Shown here: piece after piece, positions 1 to 64,000 of the stretch | How positions within the stretch are numbered: the first letter of the stretch is position 1 | How the letters are laid out: every line of letters starts with the position of its first letter | NCBI GenBank assembly: GCA_040954595.2 | Contig: CM082596.2 | Location: 9,940,461 to 10,004,460 of the forward strand | DNA length: 64,000 nt | Direction: 5' to 3' | Source: Balanoglossus misakiensis | Taxonomy: Eukaryota > Animalia > Hemichordata | Notes under the pieces: generated by a model | Told to the model about the DNA's origin: nothing | Database searches by the model: none | What the model saw: the letters and a program-made list of their open reading frames with translations, nothing else | Position numbers and translations under genes: made by a program

Positions 1-3000
1 TGACATTGAATCCGATTCTTTGCATCAGGGTAAATGGCGATGCAAGCTTGATGATGCATCACGGTAGATAGTGATGCAAACACTTTACTTTGACATGGGT
101 ATTAAATGCATATGGGGATTTCAAGTTGATTACAAATCCCTGGGTTAATACGCGTCCAAAAGCACTGTAATTTGACATTGCTAATGCGATGTTGACATTG
201 AATGTAATTCTCCGCATTAGGGCAAATGGCAAAGCAAGCTTAATGATGCAATGGAGTAGACGGTGATGCAAGCTATGCATTTTGACATAGGTATTTAATG
301 CATGTGCATGGGTATTTAATGTTGAATGTAAATTCTCAGGTTAATACATCTCCAAAAGCACTGTAATTTAAAATTGCTAATGTAAGGGTGACATTGAATC
401 TGATTCTTTGCATTAGGGGAAATGGCGTAGCAAGCCTAATGATCCATCTGAGTAGATGGTGATGCAAGCTAAGCATTTTGACATAGGTACTAAATGTATA
501 TACATGGGTATTTAAAGTTGTCTGTAAATCACCAGGTTAATACATGGCCATAAGCACTATAATTTGACATTGCTAATGAAATGGTGACACTGAATCTGAT
601 TCTTTGCATCAGGGCATATTGTGAAGCATGCTTGATGATGCATTAGGGTCAATAGTGATGGAAACACTGCACTATGACATGGGTATTTAATGCATACGCA
701 TTGATATTTACAGTTGACTCTAAATCCCGAGGTTAATACATGGCTAAAAGCGCTGTAATTAAAATTACTAATGCAAAGGTTACATTGAATATGGGTAAAT
801 GGTGAAGCAAGCTTGAAGATGCATCAGGGTAGCTGGTGTTTCAAGCCCTTCACATTGACATTGGAATATAATTCATATGGGGATTTAAAATTGATTGTAA
901 ATCCCTAGGTTAATACATGGCCAAAAGCACTGTAATTTAAAATTGCTAATGCAATGGTGACATTGAATGTGATTCTTTGCATCAGGGCATATTGTGAAGC
1001 ATGCTTGATGATGCATTAGGGTCAATAGTGATGGAAACACTGCACTATGACATGGGTATTTAATGCATACGCATTGATATTTACAGTTGACTCTTAATCC
1101 CGAGGTTAATACATGGCTAAAAGCACTGTAATTTAAAATTACTAATGCAAAGGTTACATTGAATATGGGTAAATGGTGAAGCAAGCTTGAAGATGCATCA
1201 GGGTAGATGGTGTTTCAAGCCCTTCACATTGACATTGGAATATAATGCATATGGGGATTTAAAATTGATTGTAAATCCCTAAGTTAATACGTGGCCAAAA
1301 GCAATTTTATTTGACATTGCTAATGCAATGATGACATTGAATCCGATTCTTTGTATCAGGGTAAATGGCGATGCAAGCTTGATGATGCATCACGGCAGAT
1401 AGTGATGCAAACACTTCACTTTGACATGGGCATTAAATGCATATGGGGATTTCAAGTTGATTACAAATCCCTGGGTTAATACGCGTCCAAAAGCACTGTA
1501 ATTTGAAATTGCTAATGCGATGTTGACATTGAATGTAATTCTCCGCATTAGGGCAAATGGCAAAGCAAGCTTAATGATGCAATGGAGTAGACGGTGGTGC
1601 ATGCTATGCATGTTGACATAGGTATTTAATGCATGTGCATGGGTATTTAATGTTGAATGTAAATTCCCAGGTTAATACATCTCCAAAAGCACTGTAATTT
1701 AAAATTGCTAATGTAAGGGTGACATTGAATCTGATTCTTTGCATTATGGGAAATGGCGTAGCAAGCCTAATGATCCATCTGAGTAGATGGTGATGCAAGC
1801 TAAGCATTTTGATATAGGTACTAAATGTATATACATGGGTATTTAAAGTTGTCTGTAAATCCCCAGGTTAATACTTGGCAAAAAGCAATTTTATTTGACA
1901 TTGCTAATGAAATGGTGACACTGAATCTGATTCTTTGCATCAGGGTAAATGGCGATGCAAGCTTGATGATGCATCCCGGTAGATAGTGATGCAAACACTT
2001 CACTGTGACATGGGTATTAAATGCATATGGGGATTAAAAGTTGACTGAAAATCCCTGGGTTAATACAAGTCCAAAAGCACTGAAATTTGACATAGCTAAT
2101 ACAATGGTGACATTGAATGTGATTCTTTGCATTAGGGGAAATGGCGTAGCAAGCCTAATGATGCATCAGTGTAGATGGTGATCCAAGCTATGCTTTTTGA
2201 CATAGGTATTTAATGCATGTGCATGGGTATTTAATGTTGACTGTAAATCCCTGGGTTAATACAAATCCAAAAGCACTGTAATTTGACATTGCTAATACAA
2301 CGGTGTCATTTAATCTGATTCTTTGCATCAGGGCAAATTGCGAAGCAAGCTTAATGATGCATCGGAGTATATGGTGATGCAAGCTATGCACTTTGACATA
2401 CGTATTTAATGCATATGCATTGGTATTTAATGTTGACTGTAAATCCCCAGGTTAATACGTGGCCAAAAGCACTGTAATTTGACATTGCTAATGCTACCGT
2501 GACACTAAATCTGATTCTTTGCATTAGGGTAAATTGTGAAGCAAGCTTGATGATGCATCAGGATAGATGGTGTTTTAAGCCCCTCACATTGACATTGGAA
2601 TATAACGCATATGGGGATTTAAAGTTAATTGTAAATACCCAGGTTAATACATGGCCAAAAGCACTGTAATTTAAAATTGCTAATGCAATGGTGACATTGA
2701 ATGTGATTCTTTGCATTAGGGGAACTGGCGTAGCAATCCTAATAGTGCATCAGAGTAGATGGTGATGCAAGCTCTGCACTTTGACATAGGTATTTAATGC
2801 ATATGCATGTGTATTTAATGTTGACTATAAATCCTCGGGTGAATACATGGCCATAAACACTATAATTTGACATTGCTAATGAAATGGTGACACTGAATCT
2901 GATTCTTTGCATCAGGGCATATTGTGAAGCATGCTTGATGATGCATTAGGGTCAATAGTGATGGAAACACTGCACTATGACATGGGTATTTAATGCATAC

Positions 3001-6000
3001 GCATTGATATTTACAGTTGACTCTAAATCCCGAGGTTTATACATGGCTAAAAGCGCTGTAATTTAAAATTACTAATGCAAAGGTTACATTGAATATGGGT
3101 AAATGGTGAAGCAAGCTTGAAGATGCATCAGGGTAGCTGGTGTTTCAAGCCCTTCACATTGACATTGGAATATAATGCATATGGGGATTTAAAGTTGATT
3201 GTAAATCCCTAGGTTAATACATGGCCAAAAGCAATTTTATTTGACATTGCTAATTGAACGATGACATTGAATCCGATTCTTTGCATCAGGGTAAATGGCG
3301 ATGCAAGCTTGAAGATGCATCACGGTAGATAGTGATGCAAACACTTTACTTTGACATGGGTATTAAATGCATATGGGGATTTCAAGTTGATTACAAATCC
3401 CTGGGTTAATACGCGTCCAAAAGCACTGTAATTTGACATTGCTAATGCGATGTTGACATTGAATGTAATTCTCCGCATTAGGGCAAATGGCAAAGCAAGC
3501 TTAATGATGCAATGGAGTAGACCGTGATGCAAGCTATGCATTTTGACATAGGTATTTAATGCATGTGCATGGGTATTAAATGTTGAATGTAAATTCTCAG
3601 GTTAATACATCTCCAAAAGCACTGTAATTTAAAATTGCTAATGTAAGGGTGACATTGAATCTGATTCTTTGCATTAGGGGAAATGGCGTAGCAAGCCTAA
3701 TGATCCATCTGAGTAGATGGTGATGCAAGCTAAGCATTTTGACATAGGTACTAAATGTATATACATGGGTATTTAAAGTTGTCTGTAAATCCCCAGGTTA
3801 ATACATGGCCATAAGCATTATAATTTGACATTGCTAATGAAATGGTGACACTAAATCTGATTCTTTGCATCAGGGCATATAGTGAAGCATGCTTGATGAT
3901 GTATTAGGGTCAATAGTGATGGAAACACTGCACTATTACATGGGTATTTAATGCATACGCATTGATATTTACAGTTGACTCTAAATCCCGAGGTTAATAC
4001 ATGGCTAAAAGCGCTGTAATTTAAAATTACTAATGCAAAGGTTACATTGAATATGGGTAAATGGTGAAGCAAGCTTGAAGATGCATCAGGGTAGCTGGTG
4101 TTTCAAGCCCTTCACATTGACATTGGAATATAATGCATATGGGGATTTAAAATTGATTGTAAATCCCTAGGTTAATACATGGCCAAAAGCACTGTAATTT
4201 AAAATTGCTAGTGCAATGGTGACATTGAATGTGATTCTTTGCATCAGGGCATATTGTGAAGCATGCTTGATGATGCATTAGGGTCAATAGTGATGGAAAC
4301 ACTGCACTATGACATGGGTATTTAATGCATACGCATTGATATTTACAGTTGACTCTTAATCCTGAGGTTAATACATGGCTAAAAGCACTGTAATTTAAAA
4401 TTACTAATGCAAAGGTTACATTGAATATGGGTAAATGGTGAAGCAAGCTTGAAGATGCATCAGGGTAGATGGTGTTTCAAGCCCTTCACATTGACATTGG
4501 AATATAATGCATATGGGGATTTAAAATTGATTGTAAATCCCTAGGTTAATACGTGGCCAAAAGCAATTTTATTTGACATTGCTAATGCAACGATGACATT
4601 GAATCCGATTCTTTGTATCAGGGTAAATGGCGATGCAAGCTTGATGATGCATCACGGTAGATAGTGATGCAAACACTTCACTTTGACATGGGCATTAAAT
4701 GCATATGGGGATTTCAAGTTGATTACAAATCCCTGGGTTAATACGCGTCCAAAAGCACTGTAATTTGACATTGCTAATGCGATGTTGACATTGAATGTAA
4801 TTCTCCGCATTAGGGCAAATGGCAAAGCAAGCTTAATGATGCAATGGAGTAGACGGTGATGCAAGCTATGCATTTTGACATAGGTATTTAATGCATGTGC
4901 ATGGGTATTTAATGTTGAATGTAAATTCCCAGGTTAATACATCTCCAAAAGCACTGTAATTTAAAATTGCTAATGCAAGGGTGACATTGAATCTGATTCT
5001 TTGCATTATGGGAAATTGCGTAGCAAGCCTAATGATGCATCTGAGTAGATGGTGATGCAAGCTAAGCATTTTGATATAGGTACTAAATGTATATACATGG
5101 GTATTTAAAGTTGTCTGTAAATCCCCAGGTTAATACTTGGCAAAAAGCAATTTTATTTGACATTGCTAATGAAATGGTGACACTGAATCTGATTCTTTAC
5201 ATCAGGGTAAATGGCGATGCAAGCTTGATGATGCATCCCGGTAGATAGTGATGCAAACACTTCACTGTGACATGGGTATTAAATGCATATGGGGATTAAA
5301 AGTTGACTGAAAATCCCTGGGTTAATACAAGTCCAAAAGCACTGAAATTTGACATAGCTAATACAATGGTGACATTGAATGTGATTCTTTGCATTAGGGG
5401 AAATGGCGTAGCAAGCCTAATGATGCATCAGTGTAGATGGTGATCCAAGCTATGCTTTTTGACATAGGTATTTAATGCATGTGCATGGGTATTTAATGTT
5501 GACTGTAAATCCCTGGGTTAATACAAATCCAAAAGCACTGTAATTTGACATTGCTAATACAACGGTGTCATTTAATCTGATTCTTTGCATCAGGGCAAAT
5601 TGCGAAGCAAGCTTAATGATGCATCGGAGTATATGGTGATGCAAGCTATGCACTTTGACATACGTATTTAATGCATATGCATTGGTATTTAATGTTGACT
5701 GTAAATCCCCAGGTTAATACGTGGCCAAAAGCACTGTAATTTGACATTGCTAATGCTACCGTGACACTAAATCTGATTCTTTGCATTAGGGTAAATTGTG
5801 AAGCAAGCTTGATGATGCATCAGGATAGACGGTGTTTTAAGCCCCTCACATTGACATTGGAATATAACGCATATGGGGATTTAAAGTTAATTGTAAATAC
5901 CCAGGTTAATACATGGCCAAAAGCACTGTAATTTAAAATTGCTAATGCAATGGTGACATTGAATGTGATTCTTTGCATTAGGGGAACTGGCGTAGCAATC

Positions 6001-9000
6001 CTAATAGTGCATCAGAGTAGATGGTGATGCAAGCTCTGCACTTTGACATAGGTATTTAATGCATATGCATGTGTATTTAATGTTGACTATAAATCCTCAG
6101 GTGAATACATGGCCATAAACACTATAATTTGACATTGCTAATGAAATGGTGACACTGAATCTGATTCTTTGCATCAGGGCATATTGTGAAGCATGCTTGA
6201 TGATGCATTAGGGTCAATAGTGATGGAAACACTGCACTATGACATGGGTATTTAATGCATACGCATTGATATTTACAGTTGACTCTAAATCCCGAGGTTT
6301 ATACATGGCTAAAAGCGCTGTAATTTAAAATTACTAATGCAAAGGTTACATTGAATATGGGTAAATGGTGAAGCAAGCTTGAAGATGCATCAGGGTAGCT
6401 GGTGTTTCAAGCCCTTCACATTGACATTGGAATATAATGCATATGGGGATTTAAAGTTGATTGTAAATCCCTAGGTTAATACATGGCCAAAAGCAATTTT
6501 ATTTGACATTGCTAATTGAACGATGACATTGAATCCGATTCTTTGCATCAGGGTAAATGGCGATGCAAGCTTGATGATGCATCACGGTAGATAGTGATGC
6601 AAACACTTTACTTTGACATGGGTATTAAATGCATATGGGGATTTCAATTTGATTACAAATCCCTGGGTTAATACGCGTCCAAAAGCACTGTAATTTGACA
6701 TTGCTAATGCGATGTTGACATTGAATGTAATTCTCCGCATTAGGGCAAATGGCAAAGCAAGCTTAATGATGCAATGGAGTAGACCGTGATGCAAGCTATG
6801 CATTTTGACATAGGTATTTAATGCATGTGCATGGGTATTAAATGTTGAATGTAAATTCTCAGGTTAATACATCTCCAAAAGCACTGTAATTTAAAATTGC
6901 TAATGTAAGGGTGACATTGAATCTGATTCTTTGCATTAGGGGAAATGGCGTAGCAAGCCTAATGATCCATCTGAGTAGATGGTGATGCAAGCTAAGCATT
7001 TTGACATAGGTACTAAATGTATATACATGGGTATTTAAAGTTGTCTGTAAATCCCCAGGTTAATACATGGCCATAAGCATTATAATTTGACATTGCTAAT
7101 GAAATGGTGACACTGAATCTGATTCTTTGCATCAGGGCATATTGTGAAGCATGCTTGATGATGTATTAGGGTCAATAGTGATGGAAACACTGCACTATGA
7201 CATGGGTATTTAATGCATACGCATTGATATTTACAGTTGACTCTAAATCCCGAGGTTAATACATGGCTAAAAGCGCTGTAATTTAAAATTACTAATGCAA
7301 AGGTTACATTGAATATGGGTAAATGGTGACGCAAGCTTGAAGATGCATCAGGGTAGCTGGTGTTTCAAGCCCTTCACATTGACATTGGAATATAATGCAT
7401 ATGGGGATTTAAAATTGATTGTAAATCCCTAGGTTAATACATGGCCAAAAGCACTGTAATTTAAAATTGCTAGTGCAATGGTGACATTGAATGTGATTCT
7501 TTGCATCAGGGCATATTGTGAAGCATGCTTGATGATGCATTAGGGTCAATAGTGATGGAAACACTGCACTATGACATGGGTATTTAATGCATACGCATTG
7601 ATATTTACAGTTGACTCTTAATCCCGAGGTTAATACATGGCTAAAAGCACTGTAATTTAAAATTACTAATGCAAAGGTTACATTGAATATGGGTAAATGG
7701 TGAAGCAAGCTTGAAGATGCATCAGGGTAGATGGTGTTTCAAGCCCTTCACATTGACATTGGAATATAATGCATATGGGGATTTAAAATTGATTGTAAAT
7801 CCCTAGGTTAATACGTGGCCAAAAGCAATTTTATTTGACATTGCTAATGCAACGATGACATTGAATCCGATTCTTTGTATCAGGGTAAATGGCGATGCAA
7901 GCTTGATGATGCATCACGGTAGATAGTGATGCAAACACTTCACTTTGACATGGGCATTAAATGCATATGGGGATTTCAAGTTGATTACAAATCCCTGGGT
8001 TAATACGCGTCCAAAAGCACTGTAATTTGACATTGCTAATGCGATGTTGACATTGAATGTAATTCTCCGCATTAGGGCAAATGGCAAAGCAAGCTTAATG
8101 ATGCAATGGAGTAGACGGTGATGCAAGCTATGCATTTTGACATAGGTATTTAATGCATGTGCATGGGTATTTAATGTTGAATGTAAATTCCCAGGTTAAT
8201 ACATCTCCAAAAGCACTGTAATTTAAAATTGCTAATGTAAGGGTGACATTGAATCTGATTCTTTGCATTATGGGAAATGGCGTAGCAAGCCTAATGATGC
8301 ATCTGAGTAGATGGTGATGCAAGCTAAGCATTTTGATATAGGTACTAAATGTATATACATGGGTATTTAAAGTTGTCTGTAAATCCCCAGGTTAATACTT
8401 GGCAAAAAGCAATTTTATTTGACATTGCTAATGAAATGGTGACACTGAATCTGATTCTTTGCATCAGGGTAAATGGCGATGCAAGCTTGATGATGCATCC
8501 CGGTAGATAGTGATGCAAACACTTCACTGTGACATGGGTATTAAATGCATATGGGGATTAAAAGTTGACTGAAAATCCCTGGGTTAATACAAGTCCAAAA
8601 GCACTGAAATTTGACATAGCTAATACAATGGTGACATTGAATGTGATTCTTTGCATTAGGGGAAATGGCGTAGCAAGCCTAATGATGCATCAGTGTAGAT
8701 GGTGATCCAAGCTATGCTTTTTGACATAGGTATTTAATGCATGTGCATGGGTATTTAATGTTGACTGTAAATCCCTGGGTTAATACAAATCCAAAAGCAC
8801 TGTAATTTGACATTGCTAATACAACGGTGTCATTTAATCTGATTCTTTGCATCAGGGCAAATTGCGAAGCAAGCTTAATGATGCATCGGAGTATATGGTG
8901 ATGCAAGCTATGCACTTTGACATACGTATTTAATGCATATGCATTGGTATTTAATGTTGACTGTAAATCCCCAGGTTAATACGTGGCCAAAAGCACTGTA

Positions 9001-12000
9001 ATTTGACATTGCTAATGCTACCGTGACACTAAATCTGATTCTTTGCATTAGAGTAAATTGTGAAGCAAGCTTGATGATGCATCAGGATAGATGGTGTTTT
9101 AAGCCCCTCACATTGACATTGGAATATAACGCATATGGGGATTTAAAGTTAATTGTAAATACCCAGGTTAATACATGGCCAAAAGCACTGTAATTTAAAA
9201 TTGCTAATGCAATGGTGACATTGAATGTGATTCTTTGCATTAGGGGAACTGGCGTAGCAATCCTAATAGTGCATCAGAGTAGATGGTGATGCAAGCTCTG
9301 CACTTTGACATAGGTATTTAATGCATATGCATGTGTATTTAATGTTGACTATAAATCCTCAGGTGAATACATGGCCATAAACACTATAATTTGACATTGC
9401 TAATGAAATGGTGACACTGAATCTGATTCTTTGCATCAGGGCATATTGTGAAGCATGCTTGATGATGCATTAGGGTCAATAGTGATGGAAACACTGCACT
9501 ATGACATGGGTATTTAATGCATACGCATTGATATTTACAGTTGACTCTAAATCCCGAGGTTTATACATGGCTAAAAGCGCTGTAATTTAAAATTACTAAT
9601 GCAAAGGTTACATTGAATATGGGTAAATGGTGAAGCAAGCTTGAAGATGCATCAGGGTAGCTGGTGTTTCAAGCCCTTCACATTGACATTGGAATATAAT
9701 GCATATGGGGATTTAAAATTGATTGTAAATCCCTAGGTTAATACATGGCCAAAAGCACTGTAATTTAAAATTGCTAATGCAATGGTGACATTGAATGTGA
9801 TTCTTTGCATCAGGGCATATTGTGAAGCATGCGTGATGATGCATTAGGGTCAATAGTGATGGAAACACTGCACTATGACATGGGTATTTAATGCATACGC
9901 ATTGATATTTACAGTTGACTCTTAATCCCGAGGTTAATACATGGCTAAAAGCACTGTAATTTAAAATTACTAATGCAAAGGTTACATTGAATATGGGTAA
10001 ATGGTGAAGCAAGCTTGAAGATGCATCAGGGTAGATGGTGTTTCAAGCCCTTCACATTGACATTGGAATATAATGCATATGGGGATTTAAAATTGATTGT
10101 AAATCCCTAGGTTAATACGTGGCCAAAAGCAATTTTATTTGACATTGCTAATGCAACGATGACATTGAATCCGATTCTTTGTATCAGGGTAAATGGCGAT
10201 GCAAGCTTGATGATGCATCACGGTAGATAGTGATGCAAACACTTCACTTTGACATGGGCATTAAATGCATATGGGGATTTCAAGTTGTTTACAAATCCCT
10301 GGGTTAATATGCATCCAAAAGTACTGTAATTTGACATTGCTAATGCGATGTTAACATTGAATGTAATTCTCCGCATTAGGGCAAATGGCAAAGCAAGCTT
10401 AATGATGCAATGGAGTAGACGGTGATGCAAGCTATGCATTTTGACATAGGTATTTAATGCATGTGCATGGGTATTTAATGTTGAATGTAAATTCCCAGGT
10501 TAATACATCTCCAAAAGCACTGTAATTTAAAATTGCTAATGTAAGGGTGACATTGAATCTGATTCTTTGCATTATGGGAAATGGCCTAACAAGCCTAATG
10601 ATCCATCTGAGTAGATGGTGATGCAAGCTAAGCATTTTGACATAGGTACTAAATGTATATACATGGGTATTTAAAGTTGTCTGTAAATCCCCAGGTTAAT
10701 ACATGGCCATAAGCTCTATAATTTGACATTGCTAATGAAATGGTGACACTGAATCCGATTCTTTGCATCAGGGCATATTGTGAAGCATGCTTGATGATGT
10801 ATTAGTGTCAACAGTGATGGAAACACTGCACTATGACATGGGTATTTAATGCATATGCATTGATATTTACAGTTGACTCTAAATCCCGAGGTTAATACAT
10901 GGCTAAAAGCGCTGTAATTTAAAATTACTAATGCAAAGGTTACATTAAATATGGGTAAATGGTGAAGCAAGCTTGAAGATGCATCAGGGTAGATGGTGTT
11001 TCAAGCCCTTCACATTGACTTGGAATATAATGCATATGGGGATTTAAAATTGATTGTAAATCCCTAGGTTAATACGTGGCCAAAAGCAATTTTATTTGAC
11101 ATTGCTAATGCAACGATGACATTGAATCCGATTCTTTGCATCAGGGTAAATGGCGATGCAAGCTTGATGATGCCTCATGGTAGATAGTGATGCAAACACT
11201 TCACTTTGACATGGGCATTAAATGCATATGGGGATTTCAAGTTGATTACAAATCCCTGGATTAATACGCGTCCAAAAGCACTGTAATTTGACATTGCTAA
11301 TGCGATGTTGACATTGAATGTAATTCTCCGCATTAGGGCAAATGGCAAAGCAAGCTTAATGATGCAATGGAGTAGACGGTGATGCAAGCTATGCATTTTG
11401 ACATAGGTATTTAATGCATGTGCTTGGGTATTTAATGTTGAATGTAAATTCCCAGGTTAATACATCTCCAAAAGCACTGTAATTTAAAATTGCTAATGTA
11501 AGGGTGACATTGAATCTGATTCTTTGCATTATGGGAAATGGCATAGCAAGCCTAATGATCCATCTGAGTAGATGGTGATGCAAGCTAAGCATTTTGATAT
11601 AGGTACTAAATGTATATACATGGGTATTTAATGTTGAATGTAAATTCCCAGGTTAATACATCTCCAAAAGCACTGTAATTTAAAATTGCTAATGTAAGGG
11701 TGACATTGAATCTGATTCTTTGCATTATGGGAAATGGCATAGCAAGCCTAATGATCCATCTGAGTAGATGGTGATGCAAGCTAAGCATTTTGATATAGGT
11801 ACTAAATGTATATACATGGGTATTTAAAGTTGTCTGTAAATCCCCAGGTTAATTCTTGGCAAAAAGCAATTTTATTTTACATTGCTAATGAAATGGTGAC
11901 ACTGAATCTGATTCTTTGCATCAGGGTAAATGGCGATGCAAGCTTGATGATGCATCCCGGTAGATAGTGATGCAAACACTTCACTTTGACATGGGTATTA

Positions 12001-12440
12001 AATGCATATGGGGATTAAAAGTTGACTGAAAATCCCTGGGTTAATACAAGTCCAAAAGCACTGAAATTTGACATAGCTAATACAATGGTGACATTGAATG
12101 TGATTCTTTGCATTAGGGGAAATGGCGTAGCAAGCCTAATGATGCATCAGTGTAGATGGTGATCCAAGCTCTGCGCTTTGGCATACGTATTTAATGCATG
12201 TGCATGGGTATTTAATGTTGAATGTAAATTCCCAGGTTAATATATGCATGGGTATTTAATGTTGACTGTAAATCCCTAGGTTAATACATGGCCATAAGTA
12301 CTGTAAGGGGTAGATGGTGATGCAAGCTCTGCACTTTGACATGGGGATTAAATGCATGCTGAGGGGGATTTTAAGTTGTCTGTAAATCCCCAGGTTGATA
12401 TGTGGCCAAAAGCACTGTAATTTGACATTGCTAATGATGG
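1..12440. repeat. Satellite DNA, ~196-bp monomer (variants ~192 and ~178 bp) in a 17-monomer 3262-bp higher-order repeat
   Basis: The GGTTAATAC anchor recurs at 143, 339, 535, 731, 908, 1104... Near-identical spurious ORFs recur at a 3262-bp period (885/4147/7409; 1390/4652/7914; 2188/5450/8712). The array runs off the left edge of the window. Confidence 0.97.
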
Positions 12441-12860
12441 TGAGCTGTACTCCCCAGGGAGTTGAATGGAATGTTTAGGTCCAACGACCTAGGTCAAATG
12501 ACCATGGGACAACTTTAAAGCATGTTGAGATTTAATGTGCTACATAAGTTATAAATATTATATTAATATTATTACATAAACAACACTCTTACCTAGCTAA
12601 GGAAGTGGTCAGGTGAAAAATATTTGCAGAGCTGACCAATTATTTAAGGAATATTAAAGTTGGGTAATTTGGACGTATTCATACGGGTGTTGGTCAATGG
12701 AAAGTCCTTTGTTCATTTTCAAAATGGCAACCAAAAATGCGAACAAAACACACTGAATTATGTACGGGATATTGGTGTTGCCTAATTTGCGTGTTTCCAC
12801 ATTTACTTAAACTCTCACAGGGAGACAAATGTCACAGCAAACGGAAAAATGACTATGCTA
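12340..12860 (+). repeat. ~520-bp block (last satellite part-monomer + SINE 3' half + flank), duplicated at 16437-16965
   Basis: CATGGGGATTAAATGCA...GTCACAGCAAACGGAAAA is colinear in both places with scattered substitutions. Confidence 0.85.
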
Positions 12861-13230
12861 CACACAACACTTTTATTGATCATGGAAAATGTTCATGAGA
12901 ATTGTGTTATGGTACTTTTCGGGGCTCACGACCTGTGTTATAGGAAATCTGACAAGGAATCCAAACTGTACCACATACACAACACTTTAATTAAGCATGG
13001 GAAATGGTCCTGAGAACAATATTCTCAGAGTTGACAAACTGTGTTATCTGCGTTATATTGATGTTGTCTAATTTACACGCCTGTACATTTATTTATACTC
13101 TGACTTTGAGCTTAATAAGGCAGCGCCTGCTAAGGTCAATTTGCCACGTACACTTTTAATTAGCATAGATAATGATCATGATAACTTCATTTTCAGAGCT
13201 GACAAACTGTGTTATGTGAAATTCATGTTG
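12860..13230. repeat. Degenerate short tandem repeat (3 diverged copies)
   Basis: An ACACTTT(T)A(A)TT...CAT...AATG motif recurs near 12865, 12980 and 13150; TGACAAACTGTGTTAT occurs twice. Confidence 0.45.
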
Positions 13231-14379
13231 CCTATTTCATGATAATGGCTTGTGGTACACAATGGTTAACAGCAATCAGCAATTGCTTGTATGATAGGTA
13301 TAATGATCGATTTACAAATTTCAATGGTATAATAATGGGCAACACATGTGGAAGTGTTTAATAAACAGTTAACTGATGTGGTGATGGTTTGTGGTAAAAT
13401 TGAGGGTACACAGATTATAATGGGCAAAACAATGAATATAATAGAGGTTGATGATGGTGAATGGTTTCATATGAATGGTGTAATAAAGGTTAACAAATGT
13501 GGTGATAGCTTTGGTGTACAGGGCTGTTCATATCTTTAGTAATGACAAAGGTATAATAGTGATAAAAGCTTAAATAAGTGTTAGGGTACAATCTTCATGA
13601 TGGTTCATTCATTGGTTAATGTGTATATTTTATTAATATCATGCTATTGTTTATCAGTTAGATCATAATCAGGGTTTTTCCATGCACATAGTCATCATGA
13701 ATCAGCGGAATTCTTCTGAATAGTACCTGTGATCATTTTTGCGCACCGACGCATTGTACGCGACAGACATGCAGAAAATATTAACATGTAACTCACAGGC
13801 ATAGTGTTAAATCTAAACGACTATATGTTAGATAAGCTTTACCTCCCCACCCCATCAAAATTCCAAATTTAGCTTGATGTGACGTTTTCGGGTAGTACCA
13901 ATTCGGAAACTTTCATGGTTCATTCATTGAACCAAATATTGGATTTGACACACTGTGTCTTGGGTGGGTAAAGCATGGTGAAATGTTGGCAGTAAACTTT
14001 AACCAGACAGGTCACATGAAAGGAAGATTTTATCATTTGAGTTCGATGGCATACATGATAAGATATGTCAGTTCTGACACCTTTTTTGCAGACGTAGATG
14101 CTGATGTATTTTTTCCATTGGACACAATACTCAAAGTCCAGTCTGTGTTTAAAATGATACCCTGGTCACACACAGTGAGAAATGTCAGCCTTTGACTTAA
14201 TTATCTAATTTATGCATTGTTAACAATGCACTGTGACATTTACTGCATGTATTTTTCCCCCTGTGGAAACTTACTATGCTTTGAATACATGTTCCCTAAT
14301 GGGGTGTTAAAGGATACAGTAGGATCTGTTTCGGTAGCAAATATGACACTGTTTTCAACATATTTGACTGGTGGCAATA

Positions 14380-14888
14380 TGTGGTTTTACGTTGGTATCC
14401 ATCATGTAACTCAGATCACCTATATGAAGCTCCATAGTAAATTTCACAGAAGTCGGCTGATCAATTCCAGAAAAGTAGATTTTTTACCAAAAATGTGGAA
14501 AAAGACAAAAAAATGCATAACAAGTAGAAAATTCACACTATTAGCTTAAAACATACAGAAATGTGTGAGGCTAATATAAGGTACTATCATACCATTTTTT
14601 CAAATCAATATGACCAGGACTTGTCGAGTTTCTGAGTTTTGACCAAATTAAGGTTTTCCCAGCTAATTTGTATATATTTTTGGCAATGACAACTTCGTTT
14701 GAACAAACTCCCATCTACAGCCTAGCATGCATCTACACACCAAATATTGAGGTTATTGGCGCAACGGTTTTCAAGTTTTTGATGTGTACGGACATACATC
14801 CATCTATCCGTCCATATGTCCATACATACATACAGACGCAACCAAATCCATAAGGTCCCACTGTATATACCTATACAAATGGGACCAA
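14380..14888 (-). mobile_element. Partial non-autonomous Helentron-type (HINE/DINE-1-like) element, same family as 39921-41910
   Basis: 14540-14888 aligns by eye with 41540-41910, including the CATA/CATC microsatellite and the GGTCCCA...TGGGACC terminal hairpin. The far end was not located. Confidence 0.7.
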
Positions 14889-15663
14889 ATAAAACACACA
14901 AAAAATAACACTTAACATCTTACAGTGCAGGGCCTTGCTAGTTGATGTGGTACAATTCTATCATATCACTTCACAGCTGGTAGCCAAGGGCAGTGTTTGC
15001 ACAGAGGAGCCTCCTGAATGTCTTCGCTCGTTCACACCTCTTCAGTGATAATGTCTGGATTACATTGACATGAAACTGTTTGTTCAGTAGTGTTTCAACT
15101 GCCAGCTACCTGGGTTCATTTTACACCCAAACACTGAAAATATTGCAGCAGTCAATAATATAACCTACACACTGTGTGAAATTCACCATGTTCTAAAGTA
15201 ATGTTGATGTCTAATGTGCATTGTGACTTACAGGGCATGCACGGCTAAAGCTTGTCGAAAGTTGACAAAGCAAAAGACCAGACCAGTTGCCTGTTTTAAA
15301 ATGTGCTTCATTCCAAGGACCTTGGCGATGAGTCATGAATTGGGAAACGTTCATGAGACCCATTTTTTTTCACTGGACCAGCACATTTAATGATATGACC
15401 ATGAAATTGAACTGTTCCCAGGAGCTACTGAGAGTTGCCTTGTTTCACCCCCAAGTTACTACCTGGGGTTTTTACAATGACGACAGTAGTTCCAAAAAAA
15501 AACGTTGTACTTTTATGAATAATCGATTAGGGTAGATTTATTCATGGTAGTAAAACTTTTTGGCCTGCAGTTGCCAAACAAAGACAATTACAAGTAAGGG
15601 ACTGGACGTAAACTACCAGGGGGAGCGCAGGGGAATTGACGAAAGCGATGGCCTCAAATTAAT

Positions 15664-16020
15664 GTCATAGTCCAGTGGTTAGAGCATCAGACCCATAATC
15701 AAAGAATCAAGAGTTTGATCCCTGGCATGGTTGTGGTGTTGTGTCCTCTGGCAAGGCAATTTACATCTCCTTGCCTCTCCCTGCCTATAAGAAAAGGGTA
15801 ATTTGGTGGATCGGATATTGTAATGTGTATGTATAGGTCTGCTTTGCTGATATAAAAGCTGCACATGTGAGCTGTTGTTTGCTCCCCATGGAGTGGAATG
15901 GAATATTTTAGGTCCAACGACCTAGGTCAAATTACCATGGGAAACACTTCAAAGCAGCACATTGAGATTTATTGCATAATGTGCTATATAAGTAATAAAT
16001 ATTATATTGATATTATTACA
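15664..16020 (+). mobile_element. tRNA-derived SINE
   Basis: A-box-like TAGTCCAGTGGTTAGAGC and B-box-like GAGTTTGATCCC, then TGTTGTGTCCTCTGGCAAGGCA (a common SINE central motif), CTCCCCATGGAG, and a TGCTATATAAG tail ending in AT-rich sequence. Confidence 0.7.
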
Positions 16021-16091
16021 TAAACAACACTCTTACTTAGCAAAGGAAGTGGTCAGGTGAACTATATTCGCAGAGCTGACCAATTGTTTAA

Positions 16092-16434
16092 AGGGGCAAA
16101 GTCTCTCATCGCTGCCTTTTTTCAATTAATTATGTATGATACAAGACGCCATTGATGTTATTCTACATGTGGATATATGGTGAATCAACATTCGACCACA
16201 CACAACTTCCGTCTCGTTTGTACGATATGAGAGTAAAAACTCGCCCAAAATGAATAAATGGTAAAGAACGATTATTCATTTTGGCGAGTTTTTCACTCTC
16301 CTGTCTATAAGAGGGATGGAAGTTGTGTGTGGTTGAACGTTCATTCGCTATATATCCACATGTAGAATAACAAACGGTGTCTCTTATCAAATATAATATG
16401 GGAAAAAGGGCAGCGAGAGAGAGACTTTGTCCCT
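16092..16434. mobile_element. Palindromic MITE, Kolobok-type; third copy of the 46557/52725 family, right TSD absent
   Basis: TTAA|AGGGGCAAAGTCTCTC...GAGAGACTTTGTCCCT. The element is almost fully self-complementary and is followed by CACATG instead of TTAA. Confidence 0.8.
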
Positions 16435-16436
16435 CA

Positions 16437-16965
16437 CATGGGGATTAAATGCACATGCGTGTGTATTTAAAGTTAACTGTAAATCCCCAGGTTAATACGT
16501 GGCCAAAAGCACTGTAATTTGGCATTTCTAATGATGGTGAGATGTTGTTTGCTCCCCAGGGAGTTGAATGGAATATTTAGGTCCAACATCCTAGGTCAAA
16601 TGACCATGGGACAACTTAAAGCACGTTGAGATTTAATGTGCTACATAAGTTATAAATATTATAAAAATATTATTACATAAACAACACTCTTCCTTAGCAA
16701 AGGAAGTGGTCAGGTGAAATATATTCGCAGAGCTGACCAATTCTTTAAGGAAAATTAAAGTTGGGTAATTTGGATGTATTCATACGAGTGTTGGTCAATG
16801 ATAGGAAAGTCCTTTGTTCATTTTCAAAATGAAAACCAAAAATGCGAACAAAACACACTGAATTACGTATGGGATATTGATGTTGCCTAATTTGCGTGAC
16901 TCTACATTTACTTAAACTCTCACAGGGAGACAAATGTCACAGCAAACGGAAAAATGATTATGCTA
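16437..16965 (+). repeat. Duplicate of 12340-12860 (satellite part-monomer + SINE tail + flank)
   Basis: Direct colinear similarity to 12340-12860. Confidence 0.85.
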
Positions 16966-16967
16966 AG

Positions 16968-18935
16968 CAATACGCCAACCTTTAAAATATTACTTTAGAA
17001 AGTTTGTATTCATACTTTCTTCAAGTTGTCATAACGCTACCCCGAAATGTGTTTAAGTATTGCCTTTGTATTAATGGGCTAGATTCATGGCGTTATATGT
17101 CATAAATTAAAAAGCCAACCCTTATTGATTTTGATAATATTTATGTCGGAGAATCCACAATGAAAAATATGTATTTCAATTTCATAACTCAAAATGATTT
17201 TCAAATCCATGACCTTATTTTCAACTCCAGTGATCGTACATCCTGAACCTCGTGCCAGTAAATGATTGGCCATTACAGGGTTAATGGGCACTCTCCCGTT
17301 CTCTTCCTCCGCAGTTTCATTCATGTTCTTGTTTGACGGAAATGGGTGTGACCAGACGCTTGAATGTTTTCATGTGGGTGTCGTTGTTCATCGGGATCGG
17401 TCTCCTGGTGTGTCTGTACAGGTACGCAAGGAGAAACTGCCCACAAGAAGCTGCGAGTGAAACTATTTAAGGTAGTATGTGCCTCGCGGTCCGAGATTCA
17501 GACAAATGATAGTCCTCAAAACTTTTTCAAGTCTTTGATTTACTAAAGTGTATGGTGAGTCTCTTTGAAAACAACAAAAACATTACTCACCATATTGTTA
17601 TTTTTTTGAAAGTTTAAAATGAAGTTGACAATGTACCAAACAGATTCTATTTATTTCTTCATGACCATGTTCACCCCAAGGTCATATGGACCTGCAAGTA
17701 TATGCCAGAGCCAGAGTCGACATTACCGAAGCCAGAGTTCAAAGCTTGCAGGTCACCCCTTGCCAGCTCATGTCTAGCTAAACTGCCATGGATGCCAAGA
17801 GATATAGGACTACAGTAACCTGTAGATGGTTTCAGTATGTTTGAAGAAAGTGGTGGCGCACTTTTGGCTACATTTGAAATGGCTATGGTACCAGTGGTTG
17901 AATTTGCAAAGGTGACCTTTGACCTGGTATCATTAAAGATATTAAAGAACGATTGAACATTCCTTGTTGTCGTAAAATGACATCTGTAATAACTTATATT
18001 TTATCTGTTCATCTTGAAGTACTATATATTTAAACGCCAATTTTCCATTGCCAATCAATTTTTACAAATAAATTGTAATATGCATGTTGATTTTACAAAA
18101 ACTCCTTACTTCAAAGTGAATTCTGTTACACATCACGTAAATATTTTCCCCACGAATTCTTCAGTTGCTGACTCGGAAATTTCATATATTGGGCAGAAAT
18201 TGGATACATTACCGAGCCATTAAAATTACAGTTTTCTATTTTAATTGATCTTCCATAACTTCAAGTACTTTGATTTGACATAAATTAAAAACATCATGGT
18301 GAATAAATAAAAAATCTTTGATTATCTAATTGTGCATGTTTACATGGTTTTATTTTAGTATGCTGGGTACTTAATGTCTAATTGCTCGCTGATTTTATAC
18401 TGTTCAAGATGACAATCTAATTTTAGTTTTCAGCTGATAATGGAAATTACTGATTAAAAAAATTGAATTTTGTCATGAATAAACTTGTTGTTCATGGCAG
18501 TTGCTGTATTTTGTTTCATGTGTATTCAATTTTTGCAAGAATACCATTGAGCACAGTTTGATTTGATTAAACACGTTTATCGGAAAATTTTGTCATTTGA
18601 AATATCTGTTTTTGCGCCCTCTACCATTTGACCAAATGATTCTCTTATTTTGGTGGCCTTTGTCTGTGTATATGAGAATACTATAGTACTCTCGCATCGA
18701 TGATAGTAGAAGTTGAAAACGTCTCTTGCCACGTGGCCTAGAAGAAAGGTGATCTTTAGAGTAAAATAAAACAAACTATCCAGATAGGAAGCTAGAAAAG
18801 AAGTTGAATCGTTGAAATTTTATTTATTTTTATATTGTTAATATCGTTGGTGATGTTGACTGGCCGACAATCTTTGTCACACCAGTATTTGCAGGTAGAT
18901 TAAAACATTGCCTATTCCAGCAATAATCACAACAG
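16968..18935 (+). repeat. ~2-kb dispersed duplication, copy 1
   Basis: CAATACGCCAACCTTTAAAATATTAC...CCAGCAATAATCACAACAG is colinear with 33715-36625. Confidence 0.95.
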
Positions 18936-19149
18936 TCTTACTTTTTCTATCTTTGTAAGCGTTAATCTTTATTGACCTCGCTTGTTGTTTTGTGTTTTTG
19001 TGTTGTTTTTGTTTTTGTTTTGTTTTTTTAGTAGTTTCATAATTTTATTTGTATTTTTAAAATGTTTTCCTGTTTTTTGTTTAATTTTTTATTTTTTTTA
19101 CTATTTGTTGATTGTAATGCTGTATGGGTCTCGACTGTCGGTCCCAACT

Positions 19150-20446
19150 TGTCATATAATTAGGTAGTACTGGAGTCAGTGGAAACCCAGGTGCCCGCAT
19201 AATTTCAGGTGTAGTGACACCGTGTATTGTCATGTTAATGAATAGGGCTTCGTTAGCTAAGTTTCGTGTAGTAAGAGAGCACACTTCAATTTAGGTCTTG
19301 AAGGGAGCAACAAGTCGGGTCTCCCTGCTCAGTGAGTAGAAATACTAGGGGAAATATTGCACCATACCTTGCTGTGTCCATGTAATGCTGTAGCGCGCAT
19401 TAGTGCTCTCAGGACCACTGTTTCTGCAATTCGAGTGGAAGTAAATTCAGTACTTCTAGAAAGCAGAATTGTGCTTATTCAGTGCAAACCGGTGTGGTCG
19501 GGCGATTGGCGTGGCTGGCATGGTCGTATGTGGTGTGGCTGGAAATTGCTCCAAGCAGAGTTCTGTGGAACCATCCTATAGACCCGGTATTGCTGAGCAT
19601 GAAGTGTGGTGAAGAATTCTCGTGTAAGTAATGTATTTGTTTATTTATTTACTATAACTTAAATTTATATTTTATGGATATTTATGTCAAATTCGACAAT
19701 TTGTAAGTAATAGGACGGTCATAGTTAAAGCATAATTTTCCATGATATCACATGTAATCATGACGCTTTAACTAGTCCAAATTTCTGATAATTATTATTG
19801 AGAAACATCAGTATTCATTTGTGAACAGTTGCTAAGGTGGACATTTCAGTCAATGTTTGTTGATTTTTCATTCAGCCATTTAACCCAAGACTTGCATCTA
19901 ACAAGTCAGTCTTCAGTGTGTTTACTTGACTACTGGAGGACTACAAGTGGTAGAAAACATGGTGTATCACAGATTGTATGTGTAATGTGGATCGTCGCTA
20001 CATCGTTCATCTATACAGGACTCCATCCCATATTGTGGTTGAATCATGATTGTTTACTATGAATGTTATATACAGCTAAGTGACACTTACCATTGTTTAG
20101 ACAATATGCAATAGACAATAAACTATAGTGATATTGTGAATATATTCATTTATGTAATATATTAAGTAACCCATTGTATTGTATGACCAATTGTATCAGC
20201 ATACCTGTACCTGCTAAATTGGTTAGGACAGAGACATTTGATATTGTGCATATTGTGCACAAAAATTATATTCCTAGTATTATCTTTATATTATTTAATT
20301 GATTTAAATTAAATCAACTGTATTATTGTATCCGCACTGGTTTGTGTAGTTTCTCCCCATACCTTATCCACGGATGTTTACTCCTTGGCACTGAGAGCTG
20401 CTCAATATTTATCCTGGAATCAGAGGGGTGCCCTCCACCTCTGACA
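19150..20446 (+). repeat. 5' LTR (1297 bp) of a Gypsy retrotransposon
   Basis: TGTCA...TGACA inverted termini. The start is fixed by the paralogous uninterrupted site at 36935-36959 and the end by the PBS 2 nt downstream. Confidence 0.8.
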
Positions 20447-20448
20447 TT

Positions 20449-20465
20449 TGGGGGCTCGTCCGGGA
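20449..20465 (+). promoter_or_regulatory. Primer binding site, tRNA-Pro
   Basis: TGGGGGCTCGTCCGGGA matches the canonical tRNA-Pro PBS and sits directly after the LTR-terminal CA. Confidence 0.9.
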
Positions 20466-20784
20466 GTTTTATCGTTTTGTTGTGCATTTGTTTGTATACT
20501 ATCATAAATTGTTGCCATATAGTGGAGACCATGGTTTTGATAGGTAGAGATTCTGCAAATTGTGAAGACGGTGCTGGGTCTGTAGGCTGGTACTGTTACT
20601 GTATGTGCGCTTGTGGTTTCCTGCTATATAATATGGGCCGTGTTGGTTTGCGTCGTGCGTTTGGCTGTGTTGACTTGTGCTGAATGCCCTGTACTGCTAG
20701 GGGTTGTCAAACTGGGGGTTGTAAATCGCGATACAGCAAAGCATATATGCAGAAAGAATATCTAAGATAGGGAGAAAATTTGGG

Positions 20785-22557
20785 TTGGAAGGGACTGCTT
20801 TAAAAGATTATGTTAGAGAGGAACAAATTAGACAGAGGGATCTTAGGGCTACTGAGAGAGAGGAGCAGAGAGAAGATAATAGGCGGCGCGAGGAACATGA
20901 GAGAGAGATACTGAAAATGCAAATTCACTTACAAGAATTAAAATTGAAAGGGGAAAATACAGAACAGCAGGTTACTGAAAATAATTTGGCCAAAGCGCGT
21001 GCTCCGAGACTACAGGGTTTACGTGAGGATGTTGATGATATGGATGCGTACCTTCAACGTTTTCAGCGCTACGCCACTGCTCAGAAGTGGGAAAAAGATG
21101 ACTGGGGGTGAATCTCAGTGCATATTGTTACAAGGTAAGGATGTATCCACATACAACCAAATGCCTGCAGCGTCTGCAAATAATTATGATGAATTGAAAC
21201 CAGAGTTATTGAGGGCTTACCAGTTAAGTGAGGAGAGTTTTCATGACAAGTTCCGTTCGTGTATGCCACATTATGATGAAAGTGCTCAAAAGTTTATGGA
21301 CCGTATTGGTGACTATTTGGGCAGATGGGTAGAACTGGCTGGTACTCCAAAGACGTACAATGGGCTTACAGATCTGTTACTTCGAGAGCAGTTTATTGGA
21401 GTATGTTCCAGAGACATGGCAATGTTCATTAGAGAGCGACGGCCAGAGAATGTCCAAGAGATGGTATCTACTGCCTCAAAATACTTAGATGCCCGAGGGT
21501 GGTGGAAACTGCCAAGTAATGCCAAGAATAATCCAAGGAGCCAGCCGACAGCAAATACCAAGCCTGCTGTATATCCAAATCAAGTAAATAAGTTTAATAA
21601 CAAAACCAATGGTTCCCATGTTTTTAAAGGTACGTGCTTCGTATGTGGTAAAGGTGGTCATATGGCCAAAGATTGTAGAAGTAAGCCAAAGATGCATAAG
21701 ACGGCGGTATTGTTAACTGAAGAAGATAGAAACTATCCACCTAAACAAGAATGTACACATTGGGGCAACCGTCAACAGCCCAGGGGACTAGACACTGGTT
21801 ATGCATGTATGGTGGTAGCAATGGAAATAGATAAAACAGATGCAACACTGAATAAGGAGTTCGTGTTACCATGTGGTCATAAGCTCCCAGTGATGAGTGC
21901 TGCTTGTAGTGCCCATGGAGTGAAGAAGATGCCGGTAATGAAGGGATTGGTCGATGGTAAGCTGGTTAGCGTTTTGCGTGATAGTGGGTGTAGTAGCGTG
22001 GTAGTTCGAAGAAGTCTGGTGTCAAGTAATCAGCTGACTGGTGAGTACAGGACGTGTGTTCTGATAGATGGGACTATTAGAAGAGTACCTGTAGCCTCTA
22101 TAAAAGTTGATACCCCTTACTTTGTTGGTGATGTTACTGCACTGTGCATGATGAACCCTGTGTATGATTTAATACTGGGCAACATTGATGGTGTATCTGA
22201 CCCTTCGAATCCTGATACTACATGGCAGGAACCATTGCCGACATGTAGACTGTGTACAACTGTTGGACAGGTACCAGGTTTAGCAAATGCTGTGGAGACC
22301 AGAGCCCAGAAGATAGCCAACCAAAAACCAATCAGAGAGCTTAAAGTACCTAAAGCTGTTGGTGAAGTGGTGATGCCAGGGAAGCTTCAACAAGCTCAAG
22401 AAGAAGACTCCACTCTTGACAAACTACGTGAGAAGGCAATTTTGGGTGACGAGAAAGTGACTAGGAATGGAGGTAGGTTGAAGTTCATCATGAAAGATGG
22501 GATCCTGTACAGAGAGTTCAATTCGCCAATGGTCCAATTTGGTGAAAAGCTGTTACA
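20785..22557 (+). pseudogene. gag: gag-protease part of the Gypsy polyprotein (frameshift near 21110)
   Basis: Coiled-coil N-terminus and DMDAYLQRFQRYA in ORF 20785; LLLREQF, CFVCGKGGHMAKDC knuckle and LRDSGCS protease in ORF 20999. Confidence 0.9.
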
Positions 22558-22600
22558 CACTGCGGGAAATACTAGAGCTATGTTGGGCAGTATTCCGCGA
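22558..22600 (+). repeat. Left bipartite terminal inverted repeat
   Basis: CACTGC-N20-TGGGCAGTATTCCG. Confidence 0.8.
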
Positions 22601-22641
22601 AGCGCGAGCTCCCATGTTCACCATAGCAACGCATTGCCAAG

Positions 22642-23292
22642 ATGGCGGCGCCCGTGTTGATCGATGCCGAGAAAGTTATAAAACGCAAATTGCGAGAGGC
22701 AAAATCTGTGCTTAAACGTAAAAAATGCGTGTCGGACAATCTGTATATACACCCACTCTTTGATGAACTTGAGGATGTGACAACAAGGGCCATATTTCGA
22801 AACGACAAGCTGTCAAAGGACAAGATTCGTTGGCGTGACGTCGCCGTATTTCCCATGTTTCAGCGTGATATGACCTACTGGCAGAAGACCTTCTACGCTC
22901 GGCTGTCAACATCCCCGTCGTTAAGGTCACCATGGCAAAGCAGCTTTACACAACAAATGCCGAGGGAAGTATTTGATGTTTTTCATCAGTTTGCTACTCG
23001 GACCGGTTTTGGTATCGACGAGAAGACCTCCAGGGCTATCATAACCTTGACCTTCACAAGTTCCTCGAAGCTATTGTATGTGATACGGAAAGGTTATTGC
23101 TACGAGGGCGCTATCGGTCAGCATACAGAGAATATCCTAGAGAAGAAAGTCCGTGGAAAGAGGGTAGCTGTTATATGCACACCTGAGAAGCCCTGTGTTG
23201 TGAAATATTTTATCAACAGGGAGACTGTTGCTGTTAGATTCAGCTTTGGTGCCTGGAACAAACATGGAATTCCATTACATCCAGAGAACTGA
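22642..23292 (+). CDS. 216-aa basic protein of unknown function, transposon accessory gene
   Basis: Uninterrupted ORF with ATG in CAAGATGGCGGCG 84 bp inside the left end, AATAAA at ~23421 and a globular-looking composition. No domain recognised. Confidence 0.7.
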   Translation: MAAPVLIDAEKVIKRKLREAKSVLKRKKCVSDNLYIHPLFDELEDVTTRAIFRNDKLSKDKIRWRDVAVFPMFQRDMTYWQKTFYARLSTSPSLRSPWQSSFTQQMPREVFDVFHQFATRTGFGIDEKTSRAIITLTFTSSSKLLYVIRKGYCYEGAIGQHTENILEKKVRGKRVAVICTPEKPCVVKYFINRETVAVRFSFGAWNKHGIPLHPEN

Positions 23293-24144
23293 ACCCTATT
23301 GATTTTTCACACTGATTCAACCCATCTGACGAACATTTTTTTCCTGATCTGTGGCACATGTTGTTCAGTGTAGATGTATCAGTCTGTCAAGACAGTCCTC
23401 TCACAATTGACATATATTCAAATAAAAAAAGGAAAATTAGAAGACTCAAAAATTCATCACTTGTCTTTATTTATCTACATTCAATACAAATGAACAGATA
23501 ACGTTTACAAAATTTCCTAAACTGTAAAATTCTTTTTTTCCATCATTATTGTAACATAGATTTTTCATTAGTTTCAGAAAAAAATGTATGTTACCTACAA
23601 TCAACATTGATAAGTCAATCAAAACTGCTCATCTAACAGTTAACCAGGATTTCTGGTCTAAATTTAATTAATATTTACAATTAATTCCATGACAAAATTT
23701 ATAAATATCAAGAATTTGATGAGACTTAATTCTTTATTTTTTCACAAATTCATTAAAATTTCGTGCAGGTGCAGAATAAACAACTCCTCAAGAAAAATGT
23801 AAAACTTTTCTATCAAGCTTATGTATGTCATACATTTTAATTTTGCAAAGCACTGCAATCACTATACGATTAAGGGTTTATTCACAATACTTAATAGTGG
23901 TAAGATAAGTTTCAATTTCCCTGTCCCCATACATGCACACATATACAAAATCCCATAAGAAACATATCATCTCCAGTTCAAAAAGTGTGAATTCATGTGA
24001 TTTGTGATCTCCATTTTTATTAAATGCAGCTCTCAACTACAGATGAGTCTTTATAATTCTGTAATGTAATTAATACCATAGTTATCCTTTAATTCTAAAG
24101 TAGCACACAGTGACACAATCCACTGTTTCAAATTCAATCATTGT

Positions 24145-26385
24145 TCACAGCATAAGTTTCTTGAGTTTATTTGATATTTTACCAGTGACAGCTGCTTTTT
24201 TTATGTCATCCATAATTGGGTCAACACATATTTCACAGGCAGTCATTGTTTCATTTTTCAAATTGCCACACATACAGTAGCCTGCATTCTCATAATATCG
24301 ACTGGGAATGTATTTTTCTTTTTCTTTAAGCTCAAATTGACCTACATTTGCCCTTCTATAGTTGTCAGCTTTTGGACTTTTGTTCCTCAGCCAAAAAAGC
24401 ATCACATATTCGTGTCGAAATATGAGGGCCCACCTATTTTGAGGTGTAGAATTTTCACTGAATTCTAGCAGGCGTAGATGCTTTGCCTCTCTGCCTTCCA
24501 TTGTGTTTAGGCCTAATCCCAGACTGAATTGCTTATAGATACTAGTGGTGTGTTTTGGGACTACATAACCAATGTGCCACACAGTATTATTGACATTCAG
24601 AAACAGGGAATGTAGATTAAAGTACCACCGACACTTATGCCTAAGTACAAGCAAATCTCCCTCATTTATGTTGAATCGTGAGAATAACAAAGTGATATCT
24701 CTAAGCAAGATACCAGTATATGTGTAGAGAGCTAATTGAGCCCGACGCTTTGGACTGTCTGTATCGCTTCTCAATGCTAATACCAATCCCATGAAATGCC
24801 AAGCAAGTTTGCGAGACTCCTCACCAGTGAAGCGATAAACCACATTAATGTTGGCATTTGACTTGACACTATTTTCATTGAAGTATTTTACAATCTTATT
24901 ATACAACTTTCCAGCTTTTACTTGATATTTTAGGGCAGACAGGAATTTGTACAGATATGACTCGTTAGGTAGATTCTCAATTTTAACTCCATTTTCACGA
25001 CCCTTTTCCGAAGTGTGGGCAACTGCGTCAATCAGTAATCGTTGGAAGTAGTATTGCCATGCATTGTTCTTTAAATGCAATGGCTCAGCCTTGGCACAAT
25101 CAATAAATCTACCCAACGGTGGTACAAATTCCTGTCTTGACCTCAGACTGGCTATAAATTGTGTGATTTTGGGTCGCACTGTTTTGGGCTTTCCAGTTTT
25201 AATTTTCTTAGTTGACTTCAACTTTTCAACAGCTTCTGCATCTTTAATTCTTTTCTGATATTTCCATTCATCCCACTTCTGACCTGGGCCAATTTCTGCT
25301 CCAATACAATCAATATCATTTTTGGAAACGTTAGCAAATGAGCTGAAATACTTTGCTGCATTGCTTAGTTCTCCAGACACACTGGCCAATCCCTTCTGAT
25401 CAAAGGGTAAAAGTGACACCTGAAAAGTTACATCAAGACTGCCAACTTTATATTTACGTTTCTCAATACACTCAAGGTCTTTTGACAATGCAATTGCAAA
25501 TTCAATCATTATGGGGTCATCCTCTTTTATGTTTGCCCCTAATAGGAGAATATTGTGGTCTGGGCTAGCAACACGGTGGGTCACATTCAAGAAACTAACT
25601 AGCCATGCAGTGGCCTGTCCATGTTTGCCAAACGGAGCCCCGTCAGCACCTATACTGATTTGAAATGAGCCCTCCTGTTTACCGAACCAGTTAAGAATAT
25701 CAGGCTGTGTTTCCCCCATATTTAAATATAAACTGGCAATCTTAATAAGCAACTCCTCAGGGTTTCTTTTTAAGCCGACTTGTTTGCCTTCAGATGATAT
25801 AATTGGCTCAAGATTTCCAATGTCAAGGTTACTTACATACTGTACAACTTTTGTGTATGGGAGCAGTCTTGGTATTCTACAGCCAGAATGAATTTCTAAT
25901 GCTTTCCTAGGATGTTTCAAGTTGGAGAACATCTGAAGTTCACTCTGCCTCAGACAGTTATATTTTCGTTTGGATAGTACTCCGCCCTCATACATAGTTC
26001 TGACACTCCTCACCAAATTGTTCTCACTTTTCTCAAATTTACTGATGTATTTATCAAATACTGATGGCATTACTTTTTTACTGATTTGGGGAGAGGTTCT
26101 GAAGTATGTTTTCATTTGGTCAGGAGTGGCAGAATTAACAAGAGTATACCACAAACCATCAAGTGCTGCTTTTGGTGGATGTAGTACATTCGGTTTATTT
26201 ATACCTTTGGCTGGGCTTACATCTGTAGTTGCTACATGAATATTTATGGCTGCTGATAAGGTTTCACACCTACGTTCATACTGTTGACGTCGCGACAGCT
26301 TCAAAGATTCACTATTATCTGCACATACTTCAGTGTTCTTGTGGACCCATTTAGAGCGTTTCACATTAACATCATCAACAGGAAT
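24145..26385 (-). CDS. DDE transposase, RAG1-core/Transib/Chapaev-like; main (last) exon
   Basis: Motifs in RAG1 order: ISIGADGAPF (D), LLPFDQKGL (D), EPLHLKNN, RFTGEESRKL, GLGLNTMEGREAKH (E), then a C-terminal CMC-x9-CEIC. Splice acceptor TCTTTCAG at 26386, phase 0. Confidence 0.85.
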   Translation of the reverse strand: MPVDDVNVKRSKWVHKNTEVCADNSESLKLSRRQQYERRCETLSAAINIHVATTDVSPAKGINKPNVLHPPKAALDGLWYTLVNSATPDQMKTYFRTSPQISKKVMPSVFDKYISKFEKSENNLVRSVRTMYEGGVLSKRKYNCLRQSELQMFSNLKHPRKALEIHSGCRIPRLLPYTKVVQYVSNLDIGNLEPIISSEGKQVGLKRNPEELLIKIASLYLNMGETQPDILNWFGKQEGSFQISIGADGAPFGKHGQATAWLVSFLNVTHRVASPDHNILLLGANIKEDDPIMIEFAIALSKDLECIEKRKYKVGSLDVTFQVSLLPFDQKGLASVSGELSNAAKYFSSFANVSKNDIDCIGAEIGPGQKWDEWKYQKRIKDAEAVEKLKSTKKIKTGKPKTVRPKITQFIASLRSRQEFVPPLGRFIDCAKAEPLHLKNNAWQYYFQRLLIDAVAHTSEKGRENGVKIENLPNESYLYKFLSALKYQVKAGKLYNKIVKYFNENSVKSNANINVVYRFTGEESRKLAWHFMGLVLALRSDTDSPKRRAQLALYTYTGILLRDITLLFSRFNINEGDLLVLRHKCRWYFNLHSLFLNVNNTVWHIGYVVPKHTTSIYKQFSLGLGLNTMEGREAKHLRLLEFSENSTPQNRWALIFRHEYVMLFWLRNKSPKADNYRRANVGQFELKEKEKYIPSRYYENAGYCMCGNLKNETMTACEICVDPIMDDIKKAAVTGKISNKLKKLML

Positions 26386-26738
26386 CTGAAAGATTAAGTG
26401 TGTGATAAATATATACTAATTAGAATATAATCATTATATATAAAATAAAATCTTCTTACAAGTTAATCATTAATTTAAATGTCCTTGATAAGAAATACAC
26501 ACGTGTAGCCTGTATTTTTCTGACAACTTCTGCAATAAAAATCCTAAAAAATATATATAGTTTGTTGGAAAACCTAGATGTTTTGCATCAAAGCTGAACC
26601 CATTTTGTTATCATTGTTTACACAGGATCATGTGACATGAAGTTCAAAAAGCGAATTTGGGCTAAAATTTGAAGAGGATTTATACAAATCTGAGATTTTT
26701 AAAATTATGACTAAGTCTATTTATCTGATCTAGCTTAC

Positions 26739-27182
26739 CTTTCTCTTATTATTCTTTGTAGCTAAGATCTCACAAATCTTACTGTTCTTCTTCTCTAGTC
26801 TAGCTAGCTGGGTTGAGGATCTTTTTACTAGTCTCCTAGCTGCACTCAACTTATTCAACTTATCCTGAATTATGCTTTCTTCCTCATCTCTCTTTCTCTT
26901 TCTCTGTCTACACCACTCTCCTAAGTTAAACCTGTGTTTAGTCTGTCCTCTCTTTGTTCTAACTACCAATAGGTTGTTGGCCACGCTCCCAGACAAAGAT
27001 CTAGTCTTCAATTTCTCCTGATATAGTTGTTGCAAACACTTCTCTTCAGCTACCTGTCTCGCTATCTTTTGGTCCTTTGTCCACTGGCCTATGTTGAAGT
27101 AACTTTTCCCTTTTCTATTCGGCATAACAATAGACAAACTTTTAAGAAGTGCGCTACTCCTGTTGAATAGTTTGCCCCACAT
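26739..27182 (-). CDS. Upstream coding exon of the transposase (148 aa, K/R-rich, helical)
   Basis: ATG at 27182 in GCCATG; donor AAG|GTAAGC at 26738 joins in phase 0 to IPVDDVNVKR, giving ~894 aa in total. A further acceptor (CCCTTTTCAG, 27199) and donor (ATG|GTAAGG, 27334) suggest a 5'UTR intron. Confidence 0.7.
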
Positions 27183-27987
27183 GGCTCTAAATCTATACCT
27201 GAAAAGGGTGAACAAGAGAAATATCTTTACAATAATTATCTATCCGAGGGAAGCAAAAACAAAACACCTGCTCATTATACTTCCTCCAGAAATTGAGGTC
27301 AAAGGTGACATAGAAAGAATGTGGGTAACCTTACCATAACAATCTCGCCCGTTCATTTTTTTCTTATTTCGTTTTCACCCTCGAATTTCCAGCGAATTAT
27401 ATCAAGAATATATTTTAGCACAAACTATTGGTTTCTGATTTTTCAGTTACGGTCTTATTTTCTGTCAATTCTATGAACAATATCACCATGTCGCTGAAAA
27501 TTCGAAGCGCCGCCATTACAATCAATGTAACCCGTGCTGCTGCCAAGGAACACACAGGGTCGTATATTTTCGCTTGGTATGATTTCGTCATATTGCTTGT
27601 AGCAGCATTTTAAACATGGAATCCTATGTTTACGTATAAAAGACTAAATTCGTATGGTTTTCAAATTGAAAAAAACAATTCTGTGAAGCTGAATCGTTGT
27701 AATTTTTAGTGTTTGTTTATGGTTGCTTAGGACGGCTTCTGCTATAGCAACGGCCAGGGACTGTCAGCGGGTGATCAAAATGTTCAAGTTATTTGGCTGA
27801 TACACATAAATAACACAGCAGAATCGCAACTTTATTTCATATTGTCTCTGACATCTTGCTAATTTTACTAAACAAAACTTGGAATAAAGCAATATTACTC
27901 ACCGAATTATGCTGTGCATCGACAGCTGTGTTCGATCGCGAACGCCATTACTGTGTCTAATTAAATATTCATGAGCTTCATAGGCTG

Positions 27988-28031
27988 CCACGGAAATACT
28001 GCCCATAGGTGGCGTCGTTCAAGCTGTAGTG
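27988..28031 (-). repeat. Right bipartite terminal inverted repeat
   Basis: The reverse complement reads CACTAC-N20-TGGGCAGTATTTCCG. Confidence 0.8.
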
Positions 28032-28034
28032 ACA

Positions 28035-29995
28035 GGTGGTGGTTCCCAGAGTGTATCGTAACCAGGTGATGAGACTAGCCCATGAATCAGTGCTGGGTGG
28101 TCACCACGGAACTCACAAGACCACAGACAAGATCCTCAGCAACTTCGTTTGGCCTGGGCTAACATCAGATGTTTCCCGTTACTGTCAGTCCTGTGATTCA
28201 TGTCAACGGACACAACCAAAGGGACGGGTGACCAAGGTACCACTTGGAAGTATGCCACTAATAGATATCCCTTTCCTACGTATTGCAGTAGACCTGGTTG
28301 GCCCTATTCATCCATGCACTGAACGCAAGAATAGGTACATACTTACTGTTGTTGATTATGCAACACGCTATCCGGAGGCTGTTGCATTGACTAACATTGA
28401 TACCAAGACTGTTGCAGAGGCGCTCCTGGACATCTACTCAAGAGTGGGGTGTCCACGTGAAATTCTGACAGATCAAGGAACTCAATTTACATCAGATGTG
28501 ATGCGTGAGGTCAGCCGGCTTTTGTCTATAAAGCAGAAGACTACCACCCCATACCACCCAGCATTCAATGGTCTAGTGGAACGGTTCAATGGTACATTGA
28601 AACTCATGCTCAGGAAGATGTGTGAGGAACGTCCAACATATTGCGATCGTTATCTGAATGCTTTACTATTTGCCTACAGAGAAACGCCTCAATCGAGCAC
28701 AGGATTCTCTCCGTTTGAGTTACTTTATGGGAGGAGTGTGCGTGGTCCAATGGCTATCTTGAAAGAACTATGGACTGGAGAGATCAGTGAACCAGAAACC
28801 AAAACGACTTATCAATACATCCTTGATCTTCAAAAGAAATTAAAGAAGGCATGCGATTTAGCAAGACAAGAACTGAAGATATCACAAGGCAAATACAAGT
28901 CCTACTACAATAGAAAGGCCAAATGGAGGAAGTTCAACAAAGGTGACGAGGTGTTATTGCTACTACCTACTGACCATAATAAACTACTTATGCACTGGAA
29001 GGGTCCTTTTCCAGTGGTGGAGAAAGCGAGCAATATGGATTACAAGATTGACTTTGGTCATAGGGTGAAAACATTCCATGCCAACCTGTTGAAGAGGTAC
29101 TATCGAAGAACTGATCAGCTAGATGAAGTATCAGCTGGACTTCTTGAGATTGTGTGTGTATCTGTGATAGATGAGCAGAGTTATGAATCTTCAGAAGTAC
29201 AAGAGAACACAGGGGTTAAAGTAAACGATGACTTACTGCGGGTTCCTGCATTCAAGCAGAAAGAATTTGCTGCAGATGTGAATGTATGTGACAACTTGTC
29301 AGACATACAGGAGCAAGTGGTGAGGAGGTTGCTGATCAATTACAAAGATATGTTAACTGATATTCGTGGTAACACCAACCTGGGTTTCCATGACATCAAG
29401 TTGATGGATCCAACACCAGTATGCAGTAGGCCATACCCCATCCCTCATGCACTCCGTGAAGCAGTGAAAGATGAAGTCAAAACGATGATTAAGATGGGAG
29501 TAGCTGAACCTTCAGAGAGTCCATATGCTGTTCCACTGGTAATGGTGAAGAAATCTGATGGGTCCAATCGTTGTTGTGTTGACATGAGAAAGCTCAATCG
29601 CATAACAGTGTTTGATGCAGAGCCTACACCAGACCTGAGTGATCTCAGCAAAGAATATTGGCAAGTCCCGTTGACTGATAATTCTAAACAATTGACGGCA
29701 TTTATCACGCATGATGGGCTATACCAATTTATCAAAATGCCTTTCGGACTTGTAAATAGTGCTGCGACTTTTAGCAGAATTATGAGAAGATTGTTAAGAG
29801 ATATGAAGAACGTAGACAACTATATCGATCACATACTGATCCACACTGCATCATGGGAAGAACATATCAAGACAATTACAGATTTGATGAGCAGACTACG
29901 AAAGGCAAAGTTAACAGCGAGACCAACTAAGTGTTATGTGGGTTATGAGCAGATCGATTTCCTGGGTCATGTGGTTGGTCATGGTGAACTATTCC
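28035..29995 (+). pseudogene. pol: Integrase + defective, truncated reverse transcriptase of the Gypsy element
   Basis: AHES..GHHG..CDSC zinc finger, AVDLVGP, ILTDQGTQF, GLVERFNGTLK and WKGPF, then RT motifs PYAVPLVMVKK, MPFGL, YIDH (for YIDD) and FLGHVVG. There is an internal deletion before DLSKEYWQ. The ORF tail to 30201 is unrelated sequence. Confidence 0.92.
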
Positions 29996-30094
29996 TGTTT
30001 CAAAATGACCTACATTACAGGTCCTATGCACACGTATTACATGTTCTGATTGGTTTATCCACTTCTCTAAGGTCCACTTGCGGCTCGCTGATTG

Positions 30095-30355
30095 GAGGGA
30101 CCTTATGTGTTAGGTCTTATTACTATGTATTATTCACCAGACCTTGTAGGTTAGGTCTTATTACAATGCATTATTCACTTTACAGCTCCCTGATTGGTTA
30201 ATGTGTAGGTCTGGTCCTCCAGTGTTCACTGCCTCATTATGCAGGACCTTGTAGGTTAGGTCTTATTAATATGTATTTATTCACCATACAGCTCCCTGAA
30301 TGGTTAACGTGTCAGTCTGGTCCCCCCCCCCCAGTGTTCACTGCCTCATTGTGAA
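30095..30355. repeat. Short local tandem duplication (~106-bp unit)
   Basis: ACCTTGTAGGTTAGGTCTTATTA at ~30141 and ~30247; CCAGTGTTCACTGCCTCATT occurs twice. Confidence 0.6.
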
Positions 30356-31887
30356 ATGTCCCATGTGCTTCCTGGCTAGCGTTGTGGTAACATATTATTC
30401 GGGGTGTCCGCAGATCGTTCATTGATTTTCTGAGAAATAGCCTAACTGATACTATCTCCAACATAAACCGCACCCTGGAAAGATTAAATGATCTTTTAGG
30501 TGGACTTTGAAAATCTGATTAACTCATCTAAGCATTTTAGCTAAGTTGTATATTTTTTAATTATAATCATACAAAATACTTAAAAAATAAAAACAATGTT
30601 CAGTTTTAATACCCACTGATGAGGGGAAACATCAGTTTCAAATTCTTTTCATGGGAGCGCTTGAGCAGAGTTATGAGTTTTGCTCTGTGAAAGAAAATGG
30701 GGGGATTTCAAAATTTTGGCAGTTCGGAAGGGGGATTTCAAAATATTTCGGGTTGTGAAAGGGGGGGGGGGCATGTGAAAATTAGCGGTAAAAGATGAAT
30801 CCCCCCCCCTCCAGAGGTGTTTGTGAATGCAGCCTAAGAAAGAAAAAATGTGAAATGGGTCAAATATGGGCCGGACGTGCCCATTCAACTCAATTTACTT
30901 TTGTTTGCTTTAAGTAGGAATTGATCACAGCTATATTTATTTTGGACACCTGAGCGACAAGAAAACAATCTGATTCTACATTTTAAAAAGCGTCATTGGA
31001 AAAGCACTGCAATTTTGTTTCTTGCTTTAAAAAAGTTTGGGGTGGCATGTAATAATTAAGGTGTGTCTAAATTACTAATTTGGTGCACCTCAAAGCCCTT
31101 AGCCAATGTAAATTATATCCTGCATTGTATTCATGAAGGATATCCTCCCGCGAGGTCAATGCCATTCAATGTCAAACAGTCTCAACAAAGACCATTGGAC
31201 ACTCATAGCCGTTTTGTATGAAAGTGACTGGAGTACGAGATGAGTTTCATGACAACAACAAATCATGCTCAGTCTCGCTTCAGGGTCTATAATTTCAATA
31301 ACGGCTAGACGCTGGACACTATCTTAGGTAACACTTTAGGGTCATAGTGCTGGAACGACATGTTTAAACAGGTCGTTCCGGCACTCTGACCCTTTCGGCC
31401 CCAGTCGTTTCAGCCCCCATTTTCCACGACCCAAGTCGTTACAGCCCGGACAGTAACACCCCAAACATTTCAACACTTATCAGGGAAGACCTTAGCCCAA
31501 CTATTAAAACTTGGCTTGAACCTACTTAAGTTCTCCGCATGAAATATGAGCGAGCGTTGTCAGAGGACGACAGCTACGCACACTTTGGGCGTGACCGAAT
31601 CAAACAGAATTGAATATTCTATATTCGGAAAAAACACCTTATCTCCGTTTTGCCGTTGACAAACCGATTTCTGTCATGACAGTTACTCCCGGGGACTGTG
31701 ACAGACCATATACAGACAGTAGAGGCCGCGCGCTGGGGGTCTACACAAGTCACTACAGCTGATGTAAGCAAGTACAACATGCTTTGCTTGCAGGAATGTT
31801 CCATTTTCAATAGAGGGGTGTGTATATTCAGAGGGAATGTCAGTCGGGGCCCTGGCTGGCAACATGCGGCGTATATATTGACAATCT

Positions 31888-32815
31888 TAGCCGGGAGACC
31901 AGGGCGTCGATCTAAAATACAACGCTCGGGGACAGTCGAGCAAGTCCTGCTGAGCTGAAAGATAGTAGTCTTGGCAACGATCGAGGTCGCTTAGTAACAA
32001 ATGGATAACGAGTGATCTATCAAATGTTGACGGGCGCCAGTGGTTGGATGATATAATTAAAGGCACGTAAGCTGTAACTGGATAAAAAATTAAAGTTTTA
32101 AATAATCTCATATATGCTTTTAATTATGTCTATTAAATGCTATTTCATGATAATATATCAAGCTCAACACTTATTTATGACAAAATGGCCAAAAATTAAA
32201 GAAAAACGAAAATTCCTGCAATTTAAAAAAAAGCGCAATATTGCAATGAAAAATGAAAATCTGATGTCTCAGTGGTGTACATTTACTTCCATGAGCTCAA
32301 GTGGATGAGATCATGTTTTGTTTATGAAGTTTCACAACCGGAAATGCAACATTTTCATTGTTTCTTGCATTTTCCCACGGTGGCGGCCATAATCGCTTGC
32401 GGCAAAGCTTTATTATTTATCTGGTTAAAACTTGCATATGCACTCATACTTAGGGTTTATAATGCTTGTGTATTGTTCACTACCTTCATCTGTATGGACT
32501 AATGGTAGTGCAGTTTGAAACAAAAATTATGAAAATTATCCCAAAAGTTACACCTTACGTGCCTTTAACAAAGCTTGGTTATGAATATTCATACACCTTC
32601 AAAACCACTCCCACATCCCATCGCGGGAATTTCACACATGACTCCACCTCTATTTCCTTATTTAGAAGGCGACGATGTCATGTGGTTAACATTGAGTGAC
32701 CAATTAGCTTACACGCAAGATTTACCACACGTGTCGTTCTACGAACAGAATTCTGTTCGTAAATAGAGACTGTCCCCGGGCGTTTCTTTTCCCCGACGCC
32801 CTGGTCTCCAGGCTA
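31888..32815. mobile_element. Non-autonomous Academ (AcademH-type) element with 9-bp TSD
   Basis: TGACAATCT|TAGCCGGGAGACCAGGGCGTCG...CGACGCCCTGGTCTCCAGGCTA|TGACAATCT. TAG..CTA ends with a 9-10-bp TSD are described for AcademH. Confidence 0.8.
32061..32564. mobile_element. Non-autonomous Kolobok-type element nested in the Academ element
   Basis: TTAA|AGGCACGTAAG...CTTACGTGCCT|TTAA. Confidence 0.8.
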
Positions 32816-33128
32816 TGACAATCTCGCTGATAGGCGCAGCTGGAATTTATGTTTCTGTGGTATGATTATTGTATTTTATCAATGCACAATCACGATGGGC
32901 GAGTTTCAAGCAAGCAATTGGATTCGCTTCAATCCCTCACTAAAATCTAGACTGCACCACTGTATAATAACACAATACAGTCTTCTAGCCTCATGGTATA
33001 AACAGGAACTCTTGTCTGCTGGACATCCGGGTACTTTGGTCTACTGAGTGAACGCGTTACGTATAGAGGTAGCGCAAAGTGAAAACCTATTTAAGGCAGC
33101 CACAACAATCAGTGTTGACGTACATACA

Positions 33129-33230
33129 ATCTGACTAAAATCGCAGTTGGTATGACGACAGCATACTAATAATACTGTACCACATAAGTAAAAGACGTCG
33201 TCGTACCATACATCTGATTTTATTCAGATT
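33129..33230. mobile_element. ~100-bp palindromic mini-MITE (same family as 33493-33600)
   Basis: AATCTGACTAAAATC...GATTTTATTCAGATT. Confidence 0.55.
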
Positions 33231-33248
33231 ACTGCATATTTGCATATA

Positions 33249-33455
33249 CTGTGAAACAAGTTATTTTCGCGAGCAATACATTTTCGCGAGATACGTGAGA
33301 GCCAAAATGGTATGAAAATAAGAGGTCGCATAATTATTTTTGAAGATAACGATGCAGTGAATGAAATAAGAGAACGCGAAAATTAATACTCGCGAAACAG
33401 TAGCCTCTCTCGATATCGTGAAAATTTCAACTCGCTAAAATAAAGTGTTTTACAG
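33249..33455. mobile_element. Tc1/mariner-type MITE with TA TSD
   Basis: TA|CTGTGAAACAAGTTATTTTCGCGAG...CTCGCTAAAATAAAGTGTTTTACAG|TA, with internal TTCGCG repeats. Confidence 0.7.
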
Positions 33456-33492
33456 TAGTTTATGTATGTAAAGTGTTCCTGATGTTAACACA

Positions 33493-33600
33493 ATCTGATT
33501 AAAATCAGATGTAGGCCTAGGGAATGGCGACGTAGTTTTTTGATGCTGCGACAGCATAAAAAACACGTCGCCGTTCCCTACATCTGATTTTAATCAGATT
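33493..33600. mobile_element. ~108-bp palindromic mini-MITE
   Basis: AATCTGATTAAAATCAGATGTAGG...CCTACATCTGATTTTAATCAGATT, with GTTAACA on both flanks. Confidence 0.6.
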
Positions 33601-33714
33601 AGCGTTAACATAACTTTATCAGAATAAGTTAACGCCATAACTTTGACAGAATAAGAGTTGCCTCAAACGGCTCTAACCGAATTTCCATTAATAGCAGAAC
33701 AAACAAGCTGTAAT

Positions 33715-36625
33715 CAATACGCCAACCTTTAAAATATTACTTTAGAAAGTTTGTATTCATACTTTCTTCAAGTTGTCATAACGCTAACCCGAAATGTGTT
33801 TTAGTATTGCCTTTGTATTAATGGGCTAGATTCATGGCGTTATATGTCATAAATTAAAAAGACAACCCTTATTGTTTTTGATAATATTTATGTCGGAGAA
33901 TCCACAATGAAAAATATGTATTTTCAATTTCATAACTCAAAATAATTTCCAAATCCATGACCTTATTTTCAACTCCAGTGATCGTACATCCTGAACCTTG
34001 TTCCAGTAAATGATTGGTCATTACAGGGTTAATGGGCACTCTCCCGTTCTCTTCCTCCGCAGTTTCATTCATGTTCTTGTTTGACGGAAATGGGTGTGAC
34101 CAGACGCTTGAATGTTTTCATGTGGGTTGAGTTGTTCATCGGGAACGGCCTCCTGGTGTGTCTGTACAGGTACGCAAGGAGAAACTGCCCACAAGAAGCT
34201 GCGAGTGAAACTATTTAAGGTAGTATGTGCCTCGCGGTCCGAGATTCAGACAAATGATAGTCCTCAAAACTTTTTCAAGTAATTGATTTACTAAAGTGTG
34301 TGGTGAGTCTCTTTGAAAACAACAACAATATTACTCATCATATTGTAATTTTTTGAAACTATAAAATGAAGTTGACAATGCACCAAACAGATTCTATTTA
34401 TTTCTTCATGACCATGTTCACCCCAAGGTCATATGGACCTGCAAGTATATGCCAGAGCCAGAGACGACATTACCGAAGCCAGAGTTTAAAGCTTACAGGT
34501 CACCCCTTGCCAGCTCATGACTAGCTAAACTGCCATGGATGCCAAGAGATATATGACTACGGTAACCTGTAGATGGTTTCAGTATGTTTGAAGAAAGTGG
34601 TGGCGCACTTTTGGCTACATTTGAAATGGCTATGGTACCAGTGGTTGAATTTGCAAAGGTGACCTTTGACCTGGCATCTTTAAAGATATTAAAGAACGAT
34701 TTACCATTCCTTGTTGTCGTAAAATGACATCTGTAATAACTTATATTTTATCTGTTCATCTTGAAGTACTATATATTTAAACGCCAATTTTCCATTGCCA
34801 ATCAAGTTTTTACAAATAAATTGTAATATGCATGTTGATTTTACAAAAACTCCTTACTTCCAAGTGAATTCTGTTACACATCACGTAACTATTTTCCCCA
34901 CGAATTCTTCAGTTGCTAACTCGGAAATTTCATATATTGGGCAGAAATTGGATACCGTATATTCTCACAAATAAGCGCCACCCATGATTAGGCGCCAGTG
35001 ATACCTGACTTTGCTACTTTTTACTTAAAATTAAGCGCCAGGAATTTTTTTTGAGGTGTGTGGACGTACGTGAATCATGACAAGTGCTACCGAGGTAACA
35101 CCTGTTTAGGGGTCTCGTCAAAAACAACGGGGGGCTTGCTGTGTGAATAATAATTGACCTGAGCAGACAATGCATGCTTTGGGCTGATGTGCTATTTATT
35201 TACAAGATGAAATCGGGCACGTGTCAACCTCCTAATTTATGTAAATTATCACACTGCAAAAGACACAGGTGCCGGGCGTCTAGACACTCGTCTTTTTCCT
35301 GTCGATCGATCGGCAGCCGCTTACGTTACCGGCACTACCACCCAAGTTTGACCATATGGCCAGGGCTTTGAAATAATAGGACTAGTTTCAAGTTGTGAAT
35401 ATGTTTGCGGTATTAATTTTCTCGTGAATATTCACGCAACGTGAGTACATGTATTCACGCAACCTTGCCTGACCTTACATGTATGAGAGCATGATGACAA
35501 AGACGCACTTGGACTAAACCACTATACGTCAGTAGATTTTGTTGATGGTTCAGCCAGCATACTGTAATGCTGCTCGTAGTATTCACTTCGTTGACAACTT
35601 TTTATTTCTGGAATATTTATTAGATAATACATTGAACTGACTGTATTTGAATAGAAAATGTTAAAACTTTACATATGAATTTGAAACAGCCATTCATTCA
35701 CTACGGACACTCCCTTATGAGAACACTGATTGGAACGTCCCAAATCATTTGCATATGAATCAACAGGGTACAGTATACCGGGCTATCCATGAATAAGCGC
35801 CACCGGTTCTTGAAAAGACTCATTTCTGCCTTTGTTTAGGCGCCACCAAAATTTGAAATGGTTAAAAAGTGGCGCTTATTTGTGAGAATATACGGTACAT
35901 TACCCAGCCATTAAAATTACAGTTTTCTATTTTAATTGATCGTCCATAACTTCAAGTACTTTGACTTGACATACATTAAAAACATCATGGTGAATAAATA
36001 AAAATTATTTGATTATCTAATTGTGCATGTTTACATGGTTTTATTTTAGTATGCTGGGTACTTAATGTCTAATGGCTCGCTGATTTTATACTGTTCAAGA
36101 TGACAATCTAATTTTAGTTTTCAGCTGATAATTGAAATCAATGATTCAAAAAAATTGAATTTTGACATGAATAAACTTCTTGTTCATGGCAGTTGCTGTG
36201 TTTTGTTTCATTTGTATTCAATTTTTGCAAGCATACCATTGAGCACAGTTTGATTTGATTAAACACGTTTATCGGAAAATTTTGTCATTTGAAATATCTG
36301 TTTTTGCGCCCTCTACCATTTGACCAAATGATTCTCTTATTTTGGTGGCCTTTGTCTGTGTATATGAGAATACTATAGTACTCTCGCATCGATCATAGTA
36401 GAAGTTGAAAACGTCTCTTGCCACGTGGCCTGGAAGAAAGGCGATCTTTAGAGTAAAAAAAACAAACTATCCAGATAGGAAGCTAGAAAAGAAGTTGAAT
36501 CGTTGAAATTTTATTTATTTTATATTGTTAATATCGTTCGTGATGTTGACTGGCCGACAATCTTTGTCACACGAGTCTTTTCAGGCAGATTAAAACATTG
36601 CCTATTCCAGCAATAATCACAACAG
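33715..36625 (+). repeat. ~2-kb dispersed duplication, copy 2 (with a 941-bp MITE insertion)
   Basis: Colinear with 16968-18935 apart from the insertion. Confidence 0.95.
34955..35895. mobile_element. Non-autonomous Tc1/mariner-pogo element, perfect 27-bp TIRs, TA TSD
   Basis: TA|CCGTATATTCTCACAAATAAGCGCCAC...GTGGCGCTTATTTGTGAGAATATACGG|TA. The empty site GGATACATT is present in the paralog at ~18202. Confidence 0.92.
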
Positions 36626-37607
36626 GAGTGTGTCACACAGGAGACAGTTGGGATTATAGTCATAATCTACCTTAGTTTGTTGTCAACAACCAGATGTGGT
36701 CGCATTCCGTGCATCCGTGCATATTTTGGAACAACGACTCTATCGAACAGACGTATTTCAAACACCTTGGAGAAAAACATCGATGACCAGTGGAATTGAC
36801 TGTCGCTTGAAATCCGATAGGAATACACCTGTTTACGGTGGACGATACCGACACTCCTCTGCTAACTTAATCTGCTCTGCTAACTATACCTGCTTTGATT
36901 AAGTTGCGTCTAAAACTTTCCTTACAATACAATGTGGGTCTCGACTGTCGGTCCCAACTATAGCGACGACAGCCTCGGTATGTTTCGCCGATAGCAATCC
37001 GGAGATGAAATTTGCATACAGCAATATCTTTCAAGATAAATAATTTATGTCCTAAAGGTATTACTTTTAGTGGTCTGACGGAGACGTTTTCTGCTGTAAC
37101 ATGCAAAACCTGCGGCGGACCTGAGGTCATGTTGCGAACACTGTAGTTTTGTTACGCCCGCCATCCTTCGGACGTTTACCTCATCGGGGCTTCTTTGGGG
37201 AATCAGCCACGTCCGAAGGGTGAGAGTGTAAATTCTCTCCCTCTCCTTCTCCACCCAACATATTCATAGAGTCAGAGAGAGGTACCCGGCATATCGTAAA
37301 CTTAACGAGAGGCATAACGAGACTTTCAACAAGTTTTCCGAGTAACACAAATAGTTCTGGTTTATTACTGGTCACACGTAAGAATTACACGACTCTATCC
37401 ATGCTCGTTGACTCCCGTCACGGATCTCCGGTGATAATAATGTGATATCAAATTTCATCACCTCTTATTAATACGTTAGTCAAGTATTATGTCATAAAAG
37501 GAACACGTCATCTTAATATTTCTTAAACATGAACTTAGCGCGTGATATCTCTATCTCGTTCTGACATGTATCAATTACACAATCTTGTTTACTCTGAGTG
37601 AAGTACC

Positions 37608-39310
37608 TATTTTTTGATGATTTTCACCGGTTTTTTTTTTCAAAAATCGACGAACCCATGATTTTTTTCAAAATCGACGAAATTTTGAGATTTTGCAGTC
37701 GAAAATTTGTCATTTTGTTGATTTTCACCCATGTTTTTTTTAAACAATCGACGAACCCATGATTTTTTTTCAAAATCGACGAACTTTTGAGATTTGGAAA
37801 ATCGAAAATTTGTCATTTTTTGATGATTTTCACCCATGATTTTTTTCAAAATCGACGAAATTTTGAGGTTTTGCAAAGTCGAAAATGTTTCATTTTTTGA
37901 TGATTTTCGCCATGTTTTTTTTTAAAAATCAACGAACCCATGATTTTTTTTCAAAATCGACGAAATTTTGAAATTTTGCAGTCGAAAATTTGTAAATTTT
38001 TGATGATTTTCACCCATGTTTTTTTAAAAAATCAACGAACCCATGATTTTTTTTCAAAATCGACGAAATTTTGAGATTTTGCAAAGTCGAAAATTCACCC
38101 ATGTTTTTTTTCAAAAATCGACGAACCCATAATTTTTTTCAAAATCGACGAAATTTTGAGATTTTGCAAAATCAAAAATTTGTCATTTTTTGATGATTTT
38201 CACCATGATTTTTTTCAAAAATCGACCAAATTTTGAGATTTTGCAGTCGAAAATTTGTAATTTTTTGATGATTTTCACCCATGTTTTTTTTTCAAAAATC
38301 GACGAACCCATGATTTTTTTCAAAATCGACGAAATTTTGAGATTTTGCAAAGTCGAAAATTCACCCATGTTTTTTTTCAAAAATCGACGAACCCATAATT
38401 TTTTTCAAAATCGACGAAATTTTGAGATTTTGCAAAATCAAAAATTTGTCATTTTTTGATGATTTTCACCATGATTTTTTTCAAAAATCGACCAAATTTT
38501 GAGATTTTGCAGTCGAAAATTTGTAATTTTTTGATGATTTTCACCCATGATTTTTTTCAAAAATCGACGAACCCATAATTTTTTTCAAAATCGACGAAAT
38601 TTTGAAATTTCGCAAAGTTGAAAATTTGACATTTGTTGATGATTTTCATGAGCTATAGCCCATGATTTTTTTTTCAAAAATCGACGAACCCATGTTTTTT
38701 TTTCAAAAATCGACGATTTTTTGAGATTTCGCAAAGTTGAAAATTTGACATTTGTTGATGATTTTCATGAGGTATAGCCCATGATTTTTTTTTTCAAAAA
38801 TCGACGAAATTTTGAGATTTGCAAAGTCGAACATTGGTCATTTTGATGATTTTCACCCATTTTTTTTTTCAAAAATCGACGAACCCATGATTTTTTTTCA
38901 AAATCGACGAAATTTTGAGATTTTGCAAAGTCGAAAATTTGTCATTTTTTGATGATTTTCATCCATGTTTTTTTTCACAATTCAACGAACCCATGATTGT
39001 TTTCAAAATCGACGAAATTTTGAGATTTTGCAAGAACCCATGATTTTTTTCAAATTCGACGAAATTTTGAGATTTTGCAAAGTCGAAAATTTGTCATTTT
39101 TTGATGATTTTCACCCATGATTTTTTGCAAAAATCGACGAACCCATGATTTTTCTCAAAAATCGACGAAATTTTGAGATTTTGCAAAGTCGAAAATTTGT
39201 CATTTTTTGATGATTTTCATCCATGTTTTTTTTTCAAAATTCAACGAACCCATGTTTTTTTTCAAAATCGACGAAATTTTGAGATTTTGCAAGAACCCAT
39301 GATTTTTTTC
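37608..39310 (+). repeat. 78-bp satellite, T-rich orientation
   Basis: GATGATTTTCACCCATGATTTTTTTCAAAAATCGACGAAATTTTGAGATTTTGCAAAGTCGAAAATTTGTCATTTTTT units with ~26-bp sub-repeats. Confidence 0.95.
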
Positions 39311-39920
39311 AAAATCTCAAAATTTCGTCGATTTTGAAAAAAATCATGGGTTCGTCGATTTTTGAAAAAAAACATGGGAGAAAATCTTCAAAAAATGGGA
39401 ATTTTGTCGATTTTTGAAAAAAAAAATCATGGGTGAAAATCATCAAAAAATGACAAATTTTCGACTTTGCAAAATCTCAAAATTTCGTCGATTTTTGAGA
39501 AAAATCATGGGTGAAAATCATCAAAAAATGACAAATTTTCGACTTTGCAAAATCTCAAAATTTCGTCGATTTTTGAAAAAAAACATGGATGAAAATCATC
39601 GAAAAATGACAAATTTTCGACTGCAAAATCTCAAAATTTCGTCGATTTTTGAGAAAAATCATGGGTGAAAATCATCAAAAAATGACAAATTTTCGACTTT
39701 GCAAAATCTCAAAATTTCGTCGATTTTTGAAAAAAAACATGGATGAAAATCATCGAAAAATGACAAATTTTCGACTGCAAAATCTCAAAATTTTGTCGAT
39801 TTTGAAAAAAGTATGGGTTCGTCGATTTTTGAAAAAAAACATGGGAGAAAATCTTCAAAAAATGGGAATTTTGTCGATTTTTGAAAAAAAAAATCATGGG
39901 TGAAAATCATCAAAAAAAAA

Positions 39921-41910
39921 TAGCGTCAAGGACACTGTGGTCCCATTTGAGGACATAGCAAATAGCAACATAGCAATGGATGGCAAGATATGGAAAAGTA
40001 GGTCAAAGGTCACCTGAGGTCATGCAAAATTTGGGCAAGAAATTTTGACCCTATACTGGTCCAAGTTGAACAAAAACCAAACCTATAGCCCTATTGGTTA
40101 GCCTTTAATTAGGTATGCACATAATTAATGAGATATGCAGGTGTCACAGGTGACCCATATTTTGGCTTTTCAATTTTAGTCCCAACCCTCCAAACGCGAA
40201 GTCTGTATCTGCTCTGGATGCCAAGATATGATAAAGTAGGTCAAAGGTCACCTGAGGTCATGCAAAATTTGGGCAAGAAATTTTGACCTTATACTGGTCC
40301 ATGTTCAATAAAAACCAAACCTATAGCCTTATTGGTTAGCCTAGGATTAGGTATGCACATAATTAATGAGATATGCAGGTGTCACAGGTGACCCCCAATT
40401 TTGGCTTTTCAATTTTAGTGCCAACCCTCCAAACGCCAAGTCTGTACCTGCTCTAGATGCCAAGATTTGGTAAAGTAGGTCAAAGGTCACCTAAGGTCAT
40501 GCAAAATTTGGGCAAGAAATTTTGACCCTATACTGGTCCATGTTCAACAAAAACCAAACCTATAGCCTTATTGGTTAGCCTGGAATTAGGTATGCACATA
40601 ATTAATGAGATATGCAGGTGTCACAGGTGACCCTCAATTTTGGCTTCTCAATTTTAGTGCCAACCCTCCAAACGCCAAGTCTGCACCTGCTCTGGATGCC
40701 AAGATATGGAAAAGTAGGTCAAAGGTCACCTGAGGTCATGCAAAATTTGGGCAAGAAATTTTGACCCTATACTGGTCCATGTTCAACAAAAACCAAACCT
40801 ATAGCCCTATTGGTTAGCCTGGAATTAGGTATGCACATAATTAATGAGATATGCAGGTGTCACAGGTGACCCCCAATTTTGGCTTTTCAATTTTAGTGCC
40901 AACCCTCCAAACGCCAAGTCTGCACCTGCTCTGGATGCCAAGATATGGAAAAGTAGGTCAAAGGTCACCTGAGGTCATGCAAAATTTGGGCAAGAAATTT
41001 TGACCCTATACTGGTCCTTGTTCAACAAAAACCAAACCTATAGCCCTATTGGTTAGCCTGGAATTAGGTATGCACATAATTAATGAGATATGCAGGTGTC
41101 ACAGGTGACCCATATTTTGGCTTTTCAATTTTAGTCCCAACCCTCCAAACGCCAAGTCTGTACCTGCTCTGGATGCCCAGATATAGGAAAGTAGGTCAAA
41201 GGTCACCTGAGGTCACCCAAAATTTGGGCAAGAAATTTTGACCCTATACTGGTCCATGTCCCACAAGAACGAAACCTCTAGCCCTATTAATTAGCCCGGA
41301 ATTAGGTATGCACATAATTAATGTGTTAAGCAGGTGTTACAGGTGAGCCCAAAAATTTGCCTTTTATTTTGGCCCCATTGTGCTCACTGGCCAATAGACA
41401 GTCACTGTACAGGACTATTGCACAGACCAGAATTCCACAATAAGACGTGGACATAGCTTAACCATAGAGGTATAAGTAAAGGTATAAATTTAATAAAAAG
41501 ACTAAAAAATTCATAAAAAATAAAACATCCATGATATCAACTTAACACTTACAGGTCGGTGTGAGGTTGACATAAGGTACATACATATCAATTTTCAAAG
41601 CAATCTGACCAGTAAATGTTGACTTACAGAGTTTTGATCAATTTCACATTTTACAAGCTAATTTGCATATTTTTGGGCCTGGCAACTTCGTTTGGACAAA
41701 CTCCCATCTACAGCCCAGCCTGCACCTACACACCAAATATTGAGGTGATACGCGCAGCGGTTTTCAAGTTTTTGATGTGGACGGACATACAGACATACAT
41801 CCATACATCCATACATCCATACATCCATACATCCATCCATCCATACATACATACAGACGCAACCCATCCCATAAGGTCCCATGGTATATAGGCCTATACC
41901 AATGGGACCT
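39921..41910 (-). mobile_element. Complete non-autonomous Helentron-type element (HINE/DINE-1-like) with an internal tandem array
   Basis: On the minus strand: 5' AGGTCCCATTGG..CCATGGGACCT hairpin, (GTAT/GGAT)n microsatellite, core, tandem array, inverted subTIR AAATGGGACC and 3' hairpin AGTGTC-CTT-GACGCT. Inserted in a T-run of the satellite with no discernible TSD. Confidence 0.85.
39978..41370. repeat. 238-239-bp tandem repeat, ~5.8 copies
   Basis: GGTCAAAGGTCACC at 40001, 40239, 40478, 40717, 40956 and 41194. Confidence 0.95.
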
Positions 41911-44900
41911 AATGACAAATTTTCGACTTTGCAAAATCTCAAAATTTCGTCGATTTTTGAGAAAAATCATGGGTGAAAATCATCAAAAAATGACAAATTT
42001 TCGACTTTGCAAAATCTCAAAATTTCGTCGATTTTTGAAAAAAAACATGGATGAAAATCATCGAAAAATGACAAATTTTCGACTGCAAAATCTCAAAATT
42101 TCGTCGATTTTTGAGAAAAATCATGGGTGAAAATCATCAAAAAATGACAAATTTTCGACTTTGCAAAATCTCAAAATTTCGTCGATTTTTGAAAAAAACA
42201 TGGATGAAAATCATCGAAAAATGACAAATTTTCGACTGCAAAATCTCAAAATTTTGTCGATTTTGAAAAAAGTATGGGTTCGTCGATTTTTAAAAAAAAT
42301 CATGGGTGAAAATCATCAAAAAATGACAAATTTTCGACTTTGCAAGAACTTCGAGATTTTCGTCGATTTTTGAAAAAAAAAATCGTGGGGGGGGGGGGGG
42401 AAATCATAAAAAAATGACAAATTTTCGACTTTGCAAAATCTCAATATATCGTCGATTTTGGAAAAAAAAACATGGGTTCGTCGAAAAAAAACATGGGTGA
42501 AAATCATCAAAAAATGACAAATTTTCGACTTTGCAAAATCTCAAAAGTCCGTCGATTTTGAAAAAAAACATGGGTGAAAATCTTCAAAAAATGACAAATT
42601 TTCGACTTTGCAAAAACTCAAAATTTCGTCGATTTTTGAAAAAAAATGGGTGAAAATCATCAAAAATGACAAAGTTTCGACTTTGCAAAATCTCAAAATT
42701 TCATCGATTTCTGAAAAAAATCATAGGGGAAAATCATCAAAAAATGACAAATTTTCGACTGCAAAATCTTAAAATTTCGTCGATTTTTGAAAAAAAAACA
42801 TGGATGAAAATCTTAAAAAAATGACAAATTTTCGACTGCAAAATCTCAAAATTTTGTCGATTTTGAAAAAAGTATGGGTTCGTCGATTTTTAAAAAAAAT
42901 CATGGGTGAAAATCATCAAAAAATGACAAATTTTCGACTTTGCAAGAACTTCGAGATTTTCGTCGATTTTTGAAAAAAAAAAAATCGTGGGGGGGGGGGG
43001 AAATCATAAAAAAATGACAAATTTTCGACTTTGCAAAATCTCAAAATATCGTCGATTTTGGAAAAAAAAACATGGGTTCGTCGAAAAAAAAACATGGGTG
43101 AAAATCATCAAAAAATGACAAATTTTCGACTTTGCAAAATCTCAAAAGTCCGTCGATTTTGAAAAAAAATATGGGTGAAAATCTTCAAAAAATGACAAAT
43201 TTTCGACTTTGCAAAAACTCAAAATTTCGTCGATGTTTGAAAAAAAATGGGTGAAAATCATCAAAAATGACAAAGTTTCGACTTTGCAAAATCTCAAAAT
43301 TTCATTGATTTCTGAAAAAAATCATAGGGGAAAATCATCAAAAAATGACAAATTTTCGACTGCACAATCTTAAAATTTCGTCAATTTTTGAAAAAAAATC
43401 ATGGGTAAAAATCATCAATAAATGAAAAATTTTCGACTTTGCAAAATCTCAAAATTTCGTCGATTTTTGAAAAAAATCATGGATGAAAATCATCAAAAAA
43501 TGACAAATTTTCGACTTTGCAAAATTTTCAAAAATTCGTTGATTTTTGAAAAAAAATGGGTTATAGCTTATGAAAATCATCAACAAATGACAAATTTTCG
43601 ACTTTGCAAAATCTCAAAATTTCGTCGATTTTGAAAAAAATCATGGTTTCGTCGATTTTTGAAAAAAAACATGGGTGAAAATCTTCAAAAAATGACAAAT
43701 TTTCGACTTTGCAAAAACTAAAAATTTCGTCGATTTTTGAAAAAAATAATGGGTGAAAATCATCAAAAAAGACAAAGTTTCGACTTTGCAAAATCTCAAA
43801 ATTTCGTCGATTTCTGAAAAAAATCATGGGTAAAATCGTCAAAAAATGACAGATTTTCGACAGCAAAATCTTAAAATTTCGTCAATTTTTAAAAAAAAAA
43901 TCATGGGTAAAAATCATCAAAAAATGACAAATTTTCGACTTTGCAAAATCTCAAAATTTCGTCAATTTTTGAAAAAAAAATCGTGGGGGGGGGGGGAAAT
44001 CATCAAAAAAATGACAAATTTTCGACTTTGCAAATTTTGAAAAATTCGTCGATTTTAAAAAAAAAACATGGGTTCGTCCATTTTTGAAAAAAAAAACATG
44101 GGTGAAAATCATCAACAAATGACAAATGTTCAACTTTGCAAAATCTCAAAATTTCGTCGATTTTTGAAAAAAAAAAATCGTGGGGGGAGGGAAATCATCA
44201 AAAAAATGACAAATTTTCGACTTTGCAAAATTTTCAAAAATTCGTCGATTTTTGAAAAAAAAATGGGTTATAGCTTATGAAAATCATCAACAAATGACAA
44301 ATTTTCGACTTTGCAAAATCTCAAAATTTCGTCGATTTTGAAAAAAATCATGGTTTCGTCGATTTTTGAAAAAAAACATGGGTGAAAATCTTCAAAAAAT
44401 GACAAATTTTCGACTTTGCAAAAACTGAAAATTTCGTCGATTTTTGAAAAAAATAATGGGTGAAAATCATCAAAAAAGACAAATTTTCGACTTTGCAAAA
44501 TTTTGAAAAATTCGTCGATTTTAAAAAAAAAACATGGGTTCGTCCATTTTTGAAAAAAAAAAACATGGGTGAAAATCATCAACAAATGACAAATGTTCAA
44601 CTTTGCAAAATCTCAAAATTTCGTCGATTTTTGAAAAAAAAAATCGTGGGGGGAGGGAAATCATCAAAAAAATGACAAATTTTCGACTTTGCAAAATTTT
44701 CAAAAATTCGTCGATTTTTGAAAAAAAAACATGGGTTCGTCCATTTTTGAAAAAAAAAAACATGGGTGAAAATCGTCAACAAATGACAAATGTTCAACTT
44801 TGCAAAATCTCAAAATATTGTCGATTTTTGAAAAAAAACATGGGTTCGTCGATTTTTGAAAAAAAAAAAAACATGGGTGAAAATCGTCAAAAAATGACAC

Positions 44901-45608
44901 ATTTTTATCGTGGCCCCTACACGTCAATTTTAATTTATTATTTTGAAAGTTAAACTTTAATTTTAGATAGACAATATCTTTTCCCAAGAAGTAAACTTTA
45001 ATTTTGGTGGCGGCAACTAATTTTGATGGACAACACTTTTTGATTTTGACAATAAAACTTTAATTTTAATTATCACAAATTTTATTTTAGAGAACCAAAT
45101 TTTATTTTTCGAAAGCAAATTTTATTTTTTCCAAGAATAATATTTTAATAAGGATTTATTTTGTCCAAAATAAACAGTAACAACTTGAGATAAACTTATT
45201 CATACTACGTGGATTTTTTTTTCAAAAAGGTATGTTTTAATTTTTAAAGAAAAAGTTAATTTTGTAAAATAACAAATTATTTTTCCCAGGTGAAAATATT
45301 TTACGGAGTTAAATTTTAATTTACATTTAAATAACCTTTAAACACTCGAGATAAAATTATATGTACTCGATGGAATTATTTAACTTTTTAAAACAAAATG
45401 TTTTTATTGCTTAAGAAAAAACAAATATTTACTAATGTTACAAATTATTTTTCCCGGGTGAAAAGTTTATTTTACAGGGATCAATTTAATTTATAACACA
45501 CCATGCAGCGAACCCTCGATCGTGATTCGTCAATACGACGTCACGTGACCTTAGTCATTTCGAACTGTTGCCTTAGGCATCAGTTCGATAGGTTTGGTGT
45601 GTTATAAA

Positions 45609-45794
45609 ACACATGATGGCTGACATATTCGGGCAACAGTGTATTTTTAATGACCTCGGGACTGCCAGTCACACCAAAACAGTCTGTTTTCCCTCGGGCT
45701 ATGCCCTCGGGAAAACAAGACTGTTTTAGTTGTGACTAGCAGCACCCTCGGTCATCAAAATACACTGTTGCCCTCATTGTCAGTCATCATGTGT
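45609..45794. mobile_element. 186-bp hairpin MITE in the left foldback arm only
   Basis: ACACATGATGGCTGACA...TGTCAGTCATCATGTGT, centred on CCCTCGGGCTATGCCCTCGGG. Confidence 0.7.
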
Positions 45795-46556
45795 ATACTG
45801 ATTTCTAGTAACACAACTTATGGGGGCGCTCTTTCTAATGCTACTGACAAACTTTTGTTATGAGGGCGCAATTCAGGTTTCGGCGTGCGAATTTCTTTTA
45901 CATGCATGACAAAATATATTTTCAGAAAGCGAAATATTTTTTTCTTCGCGGCGGAAATGAAGCTATCCCACAATTCCCGTAAATGAGGACGTTACAGGAG
46001 TGCATAAATCCAACAAACACATGAGATGGCTATCTATCCACAGTGCAATGTTTACAGATTGTATCTACTATACTACGACCCGGGCAGACAAATCCGGACA
46101 ATCTCGCCGACGTATCGTAGACCTTTGAATGACGCTGTCGATCAAATTGAATACAAGATCTAGGGGAGTCGGTCCGTGGGAGAAATCGGCCAGGTGCGAA
46201 CTTGGCTCGTAGGATCGTTTAAATTAAAGTCCTTTAAATTATGTTTCGTGTATGCTTCACATTTTACGTGTACAGTAAACCACAGTGCTGCTCTGTCCCT
46301 GTCCCTAGGCAGTTTGTGGAGTGACCGTGGTACAGTCGCCGCCGTTTAATCAGGACACCATGAGTTATATATAGCCGCTCTAGAAAACATGACCTCAGAC
46401 AGGTCCCTCAGGACCGTGCCTCCAATTCAACGATCACGTAGATGGACGCGCTGCCGCTTATGAGGTCACTGGGGAGCTTTCCAAAGTGGTCGCGTGGAGC
46501 TGCTTCAGTCCGTCCTCGACGTGAAACACCCGAAATTGGAAGGGATAGTCGGTTAA

Positions 46557-46904
46557 AGGGACAAAGTCTCTCTCTCGCTGGCCTTTTTCCATTAATTATG
46601 TTTGATACAAGACGCCGTTTATGTTATTCTACATGTGGATATATGGTGAATCAACATTCGACCACACACAACTTCCATCTCGTTTGTAGGATATAAGAGT
46701 AAAACCTCGCCCAAAATGAATAAATTGTAAAAAACAAATATTCATTATGGCGAGTTTTTTTCACCTCTCTGTCTATAAGAGGTATGGAAGTTGTGTGTGG
46801 TTGAATGTTCATTCACTATGTATCCACATGTAGAATAACAAACGTTGTCTTTTATCAAATATAATTAATGGCAAAAAGGGCAGCGAGAGAGAGACTTTGT
46901 CCCT
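46557..46904. mobile_element. 348-bp palindromic Kolobok-type MITE
   Basis: TTAA|AGGGACAAAGTCTCTCTCTCGCTG...CAGCGAGAGAGAGACTTTGTCCCT|TTAA. Confidence 0.88.
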
Positions 46905-47760
46905 TTAATCGAATTTAAAGGACTTTAATTTAAACGATCCTACGAGCCAAGTTCGCACCTGGCCGATTTCTCCCACGGACCGACTCCCCTGGATCTTGTA
47001 TTCGATTCGATCGACAGCGTCATTTAAAGGTCTACGATGGCGGCGAGATTGTCCGGATTTGTCTGCCCGGGTCGTAGTAGATACAATCTGTAAACATTGC
47101 ACTGTGGATAGATAGCCATCTCATCTGTTTGTTGGATTTATGTACTCCTGTAACGTCCTCATGTACGGGAATTGTGGGATAGCTTCATTTCCGCCGCGAA
47201 GAATAAAATATTTTGCTTTCTGAAAATATATTTTGTCATGCATGTAAAAGAAATTCGCCCGCCGAAACCTGAATTGCGCCCTCATGAAAAAGTTTATTAG
47301 TAGCAATAGAAAGAGCGCCCCCATAAGTTGTGTAACTAGAAATTAGATAAAAATATATTTACATCTGTAAAATAAAATTTTCACCCGCGAAAAGTAATGT
47401 TACTTAAAAAAAGTTTTACAAAATTAAATATTTCTTTCCGGAAATAAAATAATTCTATGTAGTATAGATAATTTTATCTCAAGTCTTAGAAGTTTATTTT
47501 GGAAAAAAGTCTTAAAATTTTAGTCTCGGGAAAAAATAAAATTGGCTTTCGGAAATTAAACTTTTGTTCTCTAAAATAGGAGTTGTGTAAAGTAAAATTA
47601 TAGTTTTACTGTCAAAATTAAAAAGTTTACTCCACTGAAATTGAAATTGTGTGCGTCAAAATTATAGTTGCCTTCACGAAAACTTTATTTTACTTTTGGG
47701 AGGAGATATTGTCTATAATTTTGAAAGTTTAACTTTCAAAATAATATTTTAGGCCTGACA

Positions 47761-48277
47761 TGATATTCACCCATGATTGTTTTCAAAAATCGACGAAATT
47801 TTGAGATTTTGCAAAGTCGAAAATTTGTCATTTTTTGATGATTTTCACCCATGATTTTTTTCTTTTCAAAAATCGACAAATTTTGAGATTTTGCAAAGTC
47901 GAAAATTTGTAATTTTTTGATGATTTTCATCCATGTTTTTTTTCACAATTCAACGAACCCATGATTGTTTTCAAAATCGACGAAATTTTGAGATTTTGCA
48001 AGAACCCATGATTTTTTTCAAATTCGACGAAATTTTGAGATTTTGCAAAGTCGAAAATTTGTCATTTTTTGATGATTTTCACCCATGATTTTTTGCAAAA
48101 ATCGACGAACCCATGATTTTTTTCCAAAATCGACGAAATTTTGAGATTTTGCAAAGTCGAAAATTTGTCATTTTTTGATGATTTTCATCCATGTTTTTTT
48201 TTCAAAATTCAACGAACCCATGATTTTTTTCAAAATCGACGAAATTTTGAGATTTTGCAAGAACCCATGATTTTTTC
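47761..48277 (+). repeat. 78-bp satellite, T-rich orientation
   Basis: Same monomer; ~47910-48500 matches ~38940-39520, including the orientation switch. Confidence 0.9.
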
Positions 48278-51068
48278 AAAATCTCAAAATTTCGTCGATT
48301 TTGAAAAAAATCATGGGTTCGTCGATTTTTGAAAAAAAACATGGGAGAAAATCTTCAAAAAATGGGAATTTTGTCGATTTTTGAAAAAAAAAATCATGGG
48401 TGAAAAACATCAAAAAATGACAAATTTTCGACTTTGCAAAATCTCAAAATTTCGTCGATTTTTGAGAAAAATCATGGGTGAAAATCATCAAAAAATGACA
48501 AGTTTCCGACTTTGCAAAATCTCAAAATTTCATCGATTTCTGAAAAAAATCATAGGGGAAAATCATCAAAAAATGACAAATTTTCGACTGCAAAATCTTA
48601 AAATTTCGTCAATTTTTGAAAAAAATCATGGGTAAAAATCATCAATAAATGAAAAATTTTCGACTTTGCAAAATCTCAAAATTTCGTCGATTTTTGAAAA
48701 AAATCATGGGTGAAAATCATCAAAAAATGACAAATTTTCGACTTTGCAAAATTTTCAAAAATTCGTCGATTTTTGAAAAAAAAATGGGTTATAGCTTATG
48801 AAAGTCATCAACAAATGACAAATTTTCGACTGCAAAATCTTAAAATTTCGTCGATTTTTGACAAAAAAACATGGATGAAAATCATCAAAAAATGACAAAT
48901 TTTCGACTGCAAAATCTCAAAATTTTGTCGATTTTGAAAAAAGTATGGGTTCGTCGATTTTTAAAAAAAATCATGGGTGAAAATCATCAAAAAATGACAA
49001 ATTTTCGACTTTGCAAATAACTTCGAGATTTTCGTCGATTTGAAAAAAAAAAAATCGTGGGGGGGGGGGGGGGAAATCATAAAAAAATGACAAATTTCGA
49101 CTTTGCAAAATCTCAAAATATCGTCGATTTTGGAAAAAAAAACATGGGTTCGTCGAAAAAAAAACATGGGTGAAAATCATCAAAAAATGACAAATTTTCG
49201 ACTTTGCAAAATCTCAAAAGTCCGTCGATTTTGAAAAAAAACATGGGTGAAGAAATCTTCAAAAAATGACAAATTTTCGACTTTGCAAAAACTCAAAATT
49301 TCGTCGATTTTTGAAAAAAAATGGTGAAAATCATCAAAAATGACAAAGTTTCGACTTTGCAAAATCTCAAAATTTCATCGATTTCTGAAAAAAATCATAG
49401 GGGAAAATCATCAAAAAAATGACAAATTTTCGACTGCACAATCTTAAAATTTCGTCAATTTTTGAAAAAAAATCATGGGTAAAAATCATCAATAAATGAA
49501 AAATTTTCGACTTTGCAAAATCTCAAAATTTCGTCGATTTTTGAAAAAAATCATGGGTGAAAATCATCAAAAAATGACAAATTTTCGACTTTGCAAAATT
49601 TTCAAAAATTCGTCGATTTTTGAAAAAAAAATGGGTTATAGCTTATGAAAGTCATCAACAAATGACAAATTTGCGACTGCAAAATCTTAAAATTTCGTCG
49701 ATTTTTGAAAAAAAAAACATGGATGAAAATCATCAAAAAATGACAAATTTTCGACTGCAAAATCTCAAAATTTTGTCGATTTTGAAAAAAGTATGGGTTC
49801 GTCGATTTTTAAAAAAAATCATGGGTGAAAATCATCAAAAAATGACAAATTTTCGACTTTGCAAGAACTTCGATATTTTCGTCGATTTTTGAAAAAAAAA
49901 ATCGTGGGGGGGGGGGAAATCATAAAAAAATGACAAATTTTCGACTTTGCAAAATCTCAAAATATCGTCGATTTTGGAAAAAAAACATGGGTTCGTCGAA
50001 AAAAAAACATGGGTGAAAATCATCAAAAAATGACAAATTTTCGACTTTGCAAAATCTCAAAAGTCCGTCGATTTTGAAAAAAAACATGGGTGAAAATCTT
50101 CAAAAAATGACAAATTTTCGACTTTGCAAAAACTCAAAATTTCGTCGATTTTTGAAAAAAAAATGGGTGAAAATCATCAAAAATGACAAAGTTTCGACTT
50201 TGCAAAATCTCAAAATTTCATCGATTTCTGAAAAAAATCATAGGGGAAAATCATCAAAAAATGACAAATTTTCGACTGCACAATCTTAAAATTTCGTCAA
50301 TTTTTGAAAAAAAATCATGGGTAAAAATCATCAATAAATGAAAAATTTTCGACTTTGCAAAATCTCAAAATTTCGTCGATTTTTGAAAAAAATCATGGGT
50401 GAAAATCATCAAAAAATGACAAATTTTCGACTTTGCAAAATTTTCAAAAATTCGTTGATTTTTGAAAAAAAAATGGGTTATAGCTTATGAAAATCATCAA
50501 CAAATGACAAATTTTCGACTTTGCAAAATCTCAAAATTTCGTCGATTTTGAAAAAAATCATGGTTTCGTCGATTTTTGAAAAAAAACATGGGTGAAAATC
50601 TTCAAAAAATGACAAATTTTCGACTTTGCAAAACTGAAAATTTCGTCGATTTTTGAAAAAAATAATGGGTGAAAATCATCAAAAAAAAGACAAAGTTTCG
50701 ACTTTGCAAAATCTCAAAATTTCGTCGATTTCTGAAAAAAATCATGGGTAAAATCGTCAAAAAAATGACAGATTTTCGACAGCAAAATCTTAAAATTTCG
50801 TCAATTTTTGAAAAAAAATCATGGGTAAAAATCATCAAAAAATGACAAATTTTCGACTTTGCAAAATTTTCAAAAATTCGTCGATTTTTGAAAAAAAAAA
50901 CATGGGTTCGTCCATTTTTGAAAAAAAAAACATGGGTGAAAATCATCAACAAATGACAAATGTTCAACTTTGCAAAATCTCAAAATATTGTCGATTTTTG
51001 AATAAAAACATGGGTTCGTCGATTTTTGAAAAAAAAAAAACATGGGTGAAAATCGTCAAAAAATGACA
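48278..51068 (-). repeat. 78-bp satellite, A-rich orientation
   Basis: Reverse-complement monomers with the same poly-G and TTATAGCTTATG variants as 42300-44900. Confidence 0.93.
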
Positions 51069-51776
51069 CATTTTTATCGTGGCCCCTACACGTCAATTTT
51101 AATTTATTATTTTGAAAGTTAAACTTTAATTTTAGATAGACAATATCTTTTCCCAAGAAGTAAACTTTAATTTTGGTGGCGGCAACTAATTTTGATGGAC
51201 AAAACTTTTTGATTTTGACAATAAAACTTTAATTTTAATTATCACAAATTTTATTTTAGAGAACCAAATTTATTTTTCGAAAGCAAATTTTATTTTTTCC
51301 AAGAATAATATTTTAATAAGGATTTATTTTGTCCAAAATAAACAGTAACAACTTGAGATAAACTTATTCATACTACGTGGATTTTTTTTTCAAAAAGGTA
51401 TGTTTTAATTTTTAAAGAAAAAGTTCATTTTGTAAAATAACAAATTATTTTTCCCAGGTGAAAATATTTTACGGAGTTAAATTTTAATTTACATTTAAAT
51501 AACCTTTAAACACTCGAGATAAAATTATATGTACTCGATGGAATTATTTAACTTTTTAAAACAAAATGTTTTTATTGCTTAAGAAAAAACAAATATTTAC
51601 TAATGTTACAAATTATTTTTCCCGGGTGAAAAGTTTATTTTACAGGGATCAATTTAATTTATAACACACCATGCAGCGAACCCTCGATCGTGATTCGTCA
51701 ATACGACGTCACGTGACCTTAGTCATTTCGAACTGTTGCCTTGGGCATCAGTTCGATAGGTTTGGTGTGTTATAAA

Positions 51777-51962
51777 ACACATGATGGCTGACATATTCGG
51801 GCAACAGTGTATTTTTAATGACCTCGGGACTGCCAGTCACACCAAAACAGTCTGTTTTCCCTCGGGCTATGCCCTCGGGAAAACAAGACTGTTTTAGTTG
51901 TGACTAGCAGCACCCTCGGTCATCAAAATACACTGTTGCCCTCATTGTCAGTCATCATGTGT
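51777..51962. mobile_element. 186-bp hairpin MITE, copy 2
   Basis: Duplicate of 45609-45794. Confidence 0.7.
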
Positions 51963-52724
51963 ATACTGATTTCTAGTAACACAACTTATGGGGGCGCTCT
52001 TTCTAATGCTACTGACAAACTTTTGTTATGAGGGCGCAATTCAGGTTTCGGCGTGCGAATTTCTTTTACATGCATGACAAAATATATTTTCAGAAAGCGA
52101 AATATTTTTTTCTTCGCGGCGGAAATGAAGCTATCCCACAATTCCCGTAAATGAGGACGTTACAGGAGTGCATAAATCCAACAAACACATGAGATGGCTA
52201 TCTATCCACAGTGCAATGTTTACAGATTGTATCTACTATACTACGACCCGGGCAGACAAATCCGGACAATCTCGCCGACGTATCGTAGACCTTTGAATGA
52301 CGCTGTCGATCAAATTGAATACAAGATCTAGGGGAGTCGGTCCGTGGGAGAAATCGGCCAGGTGCGAACTTGGCTCGTAGGATCGTTTAAATTAAAGTCC
52401 TTTAAATTATGTTTCGTGTATGCTTCACATTTTACGTGTACAGTAAACCACAGTGCTGCTCTGTCCCTGTCCCTAGGCAGTTTGTGGAGTGACCGTGGTA
52501 CAGTCGCCGCCGTTTAATCAGGACACCATGAGTTATATATAGCCGCTCTAGAAAACATGACCTCAGACAGGTCCCTCAGGACCGTGCCTCCAATTCAACG
52601 ATCACGTAGATGGACGCGCTGCCGCTTATGAGGTCACCGGGGAGCTTTCCAAAGTGGTCGCGTGGAGCTGCTTCAGTCCGTCCTCGACGTGAAACACCCG
52701 AAATTGGAAGGGATAGTCGGTTAA

Positions 52725-53072
52725 AGGGACAAAGTCTCTCTCTCGCTGGCCTTTTTCCATTAATTATGTTTGATACAAGACGCCGTTTATGTTATTCTAC
52801 ATGTGGATATATGGTGAATCAACATTCGACCACACACAACTTCCATCTCGTTTGTAGGATATAAGAGTAAAACCTCGCCCAAAATGAATAAATTGTAAAA
52901 AACAAATATTCATTATGGCGAGTTTTTTTCACTCTCCTGTCTATAAGAGGTATGGAAGTTGTGTGTGGTTGAATGTTCATTCACTATGTATCCACATGTA
53001 GAATAACAAACGTTGTCTTTTATCAAATATAATTAATGGCAAAAAGGGCAGCGAGAGAGAGACTTTGTCCCT
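52725..53072. mobile_element. 348-bp palindromic Kolobok-type MITE, copy 2
   Basis: TTAA-flanked duplicate of 46557-46904. Confidence 0.88.
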
Positions 53073-53930
53073 TTAATCGAATTTAAAGGACTTTAATTTA
53101 AACGATCCTACGAGCCAAGTTCGCACCTGGCCGATTTCTCCCACGGACCGACTCCCCTGGATCTTGTATTCAATTTGATCGACAGCGTCATTCAAAGGTC
53201 TACGATACGTCGGCGAGATTGTCCGGATTTGTCTGCCCGGGTCGTAGTAGATACAATCTGTAAACATTGCACTGTGGATAGATAGCCATCTCATCTGTTT
53301 GTTGGATTTATGTACTCCTGTAACGTCCTCATGTACGGGAATTGTGGGATAGCTTCATTTCCGCCGCGAAGAATAAAATATTTTGCTTTCTGAAAATATA
53401 TTTTGTCATGCATGTAAAAGAAATTCGCCCGCCGAAACCTGAATTGCGCCCTCATGAAAAAGTTTATTAGTAGCAATAGAAAGAGCGCCCCCATAAGTTG
53501 TGTAACTAGAAATTAGATAAAAATATATTTACATCTGTAAAATAAAATTTTCACCCGCGAAAAGTAATGTTACTTAAAAGAAGTTTTACAAAATTAAATA
53601 TTTCTTTCCGGAAATAAAATAATTCTATGTAGTATAGATAATTTTATCTCAAGTCTTAAAAGTTTATTTTGGAAAAAAGTCTTAAAATTTTAGTCTCGGG
53701 AAAAAATAAAATTGGCTTTCGGAAATTAAACTTTTGTTCTCTAAAATAGGAGTTGTGTAAAGTAAAATTATAGTTTTACTGTCAAAATTAAAAAGTTTAC
53801 TCCACTGAAATTGAAATTGTGTGCGTCAAAATTATAGTTGCCTTCACGAAAACTTTATTTTACTTTTGGGAGGAGATATTGTCTATAATTTTGAAAGTTT
53901 AACTTTCAAAATAATATTTTAGGCCTGACA

Positions 53931-56900
53931 TGATTTTCACCCATGATTGTTTTCAAAAATCGACGAAATTTTGAGATTTTGCAAAGTCGAAAATTTGTCA
54001 TTTTTTGATGATTTTCACCCATGATTTTTTTCTTTTCAAAAATCGACAAATTTTGAGATTTTGCAAAGTCGAAAATTTGTCATTTTTTGATGATATTCAC
54101 CCATGTTTTTTTCAAAAATCGACGAAATTTTGAGATTTTGCAAAGTCGAAAATTTGTCATTTTTTGATGATTTTTACCCATGACTTTTTCAAAAATCGAC
54201 CAAATTTTGGGATTTTGCAAAGACGAAAATTTGTCATTTTTTGATGATTTTCACCCATGATTTTTCTCAAAAATCGACGAAATTTAGAGATTTTGCAAGG
54301 TCGAAAATTTGTCATTTTTTGATGATTTTCACCCATGATTTTTTTCAAAAATCGACGAAATTTTGAGATTTCGCAAAGTCGAAAATTTGTCATTTTTTGA
54401 TGATTTTTACCCATGATTTTTTTTTTAAAAATCGACTAAATTTTGGGATTTTGCAAAGACGAAAATTTGTCATTTTTTGATGATTTTCACCCATGATTTT
54501 TCTCAAAAATCGACGAAATTTTGAGATTTTGCAAAGTCGAAAATTTGTCATTTTTTGATGATTTTCACCCATGATTTTTTTCAAAAATCGACGAAATTTG
54601 AGATTTTGCAAATTCGAAAATTTGTAATTTTTTGTTGATTTTCACCCTTTTTTTTCAAAAATCAACGAACCCATGATTTTTTTTCAAAAATCGACAAAAT
54701 TTTGAGATTTTGCAAAGCCGAAAATTTGTCATTTTTTGATGATTTTCACCCATGATTTTTCTCAAAAATCGACGAAATTTTGAGATTTTGCAAAGTCGAA
54801 AATTTGTCATTTTTTGATGATTTTTACCCATGACTTTTTCAAAAATCGACCAAATTTTGGGATTTTGCAAAGACGAAAATTTGTCATTTTTTGATGATTT
54901 TCACCCATGATTTTTCTCAAAAATCGACGAAATTTAGAGATTTTGCAAGGTCGAAAATTTGTCATTTTTTGATGATTTTCACCCATGATTTTTTTCAAAA
55001 ATCGACGAAATTTTGAGATTTCGCAAAGTCGAAAATTTGTCATTTTTTGATGATTTTTACCCATGATTTTTTTTTTAAAAATCGACTAAATTTTGGGATT
55101 TTGCAAAGACGAAAATTTGTCATTTTTTGATGATTTTCACCCATGATTTTTCTCAAAAATCGACGAAATTTTGAGATTTTGCAAAGTCGAAAATTTGTCA
55201 TTTTTTGATGATTTTCACCCATGATTTTTTTCAAAAATCGACGAAATTTGAGATTTTGCAAATTCGAAAATTTGTAATTTTTTGTTGATTTTCACCCTTT
55301 TTTTTCAAAAATCAACGAACCCATGATTTTTTTTCAAAAATCGACAAAATTTTGAGATTTTGCAAAGCCGAAAATTTGTCATTTTTTGATGATTTTCACC
55401 CATGATTTTTCTCAAAAATCGACGAAATTTTGAGATTTTGCAAAGTCGAAAATTTTTCATTTTTTGATGATTTTCACTCACGATTTTTTTCAAAAATCTA
55501 CGAAATTTTGAGATTTTGCAAAGTCGAAAATTTGTCATTTTTTGATGATTTTTACCCATGATTTTTTTTTTCAAAAATCGACTAAATTTTGGGATTTTGC
55601 AAAGACGAAAATTTGTCATTTTTTGATGATTTTCACCCATGATTTTTCTCAAAAATCGACGAAATTTTGAGATTTTGCAAAGTCGAAAATTTGTCATTTT
55701 TTGATGATTTTCACCCATGATTTTTTTCAAAAATCGACGAAATTTGAGATTTTGCAAATTCGAAAATTTGTAATTTTTTGTTGATTTTCACCCTTTTTTT
55801 TCAAAAATCAACGAACCCATGATTTTTTTTCAAAAATCGACAAAATTTTGAGATTTTGCAAAGCCGAAAATTTGTCATTTTTTGATGATTTTCACCCATG
55901 ATTTTTCTCAAAAATCGACGAAATTTTGAGATTTTGCAAAGTCGAAAATTTTTCATTTTTTGATGATTTTCACTCATGATTTTTTTCAAAAATCTACGAA
56001 ATTTTGAGATTTTGCAAAGTCGAAAATTTGTCATTTTTTGATGATTTTCACCCATGATTTTTTTGAAAAAATCTGCGAAATTTTGAGATTTTGCAAAGTC
56101 GAAAATTTGTCATTTATTAATGATTTTCACCCATGATTTTTTTCAAAAATCGACGAAATTTGAGATTTTGCAAATTCGAAAATTTCTAATTTTTTGATGA
56201 TTTTCACCCATGATTTTTTTTTCAAAAATCGACAAAATTTTGAGATTTTGCAAAGTCGAAAATGTGTCATTTTTTGATGATTTTCACCCAAGATTTTTTT
56301 CAAAAATCGACGAAATTTGAGATTTTGCAAAGTCGAAAATTTGTCATTTTTTGATGATTTTTACCCATGATTTTTTTTTTCAAAAATCGACCAAATTTTG
56401 AGATTTTGCAAAGCCGAAAATTTGTCATTTTTTGATGATTTTCACCCATGATTTTTCTCAAAAATCGACGAAATTTTGAGATTTTGCAAAGTCGAAAATT
56501 TTTCATTTTTTGATGATTTTCACCCATGATTTTTCTCAAAAATCGACGAAATTTTGAGATTTTGCAAAGTCGAAAATTTGTCATTTTTTGATGATTTTCA
56601 CCCATGTTTTTTTTCAAAATTGAACGAACCCATGATTTTTTTCAAAAATCGACAAAATTTTGAGATTTTGCAAAGTAGAAAATTTGTCATTTTTTGATGA
56701 TTTTCACCCATGATTTTTTTCAAAAATCGACGAAATTTTAAGATTTTGCAAAGTCGAAAATTTGTCATTTTTTGATGATTTTCACCCATGATTTTTTTTT
56801 CAAAAACCGACAAAATTTTGAGATTTTGCAAAGTCGAAAATTTGTCATTTTTTGATTATTTTCACCCATGATTTTTTTCAAAAATCGACAAAATTTTTAG

Positions 56901-59900
56901 ATTTTGCAAAGTCGAAAATTTGTCATTTTTTGATGATTTTCACCATGATTTTTTTTTAAAAAATCGACGAAATTTTGAGATTTTGCAAAGTCGAAAATTT
57001 GTCATTTTTTGATGATTTTCACCCATGATTTTTTTCAAAAATCGACGAAATTTGAGATTTTGCAAAGTCGAAAATTTGTCATTTTTTTGATGATTTTCAC
57101 CCATGATTTTTTTCAAAAATCGACGAAATTTTGAGATTTTGCAAATTCGAAAATTTGTAATTTTTTGATGATTTTCACCCATGTTTTTTTTCAAAAATCA
57201 ACGAACCCATGATTTTTTTTCAAAAATCGACCAAATTTTGGGATTTTGCAAAGACGAAAATTTGTCATTTTTTGATGATTTTCACCCATGATTTTTCTCA
57301 AAAATCGACGAAATTTTGAGATTTTGCAAAGTCGAAAATTTGTCATTTTTTGATGATTTTCACCCATGATTTTTTTCAATAATCGACGAAATTTGAGATT
57401 TTGCAAATTCGAAAATTTGTAATTTTTTGTTGATTTTCACCCTTTTTTTTCAAAAATCAACGAACCCATGATTTTTTTTCAAAAATCGACAAAATTTTGA
57501 GATTTTGCATAGCCGAAAATTTGTCATTTTTTGATGATTTTCACCCATGTTTTTTTTCAAAATTGAACGAACCCATGATTTTTTTCAAAAATCGACGAAA
57601 TTTTGAGATTTTGCAAAGTAGAAAATTTGTCATTTTTTGATGATTTTCACCCATGATTTTTTTCAAAAATCGACGAAATTTTGAGATTTTGCAAAGTCGA
57701 AAATTTGTCATTTTTTGATGATTTTCACCCATGATTTTTTTTTCAAAAACCGACAAAATTTTGAGATTTTGCAAAGTCGAAAATTTGTCATTTTTTGATT
57801 ATTTTCACCCATGATTTTTTTCAAAAATCGACAAAATTTTTAGATTTTGCAAAGTCGAAAATTTGTCATTTTTTGATGATTTTCACGATGATTTTTTTTT
57901 TAAAAATCGACGAAATTTTGAGATTTTGCAAAGTCGAAAATTTGTCATTTTTTGATGATTTTCACCCATGATTTTTTTCAAAAATCGACGAAATTTGAGA
58001 TTTTGCAAAGTCGAAAATTTGTCATTTTTTGATGATTTTCACCCATGATTTTTTTCAAAAATCGACGAAATTTTGAGATTTTGCAAATTCGAAAATTTGT
58101 AATTTTTTGATGATTTTCACCCATGTTTTTTTTCAAAAATCAACGAACCCATGATTTTTTTTCAAAAATCGACCAAATTTTGGGATTTTGCAAAGACGAA
58201 AATTTGTCATTTTTTGATGATTTTCACCCATGATTTTTTTTTCAAAAACCGACAAAATTTTGAGATTTTGCAAAGTCGAAAATTTGTCATTTTTTGATTA
58301 TTTTCACCCATGATTTTTTTCAAAAATCGACAAAATTTTTAGATTTTGCAAAGTCGAAAATTTGTCATTTTTTGATGATTTTCAAAATGATTTTTTTTTA
58401 AAAAATCGACGAAATTTTGAGATTTTGCAAAGTCGAAAATTTGTCATTTTTTGATGATTTTCACCCATGATTTTTTTCAAAAATCGACGAAATTTGAGAT
58501 TTTGCAAAGTCGAAAATTTGTCATTTTTTGATGATTTTCACCCATGATTTTTTTCAAAAATCGACGAAATTTTGAGATTTTGCAAATTCGAAAATTTGTA
58601 ATTTTTTGATGATTTTCACCCATGTTTTTTTTCAAAAATCAACGAACCCATGATTTTTTTTCAAAAATCGACCAAATTTTGGGATTTTGCAAAGACGAAA
58701 ATTTGTCATTTTTTGATGATTTTCACCCATGATTTTTCTCAAAAATCGACGAAATTTTGAGATTTTGCAAAGTCGAAAATTTGTCATTTTTTGATGATTT
58801 TCACCCATGATTTTTTTCAAAAATCGACGAAATTTGAGATTTTGCAAATTCGAAAATTTGTAATTTTTTGTTGATTTTCACCCTTTTTTTCAAAAATCAA
58901 CGATACCATGATTTTTTTTCAAAAATCGACAAAATTTTGAGATTTTGCATAGCCGAAAATTTGTCATTTTTTGATGATTTTCACCCATGATTTTTCTCAA
59001 AAATCGACGAAATTTTGAGATTTTGCAAAGTCGAAAATTTGTCATTTTTTGATGATTTTCACCCATGTTTTTTTTCAAAATTGAACGAACCCATGATTTT
59101 TTTCAAAAATCGACGAAATTTTGAGATTTTGCAAAGTAGAAAATTTGTCATTTTTTGATGATTTTCACCCATGATTTTTTTCAAAAATCGACGAAATTTT
59201 GAGATTTTGCAAAGTCGAAAATTTGTCATTTTTTGATGATTTTCACCCATGATTTTTTTTTCAAAAACCGACAAAATTTTGAGATTTTGCAAAGTCGAAA
59301 ATTTGTCATTTTTTGATTATTTTCACCCATGATTTTTTTCAAAAATCGACAAAATTTTTAGATTTTGCAAAGTCGAAAATTTGTCATTTTTTGATGATTT
59401 TCACCATGATTTTTTTTTAAAAAATCGACGAAATTTTGAGATTTTGCAAAGTCGAAAATTTGTCATTTTTTGATGATTTTCACCCATGATTTTTTTCAAA
59501 AATCGACGAAATTTGAGATTTTGCAAAGTCGAAAATTTGTCATTTTTTTGATGATTTTCACCCATGATTTTTTTCAAAAATCGACGAAATTTTGAGATTT
59601 TGCAAATTCGAAAATTTGTAATTTTTTGATGATTTTCACCCATGTTTTTTTTCAAAAATCAACGAACCCATGATTTTTTTTCAAAAATCGACCAAATTTT
59701 GGGATTTTGCAAAGACGAAAATTTGTCATTTTTTGATGATTTTCACCCATGATTTTTCTCAAAAATCGACGAAATTTTGAGATTTTGCAAAGTCGAAAAT
59801 TTGTCATTTTTTGATGATTTTCACCCATGATTTTTTTCAATAATCGACGAAATTTGAGATTTTGCAAATTCGAAAATTTGTAATTTTTTGTTGATTTTCA

Positions 59901-62900
59901 CCCTTTTTTTTCAAAAATCAACGAACCCATGATTTTTTTTCAAAAATCGACAAAATTTTGAGATTTTGCATAGCCGAAAATTTGTCATTTTTTGATGATT
60001 TTCACCCATGTTTTTTTTCAAAATTGAACGAACCCATGATTTTTTTCAAAAATCGACGAAATTTTGAGATTTTGCAAAGACGAAAATTTGTCATTTTTTG
60101 ATGATTTTCACCCATGATTTTTTTCAAAAATCGACGAAATTTTGAGATTTTGCAAAGTCGAAAATTTGTCATTTTTTGATGATTTTCACCCATGATTTTT
60201 TTTTCAAAAATCGACAAAATTTTTAGATTTTGCAAAGTCGAAAATTTGTCATTTTTTGATGATTTTCAAAATGATTTTTTTTTAAAAAATCGACGAAATT
60301 TTGAGATTTTGCAAAGTCGAAAATTTGTCATTTTTTGATGATTTTCACCCATGATTTTTTTCAAAAATCGACGAAATTTGAGATTTTGCAAAGTCGAAAA
60401 TTTGTCATTTTTTGATGATTTTCACCCATGATTTTTTTCAAAAATCGACGAAATTTTGAGATTTTGCAAATTCGAAAATTTGTAATTTTTTGATGATTTT
60501 CACCCATGTTTTTTTTCAAAAATCAACGAACCCATGATTTTTTTTCAAAAATCGACCAAATTTTGGGATTTTGCAAAGACGAAAATTTGTCATTTTTTGA
60601 TGATTTTCACCCATGATTTTTCTCAAAAATCGACGAAATTTTGAGATTTTGCAAAGTCGAAAATTTGTCATTTTTTGATGATTTTCACCCATGATTTTTT
60701 TCAAAAATCGACGAAATTTGAGATTTTGCAAATTCGAAAATTTGTAATTTTTTGTTGATTTTCACCCTTTTTTTCAAAAATCAACGATACCATGATTTTT
60801 TTTCAAAAATCGACAAAATTTTGAGATTTTGCATAGCCGAAAATTTGTCATTTTTTGATGATTTTCACCCATGATTTTTCTCAAAAATCGACGAAATTTT
60901 GAGATTTTGCAAAGTCGAAAATTTGTCATTTTTTGATGATTTTCACCCATGTTTTTTTTCAAAATTGAACGAACCCATGATTTTTTTCAAAAATCGACGA
61001 AATTTTGAGATTTTGCAAAGTAGAAAATTTGTCATTTTTTGATGATTTTCACCCATGATTTTTTTCAAAAATCGACGAAATTTTGAGATTTTGCAAAGTC
61101 GAAAATTTGTCATTTTTTGATGATTTTCACCCATGATTTTTTTTTCAAAAACCGACAAAATTTTGAGATTTTGCAAAGTCGAAAATTTGTCATTTTTTGA
61201 TTATTTTCACCCATGATTTTTTTCAAAAATCGACAAAATTTTTAGATTTTGCAAAGTCGAAAATTTGTCATTTTTTGATGATTTTCACCATGATTTTTTT
61301 TTTAAAAATCGACGAAATTTTGAGATTTTGCAAAGTCGAAAATTTGTCATTTTTTGATGATTTTCACCCATGATTTTTTTCAAAAATCGACGAAATTTGA
61401 GATTTTGCAAAGTCGAAAATTTGTCATTTTTTGATGATTTTCACCCATGATTTTTTTCAAAAATCGACAAAATTTTGAGATTTTGCAAAGTCGAAAATTT
61501 GTCATTTTTTGATTATTTTCACCCATGATTTTTTTCAAAAATCGACAAAATTTTTAGATTTTGCAAAGTCGAAAATTTGTCATTTTTTGATGATTTTCAC
61601 CATGATTTTTTTTTTAAAAATCGACGAAATTTTGAGATTTTGCAAAGTCGAAAATTTGTCATTTTTTGATGATTTTCACCCATGATTTTTTTCAAAAATC
61701 GACGAAATTTGAGATTTTGCAAAGTCGAAAATTTGTCATTTTTTGATGATTTTCACCCATGATTTTTCTCAAAAATCGACGAAATTTTGAGATTTTGCAA
61801 AGTCGAAAATTTGTCATTTTTTGATGATTTTCACCCATGATTTTTTTCAAAAATCGACGAAATTTTGAGATTTTGCAAAGTCGAAAATTTGTAATTTTTT
61901 GATGATTTTCACCCATGTTTTTTTTCAAAATTGAACGAACCCATGATTTTTTTCAAAAATCGACGAAATTTTGAGATTTTGCAAAGACGAAAATTTGTAA
62001 TTTTTTGATGATTTTCACCCATGTTTTTTTTCAAAATTGAACGAACCCATGATTTTTTTCAAAAATCGACGAAATTTTTAGATTTTGCAAAGTCGAAAAT
62101 TTGTAATTTTTTGATGATTTTTACCCATGATTTTTTTTTTCAAAAATCGACGAAATTTTGAGATTTTGCAAAGACGAAAATTTGTAATTTTTTGATGATT
62201 TTCACCCATGACTTTTTTTCAAAAATTTACGAAATTTTGAGATTTTGCAAAGTCGAAAATTTGTCATTTTTTGATGATTTTCACCAATGTTTTTTTTTTC
62301 AAAAATCGACGAAATTTTGAGATTTTGCAAATTCGAAAATTTGTAATTTTTTGATGATTTTCACCCATGTTTTTTTTCAAAAATCAACGAACCCATGATT
62401 TTTTTTTCAAAAAAGGACAACATTTTGAGATTTTGCAAAGTCGAACATTTGTCATTTTTTGATGATTTTCACCCATGATTTTTTTCAAAAATCGACGAAA
62501 TTTTGAGATTTTGGAAAGTCGAAAATTTGTCATTTTTTGATGATTTTCACCCATGATTTTTTTTCAAAAATTGACGAAATTTTGAGATTTTGCAAAGTCG
62601 AAAATTTGTCATTTATTAATGATTTTCACCCATGATTATTTTTCAAAAATCGACAAAATTTTGAGATTTTGCAAAGTCGAAAATTTGTAATTTTTTGATG
62701 ATTTTCACCCATGTTTTTTTTTCAAAATTGAACGAACCCATGATTTTTTTCAAAAATCGACAAAATTTTTAGATTTTGCAAAGTCGAAAATTTGTCATTT
62801 TTTGATGATTTTCACCCATGATTTTTTTTCAAAAATGTACGAAATTTTGAGATTTTGCAAAGTCGAAAATTTGTCATTTTTTGATGATTTTCACCCATGA

Positions 62901-64000
62901 TTTTTTTCAAAAATCGACAAAATTTTGAGATTTTGCAAAGACGAAAATTTGTCATTTTTTGATGATTTTCACCCATGATTTTTTTCAAAAGTCGACGAAA
63001 TTTTGAGATTTTGCAAAGACAAAAATTTTTCATTTTTTGATGATTTTCACCCGTGATTTTTTTCAAAAATCGACAAAATTTTGAGATTTTGCAAAGTCGA
63101 AAATTTGACATTTTTTGATGATTTTCACCCATGTTTTTTTTCAAAAATCAACGACCCATGATTTTTTTTCAAAAATCGACGAAATTTAGAGATTTTGCAA
63201 AGTCGAAAATTTGTCATTTCTTAATGATTTTCACCCATGTTTTTTTTTCAAAAATCGACAAAATTTTGAGATTTTGCAAAGTCGAAAATTTGTAATTTTT
63301 TGATGATTTTCACCAATGTTTTTTTTTAAAAATCAACGAACCCATGATTTTTTTCAAAAATTGACAACATTTTGAGATTTTGCAAAGTCGAAAATTTGTC
63401 ATTTTTTGATGATTTTCACCCATGATTTTTTTCAAAAATCGACGAAATTTTGAGATTTTGCAAAGTCGAAAATTTGTCATTTTTTGATGATTTTCACCCA
63501 TGATTTTTTTTTCAAAAACCGACAAAATTTTGAGATTTTGCAAAGTCGAAAATTTGTCATTTTTTGATTATTTTCACCCATGATTTTTTTCAAAAATCGA
63601 CAAAATTTTTAGATTTTGCAAAGTCGAAAATTTGTCATTTTTTGATGATTTTCACCATGATTTTTTTTTCAAAAATCGACGAAATTTTGAGATTTTGCAA
63701 AGTCGAAAATTTGTCATTTTTTGATGATTTTCACCCATGATTTTTTTCAAAAATCGACGAAATTTGAGATTTTGCAAAGTCGAAAATTTGTCATTTTTTG
63801 ATGATTTTCATCCATGATTTTTTTCAAAAGTCGACGAAATTTTGAGATTTTGCAAATTCGAAAATTTGTAATTTTTTGATGATTTTCACCCATGTTTTTT
63901 TTCAACAATCAACGAACCCATGATTTTTTTTTCAAAAATCGACCAAATTTTGGGATTTTGCAAATTCGAAAATTTCTAATTTTTTGATGATTTTCACCCA
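53931..64000 (+). repeat. 78-bp satellite, long T-rich array with local higher-order periods
   Basis: Continuous array to the window end; matching spurious ORFs at offsets 650, 1884 and 2461 bp. Confidence 0.97.

Follow-up and report, generated by a model that had tools for sequence, protein, structure and literature searches.

The window, a 64,000-nucleotide stretch of the Balanoglossus misakiensis genome, contains a DNA transposon of the cut-and-paste type, which has CAC..GTG ends, is flanked by a 3-bp ACA duplication, and lies nested in a Gypsy-type LTR element. The transposon occupies positions 22558-28031 (5474 bases), starts with CACTGC, finishes with GTAGTG, and is flanked by ACA on both sides; these are precisely the boundaries claimed in an earlier note on this DNA. 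The nesting in Gypsy, also claimed there, is borne out by the location of the transposon at the break between a gag/protease piece and an integrase/RT piece. The host element displays the domain order SCAN, zinc knuckle, protease, and then integrase ahead of RT, and its LTR-like repeats are 96.4-96.7% identical. Since the transposon was inserted inside the Gypsy gene pieces, it is most likely younger than the Gypsy insertion. No further copy of the element was found within the 64,000-nt window. The features of the locus are listed in Table 1.

Table 1. Features of the transposon and its host element, in window positions.
Feature	Position	Strand	Details
Host Gypsy-type LTR element carrying the transposon	16964..36625	+	LTR-like repeats 16964-18935 and 33711-36625
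3-bp target-site duplication ACA, left copy	22555..22557	+	sequence
Partner-gene-side end	22558..22594	+	CACTGC terminus, spacer, second block TGGGCAGTATT at 22584-22594
216-aa partner gene, single exon	22642..23292	+	stop-free ORF
Intergenic region	23293..24144	.	poly(A) signals on both strands (e.g. AATAAA 23421 +, 24021 -)
Transposase main exon, 746 codons	24145..26385	-	open frame
Predicted phase-0 intron, GT..AG	26386..26738	-	prediction from sequence
Predicted first coding exon of the transposase	26739..27182	-	ATG 27125 preferred, or 27182
Transposase-side end	27995..28031	-	CACTAC terminus, spacer, second block TGGGCAGTATT at 27995-28005
3-bp target-site duplication ACA, right copy	28032..28034	+	sequence

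The main exon of the transposase lies within a stop-free minus-strand frame of 756 codons (24145-26415). The predicted splice to the first coding exon gives a protein of 894 aa (ATG 27182) or 875 aa (ATG 27125) with no internal stops, which matches the transposase of about 894 aa announced in the earlier note. The 875-aa start resembles the N-termini of the homologues from Nematostella and Porites. The part encoded by the predicted first exon is basic, contains only three Cys residues, and displays the motif F-x-(I/L)-G-x-W repeated twice. The stop-free plus-strand ORF of 216 aa is present as well, and the two genes are arranged tail-to-tail, again as described before. The ATG of this partner gene is located 84 bases inside the end, and its product has a pI of 9.9.

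The two ends of the window element share 6/8 identity over the first 8 bases and 11/11 identity at positions 27-37 (TGGGCAGTATT), in register. An additional copy of GGAAATACT is present in the partner-gene-side end (end positions 8-16). The split ends noted earlier therefore do exist, but the very short outer match is peculiar to the window copy: the outer repeats of its relatives comprise 8-16 bp, and the window copy is weaker. Over 10 elements, agreement between the ends was near-complete at positions 1-11 and reappeared, at a lower level, at positions 29-36, so that the bipartite end design is a trait of the family. The termini of the relatives start with CACG and finish with CGTG, and near-identical copies lose homology exactly at those points. 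A partial mirrored copy of the partner-gene end was present inside the opposite end in 5 of the 10 elements examined.

Relatives of the transposase, recognized with query residues 150-756, accounted for 275 of the 7992 candidates scored. The best relative among the matches was that of Ptychodera flava (74%); the other named ones belonged to anemones and corals (35-47%). These relatives are abundant in well-studied cnidarian genomes, and public records label the homologues as uncharacterized. Searches of Pfam and PDB sequences with the window transposase, 27 homologues, and a profile matched no transposase family, and at E<0.05 none of the 27 homologues had DUF1280 or RAG1 as a Pfam match. The feature search in ESM Atlas returned unnamed cnidarian clusters first (0.98), followed by clusters bearing DUF1280, present in 16% of members, and RAG1 RNase H (0.92-0.96). 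No relative was detected in the viral contigs searched, and the viral structure library contained no match to the transposase below an E value of 0.2. A single relative, L081, was found in the prokaryote genomes searched; satellite DNA is present around it, which suggests that this locus is animal DNA within a prokaryote bin.

A structural model of the transposase was built from 112 sequences, i.e. the window sequence and 111 of the 120 listed matches (pLDDT 88.9, pTM 0.86). Foldseek E values for this model were 8e-13 (RAG1), 2e-7 (HzTransib), 1.5e-6 (BbRAG1L), and 6e-3 (P element). The corresponding alignments by VIA-align gave Z 23.1 (rmsd 3.6, 462 residues) for RAG1; Z 20.2 (rmsd 4.0, 423 residues) for HzTransib in complex; Z 20.1 (rmsd 3.9, 459 residues) for BbRAG1L; and Z 12.4 (rmsd 5.4, 364 residues) for the P element, with Hermes at Z 6.2. 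A search of 48,161 chains left this ranking unchanged (apo HzTransib, Z 14.6); the fold searches list no Chapaev or EnSpm structure, and the top position of RAG1 and Transib leaves room for a closer, structurally unsolved relative. The large protein is thus predicted to have a RAG1/Transib transposase fold. The relation to RAG1 and Transib had been proposed with the fold as its refutation test, and the model, which aligns to RAG1, HzTransib, and BbRAG1L at Z 20-23, agrees with it.

Three acidic residues, D258, D339, and E643, numbered along the 756-aa frame and encoded near 25644, 25401, and 24489, respectively, are invariant in all 112 aligned sequences, and H447 is conserved in 111 of them. 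By motif and spacing, we take these three residues to be equivalent to the catalytic residues of RAG1. The zinc motif CxxC, or C(2)C, after the second Asp was absent from all 112 sequences, with Ser/Ala in its place, while H(4)H was present in 61 of 112; the window copy has Tyr instead of the first His. The RAG1-core motifs claimed earlier were thus recovered in part: the D, D, and E residues and the LH motif are there, but the CxxC of RAG1 and Transib is not. The earlier note had overlooked this family-wide loss. A C-terminal CxCG..CxxC tail was present in 95 of 112 sequences, including that from the window; the RAGL tail motif Cx2Cx3GHx4C was found in none of the 112, and their alignment contains no conserved Cys/His column before frame position 296.

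Both ends were available on one contig for 12 loci of relatives. Five of these displayed a 3-bp TSD (TAG, ATT, GAT, AGC, and ATA; p 8e-4 against cross-pairing), one a 2-bp match, and six none, while a TSD of 4-6 bp occurred in 0 of the 12. Loci L011, L012, and L021, in which the outer end is missing or damaged, were omitted from this count. Several of the failures are chimeric assemblies, in which one flank is common and the other is not; L008 and L019 are left without such an account. In the satellite around L081, 19 empty units hold ATA (13) or CTA (6) once, and in the occupied unit ATA stands to either side of the element, which proves the duplication at this locus. The earlier note had named other copies as the check on its 3-bp TSD, and these five loci and the empty satellite units of L081 sustain it. 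Other copies without these ends would have refuted the note, but the relatives do carry CAC..GTG termini. Chance origin of the TSD, an artefact, and a domesticated gene were rejected on the basis of the above p value, the empty units, and a multi-locus cluster in Nematostella (6 gene loci across 6 contigs at an identity of at least 90%). The intact frames, the perfect TSD, and these six near-identical loci make present activity of the element plausible.

Full-length copies of the partner comprise 200-254 aa. The protein is basic in 30 of 32 sequences, with a pI of at least 8.8 in all except P0126, P0130, and L036. Only two residues are invariant in 22 sequences, and no kelch repeats, PHD, or Cys/His pattern could be seen in the alignment. 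Comparison of 22 family members with Pfam and PDB sequences revealed no match to RAG2, kelch, Argonaute, or anything else in these libraries, and an NCBIfam search gave weak matches only, each from a single member. The partner profile retrieved 23 database proteins, 22 of which carry the recent Pfam family PF26709, while a word search of the database gave no match. The single-sequence model of the partner is unreliable (pLDDT 33). The suggestion that it is a fragment of the transposase was rejected (hhalign probability 0.1). By its size and its alignment pattern, and since neither Pfam nor PDB sequences matched it to RAG2 or kelch proteins, the partner appears not to be RAG2, as had been proposed.

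The survey for gene pairing comprised the 80 top-ranking loci out of 272 from metagenomes, together with L081; these loci are partly redundant. With the window partner protein as a query (E<0.01), a homologue was found in 33 of the 80 loci, always on the opposite strand and downstream of the transposase. Where no less than 1.5 kb of downstream sequence was available, the partner profile, which was built partly from the same redundant loci as those counted, recognized the gene in 32 of 36 cases (37/47 at 1 kb and 21/24 at 2 kb). In the four long-downstream loci without a partner, a recognisable end was likewise absent. In one locus represented by two assemblies, L024 and L067, a sequence resembling an end follows the transposase at a distance of about 120 bases, and no partner gene is present, which counts against a strict pairing rule. 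The position of the partner, about 75-105 bases inside one end, is maintained across deeply diverged families.

The pairwise distances of transposase and partner were correlated in 19 non-redundant elements (Spearman 0.58, permutation p 2e-4), which share a mean identity of 42% in the transposase and 24% in the partner. The two trees have their main clades in common. Since kinship is shared among the elements, this correlation reflects co-inheritance and not interaction; co-divergence is equally expected of any gene inside an element. Of nine sequence pairs tried, five were unsaturated, and all five gave a partner dN/dS of 0.26-0.35. By these ratios, the partner is under purifying selection; with its recurrence beside the transposase and the parallel trees, this makes it a fixed part of the family. 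The convergent partner in 32 of 36 loci and the parallel trees substantiate the gene pairing, for which the collection of further copies had been suggested.

The element is real and belongs to the RAG/Transib/CMC kind, being RAGL-like in layout and fold. With RAGL/ProtoRAG it shares the RAG1-type fold (Z 20-23), the D/D/E residues, the LH motif, two tail-to-tail genes between the ends, CAC termini, bipartite ends, a Cys-rich C-terminal tail, and a YY1-like motif near the ends. The identity in the structural alignment to RAGL is about 10%. The partner in RAGL/ProtoRAG is the six-bladed kelch/PHD protein RAG2L, whereas that of the window family is a putative basic protein of 200-254 aa. The TSD of RAGL is 5 bp long (PMC7204232, in excerpt) as opposed to 3 bp in the window family, which also lacks CxxC, the Cx2Cx3GHx4C tail, and N-terminal zinc fingers or RING, and so does not keep the four ZnC2/ZnH2 ligands of RAGL.

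The similarity to Transib, for which subgroups I and II were described (PMC9435367), extends to the ends, which are bipartite and asymmetric with CAC termini, and to the fold (complexed HzTransib, Z 20.2). Canonical Transib encodes one protein (PMC4411706, in excerpt) and the window family two genes. The former has a 5-bp TSD and the heptamer CACAATG (excerpts of PMC1131882), while the latter has a 3-bp TSD and starts with CACGC or CACT. This mismatch is not decisive, as exceptions to both features are reported inside Transib in the excerpted part of a preprint (bioRxiv 10.64898/2026.08.26.747230). According to the same excerpt, a 3-bp TSD is known for some Transibs, so that the length of the duplication alone is not new. 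Transib also keeps C(2)C, which the window family does not have.

Chapaev and Chapaev3 resemble the window family in their CAC..GTG termini, a TSD range of 3-4 bp (excerpts of PMC4079192), transposase introns, and presence in cnidarians. Also, a cluster bearing DUF1280, the Chapaev transposase (PMC3985635, in excerpt), was close in the Atlas feature search. However, the TSD of Chapaev3 is TWA (PMC4079192, same excerpts), and none of the six duplications of the window family (ACA, ATT, AGC, TAG, GAT, and ATA) fits this pattern. Chapaev has the Chapa zinc finger, C(2)C, LH, and H(4)H; the window family possesses LH but neither the Chapa finger nor C(2)C, shows no DUF1280 match, and has a conserved second gene.

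EnSpm/CACTA and the CMCT lineages (Mirage, Plavaka, ESTA, and Lanisha) have CA..TG termini and a TSD within 2-5 bp in common with the window family. CACTA elements also employ a second protein, TnpA. The partner of the window family is a separate convergent gene, unlike in EnSpm/CACTA and the wider CMCT clade, and neither the window protein nor the 27 homologues matched Transposase_21 or a CACTA family in Pfam. The window ends begin with CACTG and CACTA (compare CACTA/G of EnSpm/CACTA), while all 12 relatives with both ends begin with CACG. The duplication of ESTA is TA. In the excerpted text of a 2025 Repbase-based survey (PMC12730594), all CMCT lineages are said to share C(2)C; the window family fits the CA..TG termini and the 2-5-bp TSD of that survey but lacks this motif (0/112).

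The earlier claim that the element fits no named family stands insofar as the element differs in defining features from RAGL, canonical Transib, and Chapaev3; its 3-bp TSD by itself is not a novelty. A possible, though not the more probable, reading is that the family is an undescribed, superfamily-level lineage with the RAG1 fold, frequent in corals and anemones and also represented in a hemichordate, which has lost the zinc site and independently recruited a small required partner of its own in the position of RAG2. An existing Repbase or Dfam entry for it, under a Chapaev, EnSpm, Transib, or unclassified 3-bp-TSD name, seems to us somewhat unlikely. The abundance of the family in well-studied cnidarian genomes, the coverage of the partner homologues by PF26709, and the CAC..GTG ends with a 3-4-bp TSD, which are Chapaev hallmarks, would be in line with such a record, as would the DUF1280 and RAG1 RNase H clusters as the nearest named ones in the Atlas. 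Set against this are the absence of C(2)C, the lack of DUF1280 or RAG1 matches in Pfam for all 27 homologues, and their uncharacterized status in public records. No description of such a family turned up in a paper library that does not extend to the majority of subscription journals, to Repbase, or to Repbase Reports. The family motifs were also absent from the supplements of PMC9435367 and PMC12730594, which is a weak negative, as these contain just representative sequences, broken across lines and truncated.

Co-inheritance, the one ground for assigning a role to the 216-aa partner, suggests that it is probably a non-catalytic helper for transposition. Less likely, in our opinion, is that it acts outside the cutting complex as a regulator or anti-silencing factor, with chromatin, small RNA, or promoters as targets. 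The basic nature of the protein would suit that role, and the mirrored end copies could give antisense RNA; TET/JBP anti-silencing cargo is carried by other CMCT-clade transposons (excerpts of PMC12730594). Argonaute N/L1/PAZ clusters were also top in the ESM Atlas search with the partner (score 0.93), but this lead was based on 151 of 256 features with low recognition, and an Argonaute-N identity found no support, as none of the 22 members had an Argonaute match in Pfam or PDB. Moreover, the place of the partner is fixed, with no swapping among lineages as reported for TET cargo. A captured passenger without a role is very improbable. The partner has no known domain, and L024/L067 does without it; yet its place and open frame are kept at a mean identity of about 24%, and the dN/dS values largely refute this reading.

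With the partner taken as a helper, transposition may proceed as follows. A transposase dimer, as suggested by the RAG1/Transib fold, would bind both ends, recognizing the CAC block and the inner block. RAG and Transib recombinases act by nicking, hairpin formation, and strand transfer; here, a nick would be made beside CAC, hairpins would be left on the flanking DNA, and the 3'-OH ends would join the target strands at a 3-base stagger. The catalytic insertion domain likely retains its conformation with no canonical C2H2 zinc bound, and the CxCG..CxxC tail likely replaces the end-binding tail of RAGL. The basic 216-aa protein would be a non-catalytic subunit of the transposition complex, and may represent a second, independent acquisition at the position that RAG2 has in RAGL.

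By the usual account, V(D)J recombination arose once, when RAG2 was captured by a Transib-like element (PMC9435367). If the lineage proposed here is true, the same fold and layout with an unrelated partner would mean that partners were gained more than once, and the family would offer a natural comparison for the contribution of RAG2. A two-component RAG-type recombinase would then have originated a second time, in parallel, in a family whose intact copies are at hand for tests. With CxxC lost, experiments can directly address what the zinc site does and what sets the target spacing at 3 or 5 bp. The absence of Pfam and PDB sequence matches implies that the family is likely under-annotated in coral genomes, and its intact copies are possible new transposon tools.

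The two-gene transposon lies within a Gypsy-type host element whose LTR-like repeats, of about 2 kb, differ from one another by an indel of about 940 bases. The gag of this host element contains a SCAN domain. Its integrase precedes the reverse transcriptase (RT), an order that we take to be Gmr1-like; the RT gave only a partial match. Several satellite arrays are present in the same window, and the AT-rich one includes a block of about 6.4 kb repeated as direct and inverted copies.

Coordinates of the host element, satellite arrays and terminal features
Feature	Sequence	Position
Gypsy-type host element	window	16964-36625
196-bp satellite array, ~64 copies	window	1-12246
AT-rich satellite, 78-bp-based, both orientations	window	37600-64000
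239-bp array	window	39977-41365
YY1-like motif over partner's start codon	window	22639-22646
Mirrored partial copy of partner-gene end (element coordinates)	L009	734-893
	L018	581-678
	L019	536-713
	L020	474-707
	L081	537-932

The predicted first exon of the transposase (window 26739-27125) carries two repeats of the motif F-x-(I/L)-G-x-W, which occurs once in long homologues. This exon also displays a weak, sub-threshold match to the helicase-associated (HA) domain (E 4e-4).

The first 120 bases of the element ends were scanned for a YY1-like motif, GCCATNTT, in 10 elements. At the transposase-side end it was identified in six, versus 0.4 expected, and occupied positions 51-61 in five; the window's element does not have it at this end. 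In 8 of the 10 elements the motif also lies over the start codon of the partner gene, a count confounded by start-codon context. ProtoRAG ends are bound by YY1, according to PMC7481187.

One related element, embedded in a 294-bp satellite (L081:1-14043), comes from a record whose title describes a genome bin of bacterial origin; this sequence is likely animal DNA within that bin. At a locus represented in two assemblies (L024:3164 and L067:1498), an end-like sequence follows the transposase by about 120 bases and the partner gene is absent. This locus may have arisen by deletion from a two-gene element, or it may represent a variant with one gene.

Five of the 10 elements examined possess a mirrored partial copy of the partner-gene end (85-96% identical), located a few hundred bases inward from the opposite end; the window's copy of the transposon lacks it. 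These mirrored copies may result from aberrant transposition or may serve antisense control.

Follow-up and report, generated by a model that had tools for sequence, protein, structure and literature searches.

The evolution of RAG is usually told as that of Transib plus RAG2. The Transib superfamily, which includes HzTransib, was presented by Kapitonov and Jurka in 2005, and its ends are described there as a heptamer, a variable stretch of 23 bp and a nonamer, symmetric in most families (PMC1131882). Transib ends with symmetric spacers of 20-22 bp are given in PMC8355894, while those of ProtoRAG consist of TR1, 27/31 bp and TR5 (PMC8289069), and RAGL and Transib ends are said to share a common bipartite structure (PMC9435367). 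With regard to target duplications, RAGL elements generate 5 bp (PMC7204232), and some Transib have 3-bp duplications (10.64898/2026.08.26.747230). Transib elements encode one protein, and Chapaev and Chapaev3 are defined by an N-terminal Chapa zinc-finger domain (PMC4411706). The CMCT clade (Kojima 2025, PMC12730594) is characterised by CA..TG termini, duplications of 2-5 bp, and the motifs C(2)C and H(3-4)H. The comparison with print made below also covers 10.1101/2021.09.26.461848.

The window analysed here, a stretch of 64,000 nucleotides from the acorn worm Balanoglossus misakiensis, harbours a 5,474-bp DNA transposon whose ends, read directly from the window, lie at 22558 and 28031 (Table 1). 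It is flanked on both sides by the 3-bp duplication ACA, absent from an earlier note on this DNA, and by successive parts of one Gypsy-type gene, with SCAN, zinc knuckle and protease-like parts preceding the element and an integrase zinc-binding domain, an integrase core and part of a reverse transcriptase following it, which together identify a 5,474-bp insertion with exact ends. Two further end candidates, CACTACAGCT at 31751 and CACTAC at 19216, were rejected for want of an inner block. The element combines inverted ends, a target duplication and a DDE-type transposase with putative catalytic residues, the features by which DDE cut-and-paste transposons are recognised. Starting from the observed ends, duplication, gene layout, conservation and selection on the second gene, we consider it probable that this is a cut-and-paste transposon generating 3-bp duplications, in which a transposase of the RAG1/Transib fold, likely assisted by the product of a conserved tail-to-tail partner gene, holds each end by a two-point grip.

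Table 1. Features of the element, in window coordinates; transposase residues are counted from 26364.
Feature	Position	Strand	Remarks
Left copy of the target duplication, ACA	22555..22557	n/a	read from sequence
Outer block CACTGC, partner-gene-side end	22558..22563	+	read from sequence
20-nt spacer, left end	22564..22583	+	5/20 alike to right end; inverted 9-mer inside (22565-22573)
Inner block TGGGCAGTATT, left end, positions 27-37	22584..22594	+	G29-G30-C31 in register with related families
Partner gene, 216 aa	22642..23292	+	model: helical hairpin and alpha/beta domain
Large transposase exon	24145..26385	-	predicted RAG1/Transib fold; D241, D322, E626 invariant; C-terminal CxC-x10-CxxC
Predicted GT-AG intron	26386..26738	-	its removal fuses two frames into a single open one
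Predicted upstream coding exon, basic	26739..27198	-	ATG at 27182 (894 aa) or 27125 (875 aa)
Inner block TGGGCAGTATT, transposase-side end, positions 27-37	27995..28005	-	read from sequence
20-nt spacer, transposase-side end	28006..28025	-	
Outer block CACTAC, transposase-side end	28026..28031	-	read from sequence
Right copy of the target duplication, ACA	28032..28034	n/a	read from sequence

The transposase is predicted from a minus-strand frame of 739 codons and an upstream exon, which the intron would join into a protein of 875 or 894 residues. The upstream exon, which contains three scattered cysteines, is matched by an annotated Nematostella protein (P0073), and an upstream motif was found in 17 of 46 loci, in one of them on the wrong strand. 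No Pfam family was assigned at cut-off to the window transposase or to 18 homologs, and sequence searches of solved structures returned nothing for the transposase, its profile or its N-terminal profile. Homologs amount to 260 proteins from 7,998 candidates scored, the best of which, from Ptychodera flava, is 75% identical over the searched part, the remainder reaching 36-45%; those with a named source come from corals, anemones and a ribbon worm, and all are uncharacterised. Relatives were found at none of 21 in the viral collection and at 1 of 37 in prokaryote genomes, the latter most likely host DNA in a MAG. In an alignment of the window protein with 108 of 120 listed homologs, D241, D322 and E626 are invariant in all 109 sequences, and their invariance and motif order suggest that they are likely the catalytic triad.

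The structure model (pLDDT 91) predicts that the transposase folds like the RAG1 core and Transib. Foldseek retrieved RAG1 with an E value of 6e-13, and the 49 matches at E<=0.001 among the rows listed were all RAG1, HzTransib or BbRAGL chains. VIA superposed the model on the RAG1 core with a Z score of 22.9 (rmsd 4.0, 468 residues aligned), on HzTransib with 20.3 (rmsd 4.1, 426 aligned), on BbRAG1L, the BbRAGL protein, with 20.0 (rmsd 4.0, 460 aligned), and on the P element transposase with 11.1. The closeness to RAG1 may partly be an effect of availability, since the structures listed include no EnSpm or Chapaev enzyme. In the Atlas, the neighbours shown are unnamed cnidarian clusters, followed by DUF1280 (16% of members) and RAG1 families, which we treat as a lead. 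When modelled within the whole protein, basic helices at residues 25-111 sit just before the part overlaying RAG1 from residue 460 onward; a search with the N-terminal profile gave no match to the RAG1 nonamer-binding domain. Across the 109 sequences, the C(2)C motif is absent from the stretch that separates the second D from the final E, where the common cysteines form single columns at 521 (59 sequences) and 578 (85), and the family reads YFSSFAN after D322. In the H(3-4)H region before the last E, H605 is present in 107 of 109, and position 600 is H in 52 of 109 and Y in the window. A conserved cysteine cluster N-terminal to the core was found nowhere in the alignment.

The partner gene converges on the transposase gene, tail to tail, with its ATG at position 85 from its own end of the element. 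An iterated profile run over 80 related loci found a homolog in 34 of the 40 with at least 1,200 bp downstream; the other six, with enough flank, gave no match. All 39 partner matches, in 36 loci, lie downstream of the transposase and on the opposite strand, in frames of about 200-300 residues. Eleven pairs were compared: the dN/dS ratio is 0.26-0.33 in five unsaturated pairs and 0.07 in one near-identical pair, and pN is below pS in five saturated pairs. The partner gene is under purifying selection. Its distances correlate with those of the transposase (17 elements, rho 0.54, reached by none of 5,000 permutations); as shared inheritance alone yields such a correlation, it establishes linkage and not contact. 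Complex prediction, with alignments not used, scored 0.00, which speaks neither for nor against contact. The partner likely assists transposition, a role that we infer from two things, its fixed linkage and the selection acting on it.

The partner model (pLDDT 84) is helical over residues 2-87 and contains six short strands, too few for a six-bladed propeller, so the protein is not of the RAG2 type. Foldseek found no match to this fold at E<=0.001, and VIA, applied to the whole-protein model, reached its best Z score of 8.9 on the helical hairpin only and at most 5.1 on the alpha/beta part; the partner profile matched nothing among solved structures by sequence. A single-sequence search recovered none of 87 candidates, and a profile search recovered 15 of 3,990, all of which carry the precomputed label PF26709. 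Argonaute N-domain clusters came up in the Atlas (score 0.93, recognition 1431, under the mark) and count as a weak lead, Pfam on 34 members lending no support.

Comparison with Transib reveals a predicted fold in common, tips that begin with CAC, ends in two parts around a variable middle, mostly symmetric spacing and, in some Transib, 3-bp duplications. The window protein, however, is 13% identical to Transib, within the 10-13% that separates it from the solved members of the RAG1/Transib clan. Its inner block is GC-rich at 27-37 (core 29-33), whereas the Transib nonamer is A-rich and lies at 31-39; its outer blocks read CACT(G/A)C (CACGCYGGG in relatives) in place of a CACAATG-like heptamer; and the lineage lacks C(2)C and carries a second gene in contrast to the single protein of known Transib (PMC4411706). 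RAGL and ProtoRAG provide the best structural match, and share two convergent genes between two-part CAC-tipped ends, introns and a cysteine-rich C-terminal tail. Here too, identity is low (10-12%), and the partner, a 216-residue protein with a helical and an alpha/beta part, differs from the RAG2-like six-bladed propeller, usually with a PHD. Furthermore, the duplication is of 3 bp against the 5 bp of RAGL (PMC7204232), the spacing is symmetric as opposed to 12/23 or 27/31, the tail reads CxC-x10-CxxC instead of Cx2Cx3GHx4C, and C(2)C is missing. With EnSpm/CACTA, Chapaev/Chapaev3 and the CMCT clade, the element shares CA..TG termini and a duplication within 2-5 bp, its own tips being CACTA/CACTG with 3 bp. 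It differs from them in lacking C(2)C, a Pfam match and a subterminal repeat array, the inner block occurring once per end; and the absence of an N-terminal cysteine cluster sets the family apart from Chapaev and Chapaev3, which carry the Chapa domain.

Since the element departs from RAGL in its partner and in the 5-bp duplication, from Transib in the one-gene content and the nonamer, from Chapaev in the Chapa domain, and from CMCT in C(2)C, we file it as an unplaced lineage. It would work like Transib and RAGL, and may be regarded as an unplaced member of the RAG1/Transib structural clan, probably distinct from EnSpm and Chapaev on the basis of their descriptions and of motif tests. Among the alternatives, the one that survives best, which we nevertheless judge unlikely, is that this is an ordinary animal element of EnSpm/CACTA or Chapaev3 type, catalogued in Repbase, with a second gene that would be cargo or a loosely associated accessory outside the transpososome. 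The CACTA/CACTG tips and the 3-bp duplication fit EnSpm (PMC12730594), and the six loci with enough flank and no partner match point the same way; the motif differences listed above weigh against it. Within the literature covered, no RAG1-fold element combining a 3-bp duplication with a convergent non-RAG2 gene was found; members of the family may nevertheless stand in Repbase, Repbase Reports or the supplementary lists of PMC9435367 and PMC12730594. What is new is the lineage and its partner gene. The end design has already been published for Transib as symmetric two-part ends (PMC1131882, PMC8355894), alongside the TR1-27/31-TR5 arrangement of ProtoRAG (PMC8289069). More tentatively, and at odds we would put well below even, the lineage, widespread among acorn worms, ribbon worms, anemones and corals, may form a superfamily-level branch of its own within the RAG1/Transib clan, having shed the zinc-binding cysteines and taken on a non-RAG2 subunit independently, in the same tail-to-tail layout; nature would then have arrived for a second time at a two-component RAG-like transpososome, here one that acts on symmetric two-part signals.

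The two ends were compared from 22558 to 22594 and, on the minus strand, from 28031 to 27995. Positions 1-4 and 6 are identical, spacer positions 7-26 match at 5 of 20, and inner positions 27-37 at 11 of 11. The ends themselves read exactly as the earlier note had written them, with CACT(G/A)C, 20 nt and an inner block from 27. When positions 7-60 were shuffled, 4 of 200,000 trials gave an in-register block of at least 11, and across the 64 kb each strand contains the inner 11-mer TGGGCAGTATT a single time. An inverted partial copy of the inner block, proposed as a hairpin or second binding site, is indeed present, as GGAAATACT at left positions 8-16, the inverse of the longer inner block of the right end. 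The hairpin itself exists, yet is not clearly beyond chance: folding of the left 45 nt yields -6.5 kcal/mol (z -1.8), a value matched by 8 of 200 shuffles, and among relatives 1 of 34 ends folds at z<-2. The likeness drawn to V(D)J signals stands insofar as these are transposon ends served by an enzyme predicted to be RAG1-like, but beyond CAC the blocks do not resemble the RSS heptamer, nor is the inner block A-rich like the nonamer.

A related element was found in a public sample (one sample, with two runs, X1 and X2, from one study). It differs from the window at 20 positions and 2 gaps over 114 bases (about 82% alike), and its end starts with CACTAC and carries the same inner block at 27 behind a spacer that is 9/20 alike. 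The wider comparison drew on metagenome contigs, from which 80 of 285 loci were retained, with ends located by a pattern on positions 1-9 only. Nine candidate ends were dropped as chance or internal occurrences and near-identical ones merged, leaving 34 ends, one of them an internal end-like copy omitted from the per-cluster count; all were aligned gap-free from CAC. The window transposase shares about 35-43% identity with these loci, never more than 43%, and their tips read CACG(C/G)YGGG. Three places carry more information than the 95% shuffle maximum, namely, the A/T-rich 23-26, the GGCCA-like 29-33 and position 36, with weak conservation at 10, 11, 13, 15 and 21; pairwise identity is 0.30-0.33 at 10-22, 0.47 at 23-26, 0.48 at 29-33 and 0.26 at 41-60. 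GGC begins at position 29 in 13 of the 34 distinct ends, the next best position reaching 3. When each cluster (<60% transposase identity) is represented by one end, 9 of 17 have G-x-C beginning at 29, against 7.5 at 30, 5.4 at 17 and a median of 1. Both window ends carry G29-G30-C31, which is all that their 11-mer has in common with distant relatives, the exact 11-mer being found at no end among the 80 loci.

In the 10 families whose two ends share a contig, left/right identity is 0.99 at 1-10, 0.42 at 17-21, 0.76 at 29-33 and 0.26 at 41-60. Five families are split, two are intermediate, and three (L019, L026 and L030) have near-continuous repeats of 30-35 bp, with identities of 9, 7 and 9 of 9 at positions 16-24. 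Exceptions in the inner block are a 1-nt shift in L036, a deletion in L017, and unlike inner blocks at the two ends of L081. Inner positions are conserved gap-free across families, and 3 of 10 families are near-continuous, so that fixed spacing is a family trait and a wholly free spacer is not. Of the earlier note's expectations, symmetric fixed spacing is therefore borne out across families, as is a constant distance to the inner block when relatives' ends are aligned, the three exceptions aside; the free spacer holds for the window and for a middle that is near background, and gives way in the three near-continuous families and at the weakly conserved positions within 10-21. These data also bear on whether the ends are former continuous inverted repeats of about 37 bp whose middle has decayed or been exchanged, the inner match being a mere remnant devoid of a binding role. 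The near-continuous families would fit such a history, and the window offers a single insertion, hence no family consensus. Random decay, however, would not leave 11 of 11 inner positions beside 5 of 20 in the middle, and the public-sample relative has the same block in the same place behind a different spacer. The gap-free conservation of inner positions (0.48 against 0.30-0.33) and the five split families argue likewise, so that we give this reading little credence. Just as improbable is that the inner block serves as a host-factor or promoter element for two inward-pointing genes, as YY1 on ProtoRAG ends (a host factor reported in the available part of PMC7481187), for although a gene starts at each end, with the partner ATG so close, and the relatives' inner block is a near-palindrome centred on 30 (dyad z 4.3, best of 50 centres, in sequences that are related), this would give no reason for a fixed distance from the tip while the sequence changes between families. 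The window inner block is not palindromic in the manner of its relatives.

Duplications of 3 bp occur in 5 of the 9 families that could be evaluated, or 5 of 12 loci, and none of 4-8 bp was seen; the four families lacking one come from metagenome contigs, which may be chimeric. An apparent TTA duplication in L009 was dropped, the end-like copy being internal and the same flank recurring in six loci. In many relatives, long internal inverted repeats of hundreds of bases lie upstream of the transposase and mirror the partner-side region (L008-L013, L016-L019, L030, L041, L043, L072), and L008-L013 contain a second end-like copy within the element. L081:4325-12866 is a complete relative with a partner gene and an ATA duplication; it lies among tandem repeats, and its contig is binned with an Anaerolineae MAG, in which it is most likely host DNA.

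On the preferred reading of a RAG1/Transib-fold transposon held by a two-point grip, and by analogy with RAG and Transib, a transposase dimer would pair both ends, its DDE site reading the outer CAC block, and cut at CAC, flank cleavage being assumed to proceed with hairpins, and integration would follow with a 3-bp stagger. The inner block near position 30 may be gripped by the basic N-terminal helices, which occupy the place of the RAG1 nonamer-binding domain and are its putative equivalent, or else by the partner. Such a rigid grip at two points would set the distance and let much of the middle drift.

The end design by itself would be ordinary. A lineage that joins the RAG1 fold to two-part ends and a 3-bp stagger, lacks C(2)C and has a partner that is convergent and unrelated can, as an outgroup, make three points testable, namely, whether this fold repeatedly needs a partner subunit, what determines a duplication of 3 or 5 bp, and how two-part ends that are symmetric get measured, ahead of any asymmetry of the 12/23 kind. 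The near-identical copies annotated at full length in Nematostella would make this tractable in a laboratory animal. In that species, four proteins of 797 residues, encoded at different loci, fall into one 90% cluster, which fits recent mobility of the lineage. As for the window copy, contigs of the public sample, which drop rare variants, span both of its junctions with no other flanks, and a second, independent insertion of its own family was not seen; in these contigs the large exon lacks 1 bp at 25326 and has 1 bp extra behind 24253. The junction-spanning contigs and the two indels count against present activity of this copy. Mean contig depth is similar over the Gypsy flanks and the inserted element (about 1,500-1,730 in X1 over window 21800-28800). 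The related element's contig has a depth of 114, far below that of the composite, and no empty-site joint was listed. There is a hint that the composite of Gypsy and element is multi-copy, depth being no copy number.

The Gypsy-type host element extends over 20999-22557 and 28032-30201; its integrase precedes the partial reverse transcriptase, which ends early, an order that we take to be Gmr1-like. A direct repeat of about 2 kb, 92-99% alike, brackets this region at 16964-18935 and 33711-36625, and within its second copy sits an insert of 945 bp (34953-35897) whose inverted ends are perfect over 29 bp, likely a MITE. The whole cluster of mobile elements is surrounded by satellite arrays at 1-12290 and 37611-64000, built of units of 196/388 bp, 239 bp and 77-78 bp, the shortest occurring in both orientations.

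Follow-up and report, generated by a model that had tools for sequence, protein, structure and literature searches.

What is the small gene that accompanies the transposase of a DNA transposon in Balanoglossus misakiensis, and what does it do for the element that carries it? The transposon lies in a 64-kb stretch of contig CM082596.2 (here called the window), and inside it a 216-amino-acid (aa) partner gene on the plus strand and a spliced DDE transposase on the minus strand are arranged tail to tail. The original prediction, made from the sequence of the window, had described an orphan partner in the position that RAG2 would occupy, a protein that was neither RAG2 nor TnpA and that might act as a transposase cofactor, an end-binding protein or an anti-silencing factor; it had named co-occurrence with the transposase and dN/dS among its checks. 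The element is delimited by the following features.

22558..28031 (no strand): cut-and-paste DNA transposon, 5,474 bp, with CAC...GTG ends and a 3-bp duplication
22555..22557 (+): left target-site duplication, 3 bp, identical to bases 28032-28034
28032..28034 (+): right target-site duplication, 3 bp, identical to bases 22555-22557
22558..22597 (+): left terminal inverted repeat, bipartite: CACT at the very end and an 11-bp block at positions 27-37
27992..28031 (-): right terminal inverted repeat, bipartite like the left one

The element is present as a single copy within the 64-kb window. Its termini read CACTG on the left and, as the reverse complement, CACTA on the right, and the two ends are poorly alike save for the first 4 bases and the block at positions 27-37, which is identical in both. 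Each end is GC-rich and has an ATGGCG motif; arrays of short subterminal repeats were not seen at either end in the window. The insertion site is the pol reading frame of a Gypsy-type long terminal repeat (LTR) retrotransposon, the upstream frame of which matches SCAN, zinc-knuckle and protease entries in Pfam. In this interrupted retroelement (window 21029-22557 and 28032-30201), gag carries the SCAN domain and an integrase-like part lies 5' of the reverse-transcriptase-like part, presumably the order of Gmr1-like elements. The whole nest is bracketed by direct repeats of ~2 kb that are 92 to 99% identical (window 16964-18935 and 33711-36625), with an additional stretch of roughly 940 bp in the right copy; they are possibly a duplicated unit or a further mobile element. 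Satellites surround the nest (window 1-12246 and 37600-64000), including a 196-bp repeat in 64 copies and a 78-bp repeat with switches of orientation, and a further array with a 239-bp unit occupies 39977-41365, a heterochromatin-like setting.

At the left end of the element, the partner gene is laid out as follows.

22642..23292 (+): partner gene, single frame, 216 aa; predicted helical hairpin (residues ~1-68) and predicted basic alpha+beta domain (residues ~70-213)
22638..22650 (+): TISU/YY1-like start element over the partner ATG, CAAGATGGCGGCG; the same motif is found in relatives
23421..23426 (+): candidate poly(A) signal of the partner gene, AATAAA, 129 bp past the stop codon

The description of this frame as an intact, basic 216-aa open reading frame (ORF) held up, with a pI of 9.9 and no ATG-initiated ORF of at least 216 aa in any of 2,000 base shuffles of the 1.6-kb region. 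So did its predicted start 84 bp inside the left end at a YY1-type initiator, the end being CACTG at 22558 directly after the 3-bp duplication, and its AATAAA about 130 bp after the stop. AAGATGGC occurs once in the 64-kb window. The context AAGAUGG defines TISU, an element that acts in mammalian transcripts with very short 5' untranslated regions and is at the same time a YY1 site, as described in PMC2518114; the partner start matches this element and would presumably be used in the same manner. Two overlapping frames were rejected as genes, being shadow or read-through frames: an antisense 92-aa ORF (22578-22856) and the Gypsy frame extending to 22660.

The transposase occupies the opposite strand.

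24145..26385 (-): main transposase exon, 746 codons
25644, 25401 and 24489 (-): D, D and E of the transposase, i.e., D158, D239 and E543 counted from the Met at 26115
26386..26738 (-): predicted transposase intron, GT-AG, phase 0
26739..27125 (-): predicted first coding exon, 129 codons, basic, suggested by weak similarity to homologs' N termini and to relatives' upstream exons
24016..24021 (-): candidate poly(A) signal of the transposase, AATAAA
27943..27948 (-): ATGGCG in mirror position, 83 bp in from the right end

The mirror motif is likely a promoter element of the transposase transcript, with a short upstream frame. Among 7,995 scored candidates, 267 transposase homologs were found at an E value of ≤0.001. 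The best is a Ptychodera flava protein (73% identity); the other 119 among the matches listed are 34 to 45% identical, and those of them assigned to an organism are cnidarian proteins described as "uncharacterized" or "hypothetical." D158, D239, H347 and E543 are invariant in all 89 aligned rows, suggesting that these residues have a catalytic role, and the protein also carries an LH motif and a C-terminal CxC-x10-CxxC; we take the order of motifs to resemble that of the RAG1/Transib core. Between D239 and E543, no column of the 89 rows is at least 70% Cys, H347 and H522 alone are conserved as His, and a second His 4 to 5 residues away never exceeds 51%, so the family seems to do without the C(2)C and H(3-4)H zinc motifs of CMCT transposases. 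A Pfam scan of 26 transposases (25 homologs plus that of the window) returned no credible match, and searches of Protein Data Bank (PDB) sequences with the single sequence and with the 89-row profile returned none.

The conservation of the partner was assessed in 81 related loci, comprising the best 80 of 242 metagenome loci found in a transposase-profile scan plus one locus from a metagenome-assembled genome (MAG); all relatives with DNA context are metagenome contigs of apparently cnidarian DNA, from coral metagenomes among others, and one MAG contig. With the window ORF alone as a tblastn query, which is not circular, a convergent match downstream of the transposase was found in 33 of the 81 loci; among the 35 loci with at least 1.5 kb of downstream sequence, 30 had one. 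Thirty shuffled queries gave no matches. A partner profile built from these matches, the counts of which are therefore partly circular, places the gene convergent and downstream of the transposase in 33/35 loci with ≥1.5 kb, in 23/24 with ≥2 kb and in 36/81 overall. The two loci lacking it do so within 1.8 kb (L030) and 4.6 kb (L079), and an element end was seen in neither; elsewhere the gap between transposase and partner reaches 3,976 bp. The 36 partner-bearing loci form 18 families besides that of the window (19 in all), across which position and orientation are fixed. Full-length homologs are 200 to 260 aa long, in one frame, and about 15 to 27% identical to the window protein. The gene is therefore not the orphan it was taken for, since homologs occupy the same position in related elements, and the co-occurrence with the transposase that had been named as a check is borne out.

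The architecture of the element is shared as well. A partner-side CAC end was located in 25 of 31 loci examined, and in the 22 loci where the partner ATG could be placed properly, it lies 70 to 116 bp from the CAC terminus. Of the 16 listed starts of relatives, 15 read ATGGCG and have A at -3; the coordinate of the 16th is misplaced, and the motif is present there too. Both ends were found in 13 relatives, of which 6 have a 3-bp duplication, and none extends to 4 or 5 bp; the remaining 7 may be assembly chimeras of multicopy elements. L065, L071 and L027 are examples of intact relatives with both ends.

The partner family had escaped direct searches. A single-sequence search with the ORF against 5.8 billion proteins yielded no homolog among 87 candidates, and the family surfaced through DNA context; the profile then retrieved another 21 proteins from 3,404 candidates, none of them with a name beyond "hypothetical." All 21 carry a precomputed label from a newer Pfam release, PF26709, which covers part of the partner family; no mention of PF26709 was found in the literature searched. 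In searches of viral contigs, neither the transposase nor the partner ORF was found.

Several observations were made along the way in the relatives. In 7 of the 19 families, pieces of the element's own partner coding sequence (24 to 339 bp, 70 to 96% identical) recur in inverted orientation without exception, either upstream of the transposase or immediately behind it. The pieces lie at the following locus coordinates.

L007 6474-6892: inverted partner piece
L009 569-746: inverted partner piece
L011 3970-4076 (and its family): inverted partner piece
L016 3705-3938 (and its family): inverted partner piece
L021 806-903 and 1727-1813 (and L019): inverted partner pieces
L040 3019-3061: inverted partner piece
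L081 3735-4130: inverted partner piece

Of the five pieces measured, three lie at a roughly mirrored distance to the opposite end. An inverted 38-bp piece of the transposase occurs in one family, and the window's element has no inverted pieces. Such pieces could arise by template switching in gap repair or could serve hairpin- or small-RNA-mediated self-regulation. In two loci (L013 668-1512 and L015 2395-3239), a second CAC end lies ~845 bp outside the transposase-side end, resembles the partner-side end and encloses a partner fragment, possibly reflecting a composite or an adjacent deleted copy. Other transposase-like frames sit beside related elements at L077 5314-6912 (-) and L071 9018-9449 (-), which by their motifs we take to be Kolobok/Mutator-like and Harbinger-like, respectively. 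The MAG locus, L081 (G001 contig C35), has an intact-looking transposase and partner on a contig of 86 kb that belongs to an Anaerolineae MAG; it adjoins a step in GC content from 0.56 to 0.40, and the contig looks chimeric. It is likely animal DNA that was misjoined or misbinned or, less probably, the product of transfer to a bacterium.

Selection on the partner could be measured in a clade with unsaturated dS (L001, L002, L004, L025 and L042; 10 pairs). The dN/dS ratios range from 0.22 to 0.53, with bootstrap intervals below 1 in 8 of the 10 pairs and values of 0.22 to 0.35 in 7 of those 8. Both pairs whose interval includes 1 involve L001, which carries an internal deletion, and five distant, near-saturated pairs (0.6 to 0.85) are uninformative. 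Because dS is saturated between the window and all relatives, selection on the window lineage was judged by codon-position bias; identity of the window ORF to all relatives is 0.41, 0.49 and 0.32 at first, second and third positions, which is the pattern of a constrained coding sequence. Judged by these sequence comparisons, the partner family is under purifying selection where it is measurable, as the second check had asked, with ratios of ~0.2 to 0.35 and identity decreasing from second to first to third position.

The partner has also diverged together with its transposase. Trees for 21 partner-transposase pairs recover the same main clades, the transposase tree in this comparison being a quick version. 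In FastTree trees, 12 of 18 splits are common to both proteins (maximum of 3 in 2,000 shuffles), and the patristic distances correlate with a rho of 0.72, a value reached in 0 of 5,000 permutations; the partner evolves ~1.6 times faster than the transposase. Linkage alone yields such congruence, which is therefore evidence of long coinheritance, not of physical contact. The pattern contrasts with that of the TET/JBP cargo genes, which according to PMC12730594 group with others from the host genus and pass from one transposon lineage to another.

The local copy, in turn, seems to be a passively drifting insertion and not a domesticated gene, on small numbers. Contigs of one sample cross both element junctions unbroken and at the depth of the flanks, which suggests a single near-identical copy in that sample. 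Relative to the window, its partner has 3 substitutions, all of which change an amino acid, and its transposase has 10 (2 of them silent) plus two 1-bp indels. The sample carries Arg at partner residue 104, as does the majority of the family (25/32).

With a 34-row alignment, AlphaFold2 gave a partner model with a pLDDT of 85 and a pTM of 0.68; an alignment-free model (pLDDT, 33) was unusable. The model consists of two helices (residues 2-27 and 30-87), followed by a strand-helix-strand-strand-helix arrangement and four further strands, giving a predicted C-terminal domain of ~140 aa with ~7 strands. The four beta-strand-like segments read from the sequence coincide with predicted strands E133-138, E173-178, E185-190 and E195-205. 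The C-terminal part is net positive in all 34 aligned rows. Conservation is confined to Arg, aromatic, Pro and Gly columns and a single Asn; acidic residues, His and Cys are nowhere invariant.

Searches for known relatives of this fold gave no confident match to a DNA-binding domain. Foldseek returned nothing at an E value of ≤0.001 in the PDB and viral libraries, and the best superpositions of the C-terminal domain reach Z scores of 4 to 5, including residues 93-168 of RnlA and AcrID1-like proteins, with TBP-like and KA1 domains lower. The values for candidates of a TBP-like or helix-grip fold, to which RnlA 93-168 and the AcrID1-like proteins were assigned, are a Z of 4.5, a root mean square deviation (rmsd) of 4.0 and 73 aligned residues for 6y2q; a Z of 4.3, an rmsd of 4.3 and 80 to 82 aligned residues for 6exp and 2h36; and a Z of 3.5 for 4jhy. 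Such values are within the range of common arrangements. A wide structural search was dominated by matches to the N-terminal helical hairpin (top Z of 8.4, generic); the hairpin thus left the C-terminal domain undertested, and the absence of a match is no proof of a new fold. The ORF and its alignments gave nothing credible against PHROGs, NCBIfam, PDB sequences and a Pfam release that lacked PF26709, and a polyphosphate kinase identity was rejected, since the matches were limited to one or two members. Similarity of the partner to the transposase family was not detected (hhalign probability of 0.1%, with a transposase alignment that omits the first exon). In an Atlas feature search, the best clusters contained Argonaute N/L1/PAZ families at 0.93, below the marks for reliability (recognition of 1431 versus 2300; shared features of 151 versus 170); a second family member gave no usable match in that search, and none of 19 partner members has an Argonaute-family match in Pfam. 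A prediction of the complex of partner and transposase scored 0.00 in a run made without alignments and with an uncertain partner fold, and it speaks neither for nor against contact.

We then compared the gene with the second genes of known transposons, to which it may be likened by analogy: those of RAGL, En/Spm, Harbinger and Kol0 Kolobok elements. The features that mark RAG2 and RAGL were taken from PMC7204232. As in RAGL/ProtoRAG elements, two convergent genes lie between CAC-starting ends, the hosts are marine invertebrates, and RAGL ends are likewise described as bipartite (PMC9435367); the original prediction of a partner gene in a RAG2-equivalent position is thus right as geometry. The predicted lack of kelch repeats and of a PHD finger also proved correct: kelch matches in Pfam are absent from the 19 members, the model has long helices and ~7 strands, and none of the 4 Cys of the window protein is conserved, with no conserved Cys column in 34 rows. 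Without a kelch beta-propeller or a PHD finger, the partner is not RAG2. A further difference from RAGL/Transib is the length of the duplication, 5 bp there as against 3 bp for the window's element and for 6 of the 13 two-ended relatives; searches of Pfam and of PDB sequences gave no RAG1 match to the transposase, which appears to lack the ZnC2 and ZnH2 ligands.

The CMC/CMCT clade, including EnSpm and Chapaev3, is defined by CAC...GTG termini and a 3-bp duplication (PMC12730594 and PMC4079192). The element shares these termini, the duplication, the DDE triad and the LH motif with EnSpm/CACTA and Chapaev3, but neither C(2)C nor H(3-4)H is conserved in the 89 aligned transposases, and therefore we do not file it as a member of that clade; the 26 transposases scanned also lack a credible Pfam match. 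Unlike in EnSpm/CACTA elements, its second gene is convergent and is not a helix-turn-helix (HTH) TnpA; and while Chapaev3 is described as restricted to TWA targets (PMC4079192), only 1 of 7 duplications observed here is TWA. TnpA of plant En/Spm is described as a tandem tri-helical HTH protein derived from the transposase by splicing or partition, and TnpA-like proteins as apparently restricted to flowering plants (bioRxiv 10.64898/2026.08.24.746577). Like TnpA, the partner is an accessory noncatalytic protein of a CAC-ended element with a 3-bp duplication; it differs in its predicted alpha+beta structure, its location on the opposite strand and its lack of similarity to its transposase. With no tandem HTH in the model and no profile similarity to the transposase, it is not TnpA, so that both exclusions made in the original prediction stand on the features tested. 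KolX of Kol0 Kolobok, also a small second gene coinherited with a DDE transposase, is reported to have 7 conserved Cys and a zinc ballast fold (PMC9587614). The partner family conserves none of its Cys and comes from another type of element, and an identity with KolX was rejected. Harbinger elements have a Myb/SANT protein as their small second gene; the partner has no Myb match and was rejected as such a protein. In our literature search the family was undescribed; it may stand in Repbase, in Yuan and Wessler 2011 or among the 962 Spm protein models of the TnpA preprint, and prior cataloguing of the lineage, as a Repbase or Pfam entry, is quite possible.

The partner is therefore a real gene, conserved in position and sequence and coinherited with its transposase, as the second gene of a two-gene family of cut-and-paste transposons. 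We give about an even chance to the reading that it encodes a DNA-binding cofactor of its own transposase. Its product would be noncatalytic, would bind DNA and would assist the cognate transposase; that it compensates for the missing zinc site is speculation. As a pattern in sequences, the strict codivergence favors a cognate-specific cofactor or end binder, yet it is also expected from simple linkage in one element and is compatible with a cognate-specific regulator. Plant TnpA and VANC, an anti-silencing factor, are models for such a regulator, and it is possible, though on the whole unlikely, that the partner is a sequence-specific trans-activator or anti-silencing factor that acts on its own subterminal promoters outside the cutting complex. 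A basic, noncatalytic-looking domain and the GC-rich, ATGGCG-bearing ends would suit this role, the codivergence suits it equally well, and in CACTA elements TnpA has this regulatory role (bioRxiv 10.64898/2026.08.24.746577). Against it, the TnpA domain is a tandem tri-helical HTH, apparently confined to flowering plants, whereas the partner is modeled as a hairpin plus an alpha+beta sheet; the repeat arrays sought at the window's ends were not seen, and the hhalign comparison argues against a common origin with the transposase family.

We consider it quite unlikely that the partner is an RNA-binding protein that opposes or modulates RNA silencing or regulates the transposase transcript. The Argonaute-containing Atlas clusters, the weak fold neighbors (RnlA residues 93-168 and the KA1/VCR domain of METTL16) and the inverted partner pieces in 7/19 families, which could form hairpin RNA, would fit such a function. 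However, the Atlas signal falls under its own reliability marks and has no counterpart in the second member or in Pfam, the inverted pieces stem from differing regions of the gene and could simply be errors of repair, and a general suppressor of silencing would presumably be exchanged among elements instead of codiverging with one transposase. Least probable by far is a captured host gene fragment or passenger with no role in transposition; the searches made gave no support for capture from a host. The nonsynonymous drift of the local copy is what a passenger would display, and a remote host origin of the gene may apply, but position and orientation are fixed in 19 families whose partners are about 20 to 27% identical to that of the window, the gene is under purifying selection, its tree matches that of the transposase, and a functional name is attached to 0 of the 21 profile matches. 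The version of the passenger reading that assigns the gene no role is largely refuted.

Returning to the two-gene transposon with a putative cofactor, we propose, tentatively and with less than even confidence, that the element represents an undescribed lineage related to RAG1, Transib and CACTA in which the transposase lost its zinc motifs and depends on a second subunit of uncharacterized fold. A standing question about RAG1-RAG2 is how a transposase made of one protein became dependent on a second subunit. If the proposal is true, a two-subunit recombinase resembling RAG1-RAG2 would have arisen independently among cnidarians and hemichordate-like hosts, in elements that have bipartite ends and a 3-bp stagger. 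The family is an apparently independent and compact case, with two genes in about 4 to 7 kb, and its transposase belongs to a family of at least 267 proteins that Pfam did not recognize in the 26 scanned. The PF26709-labeled homologs, an unnamed protein family, now have a biological context, and the intact-looking relatives with both ends and target duplications permit a cell assay of transposition with and without the partner.

Follow-up and report, generated by a model that had tools for sequence, protein, structure and literature searches.

Analysis of a 64,000-nucleotide stretch of Balanoglossus misakiensis DNA (the window) points to a two-gene cut-and-paste transposon, with a transposase that by its model should fold like RAG1 and Transib, has across its family none of the four ligands of the core zinc, and likely acts with a non-kelch partner protein. 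We put the probability of this reading at roughly 0.7.

The element and its ends

The complete DNA transposon measures 5,474 bp (22558..28031, no strand assigned) and has the ends CACTGCGG and CTGTAGTG, with termini reading CAC..GTG. The trinucleotide ACA is present on each side as a 3-bp target site duplication (left copy 22555..22557, right copy 28032..28034, both on the plus strand). Both ends are bipartite, with CACT.C.G followed by a poorly matching spacer and an exact 11-bp box, TGGGCAGTATT, at positions 27-37 of the terminal inverted repeat. One repeat adjoins the partner gene (22558..22597, plus strand) and the other lies upstream of the transposase (27992..28031, minus strand), with identical box and identical offset. 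A 12-nt search of the 64-kb window allowing up to one mismatch found the box only at 22584 (plus) and 28005 (minus); the terminal repeat was absent from the output of a general repeat search of the window. The insertion site is located between two Gypsy-type retroelement reading frames, one encoding gag-protease and the other integrase-RT (domain matches SCAN, zf-CCHC, protease and integrase, RT).

Related loci were the best 80 of 272 and came from metagenome contigs. Automatic end-finding missed the ends of the 22558..28031 element and chose chance pairs in many loci; only the 8 clear end pairs among the 80 loci, starting with CACGC at both ends, were counted. An exact 3-bp duplication was found in 3 of these pairs, a 2-bp match in 1 and no duplication in 4; a 5-bp duplication was found in 0/8. 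Copies of the relatives share flanks in mixed combinations, so these flanks are unreliable. This suggests, short of proof, that assembly mixing lies behind both the mixed flanks and the missing 3-bp duplications in relatives. Viral contigs gave 35 pattern matches, none of which was confirmed.

The transposase

The transposase is predicted to be encoded by two exons on the minus strand. Predicted exon 1 (26739..27182; 148 codons, basic) runs from the ATG at 27182 to 26739, where it ends at GT, and exon 2 (24145..26385; 746 aa, RAG1/Transib core fold), part of the open reading frame 24145-26415, starts after the AG at 26385. A phase 0 GT-AG splice would join them into a predicted protein of 894 aa. 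Residue numbers given here count from the first codon of exon 2, and adding 148 gives the number in the predicted full protein. Relatives also have short basic frames upstream of the transposase.

A total of 354 homologous proteins were found at E<=0.001 among 7,997 candidates; 120 of them are listed, and per-residue conservation was counted over these 120. The motifs that the initial annotation had matched to RAG1 are all present, in the order given, in the minus-strand frame 24145-26415, and the catalytic codons are those it had named. The DDE triad is intact and consists of D248 (25642..25644, minus strand; RAG1 D600 equivalent, 119/120 listed homologues), D329 (25399..25401, minus strand; RAG1 D708 equivalent, 120/120), which is followed by an invariant K331, and E633 (24487..24489, minus strand; RAG1 E962 equivalent, 120/120). 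The active-site histidine of the EPLH motif, H437 (25075..25077, minus strand; RAG1 H795 equivalent), is conserved in 119/120.

The description of the protein as a RAG1-core-like transposase was borne out at the level of the fold. The AlphaFold2 model (121-sequence alignment) has a pLDDT of 90.2 and a pTM of 0.85, and at E<=0.001 Foldseek gave 49 hits that bear the names RAG1, BbRAG1L or HzTransib, with mouse RAG1 as the best (E 1.8e-12). VIA-align gave Z 22.8 against mouse RAG1 (465 residues aligned with 10% identity, rmsd 3.9 A), Z 20.1 against HzTransib (6pqx; rmsd 4.0) and Z 20.1 against BbRAG1L (6b40); the next fold matches were the P element (6p5a, Z 11.2) and Hermes (Z 5.6). Atlas neighbours of the transposase were cnidarian hypothetical clusters first and RAG1 clusters next. 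The model thus predicts a RAG1/Transib fold. In HMMER searches of the PDB at E<=10, neither the protein itself nor either of two family profiles matched RAG1 or Transib. A Pfam scan of the transposase and four homologues found no transposase family, and neither a RING nor a Chapa domain was detected in the transposase.

The partner gene

The second gene (22642..23292, plus strand) encodes a 216-aa alpha/beta protein, lies tail-to-tail with the transposase gene and belongs to a family that carries Pfam PF26709. Its frame begins 84 bp inside the element end far from the transposase start. This conserved gene, the ends of the element and the target duplication had all gone unnoticed in the initial annotation. 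Besides the transposase and the partner, no other long frames were found inside the element; a regular third gene at the other end was considered and rejected, as only partial partner-like pieces were seen upstream, in 4/80 loci.

Searching with the partner alone (tblastn, E<=0.01) matched 35/80 loci, all of them downstream and convergent. A profile search, with the profile built from those same loci, found the partner in 35/37 loci having at least 1.4 kb downstream; the two loci with sufficient flank and no partner were L007 and L028. After grouping of near-identical copies, the partner was present in 17/19 independent element families. Third codon positions carry most of the differences in 5/5 partner pairs. 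Distances between partners correlate with those between transposases (rho 0.73, p 0.0002, 18 elements), and the clades match. Any passenger carried within one element should show such linkage and co-divergence, and a physical role does not follow from them.

The partner model (pLDDT 77, 23 sequences) has helices and a small mixed sheet, and is not a propeller. No homologue was found in a single-sequence search with the partner, and the partner profile found 16 database homologues, all with PF26709. Fold searches gave no clear match in Foldseek (best E 0.016), a best VIA Z of 7.1 confined to the N-terminal helices (alpha/beta part Z <5) and a best TM of 0.24 against the viral library; these weak matches do not establish a new fold. 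A prediction of the transposase-partner complex, with alignments unused, scored 0.00 and weighs neither for nor against a complex.

There is about an even chance that the partner serves the transpososome as an accessory subunit, with a role like that of RAG2 and an unrelated fold. It would perhaps dock on the long ZnC2-equivalent helices, at about residues 370-420; RAG2 binds RAG1 in this region (PMC9435367). A counterpart of the RAG2-binding region is present here, since the stretch from D329 to H437 counts 108 residues compared with 87 in RAG1; in HzTransib it is far shorter. Slightly short of even is the likelihood that the transposase acts alone and that the partner is a long-held passenger aiding the element otherwise, for example by binding nucleic acid or countering silencing. 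Transib needs no partner. The partner is also basic and diverges faster than the transposase (mean identity 25% against 42%), and in Atlas it weakly resembles the Argonaute N/L1 region (score 0.93, 142-151/256 shared, recognition 1431, below the reliable level), both of which suit a passenger; however, no Argonaute N-domain was found among its fold matches. Its fixed tail-to-tail position in 17 of the 19 families suits any needed function, that of a subunit included.

Relation to known transposons

The RAG1-core fold and DDE triad that mark RAGL (ProtoRAG) elements were both found in this transposase. The likeness extends to the H795 equivalent, the CAC ends, the two convergent genes, the long ZnC2-equivalent region and the Cys-rich C-terminal tail, and the hosts overlap (Ptychodera, Branchiostoma, nemerteans, cnidarians). 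RAGL elements are described with a kelch partner and 5-bp duplications (PMC7204232, PMC4411706, PMC1131882). Unlike these, our element has a 3-bp duplication and no C2H2 ligands, and its identity to them is about 10%. Its partner is placed tail-to-tail as RAG2L is, yet it is a 216-aa alpha/beta protein of helices and a small sheet and not a six-bladed kelch propeller. The transposase is not a RAG1L, because there is no kelch partner, the duplication is of 3 bp and not 5 bp, and there is no sequence-level match.

Transib shares the fold, the motif order and the CAC termini, each followed further inside by another conserved box. It differs in keeping CxxC and H-x4-H and in having one gene, and at E<=10 the family profile had no HMM match to either HzTransib or RAG1. 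A duplication of 3 bp does not by itself set the element apart, as it is also reported for some Transibs (bioRxiv 2026.08.26.747230).

The P element was the nearest fold match after these, and much weaker than RAG1 or Transib. Its transposase is an RNase H with a helical insertion and is not known to have a C2H2 zinc site; it also has THAP and GTP-binding domains and makes an 8-bp duplication, none of which were seen in this element.

Comparison with the CMCT clade (EnSpm/CACTA, Mirage, Chapaev/Chapaev3, Plavaka, ESTA and Lanisha), made by description of its lineages, revealed the same 5'-CA..TG-3' termini with a 2-5-bp duplication and a RAG1-like catalytic domain. In plants, EnSpm likewise encodes a second protein. 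All CMCT lineages have C(2)C and H(3-4)H in common (PMC12730594), whereas both are absent here at their positions.

Clustering at 50% gave 3,155 representatives at E<=0.001, 150 of which are listed. The hosts are mainly cnidarian, and also hemichordate, lancelet and nemertean; among the matches listed, the named homologues come from Ptychodera (74% identical), corals, anemones, Lineus and Branchiostoma. This number of representatives, and the abundance of the family in coral and anemone genomes, favour the view that the family has been catalogued before, for example as an EnSpm, Chapaev3 or Transib of Repbase, with its zinc loss and second gene left undiscussed in the literature searched. A Pfam accession exists for the partner, and CAC..GTG ends with a 3-bp duplication would suit EnSpm (PMC12730594) as well as some Transibs (bioRxiv 2026.08.26.747230). 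Against this view, named homologues among the matches listed are annotated as uncharacterized or hypothetical throughout, no Pfam domain was found on any of the 120 listed homologues, and all lineages are credited with C(2)C and H(3-4)H in the 2025 CMCT survey (PMC12730594). A supplement search for the family motifs gave 0 matches. We regard prior cataloguing as the minority reading, with an appreciable likelihood.

Neither a RAG1-fold lineage without the zinc nor the partner was found described in the literature searched, which did not extend to Repbase, subscription journals, figure alignments or bioRxiv supplements. The element can be regarded as a CMCT/Transib-type transposon whose zinc-ligand loss and second gene are undescribed in that literature.

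Loss of the core zinc ligands

The zinc ligands of RAG1 are C727, C730, H937 and H942 (PMC4914335). Counting from D708, the RAG1 and RAG1L rows of PMC7204232 supplement 7 show D-x-K, then G at +9, Y/F at +17 and C at +19 and +22. The same register occurs in the family (D329-x-K331, G338 at +9 and Y346 at +17), and D329-A351 is ungapped in 120/120 listed homologues. Since the cysteines stand at +19 and +22 of D708 and this segment is ungapped, the equivalents of C727 and C730 in that alignment are S348 and A351 (S348-S-F-A351; 25333..25344, minus strand). The CxxC had initially been read as FSSF (F-x-x-F), which is one residue off; F347 and F350 correspond to I726 and L729, the hydrophobic residues flanking the cysteines of RAG1. 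Among the 120 listed homologues, position 348 is occupied by S in 113 and C in 4, and position 351 by A in 107 and G in 11.

Two Transib rows in the same supplement (T-P-T-L-H-K-I-L-A-H and P-A-T-V-H-K-V-L-I-H), compared with the family row T/N-P-T-V-W-T-I-G-H/Y-V/A-V-P, place W603 and V/A/I608 at the two histidines. This register upholds the claimed W-x4-V at H937-x4-H942 (W603-x4-V608; 24562..24579, minus strand). Tryptophan is found at position 603 in 119/120, and V, A, I, L or C at position 608, with C in 7. The occurrence of cysteine at 348 (4/120) and at 608 (7/120) fits the chosen register. The zinc site was thus mapped by motif register.

All four ligand sites are covered in 172/264 homologues, of which 153 keep none of the ligands, 17 keep one, 2 keep two and 0 keep three or four; CxxC near the site was found in 0/228. 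The ligands are likewise missing from 29 representatives that share less than 60% identity, and from the clade most distant in the family. Hence neither the four ZnC2/ZnH2 ligands of RAGL (ligands per PMC4914335), nor the CxxC and H-x4-H of Transib, nor the C(2)C and H(3-4)H of CMCT lying after the second D and before the E were found here at their positions. By this register, the zinc ligands are absent at the RAG1 positions family-wide, and the idea that their loss is a family trait is supported by the homologue alignment. The further proposal, that the zinc site was swapped for a hydrophobic cluster, holds for the histidines, one replaced by a near-invariant Trp and the other by a small aliphatic residue; it does not hold for the cysteines, which gave way to small residues (S and A/G).

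From the sequence register we infer that the core site is metal-free. A metal site different from that of RAG1 is possible, in which a shifted H607/H612 pair, or H612 with Y607 or other conserved residues, would bind metal one helical turn away; we consider it improbable. The candidate ligand H612 (24550..24552, minus strand), one helical turn beyond the lost site, is present in 116/120 listed homologues and in 67/77 homologues, and H636 and H658 are conserved too. H-x3/4-H near the site, mostly H607/H612, was found in 86/193 homologues, H607-x4-H612 in 63/120 listed, and the H612-E633 spacing of 21 residues is within the RAG1/RAG1L range of 20-24. Position 607, however, is occupied by Y, V, K, N or F in 57/120 listed homologues, the window copy included, a CxxC to complete the site occurs in 0/228, and the T-P-T-V-W and x-V-P anchors favour W603/V608.

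A four-cysteine cluster near the C-terminus (C704, C706, C717 and C720; 24226..24276, minus strand) is conserved in 114-116/120 listed homologues and is likely a zinc knuckle. The initial annotation had seen this cluster correctly, with a spacing of x9 that is in fact x10 (C-x-C-x10-C-x2-C). It had also likened the cluster to the Cys-rich tail of RAG1L; the position is alike, and the motif is CxCG..CxxC in place of the CTT* motif, Cx2Cx3GHx4C (PMC7204232).

Proposed mechanism and implications

In the preferred two-gene, zinc-less reading, a transposase dimer would bind the CAC end and the 11-bp internal box at both ends. By analogy of fold with RAG1 and Transib, cutting would be carried out by D248, D329 and E633 with H437, and cleavage would probably proceed via a hairpin on the flank. 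Insertion would occur with a 3-bp stagger; the 3-bp duplication itself was observed. The ZnB insertion domain is probably held without metal and packed around W603 instead of zinc. The indole of W603 would fill the room of the first His and the zinc, with S348, A/G351 and V/A608 replacing the other ligands, and the C-terminal C4 knuckle would be the only clear zinc site remaining.

RAG1, Transib and all CMCT transposases are regarded as sharing the C2H2 site as a defining feature. In a large natural family that has the fold and the triad and not the site, the role of zinc in ZnB, a mobile domain, can be tested directly. The presence of a partner with no relation to RAG2 at a fixed tail-to-tail position suggests that RAG1-fold transposases gained helper genes on more than one occasion, a point that matters for the question of why RAG2 came to be acquired and retained. 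It is doubtful, though conceivable, that the family is an unnamed sister lineage of RAG/Transib of superfamily rank, widespread in marine invertebrates, with a zinc-free core and an obligate complex with a non-kelch partner; if true, this would be a second, independent invention of the two-gene design of RAG1 plus helper. The family is invisible to Pfam and to RAG1-based HMM searches and is therefore likely absent from surveys of RAG origins. Intact autonomous copies are candidates for testing as tools.

State of the window copy

In two public runs from a single sample, contigs extend across both junctions and show 23 base differences and two 1-bp indels. Both indels are in T runs inside exon 2, where homopolymer errors could account for them, and 10/12 changed codons alter the amino acid. 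The indels and mostly amino-acid-changing differences indicate that the window copy is probably drifting neutrally. Such drift between alleles would suit the idea of a zinc-binding RAG1L or Transib that has decayed in this copy alone, an explanation refuted by the family alignment, since the ligands are missing family-wide and the S/A/W/V state is common to 264 homologues of 21-74% identity. The frame of the window is the one that aligns to the homologues from end to end.

Transposon ends and related loci

Analysis of base composition revealed a CpG observed/expected ratio of about 1.0 at both ends of the transposon (22558-23292 and 27183-28031), compared with 0.2-0.4 inside the element. Near both ends in its relatives, the sequence AAAATGGCGG was found. 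Taken together, the CpG-rich ends and the occurrence of this sequence suggest putative inward-facing promoters at both transposon ends. Several related loci carry, upstream of the transposase gene, either partial inverted copies of the end bearing the partner gene (the 216-amino-acid frame) or a second inner terminus; these lie at ~590 in L018, 285-470 in L030, 1168-1263 in L016 and ~1513 in L008. The pattern in these four loci looks as if the partner gene had once been held within long terminal repeats. One contig from sequencing run X2 departs from the window at 22556, with eight different bases immediately outside the transposon end, which hints weakly that the element is also inserted elsewhere.

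Among the transposase homologues, P0210, P0222, P0224 and P0250 form a distant clade (21-25% identity), whose hosts include Branchiostoma. This clade shares the site free of zinc ligands and has a C-terminal extension; P0222 and P0224 each gave SAP matches, and P0222 also carries a C2H2 finger.

Genomic surroundings

The transposon is inserted within a Gypsy-type retroelement (20948-22557 and 28033-30201) with a SCAN-like gag and with integrase ahead of a reverse transcriptase that appears truncated. On each side of the Gypsy region lies one copy of a 2-kb block (96.5% identity; 16964-18207 paired with 33711-34955, and 18205-18935 with 35896-36625), the second copy being split by ~940 bp. Since TG..CA termini are absent from the block ends, these blocks are not clearly LTRs. 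Large satellite arrays occupy 1-12242 and 37600-64000, with units of ~196 bp (64 copies), ~77 bp (present in both orientations) and 239 bp.
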